NCBI GenBank assembly: GCA_047602755.1 | Contig: JBLKOM010000005.1 | Location: forward strand, 78,936 to 142,935 | Direction: 5' to 3' | Source of the DNA: Candidatus Woesearchaeota archaeon | Lineage (GTDB): Archaea; Nanobdellota; Nanobdellia; Woesearchaeales; JACJVV01 | Length of the DNA: 64,000 nt | Shown here: positions 1-64,000 of the stretch, in pieces | Layout: each line of letters starts with the position of its first letter | Numbering within the stretch: the stretch's first letter is position 1 | Position numbers and translations under genes: made by a program | The notes under the pieces: model-generated | What the model saw: only the letters and a program-made list of their open reading frames with translations | What the model was told of the DNA's origin: nothing | Databases searched by the model: none

Positions 1-216
<216 letters not shown>

Positions 217-380
217 TTAAACCTCCTAGTTTTTATTTTTGTATAAGATTATTATTCTATATAAAATCGGCTTTTAGATGATTTATATATATTTTGGTAT
301 GTAAGAATATTAATTTTTGTTGATGTTTAAACAAATTTTTTAAAAAGTATAAAAAATAAATAAAATAATTTATGTTAAAT

Positions 381-1166
381 TTATGTTAATATATAATCCC
401 CTTTTAAAAGTTTATTTGGATATACAATTATTCCTTTTTTGTCTTTGATTTCAAATTCAACAATCTTTCTTGCAGCATCATCACCACGCATTTTTAATAT
501 CTCTAATGCTCTTCCTCTTTTTCCACTGGAATATATTACATTGTAAATAACAACAATTCCGTCAGAGAGAAAACTAATTGCTTCACCTGCCTCTGAAAAT
601 GAATTTTTTAAGTGTGAAGGATGTGCTTCTTCTCTGATAAGAAATGAGCTAATTTTATTTGCTTCTAAATACCTAAATAGTTGTTCCATATAAATTCTAA
701 ATCTGTTTTGTTCTCCAGTAAATGCTGATGAAATACTACTTAATGAATCTACTACTAATAAATCAGGTGTGAAATCTTTAGGGATTAATACTGGATGCAA
801 ATCAATTAGTAATTCTTTTTTTGCTTCAGATAATAATGCTTCAACACTTCTTGCAATATCAAGTGCATTAAAACGTTTTATTCTAAGAACATCTTTGTGT
901 TCATAAATTTCAGGATCAAATCCAAAATCTTCCATGTGTTCTCTTAATCTTTCCTCTGGTTCTTCAAAACTCATATATAGTACTTTTTTTCCTGCTTTAC
1001 ATGCTTCGTGTAGTATGTGTAGGCATAATGCTGTTTTTCCTGAACCAGGACCACCTTCTACTATTACAGCATTCCCTTCAGGTATTCCATACTTTAAGAG
1101 ATCATCAAAACCAGGTACATTTGTTTTAAAACGATTAATTCTTTTTCTCTTTTTCATCCTTATCAC
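381..1166 (-). CDS. KaiC/RecA-superfamily P-loop ATPase (KaiC-like, single domain)
   Basis: Walker A GGPGSGKT and overall KaiC/RadA-like domain layout. Its start overlaps the upstream membrane-protein gene by 32 nt. Confidence 0.75.
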   Translation of the reverse strand: MIRMKKRKRINRFKTNVPGFDDLLKYGIPEGNAVIVEGGPGSGKTALCLHILHEACKAGKKVLYMSFEEPEERLREHMEDFGFDPEIYEHKDVLRIKRFNALDIARSVEALLSEAKKELLIDLHPVLIPKDFTPDLLVVDSLSSISSAFTGEQNRFRIYMEQLFRYLEANKISSFLIREEAHPSHLKNSFSEAGEAISFLSDGIVVIYNVIYSSGKRGRALEILKMRGDDAARKIVEFEIKDKKGIIVYPNKLLKGDYILT

Positions 1167-2013
1167 CTTTTTTTAATATCATTGCTTTTTGTTCTTTTAG
1201 TAATGGTATTTGTCTATTTAAATCACGTAAGATTTCCCCATATTTTTTTACTTTTGTATGATACATACTTTCATTTAGTGTTCCCTCTTCAAAATAATCT
1301 TTTTGTGTTTTAGCAACTAAATTTCTAACTGAGTTAACTCTTACTTCCATATTTTTTATTTTTTTGTTAATTATAAATATCCTTACATGTTTTTGAGAAA
1401 TTAAGATTAACAGTAATATTATACCTATTGTTATTAAGATATTTTTATAATTTTGTTTAAGATAAGTTGTTAAGTTTCTAGAGTATGCATCATACAAGGC
1501 TCTAACTCTTGTTTCTGTTGCTTCTTGTTCTGAAATTCTAACATAAGTTCTTTCTATCAGAGTTAGTGATTCTTCATATCGTTCTGCCCTAAATGAGGCA
1601 TATGCTTGATCGTATATTTCATAGATTACGGTGATATTTACTGCAGTTGAAGCATTTATTATTTGTTCTAAAGTTGTTAATTCATCTTTTACTAAATATG
1701 CTAATTCTCGAAGTTCAGTTAATTCATTTAACCTAGTTTCTACAAGATTATAATTTGGTGTACCATTGTGTGATTCAATTTCTTTTTGTGCTGCAAAAAA
1801 TTGTTTTGCTAATAATAATGTATCATTATATCTTACAATTGTAAATCCTTCTTCTTTTAGATCAAGTAGTTCTAATTCTTTTTCTTGTATTTGTTCAGAT
1901 AAGAATAATGCTTGTTCAGATAATGCAATTGTTTCATTGTTATTAGCATATACAGGTATTATAAATAGTAAAGCTAAAATAATTATTAGTTTTAAATCTA
2001 ATTTATTTACCAT
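1135..2013 (-). CDS. Membrane-anchored coiled-coil protein: signal peptide, long extracytoplasmic helical region, one C-terminal TM and a Lys-rich tail
   Basis: Hydrophobic N-terminus, heptad-like E/L/K-rich middle region and a hydrophobic stretch near the C-terminus. No motif recognised. Confidence 0.45.
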   Translation of the reverse strand: MVNKLDLKLIIILALLFIIPVYANNNETIALSEQALFLSEQIQEKELELLDLKEEGFTIVRYNDTLLLAKQFFAAQKEIESHNGTPNYNLVETRLNELTELRELAYLVKDELTTLEQIINASTAVNITVIYEIYDQAYASFRAERYEESLTLIERTYVRISEQEATETRVRALYDAYSRNLTTYLKQNYKNILITIGIILLLILISQKHVRIFIINKKIKNMEVRVNSVRNLVAKTQKDYFEEGTLNESMYHTKVKKYGEILRDLNRQIPLLKEQKAMILKKGDKDEKEKKN

Positions 2014-2186
2014 ATTTAAATTGTATATAGATGATTTTGTTTTAAAACTTAGTTTTAATTCTGGAGTAGTTAATATATCTGGATTTGAGGGCTATATTTT
2101 CAATGGTTATTTTTTGCATTGTTTTTTTTGCAATAACTTAATAATAGCAATAAAAGTTTAAATAGCCGGGCTAATATTAAATAGAC

Positions 2187-2423
2187 ATGTTAATAGAGAT
2201 ATTTATGATAGTTGTTCAAATACAATTGTTTGTAATTTTAGGAATTTTATTTTATACTTTAACTAAGCACCCAAAACATAAGAAACCAGATCCTTTACTG
2301 AGACATTTAAAAGAGTATATTGCTGAAGGCTATACTATAAAGCAAGCAAAAGAAAAACTTGAAAAGATTGGTTTTGAAAAAGAAAGAACTGAGAAAATAT
2401 TACGTGATTTCTTGATGCATTAA
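2187..2423 (+). CDS. Small membrane protein, hypothetical
   Basis: 78-aa ORF with an N-terminal TM helix. No homology recognised. Confidence 0.3.
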   Translation: MLIEIFMIVVQIQLFVILGILFYTLTKHPKHKKPDPLLRHLKEYIAEGYTIKQAKEKLEKIGFEKERTEKILRDFLMH

Positions 2424-2441
2424 TTTAATTCTTAATTAAAT

Positions 2442-2786
2442 TTAATTCACTGAATTAATAACTATTTTAAGTCTTTTAAAGAAAATAAAAAAATAAATTA
2501 TGCTCATTAGTGCTCCAACACCTAATGAATATGATAATCTTAGGTTATTTGTAGTGTAAGCCCATGCTATTAAGATTGATAGAACACTTACAATTATTAT
2601 AATTCTATTTCTCATTTTTTCAAATTCTTTAGTATACTTTCCATCAAAAATTATTTTTTGGTACTTATTTGAACATTTTTTATGCAGTGTAGTAAATGGT
2701 CTAGTAGTTGTGCTATAAAGAAAACTAACAGCTAAATCATTTCTGTATAGTATTTCTTTTTTACATTCATAACATATTGGCTTCAT
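2442..2786 (-). CDS. Zinc-ribbon-containing membrane protein, hypothetical
   Basis: N-terminal CYEC...C(x)n motif and a C-terminal TM helix. Confidence 0.4.
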   Translation of the reverse strand: MKPICYECKKEILYRNDLAVSFLYSTTTRPFTTLHKKCSNKYQKIIFDGKYTKEFEKMRNRIIIIVSVLSILIAWAYTTNNLRLSYSLGVGALMSIIYFFIFFKRLKIVINSVN

Positions 2787-4333
2787 AGTATACTTTCTCC
2801 ACTCATTTCTTTTGGTTTTTCTACATTTAATAATTTTAAAACAGTTGGTGCAATATCTTGTAAACCTTTATTTTCTGGTAATATTATTTTATCTTTTTGC
2901 AAATGGGGATTATTACTTACAATTAAAAGATGAACTGGATTGATTGTATGTGATGTTTTGTATTTTCCTTCCATTTCTTCACAATTTCCATGATCTGCAA
3001 ATACTAATGCAATTCCATCTTTTTCAAGAATTTTTTCGCATGATTTTTTCACACAATCATCAACAGCTTCACAAGCTTTAACTACAGCTTCCCATACGCC
3101 AGTGTGACCAACCATATCTCCGTTAACAAAATTAACTATGATTACGTCGTATATTTCTTTATCTATTGCTTCACATAATTTATCGCATACTTCATAGACA
3201 CTCATTTCTGGTTTTAAGTCATATGTTGCAACTTTAGGACTATTGACTAGTATTCTATCTTCATTTTTCTTTGGTTCTTCAACTTGTCCATTAAAGAAAA
3301 AGGTAACATGTGCATATTTTTCTGTCTCAGAAATTCTTAATTGTTTTAATTCGTTATCTGCAATAACATCTCCTAATAAATTTGATAATGATTGTGGTCT
3401 AAAAGCAATACTAGCACGTGGATTCATGGGATTATAATAATCAGTCATTGCAACAAATTTTACATTTAGTGGTGTTCTATTCCATCCTTCAAATTCATCT
3501 TCAATTATTGCTTTTGTTAGTTGTCTTGTTCGATCTGTTCGGAAATTATAAAATATGATCCCATCATTTTCCTTTATTCCATTATACCACTTCGCTTTTT
3601 GTGGTATTATAAATTCATCTGTTTCATTGTTTTTATAGCTATTTTCAAGTGCTTTAATTGGGTCATCAAAAATAAGTTCTGTTTCTCCATTAACTATAGT
3701 ATCATAAGCTTTTTTTGTTCTTTCCCATCTTTTATCGCGGTCCATAGCATAATATCTACCTGAGATAGTGGCAATCTTACCTATTCCTAATTTGGATATT
3801 TTGTCTAATAATGTTTTTGTATGTATTACTGTGTCATTAATTTCACTATCACGTCCATCAGAAAAAATATGTATAATTACATTTTTATGTTCTTTTTGCT
3901 TGCATAAATCTAATATTGCCATTAAATGATCTAGATGTGCATGAACTCCTGCAATTTGTAATAGTCCCATTAAATGAAGTGTTTTATTATTTTTTTTACA
4001 ATCTTCAATTACATTAACTAATGCAGGATTTTTGAAAAATGAACCAGATTCAATTTCTTTATTTATACGAACCATAGCTTGATAGATAATACGTCCAGAG
4101 CCAATAGTCATATGTCCTACTTCAGAATTACCCATATATCCCTCTGGTAATCCAACTGCTTCACCTGACGCATTAATTAGTACTTTTGGATATTTATCCA
4201 TTATATAATCAGTATAAGGTGTGTTTGCTTTTATAGGACCATTTGCTTCAGCTTGTTCTCTGAAACCCCATCCATCCCGTATCATTACTACTATAGGCCT
4301 ATGAATATTTTTATTATTGTTGTTTTCTAGCAT
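2783..4333 (-). CDS. gpmI: 2,3-bisphosphoglycerate-independent phosphoglycerate mutase (bacterial-type iPGM)
   Basis: The N-terminus PIVVMIRDGWG and the SEVGHMTIGSGR metal/Ser motif, together with a length of about 516 aa, are typical of GpmI. Confidence 0.9.
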   Translation of the reverse strand: MLENNNNKNIHRPIVVMIRDGWGFREQAEANGPIKANTPYTDYIMDKYPKVLINASGEAVGLPEGYMGNSEVGHMTIGSGRIIYQAMVRINKEIESGSFFKNPALVNVIEDCKKNNKTLHLMGLLQIAGVHAHLDHLMAILDLCKQKEHKNVIIHIFSDGRDSEINDTVIHTKTLLDKISKLGIGKIATISGRYYAMDRDKRWERTKKAYDTIVNGETELIFDDPIKALENSYKNNETDEFIIPQKAKWYNGIKENDGIIFYNFRTDRTRQLTKAIIEDEFEGWNRTPLNVKFVAMTDYYNPMNPRASIAFRPQSLSNLLGDVIADNELKQLRISETEKYAHVTFFFNGQVEEPKKNEDRILVNSPKVATYDLKPEMSVYEVCDKLCEAIDKEIYDVIIVNFVNGDMVGHTGVWEAVVKACEAVDDCVKKSCEKILEKDGIALVFADHGNCEEMEGKYKTSHTINPVHLLIVSNNPHLQKDKIILPENKGLQDIAPTVLKLLNVEKPKEMSGESIL

Positions 4334-4412
4334 TTGATCACCTAATTTAATCTGTTGTTAAATATTTATATTTTTTATGTTATTCATCACGATTATTTTA
4401 ATTGTTTTGAGA

Positions 4413-4754
4413 TTAGAATAATAAACTTGTTCCTAGTGTGTTCACAAAAAGAATTGCAATTATTATATAAAAAATGATTATGAAAATAAATTGTAATAAC
4501 CACGCAAAAAATGATCTAAACCATCCAATTTCAAAAAACATAGCATAAACTGCAATCATTAGTATAAATGCAATAATTCCTGCCCATATTCTAAGAAGTG
4601 CATGAGCTAGTTCAAATACTATTGCACCTATAAATACTACTCCAGCAGTTTTTAATAATGTTGTTTTCCCACCTAAGAATCTAACTGAGAAATATAATGG
4701 TATTGAGGATACTATAAATATGATTATTCTTAATAATATTGCAGATAGACTCAT
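4413..4754 (-). CDS. Polytopic small membrane protein, hypothetical
   Basis: 113 aa, about 3 TM helices. Confidence 0.4.
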   Translation of the reverse strand: MSLSAILLRIIIFIVSSIPLYFSVRFLGGKTTLLKTAGVVFIGAIVFELAHALLRIWAGIIAFILMIAVYAMFFEIGWFRSFFAWLLQFIFIIIFYIIIAILFVNTLGTSLLF

Positions 4755-4919
4755 AAAACATTTTAAAATTAATACATATAAAAACTTTTTGTTTGATGCT
4801 ATTATTATTATTGTTTGAAATAGTCTTTTTTGATTACTTTTGCTTAAAATAGTTTTTTTAAAATTATTTTCTTATTTTATCCATTACATTTTTATAATAG
4901 TTATATTAAATATACAAAA

Positions 4920-5552
4920 ATGACTGAGAATATTGAATTTGCCAAAGATAATATTTTTACTTATAATATTAGTAAGAAAAGATTATTTGGGATATTTGTA
5001 ATATTTGGAGGAATATTTTTGTTGTTAATGGCATCATCATATTTTTTCTTTTTTCAGTATTTAGATAATTCATTTGTTAGGGCAGTTAATTTGTTTTTTG
5101 GTCATATATTTTCCCATATGACAAATATTACTTTGCTTGGTTCTTTTTATGTTGCTCTTTTTGGTGGTTTATTTTTTGTTTATGCACCAATAGAAGCATT
5201 ATTTGCCACATTTGTTTCTAGGCATAATCCTTTTTTAGTGACATTCTTTTTTGTTTGTGGCTTTTTGATATCTTATAGTATTAATTATCTTATAGGTTTT
5301 AAATTAGCTGAGTTGTCAAAATCATTAATTGGTGCACGAAAGTTTTACAAAGTTAAAGTTAAATTAAATAAATATGGTAGTTTAGCTATTTTTATGTTTA
5401 ATGCGCTTCCATTACTTCCATCACAGCCATTATCAACAATGTTAGGGATCTTTAAGTATAATAAAACTAGGTTTTATTTCTTTTTTTTATTAGGTCAGTT
5501 AAGTAAATTTACGGTTATAATAATTACTGTTACAGGTTTTGGTTTTAGGTGA
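4920..5552 (+). CDS. DedA/TVP38 (SNARE-associated) family membrane protein
   Basis: Multi-TM protein with a DedA-like core (F-N-A-L-P-L-L-P...). About 210 aa. Confidence 0.5.
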   Translation: MTENIEFAKDNIFTYNISKKRLFGIFVIFGGIFLLLMASSYFFFFQYLDNSFVRAVNLFFGHIFSHMTNITLLGSFYVALFGGLFFVYAPIEALFATFVSRHNPFLVTFFFVCGFLISYSINYLIGFKLAELSKSLIGARKFYKVKVKLNKYGSLAIFMFNALPLLPSQPLSTMLGIFKYNKTRFYFFFLLGQLSKFTVIIITVTGFGFR

Positions 5553-6004
5553 TAAAAATGAAAAATTTGCAAATATTATCAAAGAATTTTAGAAATGTTG
5601 ATTCAATGTTGAATTTACGAAATTATATTAGAAAAAAAGTATTTTCTAGTTCAGGCCAATACGTTGGTAAAGTTAAAGATGTGTATTTTCAGGGTAGTAC
5701 ACTAAATGGTGTATTAGTGAAAGGAAAGATTTCACTTTTTGTTGATAAGGAATATATTAGTTCTGATACTGGTGAATCTGTGATGTTAAGTATTGAGCCT
5801 GTTACCTCAATTATGGGTAAGCAAGTTTTTGATGCAGATGGAAGGAATTTAGGCAAAGTTATTGCACTTGAAAGGAAAACTAATGCAAACTCTTATGTAT
5901 CATTAATTATTAAAAGAGGTTTATTTCGAAAGAATCAAGTTATTCCAAAAGAGCATATTCAAGTTTGTAGTGATAATATTATTTTAAATAAAATTTATGA
6001 ATGA
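5549..6004 (+). CDS. PRC-barrel domain protein
   Basis: GKVKDVYFQG...G..V pattern typical of PRC barrels. Paralogue of the next gene. Confidence 0.5.
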   Translation: MIKMKNLQILSKNFRNVDSMLNLRNYIRKKVFSSSGQYVGKVKDVYFQGSTLNGVLVKGKISLFVDKEYISSDTGESVMLSIEPVTSIMGKQVFDADGRNLGKVIALERKTNANSYVSLIIKRGLFRKNQVIPKEHIQVCSDNIILNKIYE

Positions 6005-6006
6005 TT

Positions 6007-6030
6007 TTATTATTATTATTATTATTATTA
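6007..6030. repeat. (TTA)8 microsatellite immediately after the stop codon of the first PRC-barrel gene
   Basis: Perfect trinucleotide repeat ttattattattattattattatta seen directly in the sequence. Confidence 0.9.
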
Positions 6031-6062
6031 TTTGATAATGCTAAGAAAAGTTAGAAAAAAGT

Positions 6063-6500
6063 ATGGCAAAAATGGGTAATACAATAACGAGTGATGATAT
6101 TCTAGGAAAGACAGCTATTGCTCCGAATGGTGCAGTTTTAGGAGTAGTCATTAAAATGCATATCCAGAAAGACGCTAAGATTATAACTGGTTTAACAATT
6201 GATCAAGGTTTTATGAAGCCTGACCTTTTTGTCGGAATTGATTATATTAAGAATTTTGGGGTAGATACTGTTTTTTTGAGTAAGATGCCTTTTAATAAAT
6301 ATATTGGTATGCAAGTTTTAACTTCTGAAGGAAATAGTATTGGCCATGTAAAAGACTTTGTGATTGAAAGAAAGCGGATCTCAAAGTTTGTAGTATCTCA
6401 TAAATTTTCAAAGAAAATAGTATATATTCCTACAAATTCTATAAAAGAAATTGGCGGGAGTATTATTTTAAAAAGTGGGTTTAAAGAAGATTTGGTTTAG
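6063..6500 (+). CDS. PRC-barrel domain protein (paralogue)
   Basis: ILGKTAIAPNGAVLGVVIKMH... resembles the first PRC barrel. A second barrel-like half is present. Confidence 0.5.
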   Translation: MAKMGNTITSDDILGKTAIAPNGAVLGVVIKMHIQKDAKIITGLTIDQGFMKPDLFVGIDYIKNFGVDTVFLSKMPFNKYIGMQVLTSEGNSIGHVKDFVIERKRISKFVVSHKFSKKIVYIPTNSIKEIGGSIILKSGFKEDLV

Positions 6501-6508
6501 CTTATAAA

Positions 6509-7294
6509 TTATAATCTCATTTGTTTTAGAGGTGTAAATGACAATACTATTTTATGTTTGAATTTTTCATTAATATCATCTATAATTGTTTTTGCATACC
6601 CAGTTTCAGAAATGCTTAAGAATCTTGCATATTCTCTATGTGCACGATATTGTTCAAAGAATATTTTGTATTCATCTATTGTATTAAAAGAAAGATCTCC
6701 AAGTAATCTTATTTTGGTCATACCAATGGGTGATGCAATTCTAAAATCCATATTTTGATTACAGCATTTCATTAATTGATATAATGTCATATCTTTTACT
6801 GAAGGTATAGCTGAGTATGCAGAATATAATATATCACAATATTTTATGTCATCTTCTGTAGCACCTTGACTTTTTATTTGCTGTTTAAATTCATCAAAAC
6901 CAGTTTCAAAGTGGATATGATAATGTGTAACATGTTTTTTGATTAAAGCTATTTTTTTACTGTTTGGTGGGATTTTTGGTTTTTGATGATTAATAGCATT
7001 ATGAAATTCTAATCCTACATTATACCATATATTCTCTTCTTGATTGAAAAACCATGAGAATTCTCTAGATGATTCCATTGCATTGCACACTAATTCTAAT
7101 TCACCTTCTGATCTTCTAAGACGGGATTTATACATGGCTTCATCAATGGGAAGTTCATCTGATTCTAATAGTATCATCTTAGGAATGGGATTATTTACTA
7201 AGAAATCTCTTAAATGTTCACCTGAATTAGCTAAAACTTGATCTATTGTAATAAATGGCTTTGTTATTTTTTGTCTGATCTCATTTAGTTTCAT
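6509..7294 (-). CDS. Hypothetical cytoplasmic protein (261 aa)
   Basis: Long ORF with coherent coding composition. No motif recognised. Confidence 0.5.
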   Translation of the reverse strand: MKLNEIRQKITKPFITIDQVLANSGEHLRDFLVNNPIPKMILLESDELPIDEAMYKSRLRRSEGELELVCNAMESSREFSWFFNQEENIWYNVGLEFHNAINHQKPKIPPNSKKIALIKKHVTHYHIHFETGFDEFKQQIKSQGATEDDIKYCDILYSAYSAIPSVKDMTLYQLMKCCNQNMDFRIASPIGMTKIRLLGDLSFNTIDEYKIFFEQYRAHREYARFLSISETGYAKTIIDDINEKFKHKIVLSFTPLKQMRL

Positions 7295-7353
7295 ACTTTT
7301 ATAGAAGATTAAATATCTTTATAAATTTTTTTAGAATAACTACTGTAAAGTGA

Positions 7354-7857
7354 TTAATCCTTTTTAAATTCAAATTTATAGGATAATACGAAGAACAGAT
7401 CAGATAGTCTGTTTATGTATTTATATACTGATTCTCTTAATTGTTCATTACGCAGTAATTTTACAGCTTTTCTTTCTAGTGATCTTGTTCTAACCCGTGC
7501 TTCATTAAGATATACAGAAACTGGATGACTGAATCGTATAAATTTATTTGGTATTACATAGCTTAGATTAGAAATAACTAATTCCATTTCTTCAATATCT
7601 TTTTTTGTTACAAGCATAGACTCATCAGTTATATATCCTGAAATTTCACCTGCCATAAATCTTAGTTTATCTTGAATTCTTTCAATTAATTTAACATCTG
7701 TACTGCAATGTAATCGAACAAGATCTAATGCTGATTGAAGTTCATCTATTGCACCAACAGTATCAATAATTTCTGAATCTTTTGGAACTTTTGCATTTTT
7801 TATAGTGGTGCAACCAAAATCACCTATTTTTGTAGTAACTTTTGCCATCTTCATCAC
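7354..7857 (-). CDS. PduO-type ATP:cob(I)alamin adenosyltransferase
   Basis: TKIGDFGCTTI...IDTVGAIDELQSALDL matches the PduO/MMAB N-terminal signature (T-x-x-GD-x-G-x-T ... E-x-x-G-x-x-DEL). Size about 167 aa. Lies next to the adenosylcobalamin-dependent RNR. Confidence 0.75.
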   Translation of the reverse strand: MMKMAKVTTKIGDFGCTTIKNAKVPKDSEIIDTVGAIDELQSALDLVRLHCSTDVKLIERIQDKLRFMAGEISGYITDESMLVTKKDIEEMELVISNLSYVIPNKFIRFSHPVSVYLNEARVRTRSLERKAVKLLRNEQLRESVYKYINRLSDLFFVLSYKFEFKKD

Positions 7858-7902
7858 CCTTTTTATTAATATGTTGTGAAATATAGATTATAAAGTTATT
7901 TT

Positions 7903-8124
7903 TTATATATCACATTTACTAAATCCACATTCATCATTAACACAGCTATGGCATCCACCTTCAACTTTAAGTGTTTGTTTACCGCATGCAGGACACTTTG
8001 CTAGTGTTAAGTCAGCAACTATTGAATTATCTGCAACTTCATTTACTTTTACAGTACTTGCATTTGTAAAAACTTCTTCATCTTCTTCTATTTCTTCAAT
8101 TGTAAAATAACTCACTATCTTCAC
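7903..8124 (-). CDS. Stand-alone Cys-rich zinc-finger protein corresponding to the C-terminal redox zinc finger of class II RNRs
   Basis: CPACGK...CHSCVNDECGFSKC, i.e. CxxC...CxxC plus extra Cys. A GTG start overlaps the nrdJ TGA stop (GTGA). Confidence 0.6.
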   Translation of the reverse strand: MKIVSYFTIEEIEEDEEVFTNASTVKVNEVADNSIVADLTLAKCPACGKQTLKVEGGCHSCVNDECGFSKCDI

Positions 8125-10970
8125 CTCTGTGCTTTTAATAAATGATATACTGTTGATAATTTACCATCAGGCATATGGATAACTGTATCTCCTTTGCCTT
8201 CAATTATAGAACCATCTGGTCCTGTAAGTTTATAGGATTTATCCTTAAATGTCTGAAATTCAGTCTTTTTTGCTTCTGATGACAAAATTGGGAATCTGCT
8301 TCCTTCACGGTAGATTGTTATACCTTTAAGATTATGTTTCCATGCATCTAAATAAATCTTTGAAATTGTTTCAGGTTCAATATCTTCTGGAAGATTCACT
8401 GTTGATGATATACTTTGATCAATATAATCTTGACATATTCCTTGAATTCTAACTCTTTTATGTGCATCAATATTATGAGCTGTTCTGAAAAAGTAAGGTG
8501 GAAGATATTTTTTTAACTCTTCTTCATTTGCATTTTTTGCTTTTTCTGTTAATCCTTTCTTGTCTAAATATGCTTGGACTGTTGGATGGAATACCTTAAA
8601 GAATACATTTCCAAAGGATTCACTTCTTCTAGTATAATACAATGCAAATATTGGTTCAACGCCACCACTCACTCCAATATAATTTTTGTTACCTTCTCTA
8701 AAACCAACACATATATTTGAAATAGTTCCTGTTGGTGCAATAGCCATTGTAGCAACATTTCTAACTCCATGTTGTTTTATTAGCGTTTTAACATCATCAT
8801 TAAGTGCTTCTTTAAAGAAAGGGCATTCACTATATTTAGAATAATCAAAAATAGGAATTGCTCCTTTTTCTTCTGCTAATAATGCAGTTGCTTCATAAGA
8901 TTTATTTGCAATATATTTCATTACTTTTTCAATAACTATAATACCTTCATCACTATCATAACCCATACCTAATTGATTTAACATGTCTGCAATTCCAATT
9001 ACTCCCATACCTATTCTTCGTGTTAATTTTGCAGCTTCACGTTGTGTATCAAGAGGATTCATTTTTTCATTCCAACTTATAACATTGTCTAAAAATCTAA
9101 CTAAAGTATGGATTGTTTCTCCTAACCTATCCCAGTTTATTTCTGCTGAATCAGTATATCCATTATCAACCATTCTTGACAAATTAACACTTCCTAAATT
9201 ACAAGCCCCACCTTTTTCAAGTGGAACTTCGCCACAAGGGTTTGTTGAAGAAATAGGTCTTCCTAAATAATTAGATGGACTATATCCAGCCATTCTTGAC
9301 CATAAAATTAGTCCTGGTTCTGCAGTCTTATAGTTTCCTTCTACAAAAAGATTCCATATATTTCTTGCTTTTACTAATTTTTTAATTTCACCAGTAGGCT
9401 TTGAATTAAAATAAAGCATATAATCTCCAGAAAATTTAATTGCTAATTGTGATTCACCTGTTTTAACTATAAAATCACCAAAAACATCTCTATGGTTTTG
9501 TTCATTTAAGTCATCTTTGTTTAATGGATTTAAGTATCCATGATTCTCTTTTAGATATTTATTTAGCTTTTCGATGTTGTCAAATTTTTCAAGAAGTTTA
9601 TACTTCTCAACAGGTTTTGAAGGCATACCAAACGAATAATTAACATTAGGTATATCTTGCATTTTTGGTGAATTGTCTACAGATTTATCCATTTCATATA
9701 CTAAAACTGTGTCTTTTCCATATTTATTTTGTTCTTCAACAGCTGTCATAAATTCATCAGTGACTTTTAAGCTAATATTTGCAAATCTTACTTGAGTGTT
9801 TTCTCTTACTTGTCTTTCAATTTCATTAAGATCTGCTTCATCAAATTTATTGGACCATTTACATTGTTCAACAATTTGGCTTGTGACCCAATTAGAAACT
9901 TTTTTTACTTGAACAAATGATTCAACATCAGGATGCTTTACATCTAATGTTAACATTAACGCTCCTCGCCTTCCAGATTGGCCAATTAATCCTGTTGTTA
10001 AGCTATATAATTCCATGAATGAGACTGCTCCTGTGCTATGATCTGCAGCATTATGAACTACTGCATTTTTTGGTCGAAGAACAGATATATCAATACCAAT
10101 CCCACCACCATAAGAATATGTTCTTGCAGCTTCAAAAGCAGCATTATATATTGATTCTATATTATCATCATCTATTAATGTAACAAAACAGTTAGATAGG
10201 GTTTTAAGCCTGTATAAGTCTCCTGCACCAGCATTTACTCTACCACCAGCAACAAAATATCCTTCATAAAAACAATCATAAAACTTTTTTGCCCAAGCTA
10301 ATTGTTTCTTTTCTGTTGGTTCAACTGTAGCCATAAAAGCAGATAATCTTGCAAACATATCTTCCGGTCGTTGTTCAATCGGATGCCCTTCAAGATCTTT
10401 TAAATAGTATTTCTTTCTAAAAATATTATCCGCTAAATCATTTCCACTTATATAATCATTTTCAGAATGAATTGGAAGTTCACCGCTTACTTGCATTTTT
10501 CTTAATCTGAAAAGAAGTACTTTATAATCATTTAACATATCTTTTTCAATTATATTACTTAATTTACTTTTATGCTTAAACATTTCAGCTATTTTAACAG
10601 ATACTTCATCATCTAATTCAATGTTTTCAAGTTCTAATTTTTGAAGTCTTTCAATTTCTCTCAGTTGTTTGTGCTTTTCTCTATAAAGAATAAATGCTTT
10701 AGCTGTTTTTGCATGACCTTGTTCAATCAATATTTTTTCAACTTCATCTTGAATTTGTTCAACATCTAATGGTTTATCAACATTATATTTATTTTTGATT
10801 GAAGAAATTACATTTTCACTTAATTCTTCTGCAACTGAGATATCTGACCCACCTACAGATTGGGCTGCTTTGTAAATAGCATTTGTAATCTTTTGTTTTT
10901 CAAAAGAAACAATTTCACCAGTTCTTTTTTTAACATTTAATTCAGATAATTGTTGAGTTGATAACACCAT
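8121..10970 (-). CDS. nrdJ: Class II (adenosylcobalamin-dependent) ribonucleotide reductase with N-terminal ATP cone
   Basis: ATP-cone-like N-terminus VKKRTGEIVSFEKQKI. Finger-loop NPCGEV, ACNLGSVNL and AIAPTGTIS motifs. 949 aa. Confidence 0.95.
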   Translation of the reverse strand: MVLSTQQLSELNVKKRTGEIVSFEKQKITNAIYKAAQSVGGSDISVAEELSENVISSIKNKYNVDKPLDVEQIQDEVEKILIEQGHAKTAKAFILYREKHKQLREIERLQKLELENIELDDEVSVKIAEMFKHKSKLSNIIEKDMLNDYKVLLFRLRKMQVSGELPIHSENDYISGNDLADNIFRKKYYLKDLEGHPIEQRPEDMFARLSAFMATVEPTEKKQLAWAKKFYDCFYEGYFVAGGRVNAGAGDLYRLKTLSNCFVTLIDDDNIESIYNAAFEAARTYSYGGGIGIDISVLRPKNAVVHNAADHSTGAVSFMELYSLTTGLIGQSGRRGALMLTLDVKHPDVESFVQVKKVSNWVTSQIVEQCKWSNKFDEADLNEIERQVRENTQVRFANISLKVTDEFMTAVEEQNKYGKDTVLVYEMDKSVDNSPKMQDIPNVNYSFGMPSKPVEKYKLLEKFDNIEKLNKYLKENHGYLNPLNKDDLNEQNHRDVFGDFIVKTGESQLAIKFSGDYMLYFNSKPTGEIKKLVKARNIWNLFVEGNYKTAEPGLILWSRMAGYSPSNYLGRPISSTNPCGEVPLEKGGACNLGSVNLSRMVDNGYTDSAEINWDRLGETIHTLVRFLDNVISWNEKMNPLDTQREAAKLTRRIGMGVIGIADMLNQLGMGYDSDEGIIVIEKVMKYIANKSYEATALLAEEKGAIPIFDYSKYSECPFFKEALNDDVKTLIKQHGVRNVATMAIAPTGTISNICVGFREGNKNYIGVSGGVEPIFALYYTRRSESFGNVFFKVFHPTVQAYLDKKGLTEKAKNANEEELKKYLPPYFFRTAHNIDAHKRVRIQGICQDYIDQSISSTVNLPEDIEPETISKIYLDAWKHNLKGITIYREGSRFPILSSEAKKTEFQTFKDKSYKLTGPDGSIIEGKGDTVIHMPDGKLSTVYHLLKAQR

Positions 10971-11019
10971 CTTTTTTTCACCTTTTGTCTTTTTTACTAT
11001 TTGTTAAGAGTTAATTTGA

Positions 11020-11066
11020 CCGCAATATATTGTGTTTTTTGGGTCATTAAACCACAACATGTTGTG
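11020..11066. promoter_or_regulatory. Two palindromes resembling NrdR boxes upstream of nrdJ, centres about 32 bp apart
   Basis: CGCAATATATTGTGT at 11021-11035 and the perfect palindrome CACAACATGTTGTG at 11053-11066. The NrdR consensus is acaCwAtATaTwGtgt. Confidence 0.5.
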
Positions 11067-11197
11067 TTTAATCATATCTTGGAATAACTTGTTTATATAC
11101 TTTATGTAAATAAAAAAGAGGTGTCCAATGGAATAATTATAAGCTATGTCTAAAATAGTAATAATAAAAAAAATAAATTGCTATTTTGTTAAATACT

Positions 11198-12265
11198 TTA
11201 ACATTCTGCGCAAAAACTGTTAATAGTCATTTGTTGATCAGCTTCAAATATTAAATTACTAACCTTAATACCTAGTAATCTAACTTTAGTTTCTTCGTTT
11301 GTACACTTTAAACTATTTAACAAATATTGAATTTTGTTTTTGATAATCTCTTTGGATGTCATTGGAATTTTTAATGATATATCACGAGATATTGTGTTAA
11401 AATCTGAAAATCTAACTTTTAGTGAAACTGTTTTAAAACTATATTTATCCATATCAAGTTCATTTATTAATTCAGTAATATAATTATCACAGTTTGTTAA
11501 AAATATATCTGTGTCAAATGTCATCTCTTTGCTTATTGATTTTCTTGGACCATATTCTTCATTAACTTTGCTTTTGTCATTACCTTTTGCTAATTCTTGT
11601 AGTCCAATTATCCAAGTACCAAAATTATCAATTAATTTGAAAGTATTATATTTAGCTAGGTTGTCTATTGTAAGGATATTTAGTTTTTTAAGTTTTTCAA
11701 ATGTTTTTTTCCCAATTCCTGAAATTTTAGTTACTTCTAGTGGTGCTAAAAAGCTCTTCATATCATTAACAACAGTTATTCCATATGGTTTTTTGAAGTC
11801 TGAAGCAATTTTAGCTACATATCTAGATTCAGAAACACCGATGGAACATTTTAATTTTGTTGTATTATATATATGATCTTGGATATATTTTGCAGCATCT
11901 TCAATATTAGGAAATCTTTTTGCAAATGCAGTAATATCTAGATAAGCCTCATCAATAGAAACTTGCTCAATAAATGTTGCAAACTTTTTTAATTCAAACA
12001 TTACATTAGAAGATTCATTTTTATATAATATGAAGTTAGGCTTTAGATATGTTCCGTTAGGGCAAAGTTTTATGGCTTTGCTAATGGGTAATGCACTTTT
12101 AAGGCCATATTTTCTTGCTTCATAATTTGCTGTGCATAAAACACCCCTATTTGATGAAGGTAGTGCACCTATTGCAACAGGTTTTCCAACTAAACTTGGA
12201 TCATATTTTTCTTCACATGCTGCAAAAAAACAATCCATATCAATATGAGCAATTATTTGTTTCAT
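11198..12265 (-). CDS. dinB: Y-family DNA polymerase IV (Dpo4/Dbh/DinB)
   Basis: N-terminal HIDMDCFFAACEE, followed by the SIDEAYLDIT and GIGKKT motifs typical of DinB/Dpo4. Confidence 0.9.
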   Translation of the reverse strand: MKQIIAHIDMDCFFAACEEKYDPSLVGKPVAIGALPSSNRGVLCTANYEARKYGLKSALPISKAIKLCPNGTYLKPNFILYKNESSNVMFELKKFATFIEQVSIDEAYLDITAFAKRFPNIEDAAKYIQDHIYNTTKLKCSIGVSESRYVAKIASDFKKPYGITVVNDMKSFLAPLEVTKISGIGKKTFEKLKKLNILTIDNLAKYNTFKLIDNFGTWIIGLQELAKGNDKSKVNEEYGPRKSISKEMTFDTDIFLTNCDNYITELINELDMDKYSFKTVSLKVRFSDFNTISRDISLKIPMTSKEIIKNKIQYLLNSLKCTNEETKVRLLGIKVSNLIFEADQQMTINSFCAEC

Positions 12266-12384
12266 AAATAATTAAGAATAGCTTTAGTATATAAACAAAT
12301 CTGGAGTCAATGTCCATTGCTAATGGGGAAATATAGCTAGAATGTATTATTCAGTTAGAATCAATTTTATAGTTTAAACAATTT

Positions 12385-12471
12385 GTTAATAAAAAAAAGG
12401 GTTGGCAGTCCCTAAGAACTGCCCCCCAGATGATGGATGAAACCTCTCTTTTTAGAGAGAGGAGCATGAAT
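12385..12471 (+). repeat. Copy 1 of a conserved ~87-nt non-coding element (candidate small structured RNA), in the dinB/12701 divergent intergenic region
   Basis: About 85% identical to 15434-15520. Hairpins GGCAGT-loop-ACTGCC and CCTCTCT-loop-AGAGAGG flank the invariant CCCAGATGATGGATGAAACCTCTC core. Confidence 0.6.
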
Positions 12472-12700
12472 TTTTCTGTTTATGATTAATGATATATATT
12501 TTTTATAATTTTTTACCAATATATGTACTTTAATATATATCTTATTTGGCTAATAGAAGCTATATAATACAGAATTGACCCCCATCAACCAAGGTATAGT
12601 AATTGTCTCTTATATATAAATTTAATGGTAGTCAGATAAATGTGTATCATATGTTGTTCTATCTACTACAACTGAAGTTTAAATATTATGGAATAAGTTA

Positions 12701-13732
12701 TTGATAATGATTAGAATGAAGGCTCTGGAAAAAGAAGAAAATAAGCTAAAAGGCCTAGATTACTTGCTTTTAGTTCAGCATGGAGCTTTTTTATATTCTA
12801 CTGGCAAATATGTAGTGTTACCCTCTATTAGTTTTGGTCAGGAAGTAGATAATATAAGCTATAATTTGCACCAAGGTATTGAGAATGTGATGAATGTTGT
12901 TCAAAATATTCAGGAAACTGTTCAAAAACTAGCATTAAAAAATGGTGCGGAGATTCGGGCAGGTAAAAGAATGCTTGAAGATATAGCATTAAAAATGGAA
13001 TATGATATTAATAATGAGATGCAATCTAATCCTAATGAGGTATTAATTCATCAGTTAGAAGCCTTAAATTTATACCGAATGGAACTGAATAATTATTTTA
13101 ATATGTCTTCAAAGTCTTTACAAGATTTATATCATAATATTAATCAAAATACAATTAGTATTGCAAATGTAGGAGATTATATTAGGCCTGAATCTGGAAT
13201 TGTTAATTATTTGTTAAATATTAGAGAAAATTTAAGTAAGGAGCTTGGAGCACCTTCTGGAGAATTACATAAGACAAATCAAATTGATCTTGAGCAAGAA
13301 TATTCTAATATTTTTGGTTTAATATCGGATATCCAAAGAGCATTAACACAAGTGTCAAATATTTATCTTGCAAGTAATCAGGATTATAATGCAAGGCAAG
13401 ATTGGATTAATAATGGTAGATCTTTAATCGAAAAATATCAAACTCTTCAACAATCAAATCAACTTCTTCATGAAATGGATCTTGTTTCTGATAATTTTAG
13501 AGAACAATTAAGTGAGATTGTTCATACAAAAGTTGATACTATTGATTATATGAAAACTAAAGGATATGATGTTTCTGAACCAATGTCATTTATGGTATAT
13601 TTTATTCCTGCGATTGCAGCAGCAGGAAGTTTGATTTTGTATGATAAGATTGTAAAGATTGAAAGAAGAATATTAAATCAAATGTCTACCATTGTGAAAT
13701 CGGTAAGAGGAGTAGTGAATAAAAATGGATAA
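12701..13732 (+). CDS. Hypothetical coiled-coil protein with a C-terminal TM helix
   Basis: 343 aa, Q/N/E-rich helical, hydrophobic segment near the C-terminus. Start overlaps the next gene, suggesting an operon. Confidence 0.45.
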   Translation: MIMIRMKALEKEENKLKGLDYLLLVQHGAFLYSTGKYVVLPSISFGQEVDNISYNLHQGIENVMNVVQNIQETVQKLALKNGAEIRAGKRMLEDIALKMEYDINNEMQSNPNEVLIHQLEALNLYRMELNNYFNMSSKSLQDLYHNINQNTISIANVGDYIRPESGIVNYLLNIRENLSKELGAPSGELHKTNQIDLEQEYSNIFGLISDIQRALTQVSNIYLASNQDYNARQDWINNGRSLIEKYQTLQQSNQLLHEMDLVSDNFREQLSEIVHTKVDTIDYMKTKGYDVSEPMSFMVYFIPAIAAAGSLILYDKIVKIERRILNQMSTIVKSVRGVVNKNG

Positions 13733-14132
13733 TTCAATTAAAATTAATAAAGCATTAGTATGTAATTCGGAAGAAACAGTGATTGAAGTAGCAAGAAGAA
13801 TGCGTGAATCAAATGAGAGACATGTATTTGTTATTAATTCAATGATTGATAAAAAAATTGATTCTAATAATAATAATCAAAAATTAGTTGGTATAATAAG
13901 TACTGTGGATATATGTAATAAGATTGTTGCTGAAGGAAAATCATTATCTACAATGGTAAAAGATGTAATGAACCCAGTAGAAACTGTAGAAAAAAAACAA
14001 GATGAAGAATATGCATTAAAAATAATGATGGAAAGAAATACTTTTACTTGTCCTGTCGTTGATAATGGGATTTTCTTAGGTGTTGTCAACTATAATGATA
14101 TATTTCAGAAAGTTGTTCAAAAGGTGAAATAA
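13725..14132 (+). CDS. CBS-pair domain protein
   Basis: Two CBS-like halves (VGIISTVDI..., GIFLGVVNYNDIF). Confidence 0.65.
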   Translation: MDNSIKINKALVCNSEETVIEVARRMRESNERHVFVINSMIDKKIDSNNNNQKLVGIISTVDICNKIVAEGKSLSTMVKDVMNPVETVEKKQDEEYALKIMMERNTFTCPVVDNGIFLGVVNYNDIFQKVVQKVK

Positions 14133-14133
14133 T

Positions 14134-14781
14134 ATGGATTTAGGAGATAAAGTAAAAAAAATTTGGGATAAAGCTAGATTACAATTTTTTGTTCCATCAA
14201 CAAAAATTGGAATCAAAAATCATTTATTAGATCAATTAAATTCATATTTTGAAGGAAAAGATTCTGAGTCTCAAAAAAATTATTTATCAATTTTAGAAAG
14301 TAATGTTGATGAAAGTTTTGCAAAGTATGAAAAATCATTTAATAGTACAATATCTCAAATAGGCACAGGCATTGGTGGTACTACAGCATTATGGGAGATT
14401 GCAACTCATGCAACAAGGTTAAATGCATCTTTTTTTCCAAATGTAGCATTGACAATAATGGCTGGTAAGACTTCTTTAGAGTTGCCTCATATATATCATT
14501 ATATGAAGAATGCAAAAGACATTAATGGGATTTATGGTTTAGCATTGTATGGTTTAAAGAAAGCTTTTGGGCTTGCAGTTCCAATAATTGGTCCTGCGTT
14601 AGAAGGTAGTTCACTTAGAGACATGTTAGCATCACGTATATCGTATGAAGCAAAGAAAAACTTTTTAATAAAAATTGGCGCATATGAAAATTTATATGAT
14701 AGAATAAAGAGTCACATTGAAAATGTTGCAGGTAAGTTAAAAAATTCAAATTTATACTTGCCAAATCTTCAACCAGTTTGA
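14134..14781 (+). CDS. Hypothetical protein (215 aa)
   Basis: ORF with coherent coding composition, 2 nt after the CBS gene. Confidence 0.45.
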   Translation: MDLGDKVKKIWDKARLQFFVPSTKIGIKNHLLDQLNSYFEGKDSESQKNYLSILESNVDESFAKYEKSFNSTISQIGTGIGGTTALWEIATHATRLNASFFPNVALTIMAGKTSLELPHIYHYMKNAKDINGIYGLALYGLKKAFGLAVPIIGPALEGSSLRDMLASRISYEAKKNFLIKIGAYENLYDRIKSHIENVAGKLKNSNLYLPNLQPV

Positions 14782-14870
14782 ATTTTTTTTTATTTTTTTT
14801 ATTTTTTTTAGAAATTTTTTTATTTTTTTGAATATTTTTTGTTTTTTCTGAATTGTCTCTGGTTTTCATT
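14782..14870 (+). terminator. Extended oligo-T tract (tandem T7-8 A runs), a probable archaeal-type intrinsic terminator
   Basis: tttttttttatttttttatttttttt... immediately after the 14781 stop. Archaeal RNAP terminates at oligo-T. Confidence 0.45.
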
Positions 14871-14884
14871 TATGAAATTTAATA

Positions 14885-15385
14885 ATGAATAACTTAATTA
14901 TTATTTTTATGACTCTATTAAATAGATTTAATAAAATAATATTATATACTGCTATATTTGGATTAGGATATAGTACTTGTTATGCGGATGGATTTTTGGA
15001 AAGAATAAAAAATAAAGTAAATAATTTTACAATTGCAGCTTCTGAATTGGGTGAGGAAATTAAACCTAAATCTATTGATCATCTTTTAATAATACGTTCT
15101 TCGATATCTGAGTTATTAGGTTCTGAATCAGGAGATAAACATAAATTATATTCTTCTTGGAGAAGTAGAGAATATCAGAATATCGATAATTTGATTAAAT
15201 TCTATGAAACTATTATTAATGATGCAAATATTTCTTCTAATAGTTATTCTAAGCTTGACAATTCTTATAATCTATACGAATTAAATACTCTTTTGAATAA
15301 ACTTGTAACACTTAATGTTGATTGTGGTGAATTTAAAGAAAAGATGATTTCTATTGAACTAAAACGTCAAAGATATATTCCATGA
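14885..15385 (+). CDS. Secreted or lipid-anchored hypothetical protein
   Basis: N-terminal signal-like hydrophobic segment ending ...STCYADG. Confidence 0.45.
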   Translation: MNNLIIIFMTLLNRFNKIILYTAIFGLGYSTCYADGFLERIKNKVNNFTIAASELGEEIKPKSIDHLLIIRSSISELLGSESGDKHKLYSSWRSREYQNIDNLIKFYETIINDANISSNSYSKLDNSYNLYELNTLLNKLVTLNVDCGEFKEKMISIELKRQRYIP

Positions 15386-15433
15386 TATTTTTACAATTAG
15401 ATTTTATTTTAATAATCTATAGAATAAAATTAA

Positions 15434-15520
15434 GTTAATAAAAAAAGAGGAGGACAGTTCCGAAGAACTGCCCTACCCAGATGATGGATGAAACCTCTCC
15501 TTAGAGAGAGGATCATAAAT
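15434..15520 (+). repeat. Copy 2 of the conserved ~87-nt non-coding element
   Basis: GTTAATAAAAAAAGAGGAGGACAGTTCCGAAGAACTGCCCTACCCAGATGATGGATGAAACCTCTCCTTAGAGAGAGGATCATAAAT, with the same two hairpins and core as copy 1. Confidence 0.6.
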
Positions 15521-15800
15521 CCCACAGTAAGCTGTGGGTGCCAAATTCGTTGTGATTGATTTTATCAGCTGCTAGTTAGAACTCGGCGATAGCCAGTTTT
15601 TTTGTGTGCCGCTTTCTTTTCGCGATGCTTCATATTAAAACCTTTTGTGATGCGAGCTTGTATAAGCTCAAGCATTATAAAACAAAAGTGCCCGAGGGGT
15701 ATGAGGGGTGTTTGCAAAGAACTTGTGGGCACTTTGTTTCATTTTACATAGGTTAAAGGCTGTAACCAATGATTACAGACTTTGAATGTGATTTTGTAAT
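15521..15800. ncRNA. GC-enriched, hairpin-dense non-coding island (candidate structured RNA of unknown class) in a convergent intergenic region
   Basis: No ORF of at least 60 aa. Contains the perfect hairpin CCCACAG-TAAG-CTGTGGG, the 9-bp stem AAAGTGCCC...GGGCACTTT enclosing a duplicated GAGGGGT, and the palindromes GAGCTTGTATAAGCTC and CTGTAA...TTACAG. GC is clearly above the local background. Confidence 0.35.
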
Positions 15801-15819
15801 GAAAAATTTTGATTAAAAA

Positions 15820-16224
15820 TCATTCATATGAGTGAGCTGGTTTTCGTAATTCTTCTTTCCACATTAAACCAACTTTGAGCATATCATTGTAAAATTTATC
15901 ACTTAAACGGTATGTTTTTTTGTAAAGATCATATTCAACTATACCCATACTTTTAAGAGGGGTTAGTATTCTATCGTAAAATTGTCTTTTATTATATGAT
16001 AGTTTTACTTTTTTTCCTTTAAATTTAGGGTCATCAATCATTGTAACAAATTGACCTTCATGTAATTGGGTCGCAAATAGACTCATTTCAGTTTTATTTA
16101 CTTCATTTTCGTGATCTTTCATAAATTCAACTAATGCTTTTGCAACTATTTCTTGTTGCTTGGTTGCAAATATGACTTCATAAATGTCTTTCGGGAAATT
16201 AAATCTGTCATAAAGTATAACCAT
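15820..16224 (-). CDS. Hypothetical protein, possibly a winged-helix DNA-binding protein
   Basis: 134 aa. The C-terminal region is helix-turn-wing-like. Weak. Confidence 0.4.
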   Translation of the reverse strand: MVILYDRFNFPKDIYEVIFATKQQEIVAKALVEFMKDHENEVNKTEMSLFATQLHEGQFVTMIDDPKFKGKKVKLSYNKRQFYDRILTPLKSMGIVEYDLYKKTYRLSDKFYNDMLKVGLMWKEELRKPAHSYE

Positions 16225-16390
16225 TTTATGTCATTTGTCTATATTAGAATGCTTAATACATGTACTGATATATAAATATTTCTATTATTAGCTAATTATA
16301 CCAACTAGTATACATAATAGTATATTATATTTTGTGGATTTTTTTCAACAAATTTATAAACTTGCTATTTGTTATATATTTAGGTGATTT

Positions 16391-17608
16391 TTGATGTATG
16401 ATAATATTAAATCAATTGATAAATTTGATTTCTCAAATAAACGTGTAATTATGCGCTGTGATTTTAATGTACCTATTGATAAAAAGACAGGCGAAATAAC
16501 TTCTTGTAAGCGTATTGAAGCTGCTTTACCCTCAATTAAAAAAATATTAGAGAGTGCAGATCAATTAATTTTAATGTCACATTTGGGTAAACCTAAAAAA
16601 TTAGTAGAAAAAAATCAGGATTTTAAGAGTCAATTGTCATTATCAATTGTAGCAAATAAACTTAAATCTTTACTTGGGCAAGAAATAGTTTTAGCAAAAG
16701 ATTATCTTGAAAATGAATTACCAAAGGGGAAAATTATTCTTTTAGAAAATGTTAGATTTCATTATGATCTTGAGCAATCAAAATCAGATGAACAACGAGA
16801 TATATTTGCAAAACGTCTTTCATCTTTTGGAGATATTTTCATTAATGATGCATTTGGAACGTGTCATCGTAAAGAAGCTTCAGTTTATGATATTGTGAAA
16901 TATTTACCGTCAGGTATTGGATATTTAGTTGCTAAAGAAATTAAAATGCTTTCAGCAATACTTGAAAATCCAGAAAAACCTTATTATGCAATTTTGGGTG
17001 GTGCTAAAGTTGAAGATAAAATAAAAGTTATTGAATCTTTGGCTACTAAAGTTGATGGTATTATAATTATAGGTGCAATGGAATATTCATTTATGAAAGC
17101 GATGGGTAAAAATATTGGTAATTCATTGTGCGAAGGGTTAGATACAGCAAAAAAATCATTAGCATCAAATTATAAAGATAAATTAATTTTTGCAAAAGAT
17201 ACTGTTGTAGCAAAAAGAGAAGATGATAATTTTGTTGACATAAAAACAGTTGTTGCTGGTGCAATACCGGATGACTATATTGGATTTGATATTGGTGATG
17301 AAACTATAAAATTAATTGAAGAAAAAGTTTCAAATGCTCAAACAATATTCTGGAATGGACCAGCCGGAATGTTTGAGGTTAATCCTTTTGAGAAAGGCAC
17401 ATATGCAATTGCAAAGATTATTGCTAACTCCAATTGTAAATGTGTTGTTGGTGGTGGAGATAGTGTTACTGCTATTGAAAAATCAGGGATTCCAGAGGAA
17501 AAATTCACTCATCTTTCAACAGGTGGTGGAGCTTCAATGGAATTTATTGAAAGCAATGGTAGACTACCTGCTTTAGACATTCAAGAGGAAAAGAATGCAG
17601 GAAATTGA
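16391..17608 (+). CDS. pgk: Phosphoglycerate kinase
   Basis: LMSHLGKPK, GGGDSV and STGGGASMEF motifs. 405 aa. Confidence 0.95.
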   Translation: MMYDNIKSIDKFDFSNKRVIMRCDFNVPIDKKTGEITSCKRIEAALPSIKKILESADQLILMSHLGKPKKLVEKNQDFKSQLSLSIVANKLKSLLGQEIVLAKDYLENELPKGKIILLENVRFHYDLEQSKSDEQRDIFAKRLSSFGDIFINDAFGTCHRKEASVYDIVKYLPSGIGYLVAKEIKMLSAILENPEKPYYAILGGAKVEDKIKVIESLATKVDGIIIIGAMEYSFMKAMGKNIGNSLCEGLDTAKKSLASNYKDKLIFAKDTVVAKREDDNFVDIKTVVAGAIPDDYIGFDIGDETIKLIEEKVSNAQTIFWNGPAGMFEVNPFEKGTYAIAKIIANSNCKCVVGGGDSVTAIEKSGIPEEKFTHLSTGGGASMEFIESNGRLPALDIQEEKNAGN

Positions 17609-18137
17609 TGCAACTAAATTTTGGATAACAAATGGATGGATTATTAGCTTGTTAGTTATTATTGGTCTTTTATTTTATTTTTTTGGAATTTTTGAATTTT
17701 TTTTTATTTCATCTGAAAAATGTATGGTAGGTGATGGTTTTGAATGTGTTGATTTTAATGTTAAAACTATTTCTGTTCGAGGTTTAAGCCAAGGTGAAGA
17801 AGAAGATGTTGTTAGTTTTTTAATTAAAAATAATTTAGACACTGATGTTAATTCTTTTCATATAATTGTTGATAAATGTAATCAAATAGAATTTGATAAA
17901 ATTAGTATTCCTAAAAATCAGACATCTGAATATATTGTAAAAAATTGTAATAATATAAAACCAAATTCTTTTTTTAATAGTAAAATCACTACTAGATATG
18001 TTATTATAGGAGATAAAAATACATCTCACATTAGTTATGGGACAATTTTTAAACGTACTCAGTCTCCTTTACCTGATAATTTTAGAGCTAAATCTGGAGA
18101 TAGAATTAAATTATGGATTCAACAAAATGTTGGTTGA
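17595..18137 (+). CDS. Membrane-anchored Cys-containing hypothetical protein
   Basis: N-terminal TM followed by a domain containing 4 Cys. Overlaps the pgk end by 14 nt. Confidence 0.4.
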   Translation: MQEIDATKFWITNGWIISLLVIIGLLFYFFGIFEFFFISSEKCMVGDGFECVDFNVKTISVRGLSQGEEEDVVSFLIKNNLDTDVNSFHIIVDKCNQIEFDKISIPKNQTSEYIVKNCNNIKPNSFFNSKITTRYVIIGDKNTSHISYGTIFKRTQSPLPDNFRAKSGDRIKLWIQQNVG

Positions 18138-18188
18138 TAATATAATATATAGAAATATTTATGAATTCTAATTTTTGTTGAGATAATA

Positions 18189-18458
18189 ATGGTAAATTAT
18201 GAAAAGCGACTCAAAAATATTGAAAAAAGAAATAAAAAAGTTGAATTAGATAAAGCTTGGGAAATCAGTTGGTCTAGAAAAATACTTATTGCTGTTTTAA
18301 CATATCTTACTATAGTGCTATTTTTTTTTATTGCTAATTTACCAAACCCTTTTATTAATTCAATAGTTCCAACTACAGGTTTTGTTCTTTCTACTTTATC
18401 ATTACCTTATTTTAAGAAAATATGGATAAAATGGTATTTAAAAAATAAGCCACGTTAA
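18189..18458 (+). CDS. Small two-TM membrane protein, hypothetical
   Basis: 89-aa ORF with hydrophobic core segments. Confidence 0.3.
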   Translation: MVNYEKRLKNIEKRNKKVELDKAWEISWSRKILIAVLTYLTIVLFFFIANLPNPFINSIVPTTGFVLSTLSLPYFKKIWIKWYLKNKPR

Positions 18459-18478
18459 TACTAGCATAAATCTATAAA

Positions 18479-19024
18479 CTATTTTATTATATAATCCCAT
18501 CCAGGTTTCCATGCTTTGTTTTTTCTCCAATCCTCTTTGAATGCTTGATTCCAGTTCTTATTTTTTAATAAAACATCTAGTGCTAGTTGAGGGGCTTTAT
18601 GTGCAACAATTGCTATTGTTTTCTGTTGATAATATTTTTTTAAGAAATTTAAAAAATCATTTATTCTAATTTTAACATCTTCATATGATTCTCCATCTGG
18701 AAATTTTTTTGTAATGTTTCGCTCTTGCATGGGTTCAACAATAAATGAAGGGTACCCATTTAATTGGCCATAGTTGCATTCACGTAATCTTTTATCTTTA
18801 ATTATTTTAACTTTATTTCTAAAAGTTAAGTCTGCAGAATCAATAGCTCTTTTTAGATCAGAACAAAATACAATATCAAAATTATTATCCTTGATTTTTG
18901 TTGATAATTCTTTAGATTGTTTAATACCTAATTCTGATAATCCTACATCATTCCATCCTGAGGAAATTTCTTTTTCATTGTCAGTTGTAGTTCCATGAAC
19001 AAAATAGGTTATTTTTATAGGCAT
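18479..19024 (-). CDS. Histidine phosphatase superfamily (PGAM-like) protein
   Basis: N-terminal YFVHGTTTDN (a variant of the RHG catalytic motif). About 180 aa. Confidence 0.65.
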   Translation of the reverse strand: MPIKITYFVHGTTTDNEKEISSGWNDVGLSELGIKQSKELSTKIKDNNFDIVFCSDLKRAIDSADLTFRNKVKIIKDKRLRECNYGQLNGYPSFIVEPMQERNITKKFPDGESYEDVKIRINDFLNFLKKYYQQKTIAIVAHKAPQLALDVLLKNKNWNQAFKEDWRKNKAWKPGWDYIIK

Positions 19025-19131
19025 AATATATTAAAAAAAAGATTATTATATAAGTTTTATCAACAATCTAATCATATTAGAATTTAATACTTCAAGTTAT
19101 TATACTAATAATAATTAGTTATTAGAAAAAG

Positions 19132-19953
19132 TTATATCTGATTTGGTATATCACTTGGTCCAGAAGAACCCCCTGTTCCTCCACTTTCTCCAGCAAGTTG
19201 TGATTGCATATATGAAGGTGCATTATATGGACTAGAGGCATCATCTGTCAATACAATATTGTTACATAATTCACTTATTTCTGAAGCTTTACTCAATGGT
19301 CCAACTATGGGATGTGGTTTTTGAAACCTAATACATATTTTATTGTAATTATTTTCAGATACCTGAGTTATCATATTTGCACCAATTTTATTAAATGTTG
19401 AACCTTTTTTTACTTCTTGTGTATCATTATAAAGTTTAACATTATCAATATATACATTAAATTTTAAAGTAGTATTTGCTTGTTGTTTATTATCAACTAA
19501 AATTGAGAATTTATATTGCCATGATGGTATTACTTCAACTTCTCCAGTTGTTTCATTCGTTTCATTATATATAACCAGTGGTCTTTTTTCTCCTGATACA
19601 TGAATCCCAACATATAGTTTTCCATCAGTCTCAACAAAAGCAGTACCTTGCCCCAGTCTAGGAATATTTGAGTTACAAATTTGATCAAGAATTCCATCTG
19701 TTGTTAAGCCATATAAGAAAGATTCTCTGTATTTCATCTGTGCTTCTTGTCGCATACGTGTCATTTCTTCTGGATCTCGTTTTAAATTAGCAATTCCTGA
19801 ACCTGGTTGTGGTGTTCTACTCATAATGGTGCTTAAAACATCAATTGACCAATAATCTGCATTAGAAGCTGATGCTGTAGCATTATTTATACCAAGAATA
19901 AAGATAGGAAGTAATAATGCTATAATTATGATTATACTATACATCCATCTCAT
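19132..19953 (-). CDS. Secreted or surface protein with an N-terminal anchor and a C-terminal Gly/Ser-rich tail
   Basis: Hydrophobic N-terminus and the tail GESGGTGGSSGPSDIPNQI. Confidence 0.45.
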   Translation of the reverse strand: MRWMYSIIIIIALLLPIFILGINNATASASNADYWSIDVLSTIMSRTPQPGSGIANLKRDPEEMTRMRQEAQMKYRESFLYGLTTDGILDQICNSNIPRLGQGTAFVETDGKLYVGIHVSGEKRPLVIYNETNETTGEVEVIPSWQYKFSILVDNKQQANTTLKFNVYIDNVKLYNDTQEVKKGSTFNKIGANMITQVSENNYNKICIRFQKPHPIVGPLSKASEISELCNNIVLTDDASSPYNAPSYMQSQLAGESGGTGGSSGPSDIPNQI

Positions 19954-20075
19954 ATTATTGTATGTAAAATAAGTAGTATTTAAAACTTACCCTTATTTAG
20001 ATTTGTTTTTGAATAAGTATTATGACAAATTTTATAAATGCTCTTTATGATTATTTTTAATAAAGAGGTGTTTAG

Positions 20076-22178
20076 GTGAAAAGATCACAGATTTCAATAT
20101 TTTTAGTTTTAGGTATTGTTTTAATTGTAATGCTTGCTTCGTTCATTTTAATAAATTTCAATATTGCTGATTTAGAGATTGAACAGGATACAGCAATAAA
20201 TATGGAATTTGTTAATGATCCTATTTTTCTTTATGTTACAGAATGCTTGAATTCAATTAGCTATGATGCTATTATTGAAATAGGTGAACATGGAGGTTAT
20301 GCAGATATAGAGCGTTATGGACTAAATGTAAATCCAAATGATCCTTTAAATTCAGAGGCTGTAGCTTTATCATTAACTGGTTCTTCAGATGCTTCTTCAA
20401 GTTTATTTGCTATACCATATTTTTTTCATATGGTAAGTCCTACAGGTTGTGCTGTAGGTTGTGAGTTTTTAATATCAATCCCTGAATTGTATAAAACTTC
20501 AGGGGTGCGTTCTATTGAAGGAGAATTAGATTATTTTGTCGATGCACATCTTGAAAGATGTATTGATGATTTTAGGACTTTTAGGCAAACAGGTTATGAT
20601 ATTACTATTTTAGATAAGCCAAAAGTTGATTCTAGAGTAAATATTAACTCAATTAGTTTTATGTTGTATTATCCTATCCAGATTTCACAAGGCGGAAATG
20701 TTTATACTATTGACAGATACTATTATGAGCATGATATTAATTTTGGGAATATACTTGAGATGGCAATTGATGTAACATATACACAAGCAGAATATAGGTT
20801 TTTAGAATATCAAGTATTAGATATGTTAAGTGCTTATTCAGGTTTAGATAATGTTTTGCCACCTTTAGCAGATTCTACTTTTAATTTTGGTGATCCAGGA
20901 CAAATCTGGGTAAAATCAGATGTTAAAAATTCTATGCAGGATATTTTAATGAAATATGTCAATGCATTAAGAGTATATGGTTCTAATAATTATGTTGATT
21001 TAGGTGATGATGAATTTTCTGCACGATATTTAGATCACCAAATGCGTGTTGTTTTATCAAGAGATTATGATTTAGATATTTTTTTTAATTATTTATCATT
21101 GTGGCCCATTTATTTTGATATGAATTGTGAGGGAGAAATATGTCGACCTGAATCATTTTCAACTTCTTTATTACCATTTATAGGAACACAGCGTTATGAA
21201 TTTTTTTATTCAGTATCTCATCCAGTTCTAGTTAAAATACATGATCCTACTGCATTTAATGGTGAAGGTTATAATTTTTATTTCTTTTTAGAGTCAAACA
21301 TTTTTAATAATGATATTATTTGGCCAGGTGGTTTTGGTGCTTTTGAATCACCTACTTCAGGCTCTAGTTTAATGTGTAATGAGAATCAAAAAACGTCTGG
21401 AGTTCATACTATGGAAATTATAGATGGAATTACAGGTGAATTAGTTGAAGATGTTTTATTAATGTTTAATTGTGCAACTGAAAGTTGTACAATGGATCCT
21501 ATTACTAACGGTACATTTGAAAGTTCTTTACCTGTATGTGTAGGAGGTAGATTAATATTACAAAAAGAGGGTTATATGACTAAATCTGTTTATGTTGAAC
21601 CAAGATTAGATGAAGATGATAATATAGGTGAAGTGGTATTTGAACCTTTACGAAACGTTGAAATTAATATAAATAAAATTAAAATATTAAAAGATCTTGA
21701 TATTAATAATTGGACTCAGCAAGGCCAAGGTGGTTTAAGAGCAAATCAAGAAGCAACTATTATACTTACATCTGTTAATAATCCTGAATTTATTCAGCTT
21801 GTTACTATCGATGGAAATGATAAGGGTACAGCTAGACTTGTTCCGGGTGAATATCATGTTCAAGTGTTTTTGCTTGATAAAAATACGATTATAATACCTG
21901 AAGATGAGCGTCAAGAAACAGCTTTAGGAGGGATTATACGAAATAGATACACTATGCCAGAAGTTATTTTTAATGAATCAAATCCTTGGCAATTAGGAGG
22001 ACTTGATGGAAATTATAGGTTAAATCGTGTTAATGAAGGTGATACAGTAACAATTAGTGTTATTGCTTTAGAAATGGGTGAAGTTCTTGAAGAAAATAGG
22101 AAAATTGAAGATATAGAAGTATTATCTTTTTTAGAAGATTATATGGAACGCTATAATCATTTATTAGGTTTTAGGTAG
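20076..22178 (+). CDS. Large (700 aa) Cys-rich surface protein with an N-terminal TM anchor
   Basis: N-terminal TM and many paired Cys. No cytoplasmic motifs. Confidence 0.55.
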   Translation: MKRSQISIFLVLGIVLIVMLASFILINFNIADLEIEQDTAINMEFVNDPIFLYVTECLNSISYDAIIEIGEHGGYADIERYGLNVNPNDPLNSEAVALSLTGSSDASSSLFAIPYFFHMVSPTGCAVGCEFLISIPELYKTSGVRSIEGELDYFVDAHLERCIDDFRTFRQTGYDITILDKPKVDSRVNINSISFMLYYPIQISQGGNVYTIDRYYYEHDINFGNILEMAIDVTYTQAEYRFLEYQVLDMLSAYSGLDNVLPPLADSTFNFGDPGQIWVKSDVKNSMQDILMKYVNALRVYGSNNYVDLGDDEFSARYLDHQMRVVLSRDYDLDIFFNYLSLWPIYFDMNCEGEICRPESFSTSLLPFIGTQRYEFFYSVSHPVLVKIHDPTAFNGEGYNFYFFLESNIFNNDIIWPGGFGAFESPTSGSSLMCNENQKTSGVHTMEIIDGITGELVEDVLLMFNCATESCTMDPITNGTFESSLPVCVGGRLILQKEGYMTKSVYVEPRLDEDDNIGEVVFEPLRNVEININKIKILKDLDINNWTQQGQGGLRANQEATIILTSVNNPEFIQLVTIDGNDKGTARLVPGEYHVQVFLLDKNTIIIPEDERQETALGGIIRNRYTMPEVIFNESNPWQLGGLDGNYRLNRVNEGDTVTISVIALEMGEVLEENRKIEDIEVLSFLEDYMERYNHLLGFR

Positions 22179-22196
22179 AATAATATTTTTTTGATA

Positions 22197-22808
22197 TTAT
22201 TGATTTTTGTTTTTATTTCTACCACGTATTTCTACTTTTTTGAATCGGTCTATAATTTCTTTTGCATTGTCTACTTTTTTTGTATATTCTATGATAAAAA
22301 TTTCAAACATTTTCTCCCATATCTTATTATGTTTACTTTCTAATGCTTGTCTAAAAAGGTGAATGTCTACTGCTTTATCTTCTGATTTTGTTGAGAAAAA
22401 TGATAAACCAAAATCTATAAAATAAATTTGATTGTTATTTGTTAAAATCATATTTGATGTTGTTAAATCACCATGTATGATATTGTTATTGTGAATAATT
22501 GCAATATCTTTTGCTATATTCTTTGCGATTTTCTCATAATTACTATTTTTTAATTTATCTCTTAATTTATTACCGGTTATTTTATCCATTATAATTTCAA
22601 ATTTTTTAAGATCTACTGTCCTAATTTTTGGGACATTAACACTTAATTCATTTAATGTTTTTAGTATCTTTGCTTCACGCTTTGTTCTAAATTTTCTTAA
22701 TGAAATATCTATTTCATTAATTCTATATTGTTTAGCATTTCTTTGTTTTATAATGGTGTCATTTATTTCATAAATTTTAGCTTCTGCTCCGGATGTTATT
22801 AGTTTCAT
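22197..22808 (-). CDS. bud32: KEOPS complex kinase Bud32 (Kae1-associated RIO-type kinase)
   Basis: Catalytic loop IHGDLTTSNMIL and IYFIDFGLS. About 200 aa. This is an archaeal/eukaryotic family. Confidence 0.85.
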   Translation of the reverse strand: MKLITSGAEAKIYEINDTIIKQRNAKQYRINEIDISLRKFRTKREAKILKTLNELSVNVPKIRTVDLKKFEIIMDKITGNKLRDKLKNSNYEKIAKNIAKDIAIIHNNNIIHGDLTTSNMILTNNNQIYFIDFGLSFFSTKSEDKAVDIHLFRQALESKHNKIWEKMFEIFIIEYTKKVDNAKEIIDRFKKVEIRGRNKNKNQ

Positions 22809-22907
22809 ATTAAGCTCTTTTTTTGTATTTATTTATTATTTTTACGGATTTTTAATAGAAAAATATTAAATATTAATAATATTTATATAATCATCACTTT
22901 AATATTA

Positions 22908-23399
22908 TTGAATATGAATAAAATTAAGAAGATATTGCATAATATTGAGAGAGAATGGAGATGGAATGATAACTTTCGTATTTTTACACTCGTGTTTATT
23001 ATAATTCTTATTGTTTTTTTGCTTAGTATGACTTTTGTAGCAAGTCAAAATCGATTTCTAAAGTATAATTTTAAGTCATGTTTTGATAGAATGCCAGATG
23101 TTACAGATAGAGATCCACAATATAATATTTATTCAATAGGTAATGAGATTATTGTTCAATATTATTTTGAACAAAAGTGTTATTCAAGCATGTCTGTTGA
23201 TTATATTTTGACAGAAAATAATTTAAAATTATTTTTTGAACCTAAAAATATGGATGCTACATGTGTTTGTTATAGTGAATTTAAGGGTGTTGCAGGCCCA
23301 GTTGAGCCTGGAGTTTACAATATAGAGATACATAAAATGACTGATAATGTAAATTATTTAGTTCATAGTCGAGAAATTATAGTAAATTATGATAATTAA
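22908..23399 (+). CDS. Membrane-anchored extracytoplasmic hypothetical protein
   Basis: N-terminal TM and a Cys-containing C-terminal domain. Confidence 0.4.
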   Translation: MNMNKIKKILHNIEREWRWNDNFRIFTLVFIIILIVFLLSMTFVASQNRFLKYNFKSCFDRMPDVTDRDPQYNIYSIGNEIIVQYYFEQKCYSSMSVDYILTENNLKLFFEPKNMDATCVCYSEFKGVAGPVEPGVYNIEIHKMTDNVNYLVHSREIIVNYDN

Positions 23400-23513
23400 G
23401 TTTAAAATTTTGTAATTAAATATTTTAAGGATGATTATGCTAATAATTAACGAGATTGTTTTTATTTTTAAAATAAGATTATATAAACTTATAATCTAAG
23501 TTTATTTTGACAG

Positions 23514-23819
23514 ATGAAGAAAGAAAAAATAAAATATAAATATATTTTTCAACCTAATTTTTTTAATATAGTTTTAACTTTTATACTTGCCCTTTTTTCA
23601 TTATTTTTCTGGTTATGGATTTTGCAGTCTCAAAATTTAACTCTTTTCTTAGTTATAATATATTTTATATTTACTTTTGTTTGGATTGTATTTAGTGCTT
23701 TTATTAGTTCTATTTTTGTTTTTTTTGCTTCTAAAAATAGATTAACAAGAATTTTCTCTTTTGTTTTTTTATCACTTGTATCGATTATATTATTTACTTA
23801 TATTTATGTATTGTTTTAA
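23514..23819 (+). CDS. Small polytopic membrane protein
   Basis: 101 aa, three hydrophobic helices. Confidence 0.3.
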   Translation: MKKEKIKYKYIFQPNFFNIVLTFILALFSLFFWLWILQSQNLTLFLVIIYFIFTFVWIVFSAFISSIFVFFASKNRLTRIFSFVFLSLVSIILFTYIYVLF

Positions 23820-23850
23820 TTAAATTTTTTAATTTAAGTTATTTCTTTTT

Positions 23851-25335
23851 TTGATAATTCATCTATTTACATTGTGCACTAGTAATATTTATAAATTCAC
23901 GTTTTATTATATAAATATGTTAAATAAAAAAGGTGTTGGGTTCAGCACAATAATGGCTACTTTAGGAGTTATTCTTATCGGAATGGGTTTTGCATGGTTA
24001 ATCGCTCAAAATTGGCATATATTACCTTCTGCGATAAAGATTATTTTAATGGTTACATTAACGTCTGCTGCTTATTTTGTTGGCGTTATTCTTCAAATTA
24101 GAAAGTATGAGAAAATATCACATGTAGTATTATTGCTAGGTTCTTTTCTTTATAGTTTAAGCATTTTCTTAATAGCTCAAATCTTTCATACTTCTACTTC
24201 TATTCAAGGAACAGCATATTTATTCTTGCTTGCATGGCTAGGTGTAATTGCTGCAGCATATATTTTTAATTCATCACCAAGTTTGGTATTAGGTTTGGTT
24301 GAATTTTTTATTTGGATAGTATTACAATATTTTGCTTTTATAGAAATGCATAGATATGATGATTTTTCATTTGGATTAATAGTTTTAATTTTCCTTGCAA
24401 TTGGTGTTTTGTTATATGGTTTATATCTTATTCATAAATCAAAAGCATTAAGGTTTGCAAGAGTTTATCAGTGGTGGACTGCAGCATACTTTTTGCTTTT
24501 TGGTTATTGTTTAAGTTTTCAAAGTTTTTTACCGTTATTATCATTAACACATGTTACAGCATTACCAAGTACGATTACTTTTCTTGCATTCATATCTGTA
24601 TTAGCTTTAATAACATTTTTTGCAGGTATAATTGTTGCGACTGGAAATAAATCGGTTACAAGTAAAGAACTTATAGGGGTTGGTTTAATTATAGTTTTAT
24701 TGTTAATACTTATTTTGTTTGCTTCTATAATGCCAAATAGATTTGGAAATTGTTATTCTAAATCATGTTATGATAATGTGGATAGAGATACTTGTTTAAC
24801 ATATGCAGATTCTTTAGGTTGTGAATGGAATTATTATCAAGATCAATTTGATAATGGTGTTAGTAATGAATTTTCTGGGCGTGGATATTGTTCAGTAAAA
24901 GAGGGAATTGCATTTCAAACAATTAATCGTGAGATATCAAGTATATGCAGAGAATATAATAATAATCCTGATAAATGTTTGTCTAGGAAAGACGTTTGTT
25001 CATGGAGTCCAACTTACTATTATTCAGGTGGGTGGGGAAGATCTGTTCCTATGGAGTTATGGGTATTATGGATTTTCTCTAATATTGTTTTTTTAGGATT
25101 AATATTATCAATTATACTTTATGGTACATGGCAAAAACTTCCAAAAATAGTTAATCTTGGTATATTCTTTTTTGTATTAAATGTTATAAGTAGATATATT
25201 GGTTTTTTAATGGATTATGGTGGCTATCTTGGGTTTGCATTTGTATTAATTTCAGGTGGATTGCTTTTAATTTTTGGTGGATGGGGTATTGAGAAATGGC
25301 GAAGAAATCTCGTAAACAAAACAAGGAAAAACTAG
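23851..25335 (+). CDS. Polytopic membrane protein with a Cys-rich extracellular loop (DUF2157-like)
   Basis: More than 10 TM segments. The loop contains CYSKSCYDN...C...C...C...C. Followed by a GDYXXLXY-like gene. Confidence 0.5.
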   Translation: MIIHLFTLCTSNIYKFTFYYINMLNKKGVGFSTIMATLGVILIGMGFAWLIAQNWHILPSAIKIILMVTLTSAAYFVGVILQIRKYEKISHVVLLLGSFLYSLSIFLIAQIFHTSTSIQGTAYLFLLAWLGVIAAAYIFNSSPSLVLGLVEFFIWIVLQYFAFIEMHRYDDFSFGLIVLIFLAIGVLLYGLYLIHKSKALRFARVYQWWTAAYFLLFGYCLSFQSFLPLLSLTHVTALPSTITFLAFISVLALITFFAGIIVATGNKSVTSKELIGVGLIIVLLLILILFASIMPNRFGNCYSKSCYDNVDRDTCLTYADSLGCEWNYYQDQFDNGVSNEFSGRGYCSVKEGIAFQTINREISSICREYNNNPDKCLSRKDVCSWSPTYYYSGGWGRSVPMELWVLWIFSNIVFLGLILSIILYGTWQKLPKIVNLGIFFFVLNVISRYIGFLMDYGGYLGFAFVLISGGLLLIFGGWGIEKWRRNLVNKTRKN

Positions 25336-25817
25336 CACGATTAGTCTTAGGATTAGGTCTTATTTTGGTTATTTTAGTTGTTTTTATAACTGTATTATCA
25401 TGGCCATTATTAACTGGTACAACAATTGAACTTGCTACATACCCAGTAGACCCTTTTGATCCCTTACGAGGACAATATATGATTATTAATTATGAAATAA
25501 ATAATATTCATCATCAATTTGTTCCTGGACAAACTATTTATGTGATGCTTGAGCCAGATGATGAAGGCATCTGGAGATATGTTGAAGCATCACTTAGTAA
25601 ACCAGCAAAGGGTGTTTTTATAAAGGGAAGAGTTACTTCCAGAATTGTTGAATATGGTATTGAACAATTCTTTTTTGAGAGAAATGCTATTGTTCCTGAG
25701 ACAGATATAACTGTTGAAGTAAAAGTTGATTCAAATGGTAATGCAAGGCTTGTGCAACTTCTTCAAAATAGAGAGCCAATAAATATTAAATATAATCCTA
25801 GAAAAGTTTCAAGATGA
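25296..25817 (+). CDS. Membrane-anchored GDYXXLXY-like protein
   Basis: N-terminal TM and a GQYMIINY motif resembling the GDYXXLXY family, which partners DUF2157. Confidence 0.45.
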   Translation: MAKKSRKQNKEKLARLVLGLGLILVILVVFITVLSWPLLTGTTIELATYPVDPFDPLRGQYMIINYEINNIHHQFVPGQTIYVMLEPDDEGIWRYVEASLSKPAKGVFIKGRVTSRIVEYGIEQFFFERNAIVPETDITVEVKVDSNGNARLVQLLQNREPINIKYNPRKVSR

Positions 25818-25901
25818 TAGTTTTTAATATATAATTTTTTAGTTCTTATTACCTATAAAATCTCATAATATTTATATAATTTCAATACTTATACCTATTC
25901 A

Positions 25902-28166
25902 ATGGTAGCAATTAGAGCATATCTGGTAGATTTAAAGTATGTAATAGAAGAAACTATATTAGTTTCATTATACTGTAGAACACCAGAAGGTAAAATAGTA
26001 GTTATAAAAGATTCATTTAGACCAAATTTTTTTATTTTGCCAAAAAAAGATATAGATGTCACAGCCTTAAGGGCAAAGATAGGTCGCTTAAGAATAGATG
26101 ATAATAATTATGTTATATCTACTAATATCTCAAAACTAATTCTAAATTGTCAAGAAGAAAGTTTTATCCAGGTTTTTTTATCAAGGCCTGAAGCAATGCG
26201 CGGTATACGAAATATAATACGTAATTGGCCAGAAATAATTAACTTTTTTGAAGATGATATTTCTTTAACAAGAAGATATTTACTTGAGAATAAGATTGTA
26301 CCATATAGTGTTTTTGAGGCTGAAGTTACTGAAGAAGATGATTATTATAAATTAGTAAAATTTACAAATAAAGATATTTCTTTTATTGAGCCTAAACTAA
26401 TGTCAATCACTGCAATTTATGATTTTGATAGGCATGGTCAAAAAGCAATTTCTTCAATATGTTGTTCTTCTGCAAAAACAACTGTAATTACATGGAAGCA
26501 TTTGCAACAAAAAAATGAGATACTTACAGTTAAAAGTGAGGAAGAATTATTGAATGCTTTTAAACAATTAATTTTGCGTGAAAAGCCAGATATAATCTTG
26601 TTTGAAGATACTTCATTTAGATTAAAAGATATTATGATTCGTGCGAAAAAATACAATATTTCAATGAATATATGTATTGATCATACAGAGCCTTATATAA
26701 GTCCAATTAATTCTAGGATTAGAACAATTGGTATTAATGAAGTTTTTATTACAAGAATTATTACTAATTTTATTGATATGTCATTAGCTGACAAGAACCT
26801 TGAAAATGCATACCAGAATATAACTGGTATTGTTAATATTGTTGGTTTATTAGAAAATAATGATGTAATTAATATGATTTATAGAAAAGCAAAAATCAAT
26901 CATTTACTTTTTTCATCTTTATTTAATAATTTAACAGAATTATTTAAATTAGTAGGATTACGTGCTGCTGATGTATTAAATTTTTCGCTTAGTAGTGTTA
27001 TTGAATGGTCATTAATTAAACAATGTATTCAAAATAGACATATTGTACTTAATCGGCATGCTTATGATTTTAAAAATGAAGCTTTATTACGATATCATCC
27101 AGTAATTGATCCTGTTCCTGGTATTTATGATAATGTAGCAATTATTGATCTTTCATCAGTCTATCCTCAGCTAATAATAGCAGAACAAATTTCTCCTGAT
27201 ACTATCTCTTGTGACTTAGAAAATGTAAAGGGGGTTTTGCCAATAATTATTGAAGATATGGTATCAAGAATTGATAGGATTAATATTGCATTAAGTAAGA
27301 CACAAAATGATAATTTAATTAGAAGGAAACTAATTTTGTTGCGAATAACAAACTATTTTTATGAATATCTTAATAATCAATATTCGCGTTGGTATTCTAA
27401 AGAATTGCTTGAAAAAATTAATTCTGCAGCTAAGAATAAAATTCATGAATTAATCGGTGTAATTAATTCAATTAATAAAGTTGTTTTTTCAGATTATCAT
27501 GAATTATTTATTGAGTTAAAAGAACCAGAGAATGATTTATTATTACGGTTACATAGAATTTCAAGTATAACTTCCAAGTTAGAATGTAAAGATATTGCTA
27601 AGAAAATTTTATTTCTTCCAAGAGATGATAAATTTCATAAGAAAAGATATGCATATATTAATTCTGAGAATAAAATAGTTACACAAAATATTATAAAAAA
27701 CTCATATCCTATTTACATTAATGAAATTCTTACAAAAGTCATAAACATGGTTTTAACTGATTCTCCTAAAAATGAAATAATAATTGAGCTTCATTCGATG
27801 ATATTAGATTTGTTAAAGCATAAAATCTCAAATGAAAAATTATTAATTAATTCTAAATTAACTAAAGACATTCGTTTGTATCATGAGCGCACTATTCAAT
27901 TTCATTTAATTAATCATCTAAAAAAGCAAAATATTAATGTTGTTAAAGGTGATAGAATAAGTTACATTGTCGCTGAGATGGATGAACCAATTTCAAAAAG
28001 ATCTTTTCTTTTAAATGAAATGGATAATAAGAAATATGATCCCGATTATTATATTGAAAAATTGTTATTACCTATTCTAGAAGATTTGCTTAGGTTAAAA
28101 GGAATATCAATACAAGAAGTTGAGCAAGCAAGTTCACAAATGCAGTTAAGTAAGTTTTTAAAGTAA
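25902..28166 (+). CDS. Family B DNA polymerase homologue with degenerate exonuclease and motif C catalytic residues (probably inactivated PolB)
   Basis: PolB-like N-terminus (SFRPNFFIL, LTRRYLLENKIVP). Motif A is DLSSVYPQLI...SPDT. Motif B is KLILLRITNYFYEY. Motif C reads SDYHE instead of DTD. Exo I reads YDFDR instead of FDIET. Confidence 0.75.
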   Translation: MVAIRAYLVDLKYVIEETILVSLYCRTPEGKIVVIKDSFRPNFFILPKKDIDVTALRAKIGRLRIDDNNYVISTNISKLILNCQEESFIQVFLSRPEAMRGIRNIIRNWPEIINFFEDDISLTRRYLLENKIVPYSVFEAEVTEEDDYYKLVKFTNKDISFIEPKLMSITAIYDFDRHGQKAISSICCSSAKTTVITWKHLQQKNEILTVKSEEELLNAFKQLILREKPDIILFEDTSFRLKDIMIRAKKYNISMNICIDHTEPYISPINSRIRTIGINEVFITRIITNFIDMSLADKNLENAYQNITGIVNIVGLLENNDVINMIYRKAKINHLLFSSLFNNLTELFKLVGLRAADVLNFSLSSVIEWSLIKQCIQNRHIVLNRHAYDFKNEALLRYHPVIDPVPGIYDNVAIIDLSSVYPQLIIAEQISPDTISCDLENVKGVLPIIIEDMVSRIDRINIALSKTQNDNLIRRKLILLRITNYFYEYLNNQYSRWYSKELLEKINSAAKNKIHELIGVINSINKVVFSDYHELFIELKEPENDLLLRLHRISSITSKLECKDIAKKILFLPRDDKFHKKRYAYINSENKIVTQNIIKNSYPIYINEILTKVINMVLTDSPKNEIIIELHSMILDLLKHKISNEKLLINSKLTKDIRLYHERTIQFHLINHLKKQNINVVKGDRISYIVAEMDEPISKRSFLLNEMDNKKYDPDYYIEKLLLPILEDLLRLKGISIQEVEQASSQMQLSKFLK

Positions 28167-28201
28167 TTGTGTTAAGTAATAAGTAGACTATACTAAATTG
28201 A

Positions 28202-28759
28202 TTATTTGTTCTTGAGAAATTTTTTTAACATGTCAAATGCTTTTTTTCTTTGACTAATTTTATTCTTTATTTCAGCAGGAATACTTGCAAAAGTATCATC
28301 TAATCCATTTGCTTTGAAAATAGTATCCCATCCATTCTTAAAACCATAACCTTTTGAAGATGGTTTAACAATTGTACCATTACATTTCCCAGTGAAAACT
28401 ATTGTTTGTTTTCCGTCACAATAACCTATTGAAGTAAAGCTATATCCTGACTTATCATCAAATCCATATAATAATTTGTAAACGCCTTTAGGACCTATTG
28501 CTTTAAGAAAATGTTTAATATATATCCCAGGCATACCATTTAAAGCATTAAAAGCAAGACCTGTATCATCTACAATTACTGGTTTTTTAGTTTTTTGATA
28601 TGCTAACTTTGCTTTCTCAGAGACTACTTCTTCAGGTGTTCCTTGAAGTTCAGGCAGATCAATATCAATTGCTTTAACAGTGACATTTACAAGAATCTCA
28701 GATGCTTCTCTTGCCTTGTCAGGATTTCCTGTTACAAAATATAATTTATTTTTTTTCAT
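28202..28759 (-). CDS. rdgB: Non-canonical purine NTP pyrophosphatase (RdgB/HAM1/ITPase)
   Basis: GNPDKAREASEIL and TGLAFNALNGMPGIYIKHF motifs. Confidence 0.9.
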   Translation of the reverse strand: MKKNKLYFVTGNPDKAREASEILVNVTVKAIDIDLPELQGTPEEVVSEKAKLAYQKTKKPVIVDDTGLAFNALNGMPGIYIKHFLKAIGPKGVYKLLYGFDDKSGYSFTSIGYCDGKQTIVFTGKCNGTIVKPSSKGYGFKNGWDTIFKANGLDDTFASIPAEIKNKISQRKKAFDMLKKFLKNK

Positions 28760-28777
28760 TTTCTTATATTTATTTTC

Positions 28778-31384
28778 TTAATGTACTTCTAAAAAGTTGT
28801 ATCTTCTGTTGAGTAATTTTATTATATCAAATATAGTTACAACTATCACTGATATTACAATTGCAATAGCCCAGTATTGCCAAGTAATAGGTACAACTTC
28901 AAAGATTGTGTGTGCAGCTGTATAAATTATACCTATTGTAATTATTAATGATAAGATTGAGGCATATAATAAATATTTATTTGCATCAAATGGTAACTCA
29001 TATACTGGATATCTAAATGACCTAAAAGTAAATGCATTCATTACTCCAAATAATACTATTGTTATAAAAGCCGTTGTTCTGGCAATCTCGATTGGAACGT
29101 TGAATATATTTAACATTACTGTAAATGTACCCATAGCAAATAATGTCATAAGAGCTGTTGCAAATATTAAAACTTTAAACAAGTTTTTATCAATTAATTC
29201 AGATCCTTTACGAGGAGGAACTTCCATGACGTCAAATGAAGGTGGATTAAATCCAAGCATAATAGCTGTTATTTCATCTGAAAGTATATTTACAAATAAA
29301 ATTTGTATTGCAACTAATGGTAAAGGCATTTCAAGCATAATTGCAATAAATATGAATAGTAATTGTGTTAATGTAATTGATATTTGATAAATTGAAACTT
29401 TTTGAATATTCTTAAAAATTGTTCTACCTTCTGCAACGGCATCAACTATTGTTGCAAAATTATCATCTTTTAAAACAAGATCAGCAACTTCTCTTGATAC
29501 ATCAGTACCATTTTTACCCATTGCAATACCAATATGGGATTCTTTAAGTGCAGGTGCATCATTTACACCATCACCAGTCATGCTTACTATTTCACCATTT
29601 TCTTTTAATGCTTTTACAATTTTTAATTTATGTTCAGGACGCACTCTTGCAAATATATTAATCTCTTTTACTTTTTGTCGTATTTCTTCATCACTTAAAT
29701 GGTCAAGATCATTACCTTCCATTACATTTCCAATTAGCCCTATCTGTTTTGCAACAGCCATAGCTGTTATTTTATTATCACCAGTTAGCATTTTTACATT
29801 TATGCCTGATTTTAGACATGCTTCAATAGCAGCTTTTGCTTCTTCACGAGGAGGATCTTCCATCCCAACAATTCCTAAGAAAATGAGATTCTTTTCTATT
29901 GATTTTTTGTCTAATGATTTGTAGGCTAAACCTAAAGTTCGTAAACTTTGTTTAGTCATTTTTTCATTTTCAGTTAATATCTTTTTACGTTCTTTTTTGG
30001 TTAGTTTTAATACACGATTACCTTTACGATAATGAGTACATCTAGAAAGTAATATTTCTGGTGCGCCTTTTGAATAAACTTCTTTATTTTTTGATTCTTG
30101 GCAAACTACTGTCATAACTTTAGCATGCGAATTAAATGGTATTTCTTCAAGCCTTTCATTTTTAATATCTTCTTTGTATAAATTTGCTTTTCCAGCAAGA
30201 ATTAAAAGTGCAATTTCTGTTGGCGAACCATATGTTTTAACTTGTTCATGATGTTTTTCTATTCGTGAATCATTACATAAAACTGAAGTTTTTAGTAGTA
30301 AGCTTAAGTGTTGATTTTTTTCTGGTGATATCTTTTTTTTACCGTTATAAAAATCCCCTGTTATTTCATAACCTGTTCCTTTAACTTCAAAAAGAGAATT
30401 ATTAGTAAATATTTTTTTAACAGTCATTTCTCCTTTTGTTAATGTTCCTGTCTTATCAGTACAAACAACAGTTGTTTCTCCTAATGTTTCAATAATTGAC
30501 ATACGGTTAACTATTGCATTCTTTTTTGCCATTCCTCTAGCTCCAGCTGCAAGAGTTGTAATTAATACAACTGGAAATCCCTCTGGGAAAGCTGATACAG
30601 ATAATGCAATTATAACAATAAGAATTTCAACAAAATCGCTACCTGTTAAAGGAGCACCTCTTACACTCATAACAACACCCGTAACAATAGCGAAAAAAAT
30701 TGCGTTTAAAGCCATGTATTTTACAATAGTATTAACTTTTTTTTGTAGTGTTATTTCTTTTTCAGCAGAGGAAATCATACCTGCAATTTTCCCAAATTCA
30801 GTATTCATACCAGTATGAGTTATCTTAACAGTACATTTACCATTAACTATAAATGTACCCATATATACTTGATGTTCTTGTTCATAATTTTTCTCATCAG
30901 GTGTTGCTTTTTTATTTATTTCTTTAGATTCGCCTGTTAAAATACTTTCATTTACACGTAAGTCTTTAGAATCTAATATGATTCCATCAGCAGGGATCTT
31001 ATCACCCATTCTTAATAATAATATATCTCCAGGCGCTAATTCTCTTGAAGGGATTGTTTCTTCTTTCCCGTTTCTTATTACTGTTGACATTTGTGTTATC
31101 ATTTGTTTTAATGATTTTATTGCTGATTCAGCTTTGTATTCCATTATGAAACCAACAACAACAACAATTATTATAACGGCTAGAATAGTGTATGCAGTAA
31201 TTGCTTTATCAACATAAAACGATACAATCATAGCAAAAATCAATAAATAAATAATGTAATTTGTTTTTATTTGTCTGAGAAATATTTTAAGTGGGGATAC
31301 AGTTAACATCTCTGTTATTTCATTATATCCATATTGCTTTATAGCATCTTTTGCTTGTTCTGCAGTCAAACCTGTATAATTCAT
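28778..31384 (-). CDS. P-type cation-transporting ATPase (type II, Ca2+/Mg2+-like)
   Basis: CTDKTGTLT phosphorylation site. TGDNKITA and GDGVNDAPAL motifs. 10 TM. 868 aa. Confidence 0.9.
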   Translation of the reverse strand: MNYTGLTAEQAKDAIKQYGYNEITEMLTVSPLKIFLRQIKTNYIIYLLIFAMIVSFYVDKAITAYTILAVIIIVVVVGFIMEYKAESAIKSLKQMITQMSTVIRNGKEETIPSRELAPGDILLLRMGDKIPADGIILDSKDLRVNESILTGESKEINKKATPDEKNYEQEHQVYMGTFIVNGKCTVKITHTGMNTEFGKIAGMISSAEKEITLQKKVNTIVKYMALNAIFFAIVTGVVMSVRGAPLTGSDFVEILIVIIALSVSAFPEGFPVVLITTLAAGARGMAKKNAIVNRMSIIETLGETTVVCTDKTGTLTKGEMTVKKIFTNNSLFEVKGTGYEITGDFYNGKKKISPEKNQHLSLLLKTSVLCNDSRIEKHHEQVKTYGSPTEIALLILAGKANLYKEDIKNERLEEIPFNSHAKVMTVVCQESKNKEVYSKGAPEILLSRCTHYRKGNRVLKLTKKERKKILTENEKMTKQSLRTLGLAYKSLDKKSIEKNLIFLGIVGMEDPPREEAKAAIEACLKSGINVKMLTGDNKITAMAVAKQIGLIGNVMEGNDLDHLSDEEIRQKVKEINIFARVRPEHKLKIVKALKENGEIVSMTGDGVNDAPALKESHIGIAMGKNGTDVSREVADLVLKDDNFATIVDAVAEGRTIFKNIQKVSIYQISITLTQLLFIFIAIMLEMPLPLVAIQILFVNILSDEITAIMLGFNPPSFDVMEVPPRKGSELIDKNLFKVLIFATALMTLFAMGTFTVMLNIFNVPIEIARTTAFITIVLFGVMNAFTFRSFRYPVYELPFDANKYLLYASILSLIITIGIIYTAAHTIFEVVPITWQYWAIAIVISVIVVTIFDIIKLLNRRYNFLEVH

Positions 31385-31561
31385 AAAATATGCACACCAT
31401 CCTTTTTTTTTTAAAGTTAGTTTATTAACTTATGTTACTTCTATTGTGTTATAAACATAATATTTGCAAAAAACCTATAACTAATTAAATGAATAAAAAT
31501 AATTTAGATTTAATTTGCAACCATAATATATATATATGGATATTAGTTCTTTATAAGAGTT

Positions 31562-31948
31562 ATGGTGTGGATATATGCTGTCATAGGAATAATTGTATCA
31601 ATTTATGTTATGTATGTTGAAAAGAAGCTAAAACATAATGCTAAATATAAGGCAATTTGTGATATTAATAGTAAAATTTTTTGTACAAAAGTAATATTAG
31701 ATAGATCAGCTTATCTTGTTTTTGGACTTCATAATTCAATAATAGGTATTTTATATTATATTACAGTTATTATTGCATCATTTTATGCTAATTTTATATT
31801 AATAGTTGTTATTTCAATTCCTGCTATAATGATGACAATTTATTTGATGATTGTTACTTTAATTAGAATTAGAAAAATATGTATTATGTGCAGCATAACT
31901 CATATACTCAATATAATTATATTTATAATTGCTGTATATGGGTTGTAA
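31562..31948 (+). CDS. VKOR-like (vitamin K epoxide reductase family) membrane oxidoreductase
   Basis: Four TM helices, loop cysteines (KAICD...KIFC) and a CIMC (CxxC) at the start of the last TM. Confidence 0.45.
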   Translation: MVWIYAVIGIIVSIYVMYVEKKLKHNAKYKAICDINSKIFCTKVILDRSAYLVFGLHNSIIGILYYITVIIASFYANFILIVVISIPAIMMTIYLMIVTLIRIRKICIMCSITHILNIIIFIIAVYGL

Positions 31949-32157
31949 TGAATTTTGTTTTATTATAAAATGAATAAGAAATGTAGTATTAAACTAACAC
32001 TTGATGCATTTGTTGTTATAATTCTTGCTATATTTTTTCTTATTTTTGCAATATTGTTTATTAGAAATATTTTTGGTGATTATTTTTGTATAAGAAAATG
32101 GTGTCTTTTTAAGTGAACACTTAATAGATTTTTTTAAATTGTTGTTTTCTATTGGTT

Positions 32158-32727
32158 TTATTCAAACTTTGAAAGAATAGTTAGACCGATTGCTTCAACA
32201 GTGTCTTTTGCTTCTTCACTTCCTTTAGATGTTACAAGAATTAAATATTTATCCTTGACAATCCAAAGATGATAAAAATACACATCAGGATCATTAAATT
32301 CAGCTCCATAATCTTTTTCACTATTTCTATAAAACCTACTCATATCGCCATATTCATTCTCACTAATCAATCCTTCAGCACTTCGATAATGTGATGAAGA
32401 GTATTGATATGTACCGTTTAAATCATCAAGATTTGTAAATTTTTGAATTTGAATAATTACTTCAGAATCATAACTGTTAATGTTAAAATAACACATATAG
32501 TCTTGCTCTAAAGGAGAAGTTGGACTTGTTTCATACACATTTACTTCACAATCTGAATTTAAAATACTTATGTCAAGTTCTACTAAATCCTTTTCGTCTA
32601 AAAGTAAGTTATTAATAGAAGTAATTTCATAACCTACTTCTAAATCATTATTTTGTATTGAATTACATCCTAATATAAATATAAAAGAAAGCATTAGTAT
32701 TATTAAATATTTCATGTAATTAGCCAT
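32158..32727 (-). CDS. Putative lipoprotein
   Basis: Signal peptide with an ILGC lipobox-like motif. Confidence 0.45.
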   Translation of the reverse strand: MANYMKYLIILMLSFIFILGCNSIQNNDLEVGYEITSINNLLLDEKDLVELDISILNSDCEVNVYETSPTSPLEQDYMCYFNINSYDSEVIIQIQKFTNLDDLNGTYQYSSSHYRSAEGLISENEYGDMSRFYRNSEKDYGAEFNDPDVYFYHLWIVKDKYLILVTSKGSEEAKDTVEAIGLTILSKFE

Positions 32728-32849
32728 ATATTTAGAGATTAGCTTTTATTAGTTATAAACTTTTCTTTGTTTTGAAGAAGATCATTTTGAAGGTTTTAAT
32801 TTTTATAATTAGTAATTTTTAACAAAATAAAAAATAAAAATAAAAAAAA

Positions 32850-33344
32850 TTAAATCTCTTTGTTAAAAAGATATTTCTCAAGATTTAATTTGTTTCCACC
32901 ACCTGACATTACTAATGATAATGCAATAACAAGAAATGCTAATACTAATATGAAATTTCTAATTTGAAATGCCATAAGATCACCTAAGTGTCTTCCAAAA
33001 ATAATAATAACCATTACGCTTGCAATTGCTAGTGCTGCATATCTTGTATATAACCCAAGTAAAACAAAAATACCACCAATAAACTCAAATAATGTCGCTA
33101 AAAGTCCCCAAGCTACAGGAATCATTGTAAATCCAACACTTGTTGCTAAACCCACCCATCTTTCAGGACCTGCTGTCATTTTTCCTAAGCCGTAAATAAA
33201 TATGAAGGATAACCCTAGAAAAATTCTTAGTATTAATATACTATATTCACTGCAATTACATTTGCAAAGTGATTTTGTTTTATTATCTGATTTTGTAGCG
33301 TTTGATTTTGTACTATTTGATTTTTTTATTTTTTTCTTAACCAT
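32850..33344 (-). CDS. DoxX family membrane protein with an N-terminal Cys-rich tail
   Basis: RIFLGLSFIFIYGLGK...FEFIGGIFVLLGLYTRYAA fits DoxX. Confidence 0.65.
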   Translation of the reverse strand: MVKKKIKKSNSTKSNATKSDNKTKSLCKCNCSEYSILILRIFLGLSFIFIYGLGKMTAGPERWVGLATSVGFTMIPVAWGLLATLFEFIGGIFVLLGLYTRYAALAIASVMVIIIFGRHLGDLMAFQIRNFILVLAFLVIALSLVMSGGGNKLNLEKYLFNKEI

Positions 33345-33418
33345 AATCTTATCACCTTTTAGTATTTTTAATAATATTATTTAAAAAATTTTTTTAAAAA
33401 TTGTATAGAAAAAAGACT

Positions 33419-33859
33419 TTAAGCGTTATTCTGCTTTTCTTTATTTAATGCAGAACATATGCATTTATCATTGAAGTTACATGTAAGATTATTTTTGTTG
33501 CAATGTTCAATAAAAAATTTGATTTTATTAATTGTTTTTGGATGTAATGAATGTTCTATTTTTAATGCATCCTTTGCAGCAATCTCTTTTGGAATACCTA
33601 ACAAAATAAAGAATTCTTCAAATAAAATATGCTTATTCTTTACAACATTTGCAATACTTTTGCCTTTTTCGGTTAATGTGATTGGTGAATGAGAATCTTG
33701 ATTTATTAAATCAAATTTTCTTAAAGAATTCATCATAATGCTTACAGAAGCAGGTGTAACATTATGGATTTCTGCTAAATCTCTTACTCTTGCATAACCT
33801 TTTGTCTTAATAAGGCTTGAAATATCATGTAAATAATCTTCTTGAGTTCGTGTTAGCAT
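33419..33859 (-). CDS. DtxR/MntR-family metal-dependent transcriptional regulator
   Basis: N-terminal wHTH (TQEDYLHDISSLIKTKGYARVRDLAEIHNVTPASVS) followed by the metal-binding/dimerisation helix region. Confidence 0.85.
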   Translation of the reverse strand: MLTRTQEDYLHDISSLIKTKGYARVRDLAEIHNVTPASVSIMMNSLRKFDLINQDSHSPITLTEKGKSIANVVKNKHILFEEFFILLGIPKEIAAKDALKIEHSLHPKTINKIKFFIEHCNKNNLTCNFNDKCICSALNKEKQNNA

Positions 33860-33872
33860 GTTTTTAGTTAAT

Positions 33873-33911
33873 TTTAGGTTATTTAAAAAAGTTTAGGTTA
33901 GCTTAATAAAC
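33873..33911. promoter_or_regulatory. DtxR-type operator (iron-box-like) in the divergent promoter region
   Basis: TTAGGTTAGCTTAATAAAC at 33893-33911 matches the DtxR consensus TTAGGTTAGCCTAACCTAA at 14 of 19 positions with a perfect left half. A second TTTAGGTTA half-site lies at 33873-33881. The inverted repeat GCTTAAT-N12-ATTAAGC spans 33901-33926. Confidence 0.55.
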
Positions 33912-33960
33912 TTAAATTAATTAAGCAAAAGGATATATAAGCTTAAACATTACTTATAAT

Positions 33961-34338
33961 ATGGTTTGTAATATATGTCATATTAGAAATGAAAGAATAA
34001 GATCAGGTAGAAATTTAAAAGCACTTTTATTGACTTCAAGAATTTTTGCAGATTTAGAAGATAGTGATGTTTGTGAAATAGGTGATGTTGTAAAAAAACT
34101 TCAGGAGCAATATTTAGGTAACAATGAACAATCTGAGAACACAACTTATGTTTTTTATAATGGTAAAGATGCATATATATTTCAAAACAAAGGAATTAAA
34201 ATTGTAGAAGGTGTTGATTTTGAAGAACTTTTTGCTACACATATAGCTCATCCCAATGTAGTTCTTATTAGACCAGACCATGAACATGGCAAATGCTTGT
34301 ATAATCAGGGTTATACGACTATTGACAAAATTGTTTAA
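33961..34338 (+). CDS. Hypothetical protein (125 aa), first gene after the DtxR-type operator
   Basis: ORF with N-terminal CNICH and C-terminal His/Cys residues. Confidence 0.4.
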   Translation: MVCNICHIRNERIRSGRNLKALLLTSRIFADLEDSDVCEIGDVVKKLQEQYLGNNEQSENTTYVFYNGKDAYIFQNKGIKIVEGVDFEELFATHIAHPNVVLIRPDHEHGKCLYNQGYTTIDKIV

Positions 34339-34362
34339 TGATTAGATAACATAAAAAAATGT

Positions 34363-34983
34363 ATGAAACCTCTTAAAATGAAAGTTTTTAGCACAAAAAT
34401 ATCAAATGAAATTGATTTTATTGGATTTTTTAGAAAAGTTTATTTAGTTCTTTTTTCTATATCAAAATCACTATTAAGCTCAAATAAATTAAAACTTTTT
34501 TTTATGATTACATTAGGGATTTATTTCTACATGAACAATCAATTAATATTTTTTATGATTGCGTTTGCTTTGATTGAAGCAATATCCTGTTTTGTGTTAA
34601 GGGCAGTTTATGTTAAAGGTTGGGTAGAAATTCTATCTTTTACAACAATACTAATATCACTTAATTATGGATTTAAAGTTGCTTTTTTTTATTTTATATT
34701 TGCTTATATGGTATCTATGGCATCACGAATGAGAATATATCCTGTTGAGCCCCCTTATTTGTTAATAAGAGCACTTACTTTAGGATTAATTCCAGTAATT
34801 TTACCATTCTCAAATCTTATAATGGTAACATTAATCACAATGATAATTCAGCGCTTATTAATTGGTCCTGTTTTAGTGTTTTTTGGAGTTCCATTTGTTA
34901 GAGTTGCGTATGAATCAGTACTTAATATAATATTTACTTTGGCGTTAATCAATTATTTTGCTCCAATAATGACTTTCTTATAA
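34363..34983 (+). CDS. Polytopic membrane protein, hypothetical
   Basis: About 6 TM. 2 nt before the next gene. Confidence 0.45.
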   Translation: MKPLKMKVFSTKISNEIDFIGFFRKVYLVLFSISKSLLSSNKLKLFFMITLGIYFYMNNQLIFFMIAFALIEAISCFVLRAVYVKGWVEILSFTTILISLNYGFKVAFFYFIFAYMVSMASRMRIYPVEPPYLLIRALTLGLIPVILPFSNLIMVTLITMIIQRLLIGPVLVFFGVPFVRVAYESVLNIIFTLALINYFAPIMTFL

Positions 34984-34985
34984 AA

Positions 34986-36494
34986 ATGGAAAAAAAACTT
35001 AATAAAAATATTAAACTATTGAAAGATAATGCTTTTTTTATTAATCCAGTAAATATTGGATTTGAAGAAATAACGCAAAAAACTCAAGATATTACTGAGC
35101 AACTACATAGTAGTTCATATCTTAAGTTCTGCTTTAACTCAAACGTTACTAAAATAATTGGTAGAGAAACATTTGATTCAATTTTAGAATTATCATCTGG
35201 AAACAATGATCTTGGGTTTTTTTCATATTTTATTGATGAAATTAAGAGTGATGCAGAAAAAACAGATTATAATTTATCAAATTATTCTGGCGGTAGAGGA
35301 GACTATTTTACAATTAATAAGATGTTATTAATTGAGAATAAACTTTATGAGAGATTAACAAAAAAAAAGAATAAGTATTCTGTAAATAATATTACATTAA
35401 CTTTTTCTGGACAGGGTGCATATTCTGCAATCGCATCTTATCTGAAATCAAGTATTCATTCAAAAAAAAATATTTTATTTTTTGATTCAACTTATTGTTC
35501 TAATTACAAACCCTTTTCAAGAAAAGATCTCAATTTAAAATTTATTAAAACTGATAAAAATAAATTTTTACCAAAAGTTTCTGAATTATTAAAGGCCATA
35601 AATAAAAATTCGTCTATGTTATTTTTAGTTAAATTTCATAATCCTTCTGGTCAATTTTATTCAAGAAATGAATTAGAGCAAATAATTAAGAAATTAAAAG
35701 AATGTAATGTCTACTTAGTTTATTCTGAAGCATATGATTATCTTTCTTGGGACACAAAATATGATAATCATGTGATTAGTATTTCAGAAGAATTGAATTA
35801 TGATAAATTAATACGTGTAAAAACATTGTCTAAAGATAGAGGCCTTGCAGGACTTCGTGCAGGATATATGATTGGTCCAGAGGAGATAGTAAAACATACT
35901 ATAAAATTTAATGATGAAATAGCCTACAATCCACCTATGATTAATAATCCTATATTTATTATTCACCTTTATATTACTTATTTTAATGCTACTGGGAAAT
36001 ATATCTCTGATTTAAATAATGAAATATCTAATGCAAAAATAAGAAAGATTTCAAATAAGACAAAAAAAAATGAAATCAAACAGATAAATTATGTAAAAAA
36101 TAATTTTCAATTTATTCTGAAAGAACTCTTCAATAAAAAAATGGATAAAAAATTATATGGAGAATATATTGAAAATCAAAAATATGGGTTAGTTATACCC
36201 TCTGGTGGTATCAATTGCATTCTAAGAATAAAATATCTTGAATCATTTGATGAAATTGATATCTTTCGTAAGTTATATATTAATACAGGTTTAATAATGC
36301 ATAGTTCTAAGTTTATTTTAAAAAAAAAAGATGGTTATTGGATTAGAATTACATTATCGCATAAATTTCAAAAAATTAAGAAAATAATCTCGGTATTGAA
36401 AGAATTAGAATTAAATTTATCAAAATCAAATAATGATTATGAATTTCTGAATAAAAATACTATAAAAGTTAAAATAGGTGGAAAATATGAATGA
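34986..36494 (+). CDS. PLP-dependent aminotransferase class I/II fold enzyme with a ~140-aa N-terminal extension
   Basis: HNPSGQ (NPTG-like) motif and SKDRGLAGLRAGY, the PLP-lysine motif SK..G..G.R.GY. Confidence 0.65.
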   Translation: MEKKLNKNIKLLKDNAFFINPVNIGFEEITQKTQDITEQLHSSSYLKFCFNSNVTKIIGRETFDSILELSSGNNDLGFFSYFIDEIKSDAEKTDYNLSNYSGGRGDYFTINKMLLIENKLYERLTKKKNKYSVNNITLTFSGQGAYSAIASYLKSSIHSKKNILFFDSTYCSNYKPFSRKDLNLKFIKTDKNKFLPKVSELLKAINKNSSMLFLVKFHNPSGQFYSRNELEQIIKKLKECNVYLVYSEAYDYLSWDTKYDNHVISISEELNYDKLIRVKTLSKDRGLAGLRAGYMIGPEEIVKHTIKFNDEIAYNPPMINNPIFIIHLYITYFNATGKYISDLNNEISNAKIRKISNKTKKNEIKQINYVKNNFQFILKELFNKKMDKKLYGEYIENQKYGLVIPSGGINCILRIKYLESFDEIDIFRKLYINTGLIMHSSKFILKKKDGYWIRITLSHKFQKIKKIISVLKELELNLSKSNNDYEFLNKNTIKVKIGGKYE

Positions 36495-37167
36495 AAACTT
36501 AAAAACAACATGGGCTAGTACACAAAATGAAGAAGATGGTATGAATAATGATCATTATCCTCTTTGGATTGAAATGATAGAAAAGATGACTGAAAAAGAT
36601 TTAACTAACTTAACTGTCTTTGATTTTGGTTGTAATCAAGGACAATTTTTACGCGTTTTATATAGCAAAAAACCTTTTCTTAATGGTTTTGGAGTAGATA
36701 TCGCAAAAAATTCAATTGAAATTGCTAATCAAAATAAAAAAGAATTGCCAGTCGAATATCATGCAACTGATGACATTTCTTTTTTAGATAATTCTATTGA
36801 TATTGCCTTTAGTCATGAAGTTATTTATTTGCTTGAAGATTTAGATAGGCATGTCAAAGATATTTATTCAGTCTTAAAAGCAAAAGGTGTATATTATGTA
36901 GCACTAGGATGTCATACAGATAATCCAACCTGGCCTGCAATACGAAAATATGTTAGAGAAAAAATAAAATCTAATTTTTGTGATTATAGTTTAGATTATA
37001 TTTCAGATATTTTTAGAAAAAATGGATTTATTATATCTGCACAAAAATTTAAACTTAATGGTTTTATAAAAATATCAGATAATAGTAGTTGTTTTCATAG
37101 TGTTATGCAATTCTTAAATTATTATGATGATTATAAGATTTTGTTTAAATTTGAAAAAAAAGATTAA
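36478..37167 (+). CDS. Class I SAM-dependent methyltransferase
   Basis: Motif I VFDFGCNQGQF and an acidic residue after beta2. Confidence 0.65.
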   Translation: MENMNENLKTTWASTQNEEDGMNNDHYPLWIEMIEKMTEKDLTNLTVFDFGCNQGQFLRVLYSKKPFLNGFGVDIAKNSIEIANQNKKELPVEYHATDDISFLDNSIDIAFSHEVIYLLEDLDRHVKDIYSVLKAKGVYYVALGCHTDNPTWPAIRKYVREKIKSNFCDYSLDYISDIFRKNGFIISAQKFKLNGFIKISDNSSCFHSVMQFLNYYDDYKILFKFEKKD

Positions 37168-37199
37168 AGTCTTAGTTTAACGTTTTATGGAATGCTAAA

Positions 37200-38042
37200 A
37201 TGATACAAAAAGATTTGTTGATTGATGGCCAATTTTGGAGTTATTATTCAAATAAAGCTGATAATAAAAGTTTAGGTAGTGATAAACCATTAATTGTTTT
37301 ACTTCATCCTTCGTCAACAGATGGAAGAATTATGAATGAGCAATTAGATTATTTTGCTAATGATGATTTTCATGCAATTGCACCTAACTTAACATTGAGT
37401 AGAAACAAGAATAATAAAGAAACTATTGATTATTTAATTCAGAAAATAGAAGAAATACCTTTCTTTGATGAATTACCTATCACCGAATTTTTAGAATTAT
37501 ATTCTTTACAAGCTTTATCAGAACAAACACAAACCATTGTTGAGTCTGAGTTAAATAATAATTCTAAAGCAATTTTTATTGGTGTTTCACTAGGTGGATA
37601 TGTAGCTTGTCAAATTAAATTGGATAATGAGAAAAATGAAACTTTTTCTTATGGTATCCAACAAAGTTCATTATCAGATAAAGAAAAAAAAGATTGGATA
37701 CTTGGTTCGTTATCAAGTTACATTCATCTAAATAATTCATCAAAAAAACAAGAGAGTGCAGAACATTTTTTACAAAGAAGAAGACATTATTTTGGAAATC
37801 CTGTTTTAGTAGGCAATAGTTGGAATCATTATTTTGAATATATGAAAAAATCAATTTTAGATGACACTCAACTATTTGGTTTATCTCATATTGCGCTCCA
37901 CGTTGCTATTTCCCATTATCAAGGAAATGCTAATTTTGCAAATTCAGATTTATTTAAAGATGTTAAATTACCTCATATTCCAGTTATTGGGGAATATGGG
38001 AAAGAGTTCTATAAGTTAATAAAAACAATTAGTAGTAATTAA
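37200..38042 (+). CDS. Alpha/beta-hydrolase fold protein
   Basis: Nucleophile elbow GVSLGG. HP-rich N-terminus LIVLLHPSS. Confidence 0.55.
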   Translation: MIQKDLLIDGQFWSYYSNKADNKSLGSDKPLIVLLHPSSTDGRIMNEQLDYFANDDFHAIAPNLTLSRNKNNKETIDYLIQKIEEIPFFDELPITEFLELYSLQALSEQTQTIVESELNNNSKAIFIGVSLGGYVACQIKLDNEKNETFSYGIQQSSLSDKEKKDWILGSLSSYIHLNNSSKKQESAEHFLQRRRHYFGNPVLVGNSWNHYFEYMKKSILDDTQLFGLSHIALHVAISHYQGNANFANSDLFKDVKLPHIPVIGEYGKEFYKLIKTISSN

Positions 38043-38139
38043 AAAGCGCTTAAAATTAACTAGCTAGTTATTACTAAATAGTAAGTAAAAGAGTAAGCTT
38101 TATAAATTAATATGAAATAATATATTTTGGTGATTCCAA

Positions 38140-38430
38140 ATGACAGAAAAGAGCGAATTTACAATCGATAAAGTATTAACAATGTCAGCTGAGGCTTATA
38201 TGCGTAGTAGAGATTTGCCAGGTGATGCATACCGTTTTGTTGGTGTTCATACATCTTCTGTGCGAAGCGTAGATGTTATGGCTGAATTTGTTAAGTGTGT
38301 TCCAAAAAAAGCAACTGTTGTTGTTGATTATCAAATGACGCCTCTTTTTGCAAATGGTATTGATCGAATGGTGATGGCATCAGGAACTGCAATAATTATT
38401 GACACATCAGCATATCGTGGTGGGGGTTAG
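38140..38430 (+). CDS. Hypothetical small protein in a locally GC-enriched segment
   Basis: 96 aa. GC is noticeably above the neighbouring genes. Confidence 0.4.
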   Translation: MTEKSEFTIDKVLTMSAEAYMRSRDLPGDAYRFVGVHTSSVRSVDVMAEFVKCVPKKATVVVDYQMTPLFANGIDRMVMASGTAIIIDTSAYRGGG

Positions 38431-38601
38431 AAAACTAAAATTACTTTTTTTATTTTTTTACAACATACATTAAATGACACTTTTATTAACAATACTAATT
38501 ATCAATTATATCATTGTAATTATAAACAATAAATTATTGTCAGAAACAAAATTTAATTATTGAATCTTCAATCATCAGAATTTCACAAATAACTGGTTTT
38601 C

Positions 38602-38937
38602 CTATTGTTTTCCTAGAAATCGGTAAAGATTTTCAAATTCTTCAAAATCCATATTATTTTCAGTTACTCTATAAACATCATAAACTGGTCCATCAACTCT
38701 TAACCAATGCGATGCGACTCTTTCATCTTCAATAGTTAACTCACCCCACTGCAAATCAATATGCCCATATTTTTTTTGTTCTCTAATAGAATGACCTTGA
38801 GGTTTATTTGAAAAAGATGAAAGCAATGACACCAATTTGTCCACTGCACATTCTAGAGTAATCCCTTCTTCAAAGTGGATTTTGAAATTACTTCCATTAC
38901 TTCTATCTCTCCTTAATTCCTCTACTAAATATTCCAT
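38602..38937 (-). CDS. Hypothetical small acidic protein
   Basis: 111 aa. No motif recognised. Confidence 0.4.
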   Translation of the reverse strand: MEYLVEELRRDRSNGSNFKIHFEEGITLECAVDKLVSLLSSFSNKPQGHSIREQKKYGHIDLQWGELTIEDERVASHWLRVDGPVYDVYRVTENNMDFEEFENLYRFLGKQ

Positions 38938-39140
38938 ATGTTAGAGGAATAATAGAATATTTAAAAGGCTTTTCTAATTAAGAAAAATTAGTTAGCATTT
39001 TAATTTGTCTAATAACTTCTTCAGATTTTTTTAGAATCTTTGACTACACTGTGCTTTCACTTATCTGATTTAGGCAATTAACAGCATCTTAAAGAATATT
39101 CTTCAATAACCTTTATATAACAAGCCACTATCTTTCTGCT

Positions 39141-40109
39141 ATGAATGCACTAAGAATTGAAAATCTTACCAAAACTTATTTTAGTTCTGGAAATGGCAAA
39201 AAAAATAATCGTAAAGTAGAGGCTGTTAGAGATATAAATCTTGTTATTCCTGAGAAATCATTTTATGGTTTACTTGGCCCAAATGGTGCTGGAAAAACTA
39301 CCATAATAGGTATCATAACTGATTTAGTTGTGAAAACATCTGGGAAAGTTTTTATTTTTGATAAAGATATAGATACTAATTTTAGTTCTGCAAAAAGTTT
39401 AATTGGTGTTGTACCCCAAGAATTAAATTTTGGGATCTTTGAAAAAGTTGAAGATATATTAATACAGCAGGCGGGATTTTATGGTGTAGGTAGGAAGGTT
39501 GCAATTCGAAGATCAGAAATGTATCTAAAGCAATTAGGTTTATGGGAAAAAAGAAAAGAACAAGCAAAAAATTTATCAGGTGGAATGAAAAGAAGATTAA
39601 TGATTGCAAGAGCATTAATTCATAAACCAAAACTTTTGATCCTTGATGAACCTACTGCAGGTGTTGATGTTGAATTAAGAAGAGGTATGTGGGATTTCTT
39701 AAAACAGCTAAATAAATCTGGTATAACTATTATACTTACAACACATTATCTTGAAGAAGCTGAGCATCTTTGTAAAAAAATAGCAATTATTAATGATGGA
39801 AAAATTATTGAGGATACAACAACTAAAGAACTAATAAATAAGTTGGATAAACATAGTTATATAATAGATATTGAGAATTATAAAGGAAAATTACCAAATG
39901 TAAAAAATTGTACTCTAATAAAAATAGATGATACTACTATTGAGATTGAATTACAAAAAACACAAAATATTACAGCTATCTTTAAGGCACTAGAAAAAAG
40001 CAGAATAAAAATATTATCTTTAAGAAACAAGTCAAATAGACTTGAAGAAATGTTTATTGGACTTACTGATAAGAAAACAAAAAAAGAATTATTAAGCGAT
40101 GAAACATGA
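39141..40109 (+). CDS. ABC transporter ATP-binding protein (ABC-2 exporter type)
   Basis: Walker A GPNGAGKTT, signature LSGGMKRR and Walker B LILDEPTAGVD. Confidence 0.9.
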   Translation: MNALRIENLTKTYFSSGNGKKNNRKVEAVRDINLVIPEKSFYGLLGPNGAGKTTIIGIITDLVVKTSGKVFIFDKDIDTNFSSAKSLIGVVPQELNFGIFEKVEDILIQQAGFYGVGRKVAIRRSEMYLKQLGLWEKRKEQAKNLSGGMKRRLMIARALIHKPKLLILDEPTAGVDVELRRGMWDFLKQLNKSGITIILTTHYLEEAEHLCKKIAIINDGKIIEDTTTKELINKLDKHSYIIDIENYKGKLPNVKNCTLIKIDDTTIEIELQKTQNITAIFKALEKSRIKILSLRNKSNRLEEMFIGLTDKKTKKELLSDET

Positions 40110-40870
40110 GCTGGATTATACCATTAATTACATTATCAAGAAAAGAAGCAGTAAGAATATTTAGAGTTTGGAAGCAATCGTTTTTGCCTTCAACTGTTAC
40201 TACTGCATTATATTTTATAATTTTTGGTAATTTTATTGGTTCACAAATTTATGATATGAATGGTTTTAGATATGTTGATTTTATAATGCCAGGACTAGTT
40301 ATGCTTTCTGTTATAACTACATCTTATACTAATGTTGCTGGTTCAGTTTTTCTTGCTAAATTTCAAAAAAATATAGAAGAGATGATGGTATCATCAATGC
40401 CTGTTTGGACTATTGTTTCTGGACATTCAATCGGTGGTATGATTAGGGGTTTTGTTGTTGGAATTATTGTAATGATTATATCATTATTTTTTACACAAAT
40501 ACATATCTTTAATTTAATAATAATTATTTTATATTTTATATTGACATCATTAATGTTTTCATTAGCTGGATTTATGAATGGTCTTATTGCAAAAAGTTTT
40601 GATGATATTTCTGTAGTTCCTAATTTTGTTTTGACACCATTAATTTATCTTGGTGGAGTATTTTATTCAATATCTGTTCTACCAGAATTTTGGCAGAAGG
40701 TGTCTTTGTTTAATCCTATTTTGTATATGGTTGATGGGTTCAGATATGGTTTTTTAGGAATAGCTGATATTAATATATGGATTGGGTTCATGATATTAAT
40801 TATTTTTGTAGTAATATTTTTTATTGGCAACATGTTATTAGTAAAAAAAGGAGTAGGAATAAAAAATTAA
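40106..40870 (+). CDS. ABC-2 family transporter permease
   Basis: Six TM. Start overlaps the ATPase stop. Confidence 0.8.
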   Translation: MSWIIPLITLSRKEAVRIFRVWKQSFLPSTVTTALYFIIFGNFIGSQIYDMNGFRYVDFIMPGLVMLSVITTSYTNVAGSVFLAKFQKNIEEMMVSSMPVWTIVSGHSIGGMIRGFVVGIIVMIISLFFTQIHIFNLIIIILYFILTSLMFSLAGFMNGLIAKSFDDISVVPNFVLTPLIYLGGVFYSISVLPEFWQKVSLFNPILYMVDGFRYGFLGIADINIWIGFMILIIFVVIFFIGNMLLVKKGVGIKN

Positions 40871-40943
40871 AAAGAATAATTTTTCAAATAAAGTTTTAGA
40901 TATAGTAAAAAAAATTCCTAAAGGAAAAGTTACTACATACAAA

Positions 40944-41171
40944 TTGATTGCTGATAAACTTAGTTCAAAAGCATATCGTTTAGTAGGTAGTGTTCTTAGA
41001 AAAAATCCAACACCAATTATTATTCCATGCCATAGAGTTGTAATGAGTAGTTTAAGAGTAGGTGGTTATCTTGGCCATAAAAAGAGTAACGTCAAATTAA
41101 GTTTGTTAAAAAAAGAAGGAATTTTTATTCTTAAAGGTAAAGTTTTACAAAAATATTTATGGAAACCTTAA
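40944..41171 (+). CDS. ogt: Methylated-DNA-protein-cysteine methyltransferase (Ogt/MGMT) C-terminal active-site domain; canonical start codon missing for the N-terminal part of the domain
   Basis: Active-site IIPCHRVV. The same frame reads KVLDIVKKIPKGKVTTYKLIA upstream of the TTG at 40944 with no ATG, GTG or TTG. Confidence 0.6.
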   Translation: MIADKLSSKAYRLVGSVLRKNPTPIIIPCHRVVMSSLRVGGYLGHKKSNVKLSLLKKEGIFILKGKVLQKYLWKP

Positions 41172-41251
41172 CTGATTTTAAATATGATTTTCTATGTTCT
41201 ATTCTAATTTAAGATAATTTTATATAATGATTTAGACTAACATCATCTATT

Positions 41252-41518
41252 ATGTTAAGAAAAGATTTAGAAGCTGCAGTAAATAAAATACGAACTCATA
41301 ATCTTAGAGAGCATGCTATTGTGGAAGAAATTCTTCGTGCTACTCAGTTTTCTGGTGTTCCACAATTTACTAGTGGTTATAGAAACAGTTGGCTAACAAG
41401 TGGTTGGAGAAATAGTTGGGCTACAAGCGGCTGGAGAAATAGTCCAATTACAAGTGGACATTATTCAGTATCTGCTGCTGTAGACTATATAATGCAGCAA
41501 ATACCTGAAAATGAATAA
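41252..41518 (+). CDS. Small protein with three tandem 9-aa SGWRNSWxT repeats
   Basis: Tandem 27-nt repeats at 41372-41452 encode SGYRNSWLT, SGWRNSWAT and SGWRNSPIT. Confidence 0.4.
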   Translation: MLRKDLEAAVNKIRTHNLREHAIVEEILRATQFSGVPQFTSGYRNSWLTSGWRNSWATSGWRNSPITSGHYSVSAAVDYIMQQIPENE

Positions 41519-41541
41519 AATATTATTGTTCTAATTATTAA

Positions 41542-42162
41542 TTATTTATCTCTTACTAATTCATTTAATATGGTTGCACCATTTGAAGTATTAATATATC
41601 CATAAGATTGTGTACCTGAATCTAAGAAATAAATAATATGCTGAGGATGTCTTATTTTTAGCATATCTTCTTTAGGCATATCAAGTAAGTAACCTATCAT
41701 TGTTTTCTCAATTCCTTCATGTGAAACAATTGCAACTGTATCTTCTAATTTTTCCATAATTGTATCAATGAATAAAATTCCTCTTTGTTCAACATCACGA
41801 TAACTTTCCCCGTCTGGATTTCTAAAACCATATATATCCATATTTCTTTTATCCCATAATTCTGGATATTCAACCTTAATCTCAGTAAATGTTTTTTCTG
41901 ACCATTGCCCAAAATTCATTTCTTTTAATTCATTATGAAAGGTAGGTTCAATGTCAATGACTCTTGAAATTATTTGGGCAGAAGTTGCAGCTCTACCTAA
42001 TGGACTTGATAATAGTAATTCAATACCCATTCCATTTAAATATTGTCCATTTATTAAAGATTGTTGAGCTCCTTTGATAGTAAGTGGGGAATCTTCCCAT
42101 CCTTGAATTTTTCCAAGTTTGTTCCAAATTGTTTCTCCATGACGAATAAAATAAAATTTCAT
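41542..42162 (-). CDS. Histidine phosphatase family protein (PGAM/cobC-like)
   Basis: N-terminal FIRHGETIWN (the RHGE catalytic motif). Confidence 0.8.
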   Translation of the reverse strand: MKFYFIRHGETIWNKLGKIQGWEDSPLTIKGAQQSLINGQYLNGMGIELLLSSPLGRAATSAQIISRVIDIEPTFHNELKEMNFGQWSEKTFTEIKVEYPELWDKRNMDIYGFRNPDGESYRDVEQRGILFIDTIMEKLEDTVAIVSHEGIEKTMIGYLLDMPKEDMLKIRHPQHIIYFLDSGTQSYGYINTSNGATILNELVRDK

Positions 42163-42208
42163 AAGAATGTAGTTATTATTGCTTTTATAAACCTTAACAC
42201 TTAAATAT

Positions 42209-42787
42209 ATGTTATTTAATTATACATTTATGACTAAATTTATAATTGAGCATTTAGACCCAAAATTATGGAAATGGAGTTTTGTAGAATATAAGCATAT
42301 TTCTGAAATTGTTGGTAAAAAAAATACTATATATACTAATATAAGAAATACTAAAGAAAAAGATAAACTGTCTAAATATGGTAAGGTTGAAAAAAGATCT
42401 GTGAAAGAAATGATATTAAAAAATGCATGTATTCTTGATCCTTCTGCAAAAAAATTATTGGAGCCTAATGAAAAGTTTGATTATATTGTATTAGGTGGTG
42501 TTCTAGGAGATTATCCACGAAAAAAACGAACTAAAAAAGAACTAACTGATAAAATACGAGGAATGGATGCAAGGAATTTAGGAAAATTTCAAATGTCAAC
42601 AAATACTGCAGCGTATGTTGCTTGGAAAATAATTAATGGTACTCCTTTAAAAGATATTAAATTCAGAAGAAAATTAAAAGTAAAAGATACTAATAATCTT
42701 GAAATAGAATTACCATTTAGTTTTGTAGAGGAGAATGGAGAATTAGTTCTGCCTAAAGGTTATATTGATTTAGTTAAGAATTCTTAA
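42209..42787 (+). CDS. Hypothetical basic protein (192 aa), possibly RNA-modification related
   Basis: Lys/Arg-rich, with a GGVLGD glycine motif. No confident family. Confidence 0.4.
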   Translation: MLFNYTFMTKFIIEHLDPKLWKWSFVEYKHISEIVGKKNTIYTNIRNTKEKDKLSKYGKVEKRSVKEMILKNACILDPSAKKLLEPNEKFDYIVLGGVLGDYPRKKRTKKELTDKIRGMDARNLGKFQMSTNTAAYVAWKIINGTPLKDIKFRRKLKVKDTNNLEIELPFSFVEENGELVLPKGYIDLVKNS

Positions 42788-42903
42788 TGCTGAAAAAAAT
42801 CATCAGTTATATTTTTTTATATATTAGTATTTATGATCTTATAACTACTAAATAATAATTACAATAGTAAAGTTTATATACAATATTATACTCTCATCTA
42901 TTT

Positions 42904-44685
42904 ATGTCAGAAGTTATTAACTTAGCAACTATATTAGGAGCTACTGATTCGCAAAACACTGCACCTCAACAAGCACCAAGACAAGAATCTCGACAGATTT
43001 CTGTAGATTATTTATCAGCATTAAATGATTTAGTAGGTCCTAAATCTGCTTTAGCAATTGCAACAAAATATTCACCAAAGGACATTTCTCGAATCGAGAA
43101 TCGTTATGATGAATTTAAATTTGATACTCAACCAAAAACTCCTAAAGGTAAACTTCAGAGAATTTTGAAATTTTTAGAATGGGAAAAAGAATTTTCTGAA
43201 GTAGTACATATGGGTTATTATATGGAAAATATTACTGAATCTTTTAGTGGATTTGAAACTTTAGTCAATAAACTAATTGCAACAGGAAATAAAGAAGTTA
43301 TGAATTTTAATCCTTTTATTAGAGACCAATTAAATGGCGTTGCAAGAAATTTATTATTATATTATGGTGAAGAGCTTACTGATGAAAATAAAAAAACAGG
43401 TCATGTAGCAAGAATAGCAGATTATACTCCAAAAAAAGTTGTTCCCGGAATAAGTACAGATGAACTTGTTGATTTTCTTATTGCAAAGAAACTTGCAAAC
43501 ACTCCTGCTTGTGAATATTCAATTGTTCCTGGGTTTGATGATGCAAAAACTGCGCTTGAAGTGTCAGTAATGACAAACCATCCTTCACTGGCAGAGATGT
43601 ATGTTAGAAATGGATTTACTTCATTATCACAAATTCAAACTGTTAGTTTAGATAAATTAAAAAAAATTGAAGAAGAAATGCAATTTAGAGGAAAATTGAA
43701 TTCAGAAACATATCATCAAAAAAACTATAGAAGATTTGTTGGTAATTATATAAGAGGAAATCCTCAAAGAGTTGATGAAATATTAGCTCTTGCTCAAGCA
43801 GGTGGTCAAGAATATTTGGTTGCATTTGATGGTAGTGTTAGACAAACACAAAGAATTTTAAAAATACTTGAAGAAGAAAGACCTTCTGCAAGTGCAATCC
43901 AGTATGCAAGAGATGTATTAAAAGTTCATGAGTTTAAGGCTGCAGTTGCACTTGCAAAAGAAATAGATTCTCCTTACAAAAAAGTATTTGAGCAAGAATT
44001 TACAACAAAAGAAGAGTTTTTAGCTTTCAGAGATGATTATCAAGCAACTCTTGATGATTTTATTGAAAAAACTGGAATACAACCTGATGACAATGGAAAA
44101 ATTTCAAGATTTTCTTATGATGATATTAAAGCATTTAAAGGAGATTTAAGATTTTTTTCAGATAATTTTAGCACAGGCAACTTAGATCAACTAGCAAAAA
44201 TCGAAAGTGTGATGGATTTTGAAACTTATCAATCTCTTAATATAAGTGCAAAACCAACTCTAATTCCTATTTTAATTGATAATGGATATACAGTACAGGA
44301 AATGCAAGAGGCTTTTAGTGGTAAACCTAAAGTAGATGGATATCAATTAGCGAGATATTTCGAAAAACTAAAAGTAAATATTCCATTAATAATTTCATTA
44401 ATAGATATAATTGATGTAATTGCAACAGGTGTAACTGCTCAATATGCTAGTGATATGTTAGTAGCTGTTCCTTTTAACGAAAATGGAATACCTTATGGAG
44501 TTTTAAGTAGCTTACAATCGCATGAAGTTACTCCATCACAATTTAAGTCATTTATACAAACTGTAGGGGTTAGCAGATATCAACCTAGTCAAGAAGAATT
44601 GAAAGGACTAAGATCTGCAGAAGCAAACTTTGATGCAGTAAGCATGATTAGAGATTTTAAAACATTTTATAATCAAAAAGAATAA
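42904..44685 (+). CDS. Large soluble hypothetical protein (593 aa), orphan
   Basis: Long ORF with no TM and no recognised motif. GC slightly above neighbours. Confidence 0.55.
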   Translation: MSEVINLATILGATDSQNTAPQQAPRQESRQISVDYLSALNDLVGPKSALAIATKYSPKDISRIENRYDEFKFDTQPKTPKGKLQRILKFLEWEKEFSEVVHMGYYMENITESFSGFETLVNKLIATGNKEVMNFNPFIRDQLNGVARNLLLYYGEELTDENKKTGHVARIADYTPKKVVPGISTDELVDFLIAKKLANTPACEYSIVPGFDDAKTALEVSVMTNHPSLAEMYVRNGFTSLSQIQTVSLDKLKKIEEEMQFRGKLNSETYHQKNYRRFVGNYIRGNPQRVDEILALAQAGGQEYLVAFDGSVRQTQRILKILEEERPSASAIQYARDVLKVHEFKAAVALAKEIDSPYKKVFEQEFTTKEEFLAFRDDYQATLDDFIEKTGIQPDDNGKISRFSYDDIKAFKGDLRFFSDNFSTGNLDQLAKIESVMDFETYQSLNISAKPTLIPILIDNGYTVQEMQEAFSGKPKVDGYQLARYFEKLKVNIPLIISLIDIIDVIATGVTAQYASDMLVAVPFNENGIPYGVLSSLQSHEVTPSQFKSFIQTVGVSRYQPSQEELKGLRSAEANFDAVSMIRDFKTFYNQKE

Positions 44686-44776
44686 TAAATCAACTAATTT
44701 TTTATTAGGATTAATATATTATAATTTATACTAATTCTAAATATTGCAATACAGTTAACCTCATATATTAATATAT

Positions 44777-44932
44777 TATTGCCAGCCAATTATAGCTGAT
44801 AAATGATCATCTTTTTTTATGCATTTTGTGCAGTAGCATTCACCCATATAGCGTATAAGAACTTTATTTTGCTTACAGCTTGAACATTCTCCAATTACAA
44901 CTTCATAGCCATTAAATGTGTCTGTATCCATG
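44777..44932 (-). CDS. Small (51 aa) zinc-ribbon protein
   Basis: Reverse-strand ORF MDTDTFNGYEVVIGECSSCKQNKVLIRYMGECYCTKCIKKDDH... with CxxC...CxxC. It falls below the ORF-track length cut-off. Confidence 0.35.
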
Positions 44933-45016
44933 TTTATCACCTAAGAATATTGTCAGTATACTTATTTATATACTCTACATAAGAATGTCCAATGATAATG
45001 ATATTATTTGTTTCTT

Positions 45017-45039
45017 TATTGATAATGATTATCAATAAC
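45017..45039. promoter_or_regulatory. Perfect Fur/Zur-box palindrome in the promoter of the COG0523 GTPase gene
   Basis: TTATTGATAATGATTATCAATAA is an 11-1-11 perfect inverted repeat containing the Fur-box core TGATAATNATTATCA. It lies about 30 nt upstream of the ATG at 45070. Confidence 0.65.
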
Positions 45040-45069
45040 ACTTATAAATAACCCCTAAATTATTTTTTT

Positions 45070-46326
45070 ATGGCAAAAACAAAACAAAAAATAACAAAAA
45101 AAGATACTAAAGCTAAAGTGAAAAAAAATAAAGTAAAAAAAGGTAAAATAAACAAAAAAATACCAGTTACTATTCTTAGTGGTTTTTTAGGCAGTGGTAA
45201 GACCACACTAATTAATCATATTCTTAAAACTAAGAAAAATATGAGAGTTGCATTAATAGTTAATGACATGGCTGCATTTAATATTGATGGACAAAATGTT
45301 TCAGATAAAATATCACAAACTGAAGAAAAACTAGTTCAAATCCAGAATGGATGTATATGTTGTACACTAAGAGAAGATTTATTTAAAGAAGTAAAAAAAA
45401 TTGCAAAGGAAAATAAATATGATTATTTAATTATAGAATCAAGTGGGATTTCTGAACCTTTACCAGTGGCTGCAACTTTTACTTTTCCACTAAATGAGAA
45501 AGAATGTTTAAGTGATGTTGCAGAAGTTGATACAATGGTTACAGTTGTTGATGCAAAAAATTTTATTGATGAGTATAATTCAACTGAAACATTAAAGGAT
45601 AGAAAACAACAAGTATCAGAAGAAGATGAAAGATCAGTTGTTGATCTGATGGTTGATCAATTAGAATTTGCGAATATTATTTTAGTCAATAAAGTAGATT
45701 TAGTTAATAAAAAACAATTAAAAGAGATACATGGAATGATTCGTTCCATTAATTCAGAAGCAGAAATTATTGACACTATAAATGGACAAGTTAAGCTTGA
45801 TAAAATAATGCATACTAAAAAATTTAATTTTGAAAAAGCATCAGAATATCCAACTTGGCTGAAAGAGATACAACGAAAAAATGATCATGTTCCTGAAACA
45901 GAAGAATATGGTATTTCAAGCTTTGTTTTTAAGTCAAAATTACCACTTCATCCTGAGAGATTTTGGAAGTTTATACATACAAAACATCCAGGTTTAATAC
46001 GTGCAAAAGGATACTTTTGGTTATCAACAAGAATGAAATTTGTTGGAGATTATCAACTTGCAGGTAAACAAAAAGAATTTGGGGTTGCTGGTGAATGGTG
46101 GGTAACTGTAGACAAAAAAGAATGGCCTAAAGGATTAAAGAAAATAATAAAACCAGTATGGGATGAAAAATTTGGTGATAGACGGCAAGAGATGGTTTTT
46201 ATAGGAATAAAGATAAGTAAAAAACAAATTGAAAAACAATTAAAAGAATGCCTTTTAACCAAAGAAGAATTAAAGCAAGATTATGAGAACTTTAATGACC
46301 CATTTCCTAAGTGGGTAGCTAAGTAG
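45070..46326 (+). CDS. COG0523 (CobW/ZigA/YjiA-family) metallochaperone GTPase
   Basis: Walker A GFLGSGKTT, metal-binding GCICCT (CxCC) and a CobW C-terminal domain. Lys-rich N-terminal extension. Confidence 0.85.
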   Translation: MAKTKQKITKKDTKAKVKKNKVKKGKINKKIPVTILSGFLGSGKTTLINHILKTKKNMRVALIVNDMAAFNIDGQNVSDKISQTEEKLVQIQNGCICCTLREDLFKEVKKIAKENKYDYLIIESSGISEPLPVAATFTFPLNEKECLSDVAEVDTMVTVVDAKNFIDEYNSTETLKDRKQQVSEEDERSVVDLMVDQLEFANIILVNKVDLVNKKQLKEIHGMIRSINSEAEIIDTINGQVKLDKIMHTKKFNFEKASEYPTWLKEIQRKNDHVPETEEYGISSFVFKSKLPLHPERFWKFIHTKHPGLIRAKGYFWLSTRMKFVGDYQLAGKQKEFGVAGEWWVTVDKKEWPKGLKKIIKPVWDEKFGDRRQEMVFIGIKISKKQIEKQLKECLLTKEELKQDYENFNDPFPKWVAK

Positions 46327-46370
46327 ATATGATTATTGTTGCAATCTTCGTTATTAATTTTAATATTAGT

Positions 46371-46754
46371 TCATAGAGATTCATACAATTCTATTGGAAT
46401 TCCATCTGGGTCTCTTAAAAAACAATACCATGCACAAGTTGTTCCTTTTTTTGGTTCATCGATATCTATGCCTTTATTTTGTAATTCTTTATATTTTTGC
46501 CTAACATTATCTACTTCTATACCAATATGCTTTAAACCAATAACTTTAAGATTTGATAGATTATCTTTTTTGTCAGTAGAATTCTGAAATTGAAAAATTT
46601 CTAATTGAAGATGATTTAATTCAAGAATAATAGCACTACCATCCCATCCTGGTTTTGTGAATCTATTTATCTCTTGAAACCCAAAAATATTTTTGTAAAA
46701 AAAAGCAGATTTTTCTAAATCTCTTACAGATATTGCGATATGATGAATTTTCAT
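46371..46754 (-). CDS. VOC/glyoxalase I family protein
   Basis: HHIAISVRDLEKSAFFY...GF and a second half, i.e. paired beta-alpha-beta-beta-beta modules. Confidence 0.8.
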   Translation of the reverse strand: MKIHHIAISVRDLEKSAFFYKNIFGFQEINRFTKPGWDGSAIILELNHLQLEIFQFQNSTDKKDNLSNLKVIGLKHIGIEVDNVRQKYKELQNKGIDIDEPKKGTTCAWYCFLRDPDGIPIELYESL

Positions 46755-46899
46755 TATTGCTGATATTAATTTAAAGTATATAAATTTTCTGACAAGTTCA
46801 GATTATCTCACATCAATTTAAAAGTAGCTTACGTACATTTAATAAAAACGAATAATTAATAAATCGCTAATTCTAAAAACAGGTAAATTAAGATTAAAA

Positions 46900-47847
46900 A
46901 TGCCAGCAATACAAATAAGAAATTTAATAAAAAAATTTGGTGATGATAAAGCAGTTGACAATTTATCGTTAATCGTTCCTGAAAATAAGATATTTGGTCT
47001 TCTTGGAAGCAATGGTGCAGGTAAAACCACTACTATAAATATACTTACAGGTTTATTATTACCAGATAATGGCTCTGTAAATATATTAGGCTTAGATGTA
47101 GTAAAAGATATTCAAAAGATAAGGACAAAAATATCGCTTGTTCCTCAAACCATTTCCTTATATGATAATCTTACAATTTATGAGAATATGGAGTTCTTTG
47201 GTGGGTTATATATCAAAACAAATTCTGAATTAAAATCTAAAATTGATTATTATCTTGATTTGTTTCATATGAAAGATAAAAAAAATGTAAAAATATCAAA
47301 TCTCTCAGGTGGATATCAGAGACGATGTTCAATTGCATGTTCAGTTATTTCTTCACCAAAAATTTTATTCTTAGATGAACCTTCAACAGGAATAGATATG
47401 TATACAAATAAAATTATACTTGATTTTATTAAATCACTAAAAGATATTACAGTAATTATAACAACACACTCAATTAAAGAGGCTGAAACACTATGTGATT
47501 ATGTTGTTTTCATGGATAGAGGAAAAAAAGTTTTAGAAGGAGTTCCAAAGCAAATAATTAAAGAATATTCAAAATATATTGGTGAAACAATAACTATTGA
47601 TTTTGATATTAATATTGATGTTAACAAAGTCAAGCAATATCTTGAAAAATCAAATTTTAACATAAGAGATATGAATGTAAAAAACAAATCAATTTCTTTT
47701 GTTACATCAGACTTAGGCAATAGTGTAATTGATGTTATGAATTCATTAAAATCACTAAAATCTAACATAATAAATATTGATATTAGTAAACCAACACTTG
47801 AAGATATATTCAATAAATTTATGGAGAAAAACAATGAGATTATTTAG
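46900..47847 (+). CDS. ABC transporter ATP-binding protein (ABC-2 type)
   Basis: Walker A GSNGAGKTT, signature LSGGYQRR and Walker B LFLDEPSTGID. Confidence 0.85.
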   Translation: MPAIQIRNLIKKFGDDKAVDNLSLIVPENKIFGLLGSNGAGKTTTINILTGLLLPDNGSVNILGLDVVKDIQKIRTKISLVPQTISLYDNLTIYENMEFFGGLYIKTNSELKSKIDYYLDLFHMKDKKNVKISNLSGGYQRRCSIACSVISSPKILFLDEPSTGIDMYTNKIILDFIKSLKDITVIITTHSIKEAETLCDYVVFMDRGKKVLEGVPKQIIKEYSKYIGETITIDFDINIDVNKVKQYLEKSNFNIRDMNVKNKSISFVTSDLGNSVIDVMNSLKSLKSNIINIDISKPTLEDIFNKFMEKNNEII

Positions 47848-49510
47848 AGTAATCAAGAAAGAAATTCTTGATTTTCTAAGAGATAGAGGCTTTATCTTAA
47901 CTTTAATACTTGAACCATTAATTTTAATACTTGTTTTTGGGTATACCTTCCAAGCAGATATTGATAATCTAAACACAATTGTAATTGATCTAGATAATAC
48001 AGATTATTCAAGCAAGATAATCAGTGCCGTTGAAACTTCTGAATATTTTAGAATTATTGAATTTACAGGGGATATAGAATCTGCTAAGGATCATCTGGAA
48101 AAGGGAAATGCACGAGCAATTTTTTATATACCTGATGGTTTTGGAAAACAATTAAACAATGCTAATAAATCAGATATAGAATTATACATTGATAGTTCTG
48201 ATTATACAATATATAATATAATAAAAGGTGCTTCTGCACAAGTAATGAAAGATTCGCTTCAAGATATTGTACAAATTATAGTTTTTGACCTTGAAGCAGA
48301 AAGAGATTTAAAGCAAGAAAGAGTTGATGAGGTACAAGCTTTAGTTGACAGTATAGAACAAAAAGCAGATTTTACAATTGATAAAGTAGATTCTCTTTAT
48401 GAGCAATTTAATATTCTTAGAACCTTAATTAGTGATACAGAACAAAAAATTAGTGAGACTACTAAGGAATTAGACAATATCAGTTCTTCTCTTGATAATT
48501 TTGATAGAGACATTGGATCAACTATCAATTCGTTAATTCGTTTAAGAGGCTCTTTACTCGAAATTAGAAGTGCAAGTCCTTCACTTGCAGAACCAGTAGA
48601 TAATGCTGTACGAGAAATAAATATTTTAAGAACAAATCTAGATGATTTATTAAAAAAAGTAAATGAAATAGATCCATCAACAAGGATAAATATTTCTGAT
48701 GATTATTTCAATATACCTGAATTTACTGATAAACTTGATTCAAATGAATTAGAAGTTAAAAGTATTGATGAAACTGCTAAAGAGATTGAACAGATATACA
48801 AAGACATTCAACAACGAATTGATAGTATCCATCTTGAGTTAAAAACTTTGCAACGAGAATTTCTTGCACAACCAATGGATATAAATAAAATGTATTTGTA
48901 TGGTGAAATCACTTATTTTCAATATTTAACACCAGCAATACTGACTTTAATTTTGTTTTTTATTGGTGTAGTCCTAACCACAGTTAATATAGTCGATGAA
49001 AGAAATAGTAAAACACTTTTTAGGATTGCAACAACTCCTTTGAAAAAATGGGAATTAGTAGGTGGTAAATTTATTGTTTTTTTTATAATTGGTATAATTG
49101 AAGCTGTATATGTATTATTACTTGCAATATTTTTGTTTAAAGTTATAATTATTGGTAGTATTCCACTTGTTTTCTTAGTATTAATATTACTTATGGCAGC
49201 ATCAATTGGTTTAGGATTACTTATTTCAGCTGTTGTAAAGACAATGAGACAAGCTATAATGCTTGTTCCATTAGTTTTAATACCGTCTGTACTTATATCA
49301 CAAACATTTTCTCCTATTGAAGTAATGCCAATATTTATGCAATATGTTGCATATTTTAGCCCAATGTTTTATTCTAATGTTGCACTTAGAGAAATAATGA
49401 TTAAAGGGTCAGGAATTGAAGCTGTAATATTACCAATAATAATCTTGGGTATATATGCGCTAATTACTGTGATATTAGGGATAATTATATATAAGAAAAG
49501 AATTGAATAA
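47834..49510 (+). CDS. ABC-2/YhgE-Pip-like permease with a large extracytoplasmic coiled-coil domain
   Basis: N-terminal TM, a helical domain of about 300 aa, and then 5 C-terminal TM. The track ORF opens at 47777, but an ATG at 47834 gives a 14-nt coupled overlap with the ATPase gene. Confidence 0.7.
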   Translation: MRLFRVIKKEILDFLRDRGFILTLILEPLILILVFGYTFQADIDNLNTIVIDLDNTDYSSKIISAVETSEYFRIIEFTGDIESAKDHLEKGNARAIFYIPDGFGKQLNNANKSDIELYIDSSDYTIYNIIKGASAQVMKDSLQDIVQIIVFDLEAERDLKQERVDEVQALVDSIEQKADFTIDKVDSLYEQFNILRTLISDTEQKISETTKELDNISSSLDNFDRDIGSTINSLIRLRGSLLEIRSASPSLAEPVDNAVREINILRTNLDDLLKKVNEIDPSTRINISDDYFNIPEFTDKLDSNELEVKSIDETAKEIEQIYKDIQQRIDSIHLELKTLQREFLAQPMDINKMYLYGEITYFQYLTPAILTLILFFIGVVLTTVNIVDERNSKTLFRIATTPLKKWELVGGKFIVFFIIGIIEAVYVLLLAIFLFKVIIIGSIPLVFLVLILLMAASIGLGLLISAVVKTMRQAIMLVPLVLIPSVLISQTFSPIEVMPIFMQYVAYFSPMFYSNVALREIMIKGSGIEAVILPIIILGIYALITVILGIIIYKKRIE

Positions 49511-49515
49511 AGAAT

Positions 49516-50328
49516 ATGTTTTCATTAGAATTAAGAAATCTAGCAATACAGTTGATTTTAATATTTTTGATAGTTTATATATCCATAGGAATATATTTAT
49601 TCTTAGCGCAGAGATCTATGATATATTATCCAGATAAACAAGATTTTGATAATTGTCCAGGATTTAGTGATTATGAAAGAAAAAATTACGATGGTACACG
49701 ATTTTATTTTAAACAAGGAAAAGATAATGAAAGTAATAACGTCATTGTTTTTTATCATGGTAATGCAGGATCAACATGTGATAGAAGCTATATGAAACAA
49801 CTTTTTGAACGAACAAAGGCTTCACTTATCTTTGTAGAATATGCAGGATATTCTAATGATAAAAAAAGACCTAATATTAAAAGAATTCTAGATGATGTTA
49901 GAAATATTAACAGCTTTATTATAAATAATGGATTTGAAAGTGTTATGGTTTATGGTGAAAGTATAGGTACAGGGCCGGGTAGTTATCATGCAAAAATAGG
50001 ACAAGTAGATTTTTTAATATTTGTTACTCCTTTTTATTCCTTGCAATATTTGGCACAAAGTATGTATCGGATATATCTTGCATCAATATTAGTAAGAGAA
50101 AGATATGATAATGCAAGATGGTTAAAAGATTACAAAGGAGATATTGTTATAATTCATGGAAGTCAAGATGATATAATACCTTATCAACATTCTAGAAGAT
50201 TGTATGATAACCTAGTGACAGAAAATAAAGAATATATTTTTATACAAGGTAGAGGTCATAATGATTTGTGGCATTCTGATGAATATCGTATAAGATTAGC
50301 TGACTTAATTATGAGAATAAATAATTAA
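49516..50328 (+). CDS. Alpha/beta hydrolase (membrane-anchored)
   Basis: N-terminal TM, GESIGTG nucleophile elbow, HGNAGS oxyanion region and a late HG.DD.I acid/His segment. Confidence 0.7.
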   Translation: MFSLELRNLAIQLILIFLIVYISIGIYLFLAQRSMIYYPDKQDFDNCPGFSDYERKNYDGTRFYFKQGKDNESNNVIVFYHGNAGSTCDRSYMKQLFERTKASLIFVEYAGYSNDKKRPNIKRILDDVRNINSFIINNGFESVMVYGESIGTGPGSYHAKIGQVDFLIFVTPFYSLQYLAQSMYRIYLASILVRERYDNARWLKDYKGDIVIIHGSQDDIIPYQHSRRLYDNLVTENKEYIFIQGRGHNDLWHSDEYRIRLADLIMRINN

Positions 50329-50347
50329 ATACCAATTAAAGATAAAA

Positions 50348-51475
50348 TTAATAATTTAATTCATAGATTTCTACAAGTTCATGAAAGATATCTTTTATTG
50401 ATTGATCTGGTATTTCTCCAGTTGGGAAATTATAACCATATTTTATTATAGGGATAATCATATCTGTTGGAAAACAATGTCGGTGATCATTATCAGTCAT
50501 GCCATGATCTGATAAAATAATTATTTGTGATTCTTCAAATAAGTTTAATTCTTTTAATTTCTTAATTAATAATTTTAAAGCAGAATCAGCTTCATTTATT
50601 GCATTAAGGTATTCTTGGCTATCGTGACCAAAAGTATGTCCTGTATAATCAACGATAGGTAATAAAATAAAAGAAAAATCAGGTTTATGTTCCATAAATA
50701 TTTCAATAAATGTATTCACTACTTTTGAATCAATATTTCTTACACCATCTATGAATTCATAGTAATAGTAATCATCTCCATAATAATAGCTAACACTTCT
50801 TTCTAAACCTTTAATTCTTTTCATACCTTTACCGTCAATTAAAGCAGTAGTATAACCATTTTTCTCAAATACCTCAAAAATAGTTATTCCATTAAAATTG
50901 TCATTTGCATTGTGAAAATTATGTTCTTCAGGTGATAAACCTGTAAATAATGATGCATGAGCTGAAGGTGTAGTTGATGGGCAAACAGTTGTTGAATTAA
51001 ATGAATATGCACTATTATAATCATTAATTAGACTATCTATATAAGGGGTATTTGCTTCTTTAAACGAATCTGCCCTCATGCCATCAATAATTATTAGAAA
51101 TATAGGTTTGTGATCTCTCTCACACCAGAGATAGCTATATTCACAATCTAAGCTATTAAGGTAGTACCCTTCGTTACAACTATCATTTATTGCAATTTTA
51201 GAATTTCTTTTTGACATTGCGATTGTTGAAGCGATACAGCAATTAAAATCTTCAGATAAATAACAATTCTTGATTAAATCATGATAATATAAATCAAATT
51301 TTCTAAAATCGAATGTTGTTTGATTATTTTTTTCAATTGTTATGTTATTAATAATTAAATAAATAATTAAAAATAATACAAATAAATTTGAAAATAGAAT
51401 AATTTTAAATCTATTCTTTTTTTGCATAAATATACTTGGATTGATTCCTTTAAAAGTGTTTATATATAAACTCAA
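50348..51475 (-). CDS. Alkaline-phosphatase-superfamily nucleotide pyrophosphatase/phosphodiesterase-like enzyme (secreted)
   Basis: N-terminal TM/signal. Metal-site motifs IIDGMRAD, CPSTTPSAHASLFTG and LSDHGMTD. Confidence 0.75.
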   Translation of the reverse strand: MSLYINTFKGINPSIFMQKKNRFKIILFSNLFVLFLIIYLIINNITIEKNNQTTFDFRKFDLYYHDLIKNCYLSEDFNCCIASTIAMSKRNSKIAINDSCNEGYYLNSLDCEYSYLWCERDHKPIFLIIIDGMRADSFKEANTPYIDSLINDYNSAYSFNSTTVCPSTTPSAHASLFTGLSPEEHNFHNANDNFNGITIFEVFEKNGYTTALIDGKGMKRIKGLERSVSYYYGDDYYYYEFIDGVRNIDSKVVNTFIEIFMEHKPDFSFILLPIVDYTGHTFGHDSQEYLNAINEADSALKLLIKKLKELNLFEESQIIILSDHGMTDNDHRHCFPTDMIIPIIKYGYNFPTGEIPDQSIKDIFHELVEIYELNY

Positions 51476-51498
51476 TTAATTATATATGCTCTATTTTT

Positions 51499-52335
51499 TT
51501 ATGCAATTGATTTTATTCTAATATAATTAATTACATTTTGATATAGTAATATTAAAATAAATATTAGTGCATTAAATAAAATAATTGTTCCGGACACTGC
51601 AAAGTCAAAATAATATGCAATAATTAGTCCTAAAATAACAGTTAATACAGAAATTATAATTGAAGAGAATGTTGTTTTTTTAAAGCTGGTTTTTAATTGA
51701 AGTGCAGACGCTGCAGGTAATATTATTAATGCAGAAGCAAGCATTAGTCCAACAATATTCATTGCTGATACAATCGTTATTGCTGTAAGTATAATTAACA
51801 TTGTATTTAAGAAATTAACATTTATTCCAGATATTTTTGCAGATTCTTCATCAAATGAAATATAAAATAATTCTTTGTTAAATACAAGAATAAAAATAAT
51901 AACAGTAATAGCAAGAAATACTGATAAATATAATTCAGTAGTACTAACTGATAAAATACTCCCAAATAAGTAACTTAGAATATCAACATTAAAACCACTT
52001 GCCATACTTATTATAAAAATGCCTATGCCTAAACTTGCATGACTAACAATCCCTATTGCTGTATCTCCATGAATATTTGATTTTTCTTTTAGTTTTAATA
52101 TACCTAATGATCCGATTAATCCAAATAATAATGCACTAATAAATGGTACAAAATTAAATAAAAGACCAGTAGCAACTCCACCAAATGAGATGTGCGCAAT
52201 ACCATCTCCAATCAATGAAAATCTTCTTAGAACTAAAAATATTCCAAGAAGTGAGCATGCAATTGCAATAAGTATTCCTACAATAAAGGCTCTTTGCATA
52301 AATCCATAAGATAAAATTTCAATCATATTTTTCAC
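51499..52335 (-). CDS. znuB: Zn/Mn ABC transporter permease (ABC-3/ZnuB family)
   Basis: 8 TM. Family-typical G-rich helices. Part of an operon with the ATPase and the binding protein. Confidence 0.85.
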   Translation of the reverse strand: MKNMIEILSYGFMQRAFIVGILIAIACSLLGIFLVLRRFSLIGDGIAHISFGGVATGLLFNFVPFISALLFGLIGSLGILKLKEKSNIHGDTAIGIVSHASLGIGIFIISMASGFNVDILSYLFGSILSVSTTELYLSVFLAITVIIFILVFNKELFYISFDEESAKISGINVNFLNTMLIILTAITIVSAMNIVGLMLASALIILPAASALQLKTSFKKTTFSSIIISVLTVILGLIIAYYFDFAVSGTIILFNALIFILILLYQNVINYIRIKSIA

Positions 52336-52357
52336 AATTTATTTTTGTTTAATAATA

Positions 52358-53191
52358 TCATTTATCGAAACATAATTCATGCTCCTCATGATTATGTTTA
52401 TGTTCATGTTTATGATGATTAAGGTGGTCATGAATCTGTTCATGATCTGGGTCATTAGCACAAAATTCTTTATGACTTCCATAAAATTTTAAAGTTTGAT
52501 TAATACTTGCAACTTTAGTTACATATTTAGTTATTCTATTAACATCATGTGAAACTAGTATTATTGTAATACCATCTTGATTCAGTTTTCCAAGCAAAAA
52601 ATAGAATGATTTTTGATTTTGTTGATCAACTCCTGTAGTTGGTTCATCTAATATTAGTATTTCTGGATTTGTAATTATTGCTTTTGCAATTAAAACACGT
52701 TGTTGTTCACCACCTGATAATTCACTAATTCTAGAATCTTTATACTTGAGCATTTTTACAATAGATAATGCTTGAATTATTTTCTCATTATCAATCTTAT
52801 TAAGTATTTTTGGGAATTTTTTGCTTGATAATAAGCCCATTGCTACTACTTCATATACTGTAGCAGGAAAATTTTTTTCGATATTTGTTGCTTTTTGTGG
52901 TACATACCCTATTTTATTCCACTCGCTAAATTTGCTAATTTCTTTTCCAAATAACTTAATTGTTCCTTTTCTTGGTTTAATTATGCCTAATATGATTTTT
53001 AGAAGTGTTGTCTTACCTGATCCATTTGGTCCTATCAAACCTATAAAATCACCCTTTTTAATAGACATAGAAACATCTTTAACAACATCTTTTTTGGTAT
53101 ATGAAAAACTTATACTATTTAATTCTAATAACTTTTTTGTATTTGAATTAGTTCTATTTTTTGTTATTAATTTATTCATTATTGCATTCAA
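52358..53191 (-). CDS. znuC: Zn/Mn ABC transporter ATP-binding protein with a His-rich C-terminus
   Basis: GPNGSGKTT, LSGGEQQR, ILDEPTTGVD and the C-terminal tail HDHLNHHKHEHKHNHEEHE. Confidence 0.85.
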   Translation of the reverse strand: MNAIMNKLITKNRTNSNTKKLLELNSISFSYTKKDVVKDVSMSIKKGDFIGLIGPNGSGKTTLLKIILGIIKPRKGTIKLFGKEISKFSEWNKIGYVPQKATNIEKNFPATVYEVVAMGLLSSKKFPKILNKIDNEKIIQALSIVKMLKYKDSRISELSGGEQQRVLIAKAIITNPEILILDEPTTGVDQQNQKSFYFLLGKLNQDGITIILVSHDVNRITKYVTKVASINQTLKFYGSHKEFCANDPDHEQIHDHLNHHKHEHKHNHEEHELCFDK

Positions 53192-54467
53192 GACCTATCT
53201 CTAGGTTATCAAGATTTTCTTTCATAAGATCAATAAATGTAATTCCTTGATCTATTTCATCTTGCATTAAATTATGTCCTGGATTTAATACTAGTATCTC
53301 AGCACCTACTTCTTGTGCGATTGTTTGAGCCATTCTTGGATTTACCATTTTTTCAAAGTAGATATATTTTATATCATTTTCTTTAGTTAAATCAACAATC
53401 TGCCTCAATGTCTGAGGTGTTGGCTCTGCATTAGGTGATAAACCATATGCTGATTTTACCTCTAAATTGTATCTACTTGCAAGATATCTAAATGAATCAT
53501 GTCCACCAGTTATAAAAATTGAATGTTTACAATTTGTTAAACTATTTGTATATAACTTATCTAATTCGTCAAATAATTCCATATATTCAATTGCATTATC
53601 AAGATAATAATAATTATTTTCTGAATCTATTGCTGATAAAACTTCATAAAGTTCATGTAAGATTAGTTTATTATTTTCAAAATCAAGCCAAAAATGAGGA
53701 TCATATTCTCCATGATGGTGATCATGTTCTTCATGATGTTCATATTCATGTTCTAAAAATTCATAAATTATTTCTTCAATCTCATGTAAAGCATCATCTG
53801 AAGTCATTATATTATCTTCCCATTCATGTATGATTTTATCAATTATCTTTATTATTTCATGGAAATCATGATTATGTTCTTCATGATCATTCTCATCATG
53901 TTCTTCATGATGATCATTTTCTAAAAAATGATGGATTATTTCTTCAATCTCATGTAAAGCTTTATTTGAAGTCATTATATTATCTTCCCACTCATGTATA
54001 TAATATTCAATATTTGTTATTATTTCTTTTATTTCATGATTATCATGATATTCATCATGTGAGTCTAATAGATTTACAAAAGAACTTGTATCTATTATTT
54101 TTAAATTTGGATTATTTATTCCTTCTAATATATCATGTGCCCAAGGTTCCATATCTTCTCCAATGAAAATGAAAATATCTGCTGAATTTATTTTTCTTAT
54201 ATCGCTTGGTTTTGGTTCAAATGTATGTGCTTCTGCTCCTGGCGGTAATAATAATGTGGTTTCTACATTCTCTCCTCCGACTTGTTTAGCAAATTCATAT
54301 AATGGATATAATGTTGTTACAATAACTATTTTGTCTTCAGTTTCATATTCTTTAGAACCAGTAGAACATGCCATTAGTGAGAAAAGAATCGTACTTACTA
54401 ATACTGAAATAATAGTAATTTTCTTTAATATTTTTAGATAATTATTGATTTTTTTAATATTATACAT
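53172..54467 (-). CDS. znuA: Metal (zinc) ABC transporter substrate-binding protein with a duplicated His/Glu-rich loop
   Basis: TroA/ZnuA cluster A-I fold motifs: N-terminal lipoprotein-like signal, HTFEP, DPHFWLD and a long H/E/D-rich insert. Confidence 0.8.
   Translation of the reverse strand: MYNIKKINNYLKILKKITIISVLVSTILFSLMACSTGSKEYETEDKIVIVTTLYPLYEFAKQVGGENVETTLLLPPGAEAHTFEPKPSDIRKINSADIFIFIGEDMEPWAHDILEGINNPNLKIIDTSSFVNLLDSHDEYHDNHEIKEIITNIEYYIHEWEDNIMTSNKALHEIEEIIHHFLENDHHEEHDENDHEEHNHDFHEIIKIIDKIIHEWEDNIMTSDDALHEIEEIIYEFLEHEYEHHEEHDHHHGEYDPHFWLDFENNKLILHELYEVLSAIDSENNYYYLDNAIEYMELFDELDKLYTNSLTNCKHSIFITGGHDSFRYLASRYNLEVKSAYGLSPNAEPTPQTLRQIVDLTKENDIKYIYFEKMVNPRMAQTIAQEVGAEILVLNPGHNLMQDEIDQGITFIDLMKENLDNLEIGLECNNE
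53771..53999. repeat. Internal ~60-nt direct repeat, two copies about 168 nt apart, within the znuA His-rich loop region
   Basis: 53771-53830 and 53939-53999 are about 90% identical and encode IHEWEDNIMTS(N/D)(K/D)ALHEIEEII twice. Confidence 0.7.
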
Positions 54468-54508
54468 TATATCACCTTATATAGTAAAGCAGAATCTTTT
54501 TATATAAC

Positions 54509-54531
54509 TTATTGATTTAGATTATCAATAA
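54509..54531. promoter_or_regulatory. Fur/Zur-box-like inverted repeat in the znuA / 54579 divergent promoter
   Basis: TTATTGATTTAGATTATCAATAA shares both arms with the 45017 box and differs at 3 central positions. Confidence 0.55.
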
Positions 54532-54578
54532 GGCAATAATATCTGAGATTATATTAATTAGGTATTTATACTAAAAAA

Positions 54579-54881
54579 ATGAAGAAAAAAATAAATATTA
54601 AGCTACAAAATAATATTAAGATTTATTTTTCTAATCTTTACAAGAATTCAAAAGTTTTTAGAAATTTAACAAATTTCTTTGGAATAAGCTTTGGTGCTTC
54701 TACTATGTATTATATCATTCCAGGATGTCCATGTTGTGGAAAACCACCTGCAATGTGTGCGTTATCAATTTTTACAGGATTAATAATTGGGTTTATAGTA
54801 GGAATCTTTTTTTATTTATGGCTAGGTATAAAGATTGTTTATAATAATGTTAAGAAAATTTTGGTTTTTAATGATGATTAA
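54579..54881 (+). CDS. Small membrane protein with a CPCCGKPPAMC motif
   Basis: 100 aa, 2 TM and a Cys cluster. Lies between znuA and the fur-family gene. Confidence 0.4.
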   Translation: MKKKINIKLQNNIKIYFSNLYKNSKVFRNLTNFFGISFGASTMYYIIPGCPCCGKPPAMCALSIFTGLIIGFIVGIFFYLWLGIKIVYNNVKKILVFNDD

Positions 54882-54921
54882 TATAATTATGATACATAGT
54901 AACAAAAACAACTGACTAAAA

Positions 54922-55305
54922 ATGGTAAAAAAACGTAATACTCGTCAAAAAGAAATAATGGAAAATGAATTAGCTAAGATAGATTCATTTTTTACAGCAG
55001 ATGAATTTCATGAGAAAATATTAGCAAAAGATAAAAATATGGGGATTGCGACAATTTATCGTTTTTTAAGTGAATTAAAAGAAAACAATAAAATTTATTC
55101 TTATATTTGTGATAGGAAAACAGTATTTACAACACAAGACAATAGTCATTGTCATTTTATTTGTGAGAAAACAGGTAAAATTATTCATTTCAAGATTGAT
55201 TCAATAGATTTTCTAAAGAATAAAATACCAGGTTCAATAAAAAGTTTTCAACTGGAAATAAGAGGAGAATGTAAAGATGATTGCAATAAATGTTGCAAAG
55301 ATTAA
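54922..55305 (+). CDS. Fur-family metalloregulator, probably Zur
   Basis: The wHTH region (IYRFLSELKENNKI) is followed by a HCHF and a C-terminal Cys cluster CKDDCNKCCKD. Confidence 0.8.
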   Translation: MVKKRNTRQKEIMENELAKIDSFFTADEFHEKILAKDKNMGIATIYRFLSELKENNKIYSYICDRKTVFTTQDNSHCHFICEKTGKIIHFKIDSIDFLKNKIPGSIKSFQLEIRGECKDDCNKCCKD

Positions 55306-55907
55306 GGTTCTAAATTAATTACAGTACTTTTTTGAGCAATAACCATTTCTTCATCTTTTAACGTTGCAATAATCTCATAAGCACCAGGAGTTACACCACC
55401 ACAGCCAGTTGTACAATATGGAGCGGTTCCTGTCATCTTGACTTCGTTTCTTCCAAGTTTTAATTTATAGATTTGAAATAATTTTATATATTCATAATTT
55501 ATAGGTCTTATTCCGTTAATATTTAGAGATAATTCTTTATTCTCAATATTGCTATTAAAAATTAAGGTAAATTTAATGTCTTCTCTTGATGAATATACTT
55601 CTTTATCTGATTTAAATTCAATTATTTCTATTTGATTATCCAAATTAATTGATGATTTATCTTGGTCTACAATTCTTATACCTTTTGGATTATTATCTAA
55701 TAGATTTTGGTTAATACCGTCAGCAGTATTATCTTTAATATTGCTATTATAATTAAATAAGCTTAAAATAACAAGCAATAAAATGCATAGTCCTAATATG
55801 ATTGAGAATAATAGTGGAAAATTATCTTTTTTTAGTTTTTTATTTTTTATTTTTGTGTGACTATTAATTTTAAAATGTTTGTTTCTTTTATTTAATTTTT
55901 GTGCCAT
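55302..55907 (-). CDS. Secreted or membrane-anchored hypothetical protein
   Basis: N-terminal Lys-rich tail plus TM, and a C-terminal CTTGCGG segment. Confidence 0.4.
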   Translation of the reverse strand: MAQKLNKRNKHFKINSHTKIKNKKLKKDNFPLLFSIILGLCILLLVILSLFNYNSNIKDNTADGINQNLLDNNPKGIRIVDQDKSSINLDNQIEIIEFKSDKEVYSSREDIKFTLIFNSNIENKELSLNINGIRPINYEYIKLFQIYKLKLGRNEVKMTGTAPYCTTGCGGVTPGAYEIIATLKDEEMVIAQKSTVINLEP

Positions 55908-55969
55908 TTTTATTTTTATTTCTTTGATTTATTTTTTGTTATGTTATGAATTATATTATTTAATATTTA

Positions 55970-56959
55970 TTAATTCTTTTTGCAATATTGATATGCATAA
56001 AAAGAAGCTGTAACAGCCTGCGAAACACCAATTATTGCTTGCTTCCAATCAACATCAGTTACATCTCCAGCAGCAAAGAATCCCTTAATATTTGTTTGAG
56101 ATTTTTTATCAATAATAATTTCTTTTTTCTTATTAATTTTTACACCCAATTCTTTTGCTAATTCGCTTCTAGGGATATGGCCAATATATACAAATACGCC
56201 TTCAACATTAAGTTGTTTGTTTTTCTTATATGGCTTCTTCAATAAAATGTTATTCACAGTTTTATTTCCTTTTATTTCTACAATTTCATTATTATTTATT
56301 ACTTCTATTTTTCTTTTTTTTACTAATTCATCAAGTATTTTTTGATTGTGATGTTCTGGATGGAGTTCAGATTCATTATTAACAATAAAAACTTTTTTTG
56401 CATATTCTGTTACTAGAATTGCTTCTTTAACAGCGCTATCTCCTCCACCTGCTAGTGCTACAATTTTACCTTTGATATATGCTGCATCACATAAAGCACA
56501 ATAATTAACACCTCTACCCATAAATTCTTTTTCACCAGGAATGTTTAGATGTTTTACCTTGCTTCCTGTTGCATAAATGATTGTTTTAGAACTAAAAGTT
56601 AAACTTCCTACTAAAACCTTAAAGCCTTTTTTTGTTTTTGTTATTTTGTTGACAATATCAATAAGAAAATCAACATCATAATCCATAGCATGATTCTCCA
56701 TCAATTCAGTTAGTTTTTGTCCAGGAATAGATATAAAACCAGGATAGTTTTCAACTCTTCCTGTTTCTACAAGAGTTCCACCTGGTACTTCACCTATAAT
56801 TAAAACTTTTAACCCCAGTCGTGCAGCATACATTGCTGAAGAATAGCCTGATACACCTGTCCCTATAACAATAGTGTCATAAAACTTATTTACATCAGGT
56901 TCATGTTTAAAATTATTTCTTGGAGAAAAGATTATATCATTTGTAATATTATTTTTCAT
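55970..56959 (-). CDS. trxB: Thioredoxin-disulfide reductase
   Basis: FAD-binding GTGVSGYSSA, redox-active CALCDA (CxxC) and NADPH-binding GGGDSAVKEA. Confidence 0.85.
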   Translation of the reverse strand: MKNNITNDIIFSPRNNFKHEPDVNKFYDTIVIGTGVSGYSSAMYAARLGLKVLIIGEVPGGTLVETGRVENYPGFISIPGQKLTELMENHAMDYDVDFLIDIVNKITKTKKGFKVLVGSLTFSSKTIIYATGSKVKHLNIPGEKEFMGRGVNYCALCDAAYIKGKIVALAGGGDSAVKEAILVTEYAKKVFIVNNESELHPEHHNQKILDELVKKRKIEVINNNEIVEIKGNKTVNNILLKKPYKKNKQLNVEGVFVYIGHIPRSELAKELGVKINKKKEIIIDKKSQTNIKGFFAAGDVTDVDWKQAIIGVSQAVTASFYAYQYCKKN

Positions 56960-57023
56960 TTTAGTGTTTTAGTTTTTTCTTGTATATTAATAATTTCTTA
57001 TACATTAACAATATTAAATATTT

Positions 57024-58394
57024 TTATCTTAATAGATGTGGTGCAAAAAGTAAAATTAATCCTATAATAAACATTACTACACCACCAATTAACTTACAAT
57101 ATTTTGCATACTTTTGTGTTAAACCGCTTCCTAACGCAAATGCAGCCATACCAAAAATAATTATATGATCAAGCATATAGAAAAATACATACAATAATAT
57201 ATACATATAATGTTGGAATGTTGTCAAACCACTTAATGCTAATATTTGTGTGAAAACAGCAGGAATAGCAGCAGAGCATACAAATTCAATTGCATTAACA
57301 ACAAATGCTAAAACAATAATTGAACCTATAACTCCTAATGTAATAGGTTGTGAGATTATTTTTTGTATTTTATCCATAGTTTTTTCATGGCTCTCATCAT
57401 CACCAACCTTGCATGTTAAATCACCTTTAGTAGTCATCCATTCTTTTACATGTAGAATTCCAACTCCTAAAGCAAACATTCCAATAATTATAGTTAATAA
57501 TTTAACATACCCTATGAATAAAAATAAATTTAGCCATGCTGTCATAAATAAGAAATATGAAATTGCTGATGCAAGAACAAAACTTCCTACAACTAACCAA
57601 ATCTTTTTCTTGCTTTTTTCTCCCATTAATAATGTTATTAAGAAAATTAGAACCCATAATGCACATGGATTAAAACCATCAACAAGTCCAAGGATAATAG
57701 CAAGTACTGGTAAAGACCATGCAAGTAAATCAACTCTACCTAAAAAAGGTAATTCAAATTCACGATATCCATCTTCAACATTATGCATTGTATCTGTTTG
57801 ATATTGTTCACCTAAACATTCATCTTCACATACATCAATTGCTGATAGTAAATTCTCTTTTGATTGAAGACCAACAAGCGGTCTTCCACCAACGATAGTT
57901 GTAGGGACTGATAAACGTGAACTATCAAGTCCAAGTTCATTATAAATTTTCAAAAAATATGCTGAACCTTCTTGAGTAGAAGCATCATATTCAATAAATT
58001 GAACATTAGGTCGTAATTCTTTAACTTCATCAAGAATTGGTCTTTGTTGATTACAATATGGGCAAGTAGGTGTATAAAAATAATAAACTACTGGTAAATC
58101 TGGATCAAAATCTTGAGTTGATGCATCATCTGTATACATATAAGCAAAAACACCTAATAAAAGTATGAAAATAACAAGCGAAACATTAAATGGTGATGAG
58201 AAAAAAGAAGTTATTGCACTAACAAACTTATTACGTTTTTTAGAGCTATTATCAGTAGTATTACTATTTGATGAATTATCTGAATTATTTTTATCTAAAC
58301 TTGATTTACTTTTCTTTTTGTTTTTTTTAGCCATTTTCGTGTTTTTATTTAATCTGTAACGCTTCTTTAAGCTTTGCGATATTATATCCAACAA
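57024..58394 (-). CDS. Thioredoxin-like domain fused to a CcdA/DsbD-type transmembrane thiol-disulfide transporter
   Basis: Periplasmic Trx-fold with CPYC, followed by the CcdA core (FNPCALWVL... and a second conserved Cys in FVCSAAIP). The true start is probably the second Met (MAKKNKKK). Confidence 0.7.
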   Translation of the reverse strand: MLDIISQSLKKRYRLNKNTKMAKKNKKKSKSSLDKNNSDNSSNSNTTDNSSKKRNKFVSAITSFFSSPFNVSLVIFILLLGVFAYMYTDDASTQDFDPDLPVVYYFYTPTCPYCNQQRPILDEVKELRPNVQFIEYDASTQEGSAYFLKIYNELGLDSSRLSVPTTIVGGRPLVGLQSKENLLSAIDVCEDECLGEQYQTDTMHNVEDGYREFELPFLGRVDLLAWSLPVLAIILGLVDGFNPCALWVLIFLITLLMGEKSKKKIWLVVGSFVLASAISYFLFMTAWLNLFLFIGYVKLLTIIIGMFALGVGILHVKEWMTTKGDLTCKVGDDESHEKTMDKIQKIISQPITLGVIGSIIVLAFVVNAIEFVCSAAIPAVFTQILALSGLTTFQHYMYILLYVFFYMLDHIIIFGMAAFALGSGLTQKYAKYCKLIGGVVMFIIGLILLFAPHLLR

Positions 58395-58596
58395 TTATCG
58401 TACCATTTGCATCTACAACAGGAACATTTGATTGTTCACTTTTCTTTTCCATCTCAGCTGCTTTCTTTTTATCTTTACTTATATCAATCTCAGTGAATTT
58501 AATATTATTTCTTTCTAAATACTTTTTTACAATTATACAAAAAGGACAAGCCGGAGCTGTATATAAAATCACTTTCATTTTGACTACCTTAGTCAC
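58345..58596 (-). CDS. Glutaredoxin/NrdH-like small redoxin
   Basis: ILYTAPACPFC...TEIDI...VPVVDANGTIIVGYN is a Grx-fold signature. Confidence 0.75.
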   Translation of the reverse strand: MTKVVKMKVILYTAPACPFCIIVKKYLERNNIKFTEIDISKDKKKAAEMEKKSEQSNVPVVDANGTIIVGYNIAKLKEALQIK

Positions 58597-58722
58597 CAGA
58601 CTGTGGGACTCTTTAAGTATTTTTCGATGTAATATAACATTTTAATTTTTTAATGTATTACTTAAATATGAAAACAATTAATTTTGCATAAGATTTAAAA
58701 ATAGACTAGTTTTAGTTAATTT

Positions 58723-59337
58723 ATGAAAAATATAAAAAAAATATTTTACTTTGGAGAAAAAGTTAGAGGTTATGATGTACCTGTGCTAAATGAACGTGAA
58801 GCAAGAGCAGGAGCAGGTATTATGTTTTTATTTGCGTCAATTGCTTTTTTTAATGCATTATTGTTAGCAAATTTTTACTATATAAAATTAGTTGTTATTG
58901 CATTTCTTATTGATTTTTTCATAAGAGTAATGGTTAATCCTAAATATGCACCAAGTTTAATAATAGGTCGTTTGATTGTTTCTAATCAAAAACCTGAATA
59001 TACTGGTGCACCACAAAAAAGATTTGCTTGGAGTATTGGTTTAGTTTTAGCAACAATAATGTTTTATTTTATTGTACTTCAAAATTTACGAGGACCAATT
59101 AATTTAGCAATTTGTTTGTTGTGTTTAACATTATTATTTTTTGAAACTGCATTTGGAATTTGTATTGGCTGTAAAATGTATAATTTTTTTACCAAAAAAA
59201 GTGCAAAACATTGTCCAGGGGGTGTATGTGAATTAAATGTTAAGGAACCTATTCAGAAAACAAATTTTATTCAAATAATAGTTGCTTTAGTAGTAATTGG
59301 ATTACTTATTGCAATACATTATTTTAGAATTTTATAG
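58723..59337 (+). CDS. Polytopic membrane protein with a conserved Cys pair (CIGC...HCPGGVC)
   Basis: 4-5 TM. Lies next to the redoxin cluster. Confidence 0.4.
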   Translation: MKNIKKIFYFGEKVRGYDVPVLNEREARAGAGIMFLFASIAFFNALLLANFYYIKLVVIAFLIDFFIRVMVNPKYAPSLIIGRLIVSNQKPEYTGAPQKRFAWSIGLVLATIMFYFIVLQNLRGPINLAICLLCLTLLFFETAFGICIGCKMYNFFTKKSAKHCPGGVCELNVKEPIQKTNFIQIIVALVVIGLLIAIHYFRIL

Positions 59338-59407
59338 TTTTTCTTATTTTTTATACTAATGATAATGCTGAAATTTGAACTTGTATTAAGAAGAAAAAAT
59401 TAGAGTT

Positions 59408-59905
59408 TTGGATTTCGAGAATCATCTTTTCGTTAAGTTTTTAAAGGTAATAATTTATAATAATATTGTGATGGAATCGTCAAAAATAAAACATATATTT
59501 AATACAATCTTTTTTGCTTTCTTTTCAATTCTTTTAATTTTTAATGTAATAAGATTTTTATTGAAAGATCCTAATGCAATTAAATATTTTTCTTTTAATT
59601 TAGTAATTATATTTCCTGCAATAATTTTTGTTTGCCTTACTATTTTACATATTATTTCATTTTACAAAAAGGATGTAAATTTTTATTTATTCAGTAAAGA
59701 ATATAAAATTAATCTTATATTAAGTATATTGTTCCTGATAATATCACTAATAACTATTTTATTATTTAATTATGGAAAGTATATCCCTAACGAATATGCT
59801 CCCCTCGAAATGTTGTTTTTGGGTCCAATTATTTTAGGATTTATTCTATTAATAGTTTCTATAATTTATTTCTTTAAAGGTTTTTTTGATAGTAATAGCA
59901 CTTAA
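59408..59905 (+). CDS. Polytopic membrane protein, hypothetical
   Basis: 165 aa, 4 TM. Confidence 0.35.
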   Translation: MDFENHLFVKFLKVIIYNNIVMESSKIKHIFNTIFFAFFSILLIFNVIRFLLKDPNAIKYFSFNLVIIFPAIIFVCLTILHIISFYKKDVNFYLFSKEYKINLILSILFLIISLITILLFNYGKYIPNEYAPLEMLFLGPIILGFILLIVSIIYFFKGFFDSNST

Positions 59906-59975
59906 TTATTAATTTTTTTGTTAAAAACCTAAAACAAAATATAATTAATATTAATTAAATAAAAAATAAATAAAT

Positions 59976-60794
59976 CTAAGCTTTAACAGAAGCTTTTTGT
60001 GTTCCTTTCTGTACACTTGCTTGTTCAATAATTACATTATACTTTTGTTCATCGCGAATTACTGATTGTACCAATCTTGTATAATCTTTTGTAGCTTGAC
60101 TATTAGGAGCATACTTGAAAATACTTTCTCCTTTACTAGGTGCTTCTTTTAATTTTGAACAAGTATGAATTGGATCTGCAACAATTTCATAATAATCATT
60201 TGTAATTTTGCTCAATATTTCTTTACATACTTTTAGGCGTTTATCATACATTGTTGGTACTATTTTTGTAATTTGACAATCATGATCAAAAACACTATTT
60301 AAACTATCAATTGCAAGTATTATCTTTTTTAATGCTTTGAATCCTAAAATGTCAGTGCTTGTTGGGATTATTGCTTCGTTTGCAGCAAGTAAAGCATTTT
60401 GATTTAATAATCCTAAACTAGGACTACAATCAATCAAGATATAATCATATCCAACAATTTCTTTTAGCTTATTTCTAAATATTAATTCTCTATTTTGCTC
60501 ACCAACCAATAAAAATTCTGCTTTGGTTAATGTTTCTTTACTTGTCATTAAATCTAAATTTTCACCTAAATGAATTAAACATTCTCTATAATCACAAGTA
60601 TTTATTAAGAAATCATAAACATCTTTTACACTTTGTGATCTCAATGCTACTCCAACATTACCTTGTGCATCTAAATCTATAACCAAAACTTTCTTACCTT
60701 TTCTGCTAAGTCCAGCGGCAAGAGAAATTGTTGTAGTTGTCTTTGCGACACCACCTTTTTGATTTATAATCGCTATTGTTCTCATCCACTTCAT
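59976..60794 (-). CDS. parA: ParA/Soj/MinD-family partition ATPase
   Basis: Deviant Walker A KGGVAKTTT, and VLVIDLDAQGN. Confidence 0.85.
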   Translation of the reverse strand: MKWMRTIAIINQKGGVAKTTTTISLAAGLSRKGKKVLVIDLDAQGNVGVALRSQSVKDVYDFLINTCDYRECLIHLGENLDLMTSKETLTKAEFLLVGEQNRELIFRNKLKEIVGYDYILIDCSPSLGLLNQNALLAANEAIIPTSTDILGFKALKKIILAIDSLNSVFDHDCQITKIVPTMYDKRLKVCKEILSKITNDYYEIVADPIHTCSKLKEAPSKGESIFKYAPNSQATKDYTRLVQSVIRDEQKYNVIIEQASVQKGTQKASVKA

Positions 60795-60980
60795 CCTCCT
60801 TTCTATAATATAAATAGACTATAAGTATAGAGAATTGTATACTGATATATAAATATTACGCTTATTTGAAATATAAACTTTAAAAAATATTTTTCATATA
60901 TATTATATGCTCAATATATTTTAGTAGTTAAGAATCTAAAAAGAATTAGTTGTGTTATTTGGGGAATGAGGAGGTGGAAA

Positions 60981-61103
60981 ATGCAAAAATTAGTTGAAAA
61001 AACCAGCTTTCTTGGACACAAGAGAATTGTTGTATTTGAAGAAGACTATGATAGCGGAGATTATTCATACATTGATGGAGAGTGGATCTGGGGAAGAAAA
61101 TGA
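60981..61103 (+). CDS. Candidate 40-aa small ORF with a strong SD, divergent from parA
   Basis: AGGAGGTGG followed 4 nt later by ATG, encoding MQKLVEKTSFLGHKRIVVFEEDYDSGDYSYIDGEWIWGRK. Locally GC-enriched. Confidence 0.25.
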   Translation: MQKLVEKTSFLGHKRIVVFEEDYDSGDYSYIDGEWIWGRK

Positions 61104-61200
61104 AAATACATAATAAATAGTTTAATCAATTTTTAGTAGTTTTACCATTATTTAATATTTGTTTACTATATATTTTCTATGTTTATTTGATCTATTTTTA

Positions 61201-61854
61201 TTATTTAATTAAATAGGAAACATCATCTCTGAATTGACTGGTATTTAGATTTCTTAATAATGGTAATTCATGAGCTATGCAAGTAAACACATCTTGTGTT
61301 ACTTGATCAAGATTACGATTAGTTGTATCAATAATATACCATCCTTCATTTTTTGCTGTTGACATAAAATATTCACGTGTCTTTCTTCGAAAAAAAGTAT
61401 CAGTTAAGATTCTTTCATCATGAGGTTCATTAATTCCTTGATTACGTTCATTTATTCTTCTAAATTGTTCTTCTTCGCTTACTGTTAATAAAATTGTAGC
61501 AACAGGTTTTTTTAGATCATAATTTTCTGCATTTTTTATTGCTTGATTGACTGATTTGCCAAAGAGTAAGCTATTAGATATTATTGTGCTATGCATATAT
61601 CGACCAAGTAGATAAATGTCTTCAGGTGATAACTCACTTAATGTAAATTCATTGCCTTTCATGAAATAATTAAAACGTGAGTCAAAAGTATTATTCGGTT
61701 TTGGAAATTCAGCAATATATCTTTTAGAGGGTGTTTCTAGGTATTTAATTCCTAATTTTTCAATATTTTTTCCTACACTAGTCTTTCCTGAGCCATCTAT
61801 TCCCTCGAGTACAAAAAAATCAATACTTTCTTCGCTATTAATTTGTTGAATCAT
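61201..61854 (-). CDS. Thymidylate-kinase-like P-loop (d)NMP kinase
   Basis: P-loop FFVLEGIDGSGKTS is Tmk-type. It has a Tmk-like lid/DRY-like region but is otherwise divergent. Confidence 0.6.
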   Translation of the reverse strand: MIQQINSEESIDFFVLEGIDGSGKTSVGKNIEKLGIKYLETPSKRYIAEFPKPNNTFDSRFNYFMKGNEFTLSELSPEDIYLLGRYMHSTIISNSLLFGKSVNQAIKNAENYDLKKPVATILLTVSEEEQFRRINERNQGINEPHDERILTDTFFRRKTREYFMSTAKNEGWYIIDTTNRNLDQVTQDVFTCIAHELPLLRNLNTSQFRDDVSYLIK

Positions 61855-62425
61855 TTTTTACCCCATTATTAAAAAAAGAATTTTTCTCCATATATAATGA
61901 AGTTATACTTGTATCTATTCTATCATTTTCATCTATACCTAAATCATCCATCAATGAATGAATTAAATCTTTATTTTTCTGGAATTCACCACTGTCTATT
62001 ATTTCAACCTCAATACATAAAGGAAAATTTTCAAACTTTTCAATGTTAATACACATTTTTTCATTTTTATATGTCTCTCGTTTCTTTTTTACCGTACAAA
62101 ATACTTTGAATCCTAAAATATCCAGTATTTTTTGCATTGATTTCACATCTTTGAATTCAGTCTCGGATTCATCAAAAATTTGATGATCAGATTCATTTAC
62201 AATTGTCTTTATAGTTAATTCAGGGTATTTATTATCTTGAAGTCTTATCCTTAGACCATAAGAACCAACTTTATTCATTTTAGTATCTGCATAACTTTGT
62301 ATTGATTTTTTGCAATACCAAATATCTTCAATTGATGTTTCACTAATTTTTTTAATTCCTTTTAATTCTAATTGTTTTCTTAATAATTCTTCATTCTTAA
62401 TATAAGATCTTATTTCGATTTCCAT
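61838..62425 (-). CDS. CYTH-domain protein (CyaB/thiamine-triphosphatase-like triphosphate tunnel enzyme)
   Basis: N-terminal EIEIR...K and later E-x-E-x-E acidic patterns on alternating beta-strands. About 195 aa. Confidence 0.55.
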   Translation of the reverse strand: MEIEIRSYIKNEELLRKQLELKGIKKISETSIEDIWYCKKSIQSYADTKMNKVGSYGLRIRLQDNKYPELTIKTIVNESDHQIFDESETEFKDVKSMQKILDILGFKVFCTVKKKRETYKNEKMCINIEKFENFPLCIEVEIIDSGEFQKNKDLIHSLMDDLGIDENDRIDTSITSLYMEKNSFFNNGVKNDSTN

Positions 62426-62437
62426 TTTATTTCCTCA

Positions 62438-63973
62438 TTATTTCTTTAAGCCTATTGGTTGATGCATTTTACTTTGATCGCGATAAATTGTTATACCTTT
62501 TAGTCCTAGTTTCATTGCTTCAACATATATTGATTTAACATCTTCTGGTGATGCATATTGATTGATATTTACTGTTTTTGAGATAGCTTCATCTGTGAAT
62601 TTTTGGAATGCAGACACTATTGCAAGTTGCCTATCAGCTGAGATATCTAATTGAGATAAATAAATATTCCGAATTTCTTCAGGTATTAAAATTGGATCAC
62701 CTTGGTCTTTTAATTCTAATATTTTTTCAATTGCAGGTTTAACATAACCATATTCTTCTAATTGGTTGTATAACACTTCTCTCATGTTTGTTGATAATTT
62801 ATCTGAAAAATATGGTTCAATAGATGGACTTGCATCAATAACAAGTGAGCTTCTTCCAGTGGGAGGTAAAGCAGTAGTACTTACATGTCTTATTCCAGTC
62901 TTAGCTATTGTTTCTTCTAGCTCAATCCAATCTCTTACAGTCACCATTGCAGTAGAATATTTCCCAAATCTATCTGCAATATATCCTTTCCCAATTTTAG
63001 TTTCAGTATCATAAAAGGCAGGGAATGGTCCACGTTCTTTTGATAGTTCTATTGAAGCTTCTTTAGAGGTATAATTTACAAAACTCATTAGTTCTTCGGC
63101 AATTATTTCTGCATCAAATGAATCATAAGGAATTTTTAATTTTGCTAACATATCAGCAAATCCGCAAATCCCTAATCCTATTTTTCTTTTTTTATTCATT
63201 ATATCTACACTTGTGTCATTACCATAATTTGATATGCTTATATCTAATGCATCATCAAGAAATCTTACAACATCATGTATTGCTCGTCTTAATTCAGAAT
63301 ATGAAATTCTATTTTTATCTACAAATGCACCTACATTAAGATATGTAAATTGACATGTTTCACCTTCAGTCATTGCTATTTCACCGCAAGGAGCTAATGA
63401 AACATATTTTCCAAGGTGTGGTGCAGGATTATCTGTTTCAAACCGATCTAAAAAAGCAAGACCTGGATCTCCACATTCCCATGCAGAATTAACTATCTTT
63501 TCAAGTAATTCATTTGGATCAACAAAACTTCCATCTGATAATGTATAAACACTATTATTAAATAAAACTTTTACAAATTCATTTGGAACATTTACTGAAA
63601 TGTTAAAAATCCATTCTTTGTCTTTTGATTTTGTTTTACTTTCTATAAATTCAAATATCTTTGGATGATTTAAAGATATTATACCCATATTTCCTACAGG
63701 CCTATCTTGTTTGCCACTGTATTGCCCTTTAATTGCTACTTCATTTAGATAATTAAGCATCTCTACAGGATTATCACATTCATCAAAATTAAAACCAGTT
63801 CCCATCCCATTGATATGGTATTGATCTACAATTGCTTTAATTTTATTTAAATCATCACGAAGACTTATTGGAGGAACTGAACAAGCAGCTAATGGTTTAT
63901 CTTTATACCTACCTGCATTTGTCAGAAGGGTTGTGCTAGGGACAAATTGTTTACCATATAATCTTTTTGTCAT
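62438..63973 (-). CDS. nrdJ: Second class II ribonucleotide reductase paralogue lacking the ATP cone and C-terminal zinc finger
   Basis: FVPSTTLLTNAG, LAACSV, APCGEI and GETCQF(TYLNV) motifs, plus TTALPPTGRSS. 511 aa. Confidence 0.85.
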   Translation of the reverse strand: MTKRLYGKQFVPSTTLLTNAGRYKDKPLAACSVPPISLRDDLNKIKAIVDQYHINGMGTGFNFDECDNPVEMLNYLNEVAIKGQYSGKQDRPVGNMGIISLNHPKIFEFIESKTKSKDKEWIFNISVNVPNEFVKVLFNNSVYTLSDGSFVDPNELLEKIVNSAWECGDPGLAFLDRFETDNPAPHLGKYVSLAPCGEIAMTEGETCQFTYLNVGAFVDKNRISYSELRRAIHDVVRFLDDALDISISNYGNDTSVDIMNKKRKIGLGICGFADMLAKLKIPYDSFDAEIIAEELMSFVNYTSKEASIELSKERGPFPAFYDTETKIGKGYIADRFGKYSTAMVTVRDWIELEETIAKTGIRHVSTTALPPTGRSSLVIDASPSIEPYFSDKLSTNMREVLYNQLEEYGYVKPAIEKILELKDQGDPILIPEEIRNIYLSQLDISADRQLAIVSAFQKFTDEAISKTVNINQYASPEDVKSIYVEAMKLGLKGITIYRDQSKMHQPIGLKK

Positions 63974-64000
63974 TCGTTCTTTAAAATCAATTATCTCTTT

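Follow-up and report, generated by a model that had tools for sequence, protein, structure and literature searches.

A conserved PolB3 homologue of Woesearchaeota that has probably lost catalysis and kept a putative PCNA-binding tail

The window, the whole 64-kb stretch of Woesearchaeota DNA analyzed here, carries at 25902..28166 (+) a coding sequence of 754 aa with an ATG start that encodes a degenerate homologue of the archaeal B3 DNA polymerases (PolB3). We consider it probable, judging from the sequences of the protein and its relatives, that the product is an exapted, PCNA-tethered, non-catalytic PolB3 derivative: the exonuclease motifs, the distal motif C aspartate and the finger residues are substituted while the fold and a C-terminal PIP box are conserved, supporting the proposal of an earlier note that this is a non-catalytic or structural PolB homologue. 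Coordinates, start codon and length are as that note had given them, and an identical protein of a Ca. Woesearchaeota MAG is found at NCBI under the name "DNA polymerase domain-containing protein" (MFT4303952.1). To our knowledge, conserved yet catalytically dead polymerases are rare; they expose non-enzymatic roles of the polymerase body such as occupying the clamp, switching between polymerases and scaffolding the replisome. Inactivated archaeal PolBs are already known (B2), and what appears to be new here is a separate, probably dead clade within B3, the group taken to supply an active PolB to nearly all archaea.

The alignment with archaeal PolB claimed earlier was borne out by sequence and profile searches. 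Searching the PDB by phmmer, residues 8-737 of the query matched residues 2-753 of Pfu PolB with E = 1.2e-46, and the matches to Sso Dpo1 (B1; E = 0.0098) and E. coli Pol II (3k57; E = 2.5) were negligible. The earlier note had proposed an alignment to the Pfam polymerase families; PF00136 (DNA_pol_B) scored 48.5 bits and PF03104 (DNA_pol_B_exo1) 30.7 bits, both exceeding the Pfam cut-off of 23, and hhalign against active relatives yielded Prob 100 and E = 2e-106. The NCBIfam equivalog cut-offs were missed (74 bits vs 692 for the best model, NF004418, and 60 vs 570 for NF004421), and identity to the B3 enzymes Pfu, KOD, Tgo, 9°N and P. abyssi is ~22%. The AF2 model computed from a 72-sequence alignment (pLDDT 89.6, pTM 0.84), which replaced an earlier run on a 10-sequence alignment (pLDDT 69, residues 229-398 below 50), was matched by Foldseek to the B3 structures of Pab, KOD, 9N and Tgo PolB with TM 0.74-0.80. 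The phmmer span, the AF2 model and Foldseek all show that the five-domain B3 architecture (N-terminal, exo, palm, fingers and thumb) is complete in the query.

The catalytic columns were read by phmmer, MAFFT, hhalign and AF2 secondary structure, and the four methods agree. All strings quoted in the earlier note are present, i.e. motif A DLSSVYPQLI...SPDT at residues 416-434, motif B KLILLRITNYFYEY at 476-489, S-D-Y-H at 530-533 and YDFDR at 173-177. The exonuclease-like domain (26325..26921, +; residues 142-340) keeps its fold with all of its catalytic carboxylates replaced. The loss of Exo I had been recognized correctly but assigned to YDFDR; the strand of Exo I corresponds to S168-I169-T170-A171-I172 (nt 26403-26417, +; Pfu D141 to T and E143 to I), and YDFDR is an acidic loop just past it that matches "HEGEEF" of Pfu (MAFFT, hhalign). 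Exo II is altered as had been stated, its counterpart being LFEDTSFRL (nt 26598-26624, +) with Pfu N210 and D215 changed to E235 and R240 (phmmer, MAFFT, hhalign, AF2). Exo III retains its helix, which aligns over residues 319-351 (AF2, hhalign), and the counterpart of the motif, MIYRKA (nt 26874-26891, +), carries M325 in place of Pfu Y311 and K329, invariant in the clade, in place of D315. The carboxylates of Exo I (DxE), Exo II (NxxxFD) and Exo III (YxxxD) are substituted in 13/13 clade members (MAFFT, hhalign).

The polymerase active site is affected as well. Motif A, IIDLSSVYPQLIIAEQISP (27141..27197, +), keeps D416 and the steric-gate Y421; this tyrosine is invariant across the clade, and the aspartate is kept in 11/13 members, P0009 having R and P0017 S instead. 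The fingers (27237..27374, +; residues 446-491), with motif B RKLILLRITNYFYEY at nt 27324-27368, show the highest conservation of any domain in the clade, with a mean pairwise identity of 0.64, and yet their dNTP-contacting residues are substituted, in Pfu numbering R461 to I457, K465 to N461 and K488 to L480, the last column reading L/T/V/S/I/E in the clade; the N492 position is variable. The losses of R461, K465 and K488 add to the alterations listed in the earlier note. In the motif C beta-hairpin VVFSDYHELF (27480..27509, +), D531-Y532-H533 occupy the DTD positions and the motif reads S-D-Y-H, in agreement with the earlier reading (phmmer, MAFFT, hhalign, AF2). The distal aspartate (Pfu D543), a universal metal ligand in PolB enzymology, is H533 in the query and H/N/R/S/D/A/E in the clade, and the proximal one, D531, is kept in 12/13 members, giving a clade pattern of [FY]-S-D-[YF]-x-[ED] in which Tyr/Phe and the proximal Asp persist, with variation at the distal position. 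Moving motif C by two residues, which would make D531 the distal aspartate, was rejected, because D531 is proximal by the ungapped hydrophobic pattern, by hhalign and by the register of the AF2 hairpin. Structure- and profile-guided realignment (AF2, hhalign), set beforehand as a possible refutation of the loss, did not recover the catalytic aspartates.

Of the polymerase catalytic set (motif A Asp, motif C Asps, R461/K465/K488/N492), the query retains only the counterparts of Pfu D405 and D541, and the YxGG motif of B3 is substituted or deleted. Including the exonuclease, the substituted positions are D141, E143, N210, D215, Y311, D315, R461, K465, K488 and D543 (Pfu numbering). Within the 13-member clade these columns vary freely, and in 24 active relatives they do not vary at all. 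These substitutions suggest that the protein is inactive. An active polymerase with a non-canonical site, possibly a translesion polymerase of low activity in the manner of B2/Dpo2, seems to us unlikely; its metal ligands would be D416, D531 and perhaps E534/H533, and R474, R475 and R481 would stand in for the canonical Lys/Arg. Such an enzyme would fit the conservation of the fingers, and also that of D416, D531, Y421, the KxY motif and an acidic residue (E or D, 13/13) at position 534 next to the lost distal Asp, the latter five features counting against a dead protein. It would also have precedents in B2/Dpo2, for which inactivity had been predicted before it proved to have genuine, if weak, TLS polymerase activity (PMC7544198), and in the N. 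equitans RNAP, which works despite radical active-site substitutions (PMC8204694), and a repair theme would suit the Y-family polymerase and nucleotide-sanitising genes (Ham1/NUDIX) near PolB. However, the distal motif C position is unconstrained, which goes beyond mere replacement, the motif A Asp itself has been lost in two members, and every one of the four contacts to the triphosphate has been lost or varies. Moreover, E534 lies past the hairpin tip and, from the beta-strand alternation in the AF2 model, should face away from D531, and B2 keeps the distal Asp, the opposite of the query clade.

A search among 1.84 billion representatives delimited a clade of 13 sequences, which fall into four clusters at 50% identity, and those of its members that have names are Woesearchaeota; a scan of GTDB genomes returned one locus. 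The members are all degenerate, and their ORFs are all intact (~750-780 aa) at identities down to 38-42%, with stop codons absent in seven orthologous ORFs and 110 invariant columns in the clade. Between orthologues dN is 0.30-0.50 and dS is saturated for nearly all pairs, so that dN/dS serves only as an upper-bound argument; the divergence of PolB is about that of the neighbouring PGK, Ham1 and RIO-kinase genes. A number of sites have been re-fixed in a family-specific manner (D315 to K, R461 to I, T542 to Y, S544 to E and F406 to L, Pfu numbering), and these, together with the highly conserved fingers, represent a new constraint on the clade. Relaxed constraint sits precisely at the catalytic positions across the 13 members. 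The clade is thus kept intact by purifying selection and the gene is not a pseudogene. A functionless relic, recently inactivated and heading for loss, might be expected given that DPANN genomes are shrinking and that other PolB3-like Woesearchaeota sequences are sporadically degenerate (among them P0042, P0046, P0048, P0056, P0057, P0070, P0073 and P0077), but this reading is very improbable and is effectively refuted by the depth of divergence among 13 intact members, the saturated dS at such dN, the invariant and re-fixed residues and the probability of ~5e-29 that an ORF of such length would arise by chance at 27% GC.

In a neighbour-joining tree rooted with a B7 sequence and built without B1/B2 references, the clade nests on a long stem with Pfu and ~50 canonical relatives. 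The query resembles the B3 enzymes in length, five-domain fold, best sequence match and tree position, and has in common with them the N-terminal-domain motifs, the motif A Asp, the steric-gate Tyr, KxY and the C-terminal PIP box; it differs in having lost the exonuclease carboxylates, the distal motif C Asp, R461, K465, K488 and YxGG. The sequences argue that inactivation arose separately in this clade, within B3, and with a motif C pattern opposite to that of B2/Dpo2. The earlier note was upheld in calling the protein non-catalytic, with the qualifications that it lies outside the inactivated archaeal clade already described and that it is no more than a putative paralogue. Membership in the described PolB2/Dpo2 family (Rogozin 2008, Makarova 2014) is highly improbable. 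Both are conserved archaeal PolB homologues with Exo I disrupted and a single motif C Asp, and a structural, regulatory or repair role has been proposed for B2, in line with the structural role proposed for conserved inactivated PolBs (Rogozin 2008). In B2, however, the distal Asp and a conserved His are kept, with a D(K/R) motif, and other residues stand in place of the Tyr and the proximal Asp (Rogozin 2008), whereas the query clade has the proximal Asp; the Exo III region is missing altogether from B2 (PMC7544198), whereas its helix is present here with D replaced by K. Furthermore, B2 is linked in an operon to arCOG07300 and an inactivated RadA, whereas the query clade adjoins Ham1, and no RadA-/KaiC-like gene adjoins PolB in 7 contexts of the clade, in which a tiny homologue of arCOG07300, a family without a Pfam model, could escape notice. 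The nearest relatives in sequence and structure are B3, and the clade, B3-derived, is confined to a narrow group of Woesearchaeota.

The Pol II-like B7 enzymes of Woesearchaeota and Pacearchaeota share the host lineage and a similar length with the query, and P0013 and P0014 are distant matches to it. All catalytic motifs are intact in B7, however, and identity to the query is ~22% (23% for P0013, E = 1.3e-11, the outgroup in the tree). Woesearchaeota frequently carry B7 enzymes (PMC7544198, and also the database matches), and B7 is probably the active PolB of Woesearchaeota/Pacearchaeota, a family separate from the query. The 64-kb window holds no second PolB or PolD gene.

Exploring the genomic neighbourhood, we found a convergent Ham1/ITPase-family gene (28202..28759, -) 35 bp downstream of PolB, an arrangement present in 6/7 lineages of the clade. 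Ham1 was not found next to B3 at the three loci of active relatives that were examined; these lie in other contexts, and a chromosomal position shared with the active B3 of related DPANN was rejected. A functional link between PolB and Ham1 can be surmised. PolB lies in a block of housekeeping genes (PGK, RIO kinase, Ham1) whose synteny is conserved in genomes at 50-63% identity, which argues against a PolB carried by an integrated virus, casposon or other mobile element. Family B polymerases are frequent on archaeal mobile elements, but such an origin is extremely improbable here, since the gene matches the remainder of the window in GC content, its neighbours there show no sign of an integrase, Cas1 or terminal-protein-type features, and no tRNA flanks it. 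A KaiC/RadA-like ATPase is encoded 25 kb from PolB within the window.

The non-catalytic, PCNA-tethered reading draws on the parts of the protein that have been kept. The N-terminal domain (25920..26324, +; residues 7-141, Pfu 1-130) is predicted with pLDDT >90 (AF2) and contains the conserved FEDDISLTRRYLLEN; in its uracil/hypoxanthine pocket, Y13, P41, P96 and I120 are kept, and Y37, P115 and F116 have been re-fixed as N42, S121 and L122. The thumb (27609..28112, +; residues 570-737) keeps the KxY motif as HKKRYA (nt 27636-27653). At the C-terminus lies a PIP-box-like motif, Q746-M-Q-L749-S-K-F752-L (28137..28160, +), in a tail predicted to be disordered (AF2); QxxLxxF is found in 12/13 clade members and in most active relatives, and L749 is invariant across 72 sequences. 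From these motifs we infer both DNA binding and PCNA binding. The protein retains the full five-domain PolB fold with residues for metal binding, dNTP binding and 3'-5' proofreading gone; the disordered QxxLxxF tail would still dock it onto PCNA, and the thumb, the KxY motif and the N-terminal domain would still grip primer-template DNA. If it both docks on PCNA and holds the primer-template, its role would therefore be that of a clamp-tethered, non-enzymatic DNA-binding factor, e.g. one that acts at primer ends as a regulator or placeholder, or one that serves as a scaffold in the replisome or in repair, and synthesis would be left to another polymerase, Pol II-like B7 and/or PolD.

By analogy, such a factor may work most like the dead PolB module in the C-terminal part of eukaryotic Pol epsilon, which is essential and binds CMG (Kazlauskas 2020; PMC7544198). 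A complete PolB fold that is dead, and a non-enzymatic replisome role beside an active polymerase (PMC7544198; see also PMC2669801), would be the common features. The Pol epsilon module is fused to an active PolB and its Zn-binding CTD binds the B-subunit and CMG, whereas the query stands alone and carries a PIP tail in place of a Zn domain; homology between the two goes back to common PolB ancestry, with no evidence beyond that. If our reading is true, the clade would provide a natural stand-alone analogue of, and an independent archaeal parallel to, this essential module, and an independently dead B3 with a PCNA tail would imply that the B3 scaffold is selectable apart from DNA synthesis.

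PolD is the essential replicase in archaea that still retain PolB, and a dead B3 would bear on why PolB is retained there. More speculatively, and with rather low probability, the ancestral B3 of one Woesearchaeota lineage was made redundant by B7, the bacterial-type Pol II, or by PolD and, rather than disappearing as the streamlining of DPANN genomes might lead one to expect, was exapted as a PCNA-tethered part of the replisome or of genome surveillance, perhaps handling deaminated bases through the remodelled N-terminal pocket and Ham1/NUDIX. The case also cautions against reading replication capacity from the label "DNA polymerase" in DPANN MAGs, where it can mislead.

An antisense ORF at 26438..26656 with a "homologue" in L001 was rejected as a by-product of sense-strand conservation. 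A scan for sigma-70 promoters and terminators, of which the promoter model is uninformative for an archaeon of 27% GC, gave one terminator-like hairpin inside the gene, at chance level. Upstream, a weak TATA-like TTTATATAA (25871..25879, +), picked out by eye in very AT-rich DNA 23-31 bp 5' of the ATG, is a possible archaeal promoter.

The PolB-like gene is a 754-aa open reading frame with an ATG start at 25902..28166 (+), exactly at the coordinates given in the earlier note; at the GC content of 27% found across the whole window, the chance of a 754-codon stop-free stretch is ~5e-29. An identical protein is recorded at NCBI (MFT4303952.1, on a 153-kb contig), annotated only as 'MAG: DNA polymerase domain-containing protein [Candidatus Woesearchaeota archaeon]'. 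The query scored 48.5 bits with Pfam DNA_pol_B and 30.7 bits with DNA_pol_B_exo1, above the cut-off of 23 for both, and far under all NCBIfam equivalog cut-offs (top score 74 bits vs 692). Among PDB sequences, phmmer aligned it end to end with Thermococcales PolB, query 8-737 matching chain 2-753 of Pfu 3a2f (E = 1.2e-46), the Pfu PolB-PCNA complex; matches to Sulfolobus Dpo1 (B1; E = 0.0098) and E. coli Pol II (E = 2.5) were negligible.

The Pfu reference sequence was rebuilt from the phmmer alignment, its numbering was checked at D141/E143, D215, Y311/D315, D405, K488 and D541/D543, and motifs were assigned by phmmer, by MAFFT L-INS-i and by hhalign, which matched the family profile to a set of 24 canonical relatives with Pfu as the first sequence (Prob 100, E = 2e-106). 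All three methods gave identical assignments, and these agreed with the secondary structure that AlphaFold predicted for the query in a confident model (pLDDT 89.6, pTM 0.84). In the exonuclease motifs, Pfu D141 and E143 of Exo I are replaced by T170 and I172 on a strand reading S-I-T-A-I, N210 and D215 of Exo II by E235 and R240, and Y311 and D315 of Exo III by M325 and K329. The earlier note was right that Exo I and Exo II are altered and mistaken about where Exo I lies: YDFDR (173-177), which it had read as the counterpart of FDIET, was rejected, being an acidic loop that follows the Exo I strand and corresponds to Pfu 'HEGEEF'. In the polymerase motifs, the motif A Asp (Pfu D405, query D416), the steric-gate Tyr (Y410, Y421) and KxY (KKRYA in Pfu) are kept; the G-G of YxGG (Pfu Y385-x-G-G) is deleted, R461 and K465 of the fingers read I457 and N461, K488 and G496 of motif B read L480 and E488, and D541-T-D543-G of motif C reads D531-Y532-H533-E534. 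Because D531-Y532-H533 forms the hairpin tip between strands 526-530 and 534-538 in the model, which is the position of DTD, the possibility raised with the original claim, that an Asp in motif C was merely misaligned, is ruled out. In PolB, the two-metal ligands are the Asp of motif A and the distal Asp of motif C (for example RB69 D411/D623; KOD D404/D542), and the triphosphate is contacted by R460, K464, K487 and N491 (KOD numbering). Both aspartates plus the tyrosine are essential in YGDTD (Rogozin et al.). The loss of catalytic columns supports the earlier reading of the query as a putative non-catalytic PolB, though the protein falls outside the known inactivated clade.

A word-indexed search returned ten proteins at 41-100% identity, the next tier falling to 23%; a profile search over the full set of 1.84 billion 50%-cluster representatives yielded four clusters only at 829-1324 bits, with the next at 400 bits, and a scan of GTDB species representatives found one genome, Ca. 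Woesearchaeota HK-STAS-Nano-4. The clade, 13 degenerate sequences including the query, is therefore small, and its named members are Woesearchaeota. The carboxylates of Exo I, II and III, R461 and K488 are absent in 13/13 clade sequences. The distal motif C position holds H, N, R, S, D, A or E across the 13 sequences, and the motif A Asp is substituted in two members (R in P0009, S in P0017); none of these columns varies among 24 active relatives. Another member, P0015, reads D-L-D in motif C with both Asp present and still lacks R461, K488 and all exo carboxylates, which shows that the distal position drifts and is not selected against Asp. This lack of constraint, the missing motif A Asp in two members and the loss of all triphosphate contacts speak against the query being still active through a non-canonical polymerase site. 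We consider such activity unlikely and retain it because B2, predicted dead, was later found to be a weak TLS polymerase (PMC7544198) and because a DPANN RNA polymerase is active despite radical substitutions (PMC8204694).

Column-by-column comparison distinguished sites of relaxed constraint (D141, D215, Y311, K465, K488, N492, D543) from re-fixed sites (D315 to K in 13/13, R461 to I, T542 to Y, S544 to E, F406 to L), and within-clade conservation was higher in the fingers (0.64) and N-terminal parts (0.60-0.63) than in the thumb (0.43). The former exo site has turned from acidic to basic, D315 to K being invariant and D215 being R/K in 7/13. That the fingers and the former exo site are so strongly re-fixed suggests a new interaction surface. 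A pseudogene is excluded, as the coding sequence is intact in seven orthologues drawn from different metagenomes and MAGs, dN by the Nei-Gojobori method is 0.30-0.50 with saturated pS (0.64-0.92), 110 columns of the family alignment are invariant, and the gene diverges about as much as its syntenic neighbours. Identity to the window orthologue in the contexts of two relatives, L007 and L001, was 63% and 52% for the PolB-like protein, 73% and 53% for PGK, 72% and 58% for Ham1, and 54% and 57% for RIO kinase.

An NJ tree of 760 trimmed columns, with a B7 sequence as the root, placed the 13 sequences together as a single clade on a long stem within the radiation containing Pfu, and the top Foldseek matches were all B3 structures (TM 0.74-0.80), so that the clade derives from B3. 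The next profile tier (~25% identity, ~800 aa) consists overwhelmingly of canonical PolBs that have all catalytic residues and a PIP box at the C-terminus, by name for example P0020 (Nanoarchaeota) and P0023 (Woesearchaeota). Eight sequences of this tier are variously degenerate in exo and/or pol motifs (P0042, P0046, P0048, P0056, P0057, P0070, P0073, P0077), P0042 and P0070 being Woesearchaeota by name; seven of the eight keep a PIP-like C-terminus, and in the NJ tree the eight fall close to the clade. This grouping could be due to a broader dead lineage or to long-branch attraction; PolB3 copies that are dead or half-dead may occur repeatedly in the Woesearchaeota lineage, or the eight may make up one older dead clade. 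Five of the nearest relatives (P0011, P0019, P0024, P0028, P0029) retain every polymerase motif and lack part or all of the exonuclease carboxylates (E143 to V, D215 to V and D315 to R in P0011) and may be exo-minus intermediates.

In the described archaeal inactivated family, PolB2/Dpo2, the distal Asp of YGDTD is conserved and the Tyr and proximal Asp are replaced (Rogozin et al.), Exo III is wholly missing, a conserved His and a D(K/R) motif occur (PMC7544198), and the gene is encoded together with arCOG07300 and an inactivated RadA. The clade, in contrast, shows the opposite motif C pattern (proximal Asp kept, distal lost), has the Exo III helix and is without a RadA-like neighbour in the seven contexts examined. 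These differences place it outside B2, as an inactivation that arose independently. The main text of Kazlauskas et al. 2020 (PMC7544198) describes no inactivated B3 clade for Woesearchaeota, nor was a description found in the literature searched. Inactivated archaeal PolBs were already known; new is an independently inactivated B3 polymerase that retains the PIP box and is restricted to a small Woesearchaeota clade.

The extreme C-terminus of the query reads Q746-M-Q-L749-S-K-F752-L, a tail that matches the archaeal PolB PIP box in position and form and is disordered in the AlphaFold model. QxxLxxF occurs in 12/13 clade members, and L749 does not vary in the alignment of 72 active and dead sequences. 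Together with the retained thumb and KxY motif, this tail suggests that the protein would be tethered to PCNA and bind DNA without catalysis. It might sit at primer termini as a placeholder or a regulator of switching, scaffold the replisome much as the Pol epsilon C-terminal module does, or sense lesions. Of the positions of the N-terminal uracil/hypoxanthine pocket described for Tgo/Pfu (Y7, P36, Y37, P90, I114, P115, F116), Y7, P36, P90 and I114 are kept and Y37 is re-fixed to N, P115 to S and F116 to L, so that a sensor role is neither supported nor excluded.

Woesearchaeota and Pacearchaeota have been assigned an active, bacterial-derived Pol II-like group, B7 (Kazlauskas et al., PMC7544198). 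A search with two B7 sequences gave 4,895 matches at E <= 1e-30; among the matches listed many were named 'DNA polymerase II [Candidatus Woesearchaeota archaeon]', and none of the 120 listed was tied to a contig carrying a dead PolB. Given these matches and the canonical B3 of other Woesearchaeota (P0023), an active partner polymerase in the same organism is plausible. The 64-kb window itself holds no PolD, PCNA or second PolB.

By gene content the window is ordinary chromosome, with PGK, iPGM, RIO kinase, P-type ATPase, ABC and Zn transporters, thioredoxin reductase and dTMP kinase among its genes; ARAGORN found no tRNA genes and Rfam no families at gathering threshold in 1..64000. The order PGK - 700-aa unknown protein - RIO kinase - PolB-like gene - Ham1 recurs in relatives. 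The 700-aa protein, without a Pfam match (20076..22178, +; L001 4048-6189, L004 15050-17212, L007 2599-4707), is 45-55% identical and lies beside the RIO-type kinase in all related genomes. The PolB-like gene is directly preceded by two genes overlapping by 40 nt, for a DUF2157 membrane protein (23851..25335, +) and a GDYXXLXY protein (25296..25817, +); the pair also precedes it in L007 and L008 and is replaced by a MurJ/MatE gene in L001 and L004. Immediately downstream, and convergent, is a Ham1/ITPase-family gene (28202..28759, -; in relatives L001 12725-13492, L004 12356-12904, L007 14858-15415, L008 10525-11088, L011 4230-4808), an arrangement found in 6/7 lineages, the exception being P0008, even with different upstream genes. 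Three catalytically intact relatives (L013, L016, L017) lie among other neighbours, and Ham1 is absent beside them. In L001, as in L002 and L003, a NUDIX hydrolase gene (L001 12313-12735) follows on the same strand 6 bp past the PolB-like stop and before Ham1, so that two nucleotide-pool sanitising genes flank the 3' end in the L001 lineage. Since the PolB-like gene and Ham1 are convergent, co-transcription is excluded and a functional link is only a lead.

Elsewhere in the window, a Y-family (Dpo4/DinB-like) polymerase gene with IMS, IMS_HHH and IMS_C domains (11198..12265, -) lies 14 kb upstream of the PolB-like gene and adjoins an ATP-cone ribonucleotide reductase (8121..10970, -; barrel domain, 949 aa). 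A second barrel-domain, large-subunit-type reductase gene (62438..63973, -; 511 aa, profile positions 54-523 only, without N-terminal domains) brings the number in this one window to two. A KaiC/RadA-like ATPase (PF06745) at 381..1166 (-) is of note given the tie of B2-type inactivated PolBs to inactivated RadA genes, although it is 25 kb from the PolB-like gene and not adjacent to it, and 42904..44685 is a second large ORF without a Pfam match (593 aa). An antisense ORF inside the PolB-like gene (26438..26656, -; 72 aa), with a BLAST 'homologue' in L001, was rejected as a gene, being most likely a shadow of sense-strand conservation.

Follow-up and report, generated by a model that had tools for sequence, protein, structure and literature searches.

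Among described systems, the closest to the locus reported here are archaeal clusters built around a nicotianamine synthase (NAS) homologous to the Methanothermobacter thermonicotianamine synthase, MtNAS (PDB 3FPE/3O31), whose products have, to our knowledge, no established physiological role, and the bacterial cnt operons (staphylopine, pseudopaline), which consist of CntK/L/M together with an exporter and an importer and are regulated by Fur or Zur. The opine metallophore cnt operons are SAM-derived chelator systems (PMC10491745). Some PLP enzymes of the AAT fold are also known to catalyse aminocarboxypropyl (ACP) transfer from SAM, namely Mur24, LipJ and SphL, and the Mur24-type enzymes show that PLP is able to replace the ACP transfer of the NAS type (PMC10491745). 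On the regulatory side, the archaeal DtxR-family protein TroR represses siderophore genes via semi-palindromes that contain TTTAGG and are arranged in tandem close to the TATA box (PMC10783522).

Here we describe a gene cluster in a 64-kb stretch of DNA (the window) from a Candidatus Woesearchaeota MAG of 27% GC, the host being a tiny-genome DPANN archaeon. With slightly better than even confidence, we consider it to be a compact archaeal cluster whose products make, tailor or export an aminocarboxylate metal chelator similar to nicotianamine, with a metal sensor of the MntR/DtxR family encoded alongside. Two other archaeal loci, L015 and L016, which hold a bona fide NAS (PF03059, MtNAS homologue), serve as the main comparison.

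Gene layout and relation to archaeal NAS clusters

A sequence-only reading of this DNA had proposed a metal-linked operon, and all its open reading frames were recovered where it had placed them (Table 1), with their spacings and a 14/19 match to the DtxR box. A Pfam search confirmed Fe_dep_repress plus Fe_dep_repr_C, Aminotran_1_2 and Methyltransf_11 at the locus. A divergent promoter of 101 bp separates the regulator from five plus-strand genes, which are spaced by gaps of 24, 2 and 32 nt and by one overlap of 8-17 nt, where the methyltransferase gene begins within the end of the PLP gene. Translation of the methyltransferase probably begins at the ATG at 36487 (226 aa), which is preceded by AGGTGG; the GTG at 36478 would give 229 aa.

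Table 1. Features of the locus, numbered from the first nucleotide of the window
Feature	Position	Strand	Basis or remark
MntR/DtxR-family metal-dependent transcription regulator, 146 aa	33419-33859	-	Pfam PF01325 + PF02742
Box 1, TTTAGGTTA, DtxR-type half-site	33873-33881	+	sequence; between the regulator's predicted TATA box and start codon
Regulator's predicted archaeal TATA box, TTTTTTAAATAA	33880-33891	-	read from sequence; about -32 to -21 from ATG
Box 2, TTTAGGTTAGCTTAATAAAC	33892-33911	+	holds the 19-mer TTAGGTTAGCTTAATAAAC (33893-33911)
Imperfect 32-bp palindrome, TTAGCTTAATAAACTT / AAATTAATTAAGCAAA, 13/16	33898-33929		repeat search
Operon's predicted TATA box, ATATATAA	33933-33940	+	-28 to -21 from ATG 33961
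125-aa Cys/His-containing protein	33961-34338	+	ORFan
Polytopic membrane protein, 206 aa, about 5-6 TM segments	34363-34983	+	hydropathy
PLP enzyme, 502 aa, aminotransferase class I fold	34986-36494	+	Pfam PF00155, E 1e-23
Class I SAM-dependent methyltransferase	36478/36487-37167	+	Methyltransf_11, E 2e-14
Divergent alpha/beta-fold hydrolase, 280 aa	37200-38042	+	homology to L015/L016 hydrolases

In L015, whose NAS matches thermonicotianamine synthase with an E value of 6e-21, the order is a divergent iron permease gene (FTR1), methyltransferase, NAS, membrane protein, MTS-type methyltransferase, hydrolase and a minus-strand DtxR-family regulator, and in L016 it is NAS, MTS-type methyltransferase, hydrolase and membrane protein. 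Three of the window's operon genes have homologues in these clusters, in a similarly tight same-strand arrangement: the methyltransferase is 50% identical to that of L015 over its full length (E 6e-81), the hydrolase is 35% identical to that of L015 (E 1e-53) and 32% to that of L016 (E 1e-41), and the membrane protein is 47-52% identical to both. As in the MtNAS-type clusters, translation of the methyltransferase is coupled to that of the enzyme that builds the scaffold, the methyltransferase gene overlapping NAS in L015 and the PLP gene in the window. A neighbouring two-domain regulator of the DtxR family is a further feature shared with L015; however, the two regulators are only 27% identical, and the ligand positions read M/K/Y/C/E/H in L015, where the DtxR primary iron site corresponds to M/C/E/H, versus D/H/H/L/E/H in the window.

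The window differs from these clusters in having neither NAS nor an MTS/PrmA-type second methyltransferase, and FTR1 adjoins L015 but not the operon studied here. Moreover, the five genes are not conserved together as one block: the PLP enzyme and the 125-aa ORFan were not found in L015 or L016, the remaining operon genes were not found in the loci of the PLP family, and the PLP enzyme and a NAS cluster never occur together in the loci seen. Because they never co-occur, a replacement of NAS by the PLP enzyme is argued from position and shared partners only. Like the cnt operons, the locus would combine a metal-regulated logic and a dedicated membrane component with a small SAM-derived aminocarboxylate chelator, but it has no CntL/NAS-like enzyme, opine dehydrogenase CntM, racemase CntK or CntA-F-type importer, its regulator belongs to the MntR/DtxR family rather than to Fur/Zur, its host is archaeal, and cnt offers no equivalent of its methyltransferase and hydrolase.

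The SAM enzyme, which had been considered as possibly NAS-like, proved to be an ordinary class I methyltransferase, with no NAS match in the Pfam search and only methyltransferases among its PDB matches. The hydrolase, named 'alpha/beta fold hydrolase' by NCBI, is weakly recognisable alone, but its L015 homologue matches Abhydrolase_6 (E 3.5e-10), and it keeps the oxyanion motif LHPS and the GxSxG nucleophile elbow GVSLG (Ser130). The membrane protein, a candidate exporter or membrane enzyme, belongs to a small, uncharacterised family (six homologues in 1.84 billion representatives), the two closest members of which sit within the NAS-methyltransferase-hydrolase clusters L015 and L016, with remoter relatives in unrelated contexts outside NAS clusters. 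The 125-aa protein, with cysteines and histidines at C3, C6, H7, C38, H94, H97, H107, H109 and C112, has no Pfam or NCBIfam match and finds only itself among 5.8 billion proteins; its AF2 single-sequence model (pLDDT 54) is unusable.

The regulator and the divergent promoter

The regulator, which NCBI names 'metal-dependent transcriptional regulator', has two domains and no SH3-like domain. Its best PDB match is B. subtilis MntR (1ON1), with an E value of 8e-18 and a gapless alignment over residues 1-123, whereas IdeR/DtxR match more weakly (E about 4e-4). It shares with MntR the length class, the two-domain architecture and the ligands D8, H77, E102 and H103; however, E11 is replaced by His and the bridging E99 by Leu, which makes the set D8, H11, H77, L99, E102, H103 non-canonical, and the protein carries an extra C-terminal tail with four cysteines (C120, C127, C133, C135). 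Since, in addition, it reaches only 91.5 bits with the NCBIfam MntR equivalog, for which the cutoff is 138, the metal specificity of MntR is not transferable to this protein. The label 'iron' used earlier is not supported either, in view of the regulator's greater proximity to MntR and its non-canonical ligands.

The 19-mer proposed as an iron-box-like operator matches the DtxR consensus perfectly at positions 1-10 and has a poor right half. Its score of 14/19 is not significant alone, because the window holds 2 matches of at least 14/19 versus 1.2 expected and 71% of simulated 64-kb sequences contain at least one, a chance level in such AT-rich DNA. The upstream half-site claimed with it is present, and the divergent promoter contains two perfect TTAGGTTA half-sites 19 bp apart, flanking the regulator's TATA box, an occurrence in one 101-bp stretch with a P of about 2e-5 under a first-order Markov model; the exact 9-mer has 2 copies in the 64 kb, at box 1 and box 2 only. 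Box 2 lies on the BRE side of the regulator's TATA box, about 50-68 nt 5' of the operon ATG. The 19-mer lies upstream of the operon's BRE/TATA and not over it, and its position suits repression of the promoter of the regulator itself better. From the TATA-to-ATG spacing, which recurs at abc, cobW and p111, further first genes in the window, both transcripts would be leaderless. The 32-bp palindrome, adjacent to the operon's BRE/TATA and overlapping with box 2, is a candidate alternative or additional operator.

This arrangement resembles that of TroR and the iucABDC-bdb-dat siderophore cluster of Haloferax volcanii in combining an archaeal DtxR-family regulator with tandem TTTAGG semi-palindromes near TATA and, as target, a chelator-biosynthesis operon with PLP enzymes. 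It differs in that box 2 matches the TroR motif TTTAGGC-N3-CCTAAAA at 11 of 14 specified positions (3 mismatches), which is not significant window-wide, in that the Haloferax pathway is of the NIS type, and in that TroR is a global iron regulator whereas in the 64 kb the sites occur only at the regulator's own divergent promoter.

With both boxes bracketing the regulator's TATA box, the metal link might be incidental, the regulator controlling only itself and possibly the downstream DoxX and lipoprotein genes, and the operon making an unrelated metabolite derived from SAM/PLP, for instance a compatible solute or a methylated amino-acid derivative; or it might be inverted, with the operon activated by metal excess. 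We regard this as rather unlikely. The box nearest the operon ends about 15-20 bp 5' of its BRE, a position upstream of the BRE that is typical of activators in archaea, and MntR also activates efflux genes in B. subtilis; DoxX follows the regulator on its strand 74 nt further on, its start preceded by a GGTGAT Shine-Dalgarno sequence, and pairs of ACP transferase and N-methyltransferase also make non-chelating betaines, e.g. DGTS via BtaA/BtaB. However, L015, which shares the three homologous genes, independently combines a DtxR-family regulator with an iron permease gene in divergent orientation, the PLP family is independently tied to Fur, NIS synthetase and COG0523, and the 32-bp palindrome extends from within box 2 as far as the operon's BRE.

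A rare and atypical PLP enzyme

The AF2 model of the PLP enzyme (pLDDT 80, pTM 0.83) gave class I aminotransferases as top Foldseek matches, at 13-18% identity. As to whether it is an ACC synthase or a true aminotransferase, the fold resembles class I aminotransferases and not ACC synthase specifically: AspAT/HisC-like structures score above ACC synthase, and the structural and sequence matches showed no specific similarity of the family to ACC synthase or to Mur24-type enzymes. The N-terminal extension described as novel is present (about 60 aa), to which a helical insertion in the C-terminal domain has to be added. The enzyme retains the Schiff-base Lys283, Arg291, Asn219, Tyr250 and the alpha-carboxylate Arg454, so that the AAT fold and the Lys, Arg and Asn/Tyr cofactor contacts are common to it and to Mur24/LipJ/SphL, ACC synthase, GntC and VioD. 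It differs from this group in lying far below every NCBIfam equivalog cutoff (best GntC, 86.6 versus 415, with VioD and ACC synthase also matching) and in having Ser247 at the canonical position of the pyridine-N Asp, which is Ser or Ala in all family members. The loss of this aspartate argues against plain transamination.

The family is very rare, with about 13 relatives, nine of them full-length homologues in 5.8 billion proteins and four from contig scans. At one bacterial locus (L005) a minus-strand Fur gene is followed by a lipoprotein gene, the PLP gene and IucA/IucC+FhuF, and the divergent promoter contains a 7-1-7 palindrome, TGCAAATAATTTGCA. In one Bdellovibrionales-like clade, six loci place the PLP gene between COG0523 (CVCC, P-loop) and an AsnB-like gene, and one further member stands beside an Asp/Arg hydroxylase and an AsnB-like gene, which recalls the VioC/VioD pair; CbiA/ParA-like ATPases are neighbours as well. 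The bacterial loci of the family have carboxylate-activating ligases and no NAS nearby.

If the cluster served tailoring or salvage instead of de novo synthesis, the PLP enzyme could act downstream of NAS as a NAAT-like transaminase, NAAT being the nicotianamine aminotransferase of the plant mugineic-acid pathway, on a nicotianamine-like compound that comes from the host or is made by a NAS whose gene lies beyond the window, with the methyltransferase and hydrolase as tailoring enzymes. The class I aminotransferase fold with intact Arg454 and Lys283 fits such a role, no NAS is encoded in the window, which covers 64 kb of a 153-kb contig, DPANN archaea are host-dependent, and in phytosiderophore synthesis a PLP aminotransferase is known to act after NAS. 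We nevertheless judge it unlikely: loss of the pyridine-N Asp in every member is unfavourable for classical transamination, the bacterial members stand beside carboxylate-activating ligases instead of NAS, and L015 and L016 have NAS without such a PLP enzyme. A housekeeping role, either as a HisC/AspC-like aminotransferase or in a BioC/BioH/BioF-like pimelate/biotin module, agrees with PF00155 membership (BioF is also a PF00155 enzyme) and with BioC and BioH as the best methyltransferase and the sole hydrolase NCBIfam matches, but is very improbable given scores far under cutoff (HisC 72 versus 277, BioC 41 versus 185, BioH 13 versus 449), nearest structures and sequences among class I aminotransferases and not alpha-oxoamine synthases, the rarity and atypical active site of the family, the lack of his or bioA/B/D genes near the operon, and methyltransferase and hydrolase homologues that flank NAS and not biotin genes.

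Proposed pathway

For a chelator cluster, we propose that the metal-loaded regulator would bind the two boxes bracketing its own TATA box and so control the back-to-back promoters, and that the operon would be transcribed as a leaderless unit with coupled genes. By homology and context, the methyltransferase, hydrolase and membrane protein form a conserved module that accompanies NAS in other archaea. In the place of the absent NAS, the PLP enzyme would most likely supply or elaborate the amino-acid/aminocarboxyalkyl scaffold by PLP-dependent replacement, with SAM or an activated or hydroxylated amino acid as substrate. The methyltransferase and hydrolase may then modify and unmask the product, e.g. 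by methylating a carboxyl or amine group and then hydrolysing an ester or amide, and the membrane protein may carry it across the membrane.

Against this reading, the cluster lacks an opine dehydrogenase and an NIS synthetase, as does the whole 64-kb window, and no chelate importer adjoins it; the PLP family is closer to AspAT/HisC-like structures, the regulator is distant from that of L015, the 19-mer has its poor right half and a score that is not rare, remote relatives of the membrane protein occur elsewhere, and the biosynthetic capacity of DPANN archaea is minimal. The sequence-only reading of a metal-linked, nicotianamine-type pathway is supported in part: the iron label is not supported, the SAM enzyme is a methyltransferase, and the block does not recur as a whole. 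The genomic context does support a metallophore, independently of that reading, because three operon genes have homologues in NAS clusters and the PLP family occurs near Fur with IucA/IucC or near COG0523; product, metal and regulation are what we infer from it. If true, the cluster would represent an undescribed metal-linked pathway of the nicotianamine type, in which NAS is absent and a very rare, atypical PLP enzyme is present.

Gene structure, regulator and candidate operators

All of the open reading frames named in the sequence-only reading were recovered at their positions in this AT-rich window (GC content about 27%), as listed in the table below. The 502-aa PLP enzyme is identical to an NCBI entry, and its neighbours are the proteins MFT4303956-65. 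Within the operon the intergenic gaps measure 24, 2 and 32 nt, and the methyltransferase gene overlaps the PLP gene; its true start is probably the downstream ATG, directly preceded by AGGTGG, and not the listed GTG. The GTG-start protein is missing from the protein collection in which every neighbouring protein is present, an absence that the ATG start would explain. Neither the 125-aa nor the 206-aa protein was assigned to a family in Pfam or NCBIfam, an Rfam scan gave zero matches, and scans for bacterial sigma-70 promoters and terminators were uninformative, the host being an archaeon. In the upstream regions inspected, first genes of the window carry a TATA-like element about 21-32 nt ahead of the ATG, a pattern drawn from the 125-aa gene, the regulator, the ABC gene at 39141, cobW and the 111-aa gene, and a Shine-Dalgarno sequence of the GGTGAT type lies ahead of internal genes. 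By this spacing one TATA was predicted for the operon and one for the regulator, which would place the two promoters back-to-back inside the 101-bp spacer. Two small ORFans downstream of the operon have a higher GC content than the cluster (23-29%), and the 96-aa one shows a faint YbjQ-like 'heavy-metal-binding' match (E 0.04); being possibly foreign or unrelated, both were left out of the cluster.

Features of the operon, its divergent spacer and other metal and redox genes, in window positions
Feature	Position	Strand	Assignment
Redox and cation genes, two stretches	28778-33344 and 55970-58394		P2-type cation ATPase, VKOR, DoxX, thioredoxin-reductase-like flavoprotein, glutaredoxin/thioredoxin-like protein
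Regulator	33419-33859	-	ORF; Pfam Fe_dep_repress + Fe_dep_repr_C
Box 1	33873-33881		DtxR-type half-site element
Regulator TATA	33880-33891	-	predicted
Box 2	33892-33911		DtxR-type half-site element
19-mer	33893-33911		compared with DtxR consensus
32-bp palindrome	33898-33929		imperfect
Operon TATA	33933-33940		predicted; ATATATAA
125-aa protein	33961-34338	+	ORF; no family match
206-aa membrane protein	34363-34983	+	ORF; no family match
502-aa PLP enzyme	34986-36494	+	ORF; Pfam Aminotran_1_2
Methyltransferase	36478 (GTG)/36487 (ATG)-37167	+	ORF; Pfam Methyltransf_11
Short palindromic element	37184-37200		TTTATGGAATGCTAAAA
280-aa hydrolase	37200-38042	+	ORF
ORFan, 96 aa	38140-38430	+	GC 39%
ORFan	38602-38937	-	GC 32%
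Small ORF	44776-44940	-	54 aa from GTG, 51 aa from ATG; two CxxC pairs, zinc-ribbon-like
20-mer, two copies	45019-45038 and 54512-54531		TTGATWWWGATTATCAATAA
COG0523 gene	45070-46326	+	cobW + CobW_C, CICC motif
znuA operon	51499-54467	-	znuA, ABC ATPase, ABC-3 permease
Fur-family gene	54922-55305	+	Zur-like

On its domains, the regulator qualifies as a bona fide member of the DtxR/MntR family of metal-dependent regulators, defined by an N-terminal winged-helix DNA-binding domain (PF01325; 39.7 bits against a Pfam gathering cutoff of 26) followed by a metal-binding/dimerisation domain (PF02742; 47.6 against 27). Among solved structures B. subtilis MntR comes closest, aligning without gaps over residues 1-123 (E 8e-18), and IdeR matches only at E ~4e-4. 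The binuclear Mn site of B. subtilis MntR consists of D8, E11, H77, E99, E102 and H103, and the regulator has D8, H11, H77, L99, E102 and H103 at these six positions; given H11 and L99, and a score of 91.5 bits that stays below the cutoff of 138 of the NCBIfam MntR equivalog NF003025, identity with B. subtilis-type MntR was rejected. DtxR and IdeR proper have a Met10/Cys102/Glu105/His106 primary site and a C-terminal SH3-like third domain, and this identity was rejected as well, since the regulator holds Asp and Leu at the Met and Cys positions and, with its 146 aa, has no third domain; a C-terminal tail with four Cys extends it. Judged by these residues, the regulator fits the canonical form of neither MntR nor DtxR, and so the protein does not justify the 'iron box' label given earlier to its operator.

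A separate Fur-family (Zur-like) regulon lies in the window, where the Fur-family gene adjoins the znuA operon. Exact copies of the 20-mer listed in the table are confined to the regions upstream of cobW and of znuA. The core of this 20-mer is a perfect 7-1-7 box of the Fur-family type, TGATAATGATTATCA, which directly adjoins the predicted cobW TATA; divergent from cobW, with the Fur-type boxes in between, is the small ORF, which may encode a zinc-regulated small protein. According to an older survey, Fur/Zur homologues are missing from archaea (PMC2770081). Zinc-type control appears to be handled here by the Fur-family protein, and the MntR/DtxR-like sensor would then respond to Mn, Fe or some other metal. 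Redox and disulfide-handling genes are concentrated around the metal loci, and DoxX, downstream of the regulator on the same strand and provided with a Shine-Dalgarno sequence, may be co-transcribed with it.

As a DtxR-type operator we regarded a 19-bp interrupted palindrome, TTAGGTTAGCCTAACCTAA, that overlaps the regulated promoter. The 19-mer previously proposed as a DtxR box does match the consensus at 14 of 19 positions, with a perfect left and a poor right half, but a score of this size is not significant window-wide (2 matches observed, 1.2 expected). Exact copies of the half-site TTAGGTTA number four in 64 kb, which is the chance expectation; two of the four lie in the spacer, 19 bp apart, and two copies inside 101 bp have P ~2e-5. 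The sequence TTTAGGTTA is confined to these two sites, with no other copy in the window. Both boxes overlap the regulator's own predicted promoter and not the operon's TATA, and by bracketing the regulator's predicted TATA they would present the classical geometry of autorepression. The box nearer to the operon stops 15-20 bp short of the operon's predicted BRE, on its upstream side; an imperfect palindrome overlapping box 2 reaches that BRE. For TroR, an archaeal DtxR-family protein, the motif TTTAGGC-N3-CCTAAAA has been defined by experiment, with tandem copies close to the TATA of a siderophore operon (PMC10783522); the spacer site differs from it by 3 mismatches, which is not significant, and scans of the window with the TroR motif and the DtxR consensus gave no window-wide significance for either. 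The short palindromic element ahead of the hydrolase gene, within the 32-nt gap, is likewise at 3 mismatches from the TroR-type motif, in either orientation, and may well be due to chance. A contig scan yielded no close relatives of the regulator for phylogenetic footprinting, and the sole related cluster has a regulator only 27% identical and different repeats.

An accessory module shared with archaeal nicotianamine synthase clusters

An exhaustive HMMER search found six relatives of the 206-aa membrane protein, the closest of which (47% identity) lies in L015, an archaeal locus with a nicotianamine synthase (NAS); identities across L015 and a second such locus, L016, range from 47 to 52%, and remoter relatives stand in unrelated contexts. 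L015 comprises an FTR1 iron permease (minus strand), a Methyltransf_11 methyltransferase, NAS (PF03059), the membrane protein, an MTS/PrmA-type methyltransferase, an alpha/beta hydrolase and a DtxR-family regulator (minus strand), and L016 comprises NAS, an MTS-type methyltransferase, a hydrolase and the membrane protein. Compared over the full length, the window's methyltransferase shares 50% identity with the L015 enzyme, whose gene overlaps that of NAS, and the window's hydrolase is 35% identical to that of L015 and 32% to that of L016. The accessory module shared with the two loci consists of the Methyltransf_11 methyltransferase, the alpha/beta hydrolase and the membrane protein of the P0019 family (that of the 206-aa protein), at E values between 6e-81 and 1e-41, its genes lying together on one strand at each locus in differing order. 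The L015 NAS is homologous to thermonicotianamine synthase (E 6e-21), and the L015 regulator has Met, Cys, Glu and His at the DtxR primary iron-site positions. Between FTR1 and the methyltransferase-NAS genes (L015 6302-6539), the predicted FTR1 TATA stands between two direct repeats that contain AAGTTCGG, a layout like that of the window spacer although the sequence is different; the palindrome TCCTAA-CT-TTAGGA is found there too.

No protein of the window's cluster matched the NAS domain (PF03059), and no MTS-type methyltransferase was found in the 64 kb; where L015 and L016 have NAS and a second methyltransferase, the window has the PLP enzyme and the 125-aa ORFan. Since the module is shared and NAS is absent, the window operon, going by its genes and a comparison with two NAS-type loci, is a variant of the archaeal NAS-type cluster. 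Of the five-gene block whose conservation was to be checked, three genes recur in NAS clusters; the PLP enzyme and the 125-aa protein are absent there.

The suggestion that the 229-aa SAM enzyme might be NAS-like was rejected: it matches Methyltransf_11, its PDB matches up to E of 1 are methyltransferases only, as for a standard class I enzyme, and it gave no NAS or CntL match. The hydrolase alone is barely recognisable. Of the features of alpha/beta hydrolases (G-x-S-x-G elbow, oxyanion-hole motif, acid/His pair), the LHPS oxyanion motif and the GVSLG nucleophile elbow (Ser130) are kept in three hydrolase homologues, the catalytic Asp and His not being assignable with confidence, and the L015 homologue matches Abhydrolase_6 at E 3.5e-10. 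Queried with the 280-aa or the 125-aa protein, word-indexed homology searches gave nothing beyond the query itself; hydrolase homologues surfaced solely through the genomic contexts of the membrane-protein relatives, and their existence at L015 and L016 marks the self-only result as a limit of sensitivity and not as orphan status. The 125-aa protein, as far as its sequence tells, remains an orphan, and its AF2 model (pLDDT 54) was left out of the fold search.

A PLP enzyme family with a replaced N1 aspartate

The 502-aa protein matches PF00155 at E 1e-23, and the structures nearest to its AF2 model (pLDDT 80, pTM 0.83) are class I aminotransferases at 13-18% identity. Fold-type I enzymes were recognised by a Schiff-base Lys in S-x-S-K, a phosphate-binding Arg, Asn/Tyr at O3' and a C-terminal Arg for the alpha-carboxylate; K283, R291, N219, Y250 and R454 are invariant in alignment A1 (9 sequences), and in a wider set of 13 members the one exception is a Phe in place of Y250 in L009. 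By sequence and model, the enzyme is of the class I/II aminotransferase fold (PF00155), fold-type I. An ACC-synthase-like fold, which the sequence-only reading had put forward for checking, was rejected, as AspAT-like chains are closer (1e-12 against E ~1e-4 for ACC synthases) and no specific kinship was seen. All NCBIfam equivalogs score far under cutoff, the highest being GntC (86.6 against 415); the top-scoring models include elimination/aza-addition enzymes of the GntC and VioD type. Among 5.8 billion proteins there are nine full-length homologues (38-47% identity), and contig scans added 4 family members.

The pyridine-N1 Asp, the D of D-E-V-Y, is Ser247 in this enzyme, Ser in 12 of the 13 family members and Ala in the other one, in agreement with alignments to 1o4s, 8wkj, 4my5 and 7vrx. 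The signature SE[AV][YF] stands where D-E-V-Y is expected (homologues P0002-P0009 and the members at L008-L010 and L013), and the N-terminal motifs SGNN[DN] and NY[SA]GGRGDYF are invariant across the family. Replacement of this Asp argues against ordinary transamination and would be compatible with replacement or racemisation chemistry, by analogy with fold-type II enzymes that bear a Ser. The AAT-fold PLP enzymes Mur24, LipJ and SphL move the aminocarboxypropyl group of SAM onto amines via vinylglycine-PLP, and their net reaction equals that of NAS or CntL (PMC10491745).

At the loci of the PLP homologues none of the window's other operon genes was found. L005 has a Fur gene (minus strand), a lipoprotein, the PLP enzyme and IucA/IucC+FhuF; six loci of one Bdellovibrionales-like clade have COG0523 (P-loop, CVCC), the PLP enzyme and an AsnB-like amidotransferase with an N-terminal Cys; L001 has an Asp/Arg hydroxylase, the PLP enzyme and AsnB-like; L006 and L007 have the PLP enzyme and AsnB-like; and at L009 and L010 the PLP enzyme is followed by CbiA/ParA-like ATPases. 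Predicted carboxylate-activating enzymes repeatedly adjoin the family. The divergent promoter of L005 (2283-2351) holds a 7-1-7 palindrome, TGCAAATAATTTGCA, that looks like a Fur-family operator, and a second element, GCAAA-N3-TTTGC. At L002-L004, L008, L013 and L014 the COG0523 proteins beside the bacterial PLP homologues are unusually long (562-579 aa), with a C-terminal extension of about 250 aa that has no Pfam match; at L008 the gene is apparently in two pieces (397 + 165 aa), as a frameshift or an error of assembly might produce.

Readings of the cluster and their meaning

We lean slightly towards a locally metal-regulated cluster that would make, tailor or export a nicotianamine-like aminocarboxylate chelator, in whose assembly the PLP enzyme would act, as the Mur24-type and GntC/VioD precedents suggest. 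The metal-linked nicotianamine-type pathway first proposed is supported by the homology of the module to NAS clusters. NAS, CntL and CntM are absent here: by Pfam, the five operon genes and about 40 neighbouring ORFs include no CntL, opine dehydrogenase CntM, CntK or dedicated importer. In its working the cluster would resemble metal-regulated metallophore operons such as bacterial cnt and the TroR-controlled iuc of haloarchaea; without CntL/NAS and CntM it falls outside the cnt and NAS systems, and the most fitting description, from its gene content, is that of a novel form of nicotianamine-type cluster. More tentatively, and with considerable doubt, the PLP family (about 13 members) could represent a novel type of fold-type I enzyme, recognisable by SE[AV][YF] where D-E-V-Y is usual. 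It would assemble the scaffolds of aminocarboxylate chelators through aminocarboxyalkyl transfer or beta/gamma-replacement, both PLP-dependent, on SAM or an activated/hydroxylated amino acid; in this Woesearchaeote it would have displaced NAS from a cluster that is otherwise related, giving the first DPANN metallophore pathway, under a local MntR/DtxR-type sensor.

We find it unlikely that the metal link is incidental or inverted: in favour of this reading is the position of the boxes at the regulator's own promoter, and against it are the three independent links of the PLP family to metal-homeostasis proteins (Fur with an NIS synthetase, COG0523, and MntR/DtxR here). A NAAT-like role in tailoring or salvage, with NAS encoded elsewhere or in the host, would fit the tblastn of the 64-kb window with the L015 and L016 NAS sequences, which found nothing, and is disfavoured by the replaced N1 Asp; we hold such a role to be quite unlikely. 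Housekeeping roles of the HisC or biotin type are highly improbable: an ordinary amino-acid pathway, named beforehand as a reading that would overturn the proposal, did not emerge, HisC being ruled out on context and score (72 against 277 bits in NCBIfam), and a BioC/BioH/BioF module was rejected on sub-cutoff scores (BioC 41 against 185, BioH 13 against 449) and on the PLP enzyme's nearest matches in sequence and structure, which are class I aminotransferases and not of the alpha-oxoamine-synthase type.

In the literature searched we found no description of DPANN metallophores, a COG0523-PLP-AsnB cluster, this PLP family or operon partners of archaeal NAS, which is not proof of novelty. To our knowledge, the biological role of archaeal nicotianamine synthases is not established; the present comparison links them with iron-type regulators and permeases and with a recurring module made up of two methyltransferases, a hydrolase and a membrane protein. 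The PLP family, uncharacterised, extremely rare and without a near-universal catalytic residue, stands in bacteria beside Fur, COG0523 and siderophore/amide ligases, and offers a concrete candidate, open to testing, for a new chemistry of chelator assembly as well as a genome-mining marker for non-NRPS, non-NIS metallophores. If the chelator reading is true, genome-reduced, host-dependent DPANN archaea would invest in a metal-regulated small-molecule chelator system, which would bear on their trace-metal supply and perhaps on that of their hosts too.

Follow-up and report, generated by a model that had tools for sequence, protein, structure and literature searches.

Near the end of the window (the whole 64,000-nucleotide stretch of DNA analyzed here), the gene of a class-II-like ribonucleotide reductase (RNR2) is followed by those of a CYTH-domain protein and of a divergent kinase of the thymidylate kinase (Tmk) superfamily, with a ParA gene close by. 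This raises the question of whether such a cluster is a module of mobile or viral origin, as the initial annotation proposed, or a regular part of the chromosome, and of what its enzymes might do together. The DNA comes from a contig of a Woesearchaeota MAG (153 kb), and the neighboring proteins match its NCBI entries exactly.

Genes of the locus

The reading frames initially claimed are real: domain profiles recover the RNR barrel (62438-63973), CYTH, Thymidylate_kin, and ParA, all on the minus strand (Table 1). The CYTH gene begins 13 nt past the RNR2 stop, and the overlap of 17 nt between the CYTH and Tmk-like genes is indeed there (61838-61854), the latter gene being translationally coupled to the former. 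The 40-aa ORF is preceded, as had been noted, by a strong Shine-Dalgarno-like sequence (GGAGGTG), and a gene caller also found it on an independent Logan contig (L001). It has no family match in profile searches and no counterpart in any related locus examined. The ParA protein matches AAA_31 (2.7e-46) and CbiA (3e-19), has KGGVAKTT as its Walker A motif, and scores 93.6 bits with the NCBIfam model ParA_partition, against a cut-off of 180. Elsewhere, the window codes for iPGM, PGK, DinB, PolB, a P-type ATPase, ZnuABC, Fur, TrxR, and a canonical NrdJ (NrdJ1, 8121-10970).

Table 1. Features at the end of the window
Feature	Positions	Strand	Domain match or remark
RNR2, class-II-like ribonucleotide reductase, 'APC[GA]E' clade	62438..64000	-	PF02867 8e-78
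CYTH / triphosphate-tunnel metalloenzyme, 195 aa	61838..62425	-	PF01928 8e-13
Thymidylate-kinase-superfamily P-loop kinase (divergent), 217 aa	61201..61854	-	PF02223 1e-12
40-aa ORF	60981..61103	+	Neighbor, outside conserved module
ParA/MinD-superfamily ATPase, 272 aa	59976..60794	-	Neighbor, outside conserved module

The length of 511 aa first given for RNR2 is an artifact. The nine codons before the ATG at 63973 (KEIIDFKER) are free of stops and the frame stays open to base 64000, which makes 520 codons visible; homologues are ~570-580 aa long, and some 55 N-terminal residues lie beyond the window edge. The match to TIGR02504 (340.6 bits, cut-off 399.95) begins only at model position 57, and the LTNAG motif is preceded by 25 residues in the window ORF, against 67-82 in the full-length homologues checked. 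Hence, the window truncates the gene at its 5' end, and the codon at 63973 is most likely an internal ATG. The absence of an ATP cone, also claimed at first, is unreadable from the window itself, but it is supported indirectly, as PF03477 occurs in none of 120 homologues. The absence of a zinc finger stands: RNR2 ends 13 residues after GITIYRD, in a cysteine-free stretch with no Cys tail. The implied contrast with NrdJ1 is only partly right: NrdJ1 does carry an ATP cone, but it too has a cysteine-free C-terminal tail.

The RNR2 clade and its missing asparagine

RNR2 has retained its radical Cys and Glu as well as the two redox Cys; its nearest solved structure is the dimeric, AdoCbl-dependent class II NrdJ of T. 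maritima (1XJE, 1e-53 over 440 residues). The two proteins have in common the ten-stranded barrel, the Pro-Cys-Gly-Glu finger loop with its class-II-diagnostic Pro, the redox cysteines, and the G-I-T-I-Y-R-D end motif. They differ in the replacement of Asn (Tm N320, Ec N437) by Ala and of C-N-L by C-Q-F, the finger loop of RNR2 being SLAPCGEI, then ETCQF. Another difference concerns the motif P-P-T-G-R-S-S, present in 49 of the 120 top homologues, against P-T-G-T-I-S in NrdJ1; across an alignment of 36 sequences (A1), conservation of its Arg is 90% or higher. RNR2 lacks both the ATP cone and the cysteine-rich C-terminal domain found in about 70% of NrdJ (PMC5704485), and it scores under the NCBIfam NrdJ_Z cut-off.

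RNR2 belongs to a large class-II-like clade, without ATP cone or C-terminal cysteine tail, whose members come from DPANN, Patescibacteria, Dependentiae, some Proteobacteria, and cultured actinomycetes. In this clade the finger loop is A-P-C-[GA]-E rather than N-P-C-G-E, and the counterpart of E. coli N437 is thereby lost: RNR2 has Ala at a site where all characterized class I/II enzymes carry Asn. N437 is held to be essential, even "immutable," and sequences without it were dropped as nonfunctional in RNR curation (bioRxiv 10.1101/2021.01.20.427478). With this residue lost, RNR2 may not have normal activity, which counts against the reading favored below. One might consider that it is a pseudo-enzyme or has a different chemistry, which its neighbors serve, the more so since the window has a gene for a canonical NrdJ as well. 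We regard this as very improbable, as the 36 sequences share 60 invariant columns (mean column identity 38%), including C439, E441, C225, C462, and the class-II marker P438, and as the clade is large and lives in very small genomes that rarely keep dead genes. In addition, the change from Asn to Ala covaries with the replacement of C-N-L by C-Q-F, which suggests compensation.

Chromosomal context and conservation

The order RNR-CYTH-Tmk-like is kept in a lineage whose RNR is 58% identical (14 contigs), and the same order is found at loci L002-L005 and L089. In another Woesearchaeota MAG, RNR and CYTH are fused (P0004, locus L006) next to the RNAP operon, with NrdR-NrdD-NrdG, a ThyA+dCMP-deaminase fusion, an HD protein, and Trx as neighbors. 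The trio is also present in nine further species.

This synteny across chromosomes of DPANN and Patescibacteria, including the position beside the RNAP operon, is one argument against a mobile or viral nucleotide-metabolism cassette maintained through the ParA next to it. Such a cassette could be suspected because phages have counterparts of the RNR, Tmk, and ParA families alike, because ParA adjoins the module, and because the window reading ends at base 64000. Yet neither GC, GC3, nor codon usage is unusual, RNR2 being the second closest of 46 genes to the window mean; integrase, transposase, and capsid families are absent from the 40 window ORFs scanned; and a search of the window for att-like repeats found none. 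RNR2 groups with Woesearchaeota homologues, and a scan of 2.9 million viral contigs (IMG/VR) gave a single distant relative (29% identical). In blastn, phage and plasmid sequences match only a stretch of ~110-160 nt where the ParA gene begins, and ParA adjoins the RNR nowhere but in the window and in the identical Logan contig, being absent from all other loci. The cassette is thus largely refuted and seems to us extremely improbable; the locus is very probably a conserved chromosomal nucleotide operon. Its vertical inheritance in a Candidatus Woesearchaeota (DPANN) archaeon is part of the overall explanation that, as a whole, we moderately favor.

To place the locus among its relatives, genes were counted within 1.5 kb of RNR2-type RNRs in 80 species-level loci/genomes. 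CYTH is near the RNR in 20 loci (at 100 bp or less in 16), NUDIX in 36, and a hydrolase in 52; four loci have both CYTH and NUDIX, which need therefore not be isofunctional. A P-loop nucleotide kinase of one of three families is found in 30 loci (Tmk-like in 16, the two others in 12 and 9), CYTH together with Tmk-like in 9, and HD in 5. Outside actinomycetes, whose loci have NUDIX and no kinase, no further family occurs in more than three loci, save a GreA-like protein. Both CYTH and NUDIX are in places fused to RNR, at the same C-terminal position, and in a Peribacteria locus (L009) a kinase::CYTH fusion adjoins the RNR. The NUDIX partners have their best NCBIfam matches, weak ones (~31 bits), with pyrimidine (d)NTP diphosphatase and with NudI, which hints at pyrimidines; the K2 kinase is similar to the kinase portion of anti-phage dCTP deaminase. 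The reverse link is weak: the RNR is nearby in 1 of 22 metagenomic loci with archaeal-type CYTH (30-59% identical), and ~10 of these loci with at least 3 kb of flank have none. Thymidylate synthase adjoins the RNR in only one lineage. In conclusion, the partnership of RNR, hydrolase, and kinase recurs across many ultra-small bacteria and archaea. The pairing of CYTH and Tmk beside an RNR, which the initial annotation did not recognize as described, does not appear in the literature searched.

Hydrolase, kinase, and possible function

The CYTH family profile matches 1YEM (4e-14) and SaTTM (7NS8, 3e-12), and the window protein scores 51 bits with TIGR00318, under the cut-off. It resembles the archaeal TTMs (SaTTM Saci_0718, PF0863 1YEM, PH1819) in being single-domain, of ~190 aa, and in the N-terminal acidic/basic ExEx[K/R] strand, the water-placing DxY/W motif, the ExE metal site, and the basic tunnel residues. 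It differs from them by an Arg for the Lys of ExExK and by the subfamily motifs EM..VGS and GDH..W.E.E; moreover, CYTH of the window type is RNR-linked in a subset of genomes. The substrate preferred by SaTTM is PPPi. With invariant tunnel residues (E2, E4, R6, D34, R59, R61, K73, E86, E88, K114, R116, E139, E141), CYTH is catalytically equipped, and gene 2 is predicted to be a triphosphate-tunnel phosphohydrolase. Action on (d)NTPs or triphosphate, as first suggested, is still a reasonable prediction of its chemistry. The NCBI name "class IV adenylate cyclase" (MFT4303993.1) does not fit, since the protein starts MEIEIR and hence lacks the cyclase-specific HF motif (PMC8233210).

The Tmk-like protein, a "hypothetical protein" at NCBI (MFT4303992.1), scores 46.8 bits with TIGR00041, below the dTMP-kinase equivalog cut-off (83.25). 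Like the Tmk superfamily, archaeal PPK3 included, it has the P-loop ExxDGxGK[ST], the R-Y of DRY, and the lid arginines; in contrast with true Tmk, the Asp of DRY is Gly in the window protein. Invariant residues of its family are E17, G18, D20, G23, K24, R85, Y86, P117, R133, and R137, at identities of just 20-40%, and the lineage has few members (24 representatives at E<=1e-10 in a set of 1.84 billion proteins). The best PDB matches of the family profile are real dTMP kinases (2YOF, 9e-19; 2PBR, 1e-17), but the PPK3 homologue 2PLR/5H70 is matched about equally (5.5e-17), and PPK2 at just ~1e-6. Gene 3 is thus assigned to a Tmk-family kinase that by sequence is indistinguishable from PPK3-like enzymes. 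The kept R-Y, the dTMP-kinase matches, distant relatives fused to deoxynucleoside kinase, and the similarity noted above for the K2 kinase suggest that the kinase works on the deoxy side.

The description as a nucleotide-metabolism module is apt. The explanation that we favor by a modest degree is a deoxynucleotide-supply operon, in which a triphosphatase would trim (d)NTPs and a Tmk-family kinase would rephosphorylate dNMPs. RNR2 would make deoxynucleotides; CYTH, or a NUDIX enzyme in other lineages, would take phosphate off (d)NTPs, most plausibly dUTP/dCTP toward dUMP/dCMP; and the Tmk-like kinase would bring dTMP, or dNMPs generally, back to the diphosphate level. The branch served is probably that of thymidylate, although this specific pyrimidine/thymidylate flow is a tentative proposal, about which we are rather doubtful. 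We observed gene content, conservation, fusions, and residue patterns, and from these we infer all substrate assignments. SaTTM, the closest characterized CYTH, has a 19-fold preference for inorganic triphosphate over NTPs and cleaves off the gamma-phosphate alone (PMC8233210); such activity would yield dNDP, not dNMP, which counts against the favored reading.

Phage T4 offers a precedent: RNR, the dCTPase/dUTPase gp56, and the dNMP kinase gp1 supply dNTPs together, gp56 being MazG-like and gp1 belonging to a different kinase family. The logical trio of reductase, (d)NTP/(d)NDP phosphohydrolase, and dNMP kinase is the same, the T4 phosphohydrolase providing dNMPs for modification or for thymidylate synthesis, but the proteins are nonhomologous and the setting is viral instead of a cellular chromosome. 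CYTH is also combined with a P-loop kinase in plant and amoebozoan TTM1/2-type proteins, where a uridine-kinase-like domain is fused to it (PMC8233210, cluster 7); a kinase::CYTH fusion is likewise present in locus L009. In the plant and amoebozoan proteins, however, the kinase is of the PRK/uridine kinase family, the RNR link is absent, and the plant CYTH domains lack ExExK and act on pyrophosphate.

In another precedent, the nrdI-nrdE-nrdF-ymaB operon of B. subtilis co-transcribes a cone-less RNR with a nucleotide phosphohydrolase, YmaB, a NUDIX dNTP pyrophosphohydrolase of unsettled role (PMC5960316). By gene make-up, the NUDIX variant of our neighborhood is directly analogous. However, the B. 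subtilis RNR is class Ib with NrdF/NrdI, whereas RNR2 is class-II-like and its partner may be CYTH, may be RNR-fused, and often has a kinase alongside; among the Ib RNRs compared in that study, a homologue of ymaB lies in the RNR operon of the genus Bacillus alone (PMC5960316). Because YmaB and dAMP have been proposed to act in this way with NrdE (PMC5960316), one may ask if the hydrolase makes an allosteric ligand, dNMP or dNDP from dNTP (e.g., dATP), that binds and regulates the cone-less RNR2, next or fused to which it lies in 52 of the 80 species. This seems quite improbable, as the YmaB role is itself speculative and the recurrent kinases would be left unexplained.

An unlikely, though less remote, alternative is substrate supply: CYTH would turn NTP into NDP + Pi and pass the NDP straight to an NDP-reducing RNR, and kinases would make NDP from NMP, so that hydrolase and kinase would both lead to the RNR substrate. 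The closest solved RNR, the T. maritima class II enzyme, reduces NDPs. Fusions such as RNR::CYTH are typical of consecutive enzymes, gamma-phosphate hydrolysis of NTP is documented for SaTTM (PMC8233210), and Parcubacteria are poor in standard cmk, gmk, and tmk genes (PMC4508563). But NDPs are normally provided by Ndk and Adk, NUDIX partners usually yield NMP rather than NDP, actinomycete loci have NUDIX without kinase, and the R-Y motif and fused relatives of the Tmk-like kinase suggest deoxy substrates.

The preference of SaTTM-type archaeal enzymes for PPPi and P4 (PMC8233210, PMC12995831) would also fit a housekeeping role, in which CYTH clears inorganic triphosphate, for example the by-product of the ATP:cob(I)alamin adenosyltransferase making the AdoCbl of the RNR, and the Tmk-like protein is a nucleotide kinase of the PPK3/PPK2-like type that uses polyphosphate. 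In its favor, PPK3 belongs to the Tmk superfamily and was once annotated as thymidylate kinase (PMC12995831), the family profile matches a PPK3 homologue (5.5e-17), and archaeal CYTH often lies apart from RNR. We nevertheless find this role improbable: genes for the adenosyltransferase, PPX, CHAD, and other polyP proteins are not recurrent near RNR, NUDIX shares the fused position of CYTH and is inactive on PPPi, and genuine dTMP kinases are the best PDB matches, PPK2 lagging far behind.

The locus is one case of a widespread neighborhood of variant RNR, phosphohydrolase, and nucleotide kinase. If the flow proposed for the deoxynucleotide-supply operon is true, it would serve the thymidylate branch and trim the dNTP pool for an RNR without the off-switch of an ATP cone.

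The reductase and its clade

The second reductase of the window (RNR2) belongs to a well-defined clade of ribonucleotide reductases (RNRs) without the canonical catalytic Asn. Its closest structure is the NrdJ of Thermotoga maritima (1e-53), it shares 28% identity over the barrel with the first reductase of the window (NrdJ1), and its ACSV, APCGE, and ETCQF motifs align with the catalytic positions of class II enzymes. The radical Cys and Glu (C439 and E441 in Escherichia coli numbering, hereafter Ec), the redox Cys C225 and C462, and the Pro that marks class II are invariant in an alignment of 36 RNR sequences, and RNR2 combines the class II barrel with the radical Cys/Glu and the redox Cys. 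The Pro, at Ec 438, separates class II from class I (bioRxiv 10.1101/2021.01.20.427478) and is present in RNR2 (A-P-C-G-E); no gene for a ferritin-like β-subunit recurs in RNR2-type neighborhoods. The exception is the class II Asn that lies two positions ahead of the radical Cys (Ec N437, N320 in T. maritima), where RNR2 has Ala. Its finger loop reads S-L-A-P-C-G-E, whereas T-N-P-C-G-E is found in T. maritima and in NrdJ1 (STNPCGE). This Ala is present in 116 of the 120 closest homologs (two have Ser and two do not match the motif) and in nearly all of 80 species-level loci; of the latter, one has Ser, and a few that are fragmented or hold pseudogenes gave no match. Covarying with the loss of Asn, C-Q-F replaces C-N-L in 115 of the 120 homologs. 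A further motif, P-P-T-G-R-S-S, was counted in 49 of them, with its Arg conserved to at least 90% across the 36 aligned sequences.

N437 is regarded as one of four essential, “immutable” residues, without which sequences are dropped during curation (bioRxiv 10.1101/2021.01.20.427478), and it contacts the substrate ribose together with E441 (PMC4493059). RNR2 keeps all the other catalytic residues, and AdoCbl-dependent reduction of NDPs or NTPs is its predicted activity; that this RNR-like, Asn-less protein has a noncanonical function is very improbable. The clade includes Woesearchaeota, Nanohaloarchaeota, and Micrarchaeota among archaea, and many Patescibacteria, Dependentiae, some Proteobacteria, and a Croceitalea among bacteria, as well as cultured actinomycetes (Nocardia, Amycolatopsis, Saccharothrix, and others). 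We found no description of the APC[GA]E clade in the searchable literature, and nothing usable on the RNRs of Saccharibacteria and DPANN.

RNR2 was initially annotated as a protein of 511 aa, which is wrong: no stop interrupts the nine codons ahead of the ATG at 63973 (KEIIDFKER), and the frame is open to position 64000. The match to the NrdJ_Z model (TIGR02504) starts at model position 57, and only 25 residues are visible ahead of the LTNAG motif, versus 67–82 in the full-length homologs checked. Hence, about 55 residues of RNR2 lie outside the window, which partly explains why it scores 340.6 bits with NrdJ_Z, below the cut-off of 399.95. An exact look-up of the CYTH and Tmk-like proteins encoded beside RNR2 returned a single 4.4-kb Logan contig, itself ending inside the RNR. 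CYTH, the Tmk-like kinase, and NrdJ1 have exact entries in an NCBI-derived collection, from a Candidatus Woesearchaeota contig of 153 kb. RNR2 has no such entry (its best match is 58% identical); the deposited genome may annotate it as a partial gene or a pseudogene, or simply lack it. Four independent contigs of a related lineage (L002–L005) all start 250–262 bp upstream of the RNR start, as would be expected if a repeat lay, or the assembly broke, immediately ahead of the gene.

The absence of a zinc finger, proposed in the initial annotation, is confirmed: RNR2-type proteins stop about 13 residues after G-I-T-I-Y-R-D, with no Cys pair. The tails of the 120 homologs are mostly shorter than 20 aa, 76 of them having no Cys and 10 a single one. 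About 70% of NrdJ proteins carry a C-terminal Cys pair or Cys-rich zinc domain for re-reduction (PMC5704485). The proposed lack of an ATP cone is probable, as none is found in any of the 120 homologs, the N-terminus of RNR2 itself lying outside the window. NrdJ1 (949 aa) has an ATP cone, lgN, and the barrel, followed by a C-terminal tail of about 60 aa without Cys. Since both tails lack Cys, neither RNR ends in the redox pair or zinc domain that is usual at the C-terminus. A redox cluster (55970–59337) lies 1–4 kb downstream of the ParA gene and is a possible source of reductants for these tail-less RNRs; it is not kept beside the RNR elsewhere. Thioredoxin, glutaredoxin, and thioredoxin reductase were rejected as conserved partners, being seen solely in the window and at one other locus (L007).

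Features of the window (window coordinates)
Feature	Position	Strand	Remarks
NrdJ1	8121–10970	minus	
Divergent family-B DNA polymerase	25902–28166	plus	754 aa; Pfam matches weak (1e-12)
Zinc-homeostasis set	45070–46326 and 51499–55305		COG0523/CobW GTPase, ZnuB, ZnuC, ZnuA, Fur-family regulator
Thioredoxin-reductase-like flavoprotein	55970–56959		
Membrane protein with thioredoxin/glutaredoxin-like domain	57024–58394		456 aa
Glutaredoxin/NrdH-like protein	58345–58596		83 aa; 50-nt overlap with the membrane protein gene
DUF4395 protein	58723–59337		
ParA/MinD-type ATPase	59976–60794	minus	AAA_31, 2.7e-46
Short ORF	60981–61103	plus	40 aa; downstream of a GGAGGTG motif
Thymidylate_kin-like P-loop protein (Tmk-like kinase)	61201–61854	minus	PF02223, 1e-12
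CYTH protein	61838–62425	minus	PF01928, 8e-13, above gathering threshold
RNR2 barrel protein	62438–64000	minus	PF02867, 8e-78

Hydrolase and kinase partners

The initial gene calls were largely right: the four minus-strand ORFs from ParA to RNR2 are present, the CYTH and Tmk-like genes do overlap by 17 nt, and the 40-aa ORF with its preceding GGAGGTG exists. The proposal that the RNR, CYTH, and Tmk-like genes form a nucleotide-metabolism module is supported. In a census of 80 species-representative loci, ORFs were called and searched with family HMMs for neighbors within 1.5 kb of the RNR (representatives were confirmed with Pfam and NCBIfam). The window module exemplifies a neighborhood of RNR, hydrolase, and kinase genes that is broadly conserved around the Asn-less clade: 52 of the 80 loci have a hydrolase (CYTH or NUDIX), and 30 have a kinase. 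CYTH occurs in 20 loci (16 at ≤100 bp, with one fusion) and NUDIX in 36 (29 at ≤100 bp), with C-terminal NUDIX fusions in locus L010 and in six database proteins. The kinases are Tmk-like (16 loci) or belong to two other P-loop families, K2 (12 loci; AAA_17/DNMK-like) and K3 (9 loci). A GreA-like protein is found in 13 loci and an HD phosphohydrolase in five; no other gene family recurs in more than three of the nonactinomycete loci. CYTH and Tmk-like genes occur together in nine loci besides the window and L002, and the order RNR-CYTH-Tmk-like is unchanged in one lineage, with an RNR 58% identical to RNR2 (14 contigs). We infer that, in a genome of about 1000 genes, a single-copy gene would be this close by chance well under 1% of the time. 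The pairing of CYTH and Tmk-like genes beside an RNR had been thought undescribed, and indeed neither the neighborhood nor the clade was found in the searchable literature. In one Woesearchaeota genome the RNR::CYTH fusion adjoins NrdR, NrdD, NrdG, a ThyA and dCMP-deaminase fusion, an HD protein, thioredoxin, and the RNA polymerase operon.

The reverse test is weak. Among 22 metagenomic loci with an archaeal-type CYTH (30–59% identical), found with a narrower archaeal CYTH alignment, an RNR is present only in the L002 lineage, and about 10 loci with at least 3 kb of flank have varied contexts without RNR. The partnership of RNR and CYTH is thus frequent but facultative. The metagenomic CYTH nearest to that of the window (59% identical; L088:1659–6112) has no adjoining RNR and lies in a cluster with a Tmk-like kinase, a zinc-ADH-like protein, a DegT-type aminotransferase::NUDIX fusion, and a second CYTH with canonical ExExK, which may be a nucleotide-sugar context.

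Several variants of the neighborhood were seen. In Patescibacteria (L027, L032, L042, L043, L058, L072, and others), an operon of GreA-like, Tmk-like, and CYTH genes converges on the RNR; its GreA/GreB-like protein may be Rnk-like. Some database proteins fuse the GreA-like domain to the Tmk-like one (P0185 and P0233). In Peribacteria, a P-loop kinase::CYTH fusion directly follows the RNR (L009:3579–4793), echoing the architecture of plant TTM1/2, and a separate 372-aa protein of the uridine-kinase/PRK family is encoded nearby (L009:5250–6368). In Nocardia, Amycolatopsis, and relatives (L049, L054, L068, L069, L078, L084–L086, and others), large XRE-type HTH proteins flank RNR-NUDIX; in one of these families (~505 aa), the C-terminal domain resembles peptide deformylase (GIAAPQ...EGCLS...HEVDH).

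CYTH, the Tmk-like kinase, and RNR2 keep their catalytic residues, the Asn of the RNR excepted. The RNR-linked CYTH proteins share the motifs E-x-E-x-R, D-x-Y/W, LRxR, K, ExE, KxR, and ExE, that is, the ExExK strand (with Arg for Lys), ExE metal site, basic tunnel, and DxY of triphosphate tunnel metalloenzymes (TTMs). E2, E4, and R6 of the strand, D34-x-W/Y, the basic residues R59, R61, K73, K114, and R116, and E86, E88, E139, and E141 are invariant in 23 sequences. Their profile matches archaeal TTMs (1YEM, 4e-14; the Saci_0718 protein SaTTM, 3e-12). NCBI names the window protein class IV adenylate cyclase (CyaB). A true class IV cyclase requires the N-terminal motif HFxxxxExExK (PMC8233210), and the HF is absent from all 23 relatives and from the window CYTH, which starts MEIEIR with nothing ahead of ExEx[K/R]; its TIGR00318 score is 51.1 bits against a cut-off of 57.95. 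For lack of the signature, the NCBI name is probably wrong.

The Tmk-like family has the P-loop, DR(Y/F) motif, and lid arginines of dTMP kinases; G18-D20-G23-K24, R85-Y86, and the lid residues R133 and R137 are invariant, and the window protein has Gly for the D of DRY while keeping its R-Y. It scores 46.8 bits with TIGR00041, below the equivalog cut-off of 83.25 (a relative from Patescibacteria reaches 62.2), and the family profile best matches genuine dTMP kinases and, almost as well, the PPK3 homolog 5H70, without separating the two (for the PPK3 comparison, see PMC12995831). The lineage is rare, with 24 representatives at E ≤ 1e-10 in an exhaustive representative search of 1.84 billion proteins; fusions with a GreA-like or deoxynucleoside-kinase domain occur in distant relatives. 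The K2 proteins adjoining RNRs (~210 aa; L011, L018, L021, L060, etc.) best match positions 58–207 of the 437-position model NF041025, “anti-phage dCTP deaminase” (8.6e-14), a region that we take to be the kinase-like half of that protein. This resemblance hints at a deoxycytidine nucleotide as ligand.

Origin of the module

The initial annotation had proposed a mobile or viral origin, to which we now give the lowest probability of all the readings weighed. No integrase, transposase, or virion family was found among the 40 ORFs scanned (of the 69 of at least 110 aa within the window), nor did the window contain tRNA genes or att-like or parS-like repeats. Its GC content is flat (~27%), the four genes fall inside its spread for both GC3 and codon usage, and RNR2 has the second most typical codon usage of 46 window genes. 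A scan of 2.9 million viral contigs gave one distant relative of RNR2 (29% identity), phage and plasmid blastn matches are confined to ~110–160 nt at the 5′ end of the ParA gene, and PHROGs and PADLOC gave only generic matches. In a neighbor-joining tree, RNR2 groups with L002 and a Woesearchaeota genome. Elsewhere, the window encodes cellular housekeeping proteins, among them iPGM, PGK, DinB, PolB, a P-type ATPase, ZnuABC, Fur, a COG0523 GTPase, TrxR, and glutaredoxin.

ParA and the 40-aa ORF were rejected as members of the module, as neither accompanies the RNR in any other genome. ParA has a KGGVAKTT Walker A motif and AAA_31/CbiA domains, and scores 93.6 bits with ParA_partition (cut-off 180); no ParB-like gene or repeat array lies near it. 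PADLOC defense models did not match RNR2, CYTH, or the 40-aa ORF, and the candidate defense proteins matched by the Tmk-like kinase (PDC-M51B, 47 bits; VakA, 33 bits) score no better than the generic Tmk Pfam match; a defense island was rejected because the matches are only of this generic kinase level. Riboswitch control of the module was also rejected, as Rfam matched nothing but tRNAs in the window and 11 related loci.

Nucleotide flow and significance

Association with a phosphohydrolase and a kinase for nucleotides, sometimes by fusion, is a conserved trait of this variant RNR. In the flow that we tentatively favor, RNR2 would make deoxynucleotides, CYTH (or NUDIX elsewhere) would trim (d)NTPs, and the kinase would rephosphorylate dNMPs. 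Two ends would be served together: the pyrimidine/thymidylate branch (dUTP and dCTP giving dUMP and dCMP, followed by dTMP giving dTDP), and the trimming of pools for an RNR that has no cone. The branch is favored because the recruited kinases come from three families, the Tmk-like one looking specific for deoxynucleotides, because the NUDIX partners match pyrimidine (d)NTP diphosphatases best, though weakly, and because ThyA and dCMP deaminase adjoin the RNR::CYTH fusion gene. The enzyme trio of phage T4 is a precedent, as is ymaB of B. subtilis for a hydrolase with an RNR (PMC5960316).

The main objection to this flow is that SaTTM-type enzymes cleave only the γ-phosphate. Such cleavage fits a supply of substrate in which CYTH would convert NTPs to NDPs for the RNR, a reading that we consider rather unlikely. 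In SaTTM, it is the terminal phosphate that is removed, and the preference for PPPi over NTPs is 19-fold (PMC8233210). Housekeeping of PPPi or polyphosphate by CYTH is less probable still, followed in decreasing order by production of an allosteric ligand by the hydrolase, the noncanonical function of the RNR, and mobile origin. A broader proposal, which we hold to be doubtful, is that the APC[GA]E/CQF reductases form a mechanistically distinct RNR subclass without Asn437, working as a unit with a dedicated, sometimes fused, CYTH or NUDIX and a kinase. If so, Patescibacteria and DPANN may have them as their principal RNR, and the unit could arise because the enzyme takes or releases another phosphorylation state (NTP, even NMP) than canonical class II RNRs.

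Two annotations are corrected here, that of CYTH as “class IV adenylate cyclase” and that of the kinase as “hypothetical protein.” For the tmk, cmk, and dut functions “missing” from ultra-small genomes, the recurrent hydrolase and kinase partners are concrete candidates, and they suggest control of the dNTP pool without an ATP cone. DNA precursors are made de novo by ribonucleotide reduction alone, and the residues of its active site are regarded as invariant. The residue-based filters used in RNR ecology discard a real group as nonfunctional, and the Nocardia and Amycolatopsis genes, coming from cultured organisms, open the system to experiment. A large conserved Asn-less clade, extending from episymbiotic Patescibacteria and DPANN to cultured actinomycetes, would challenge the indispensability of Asn437.
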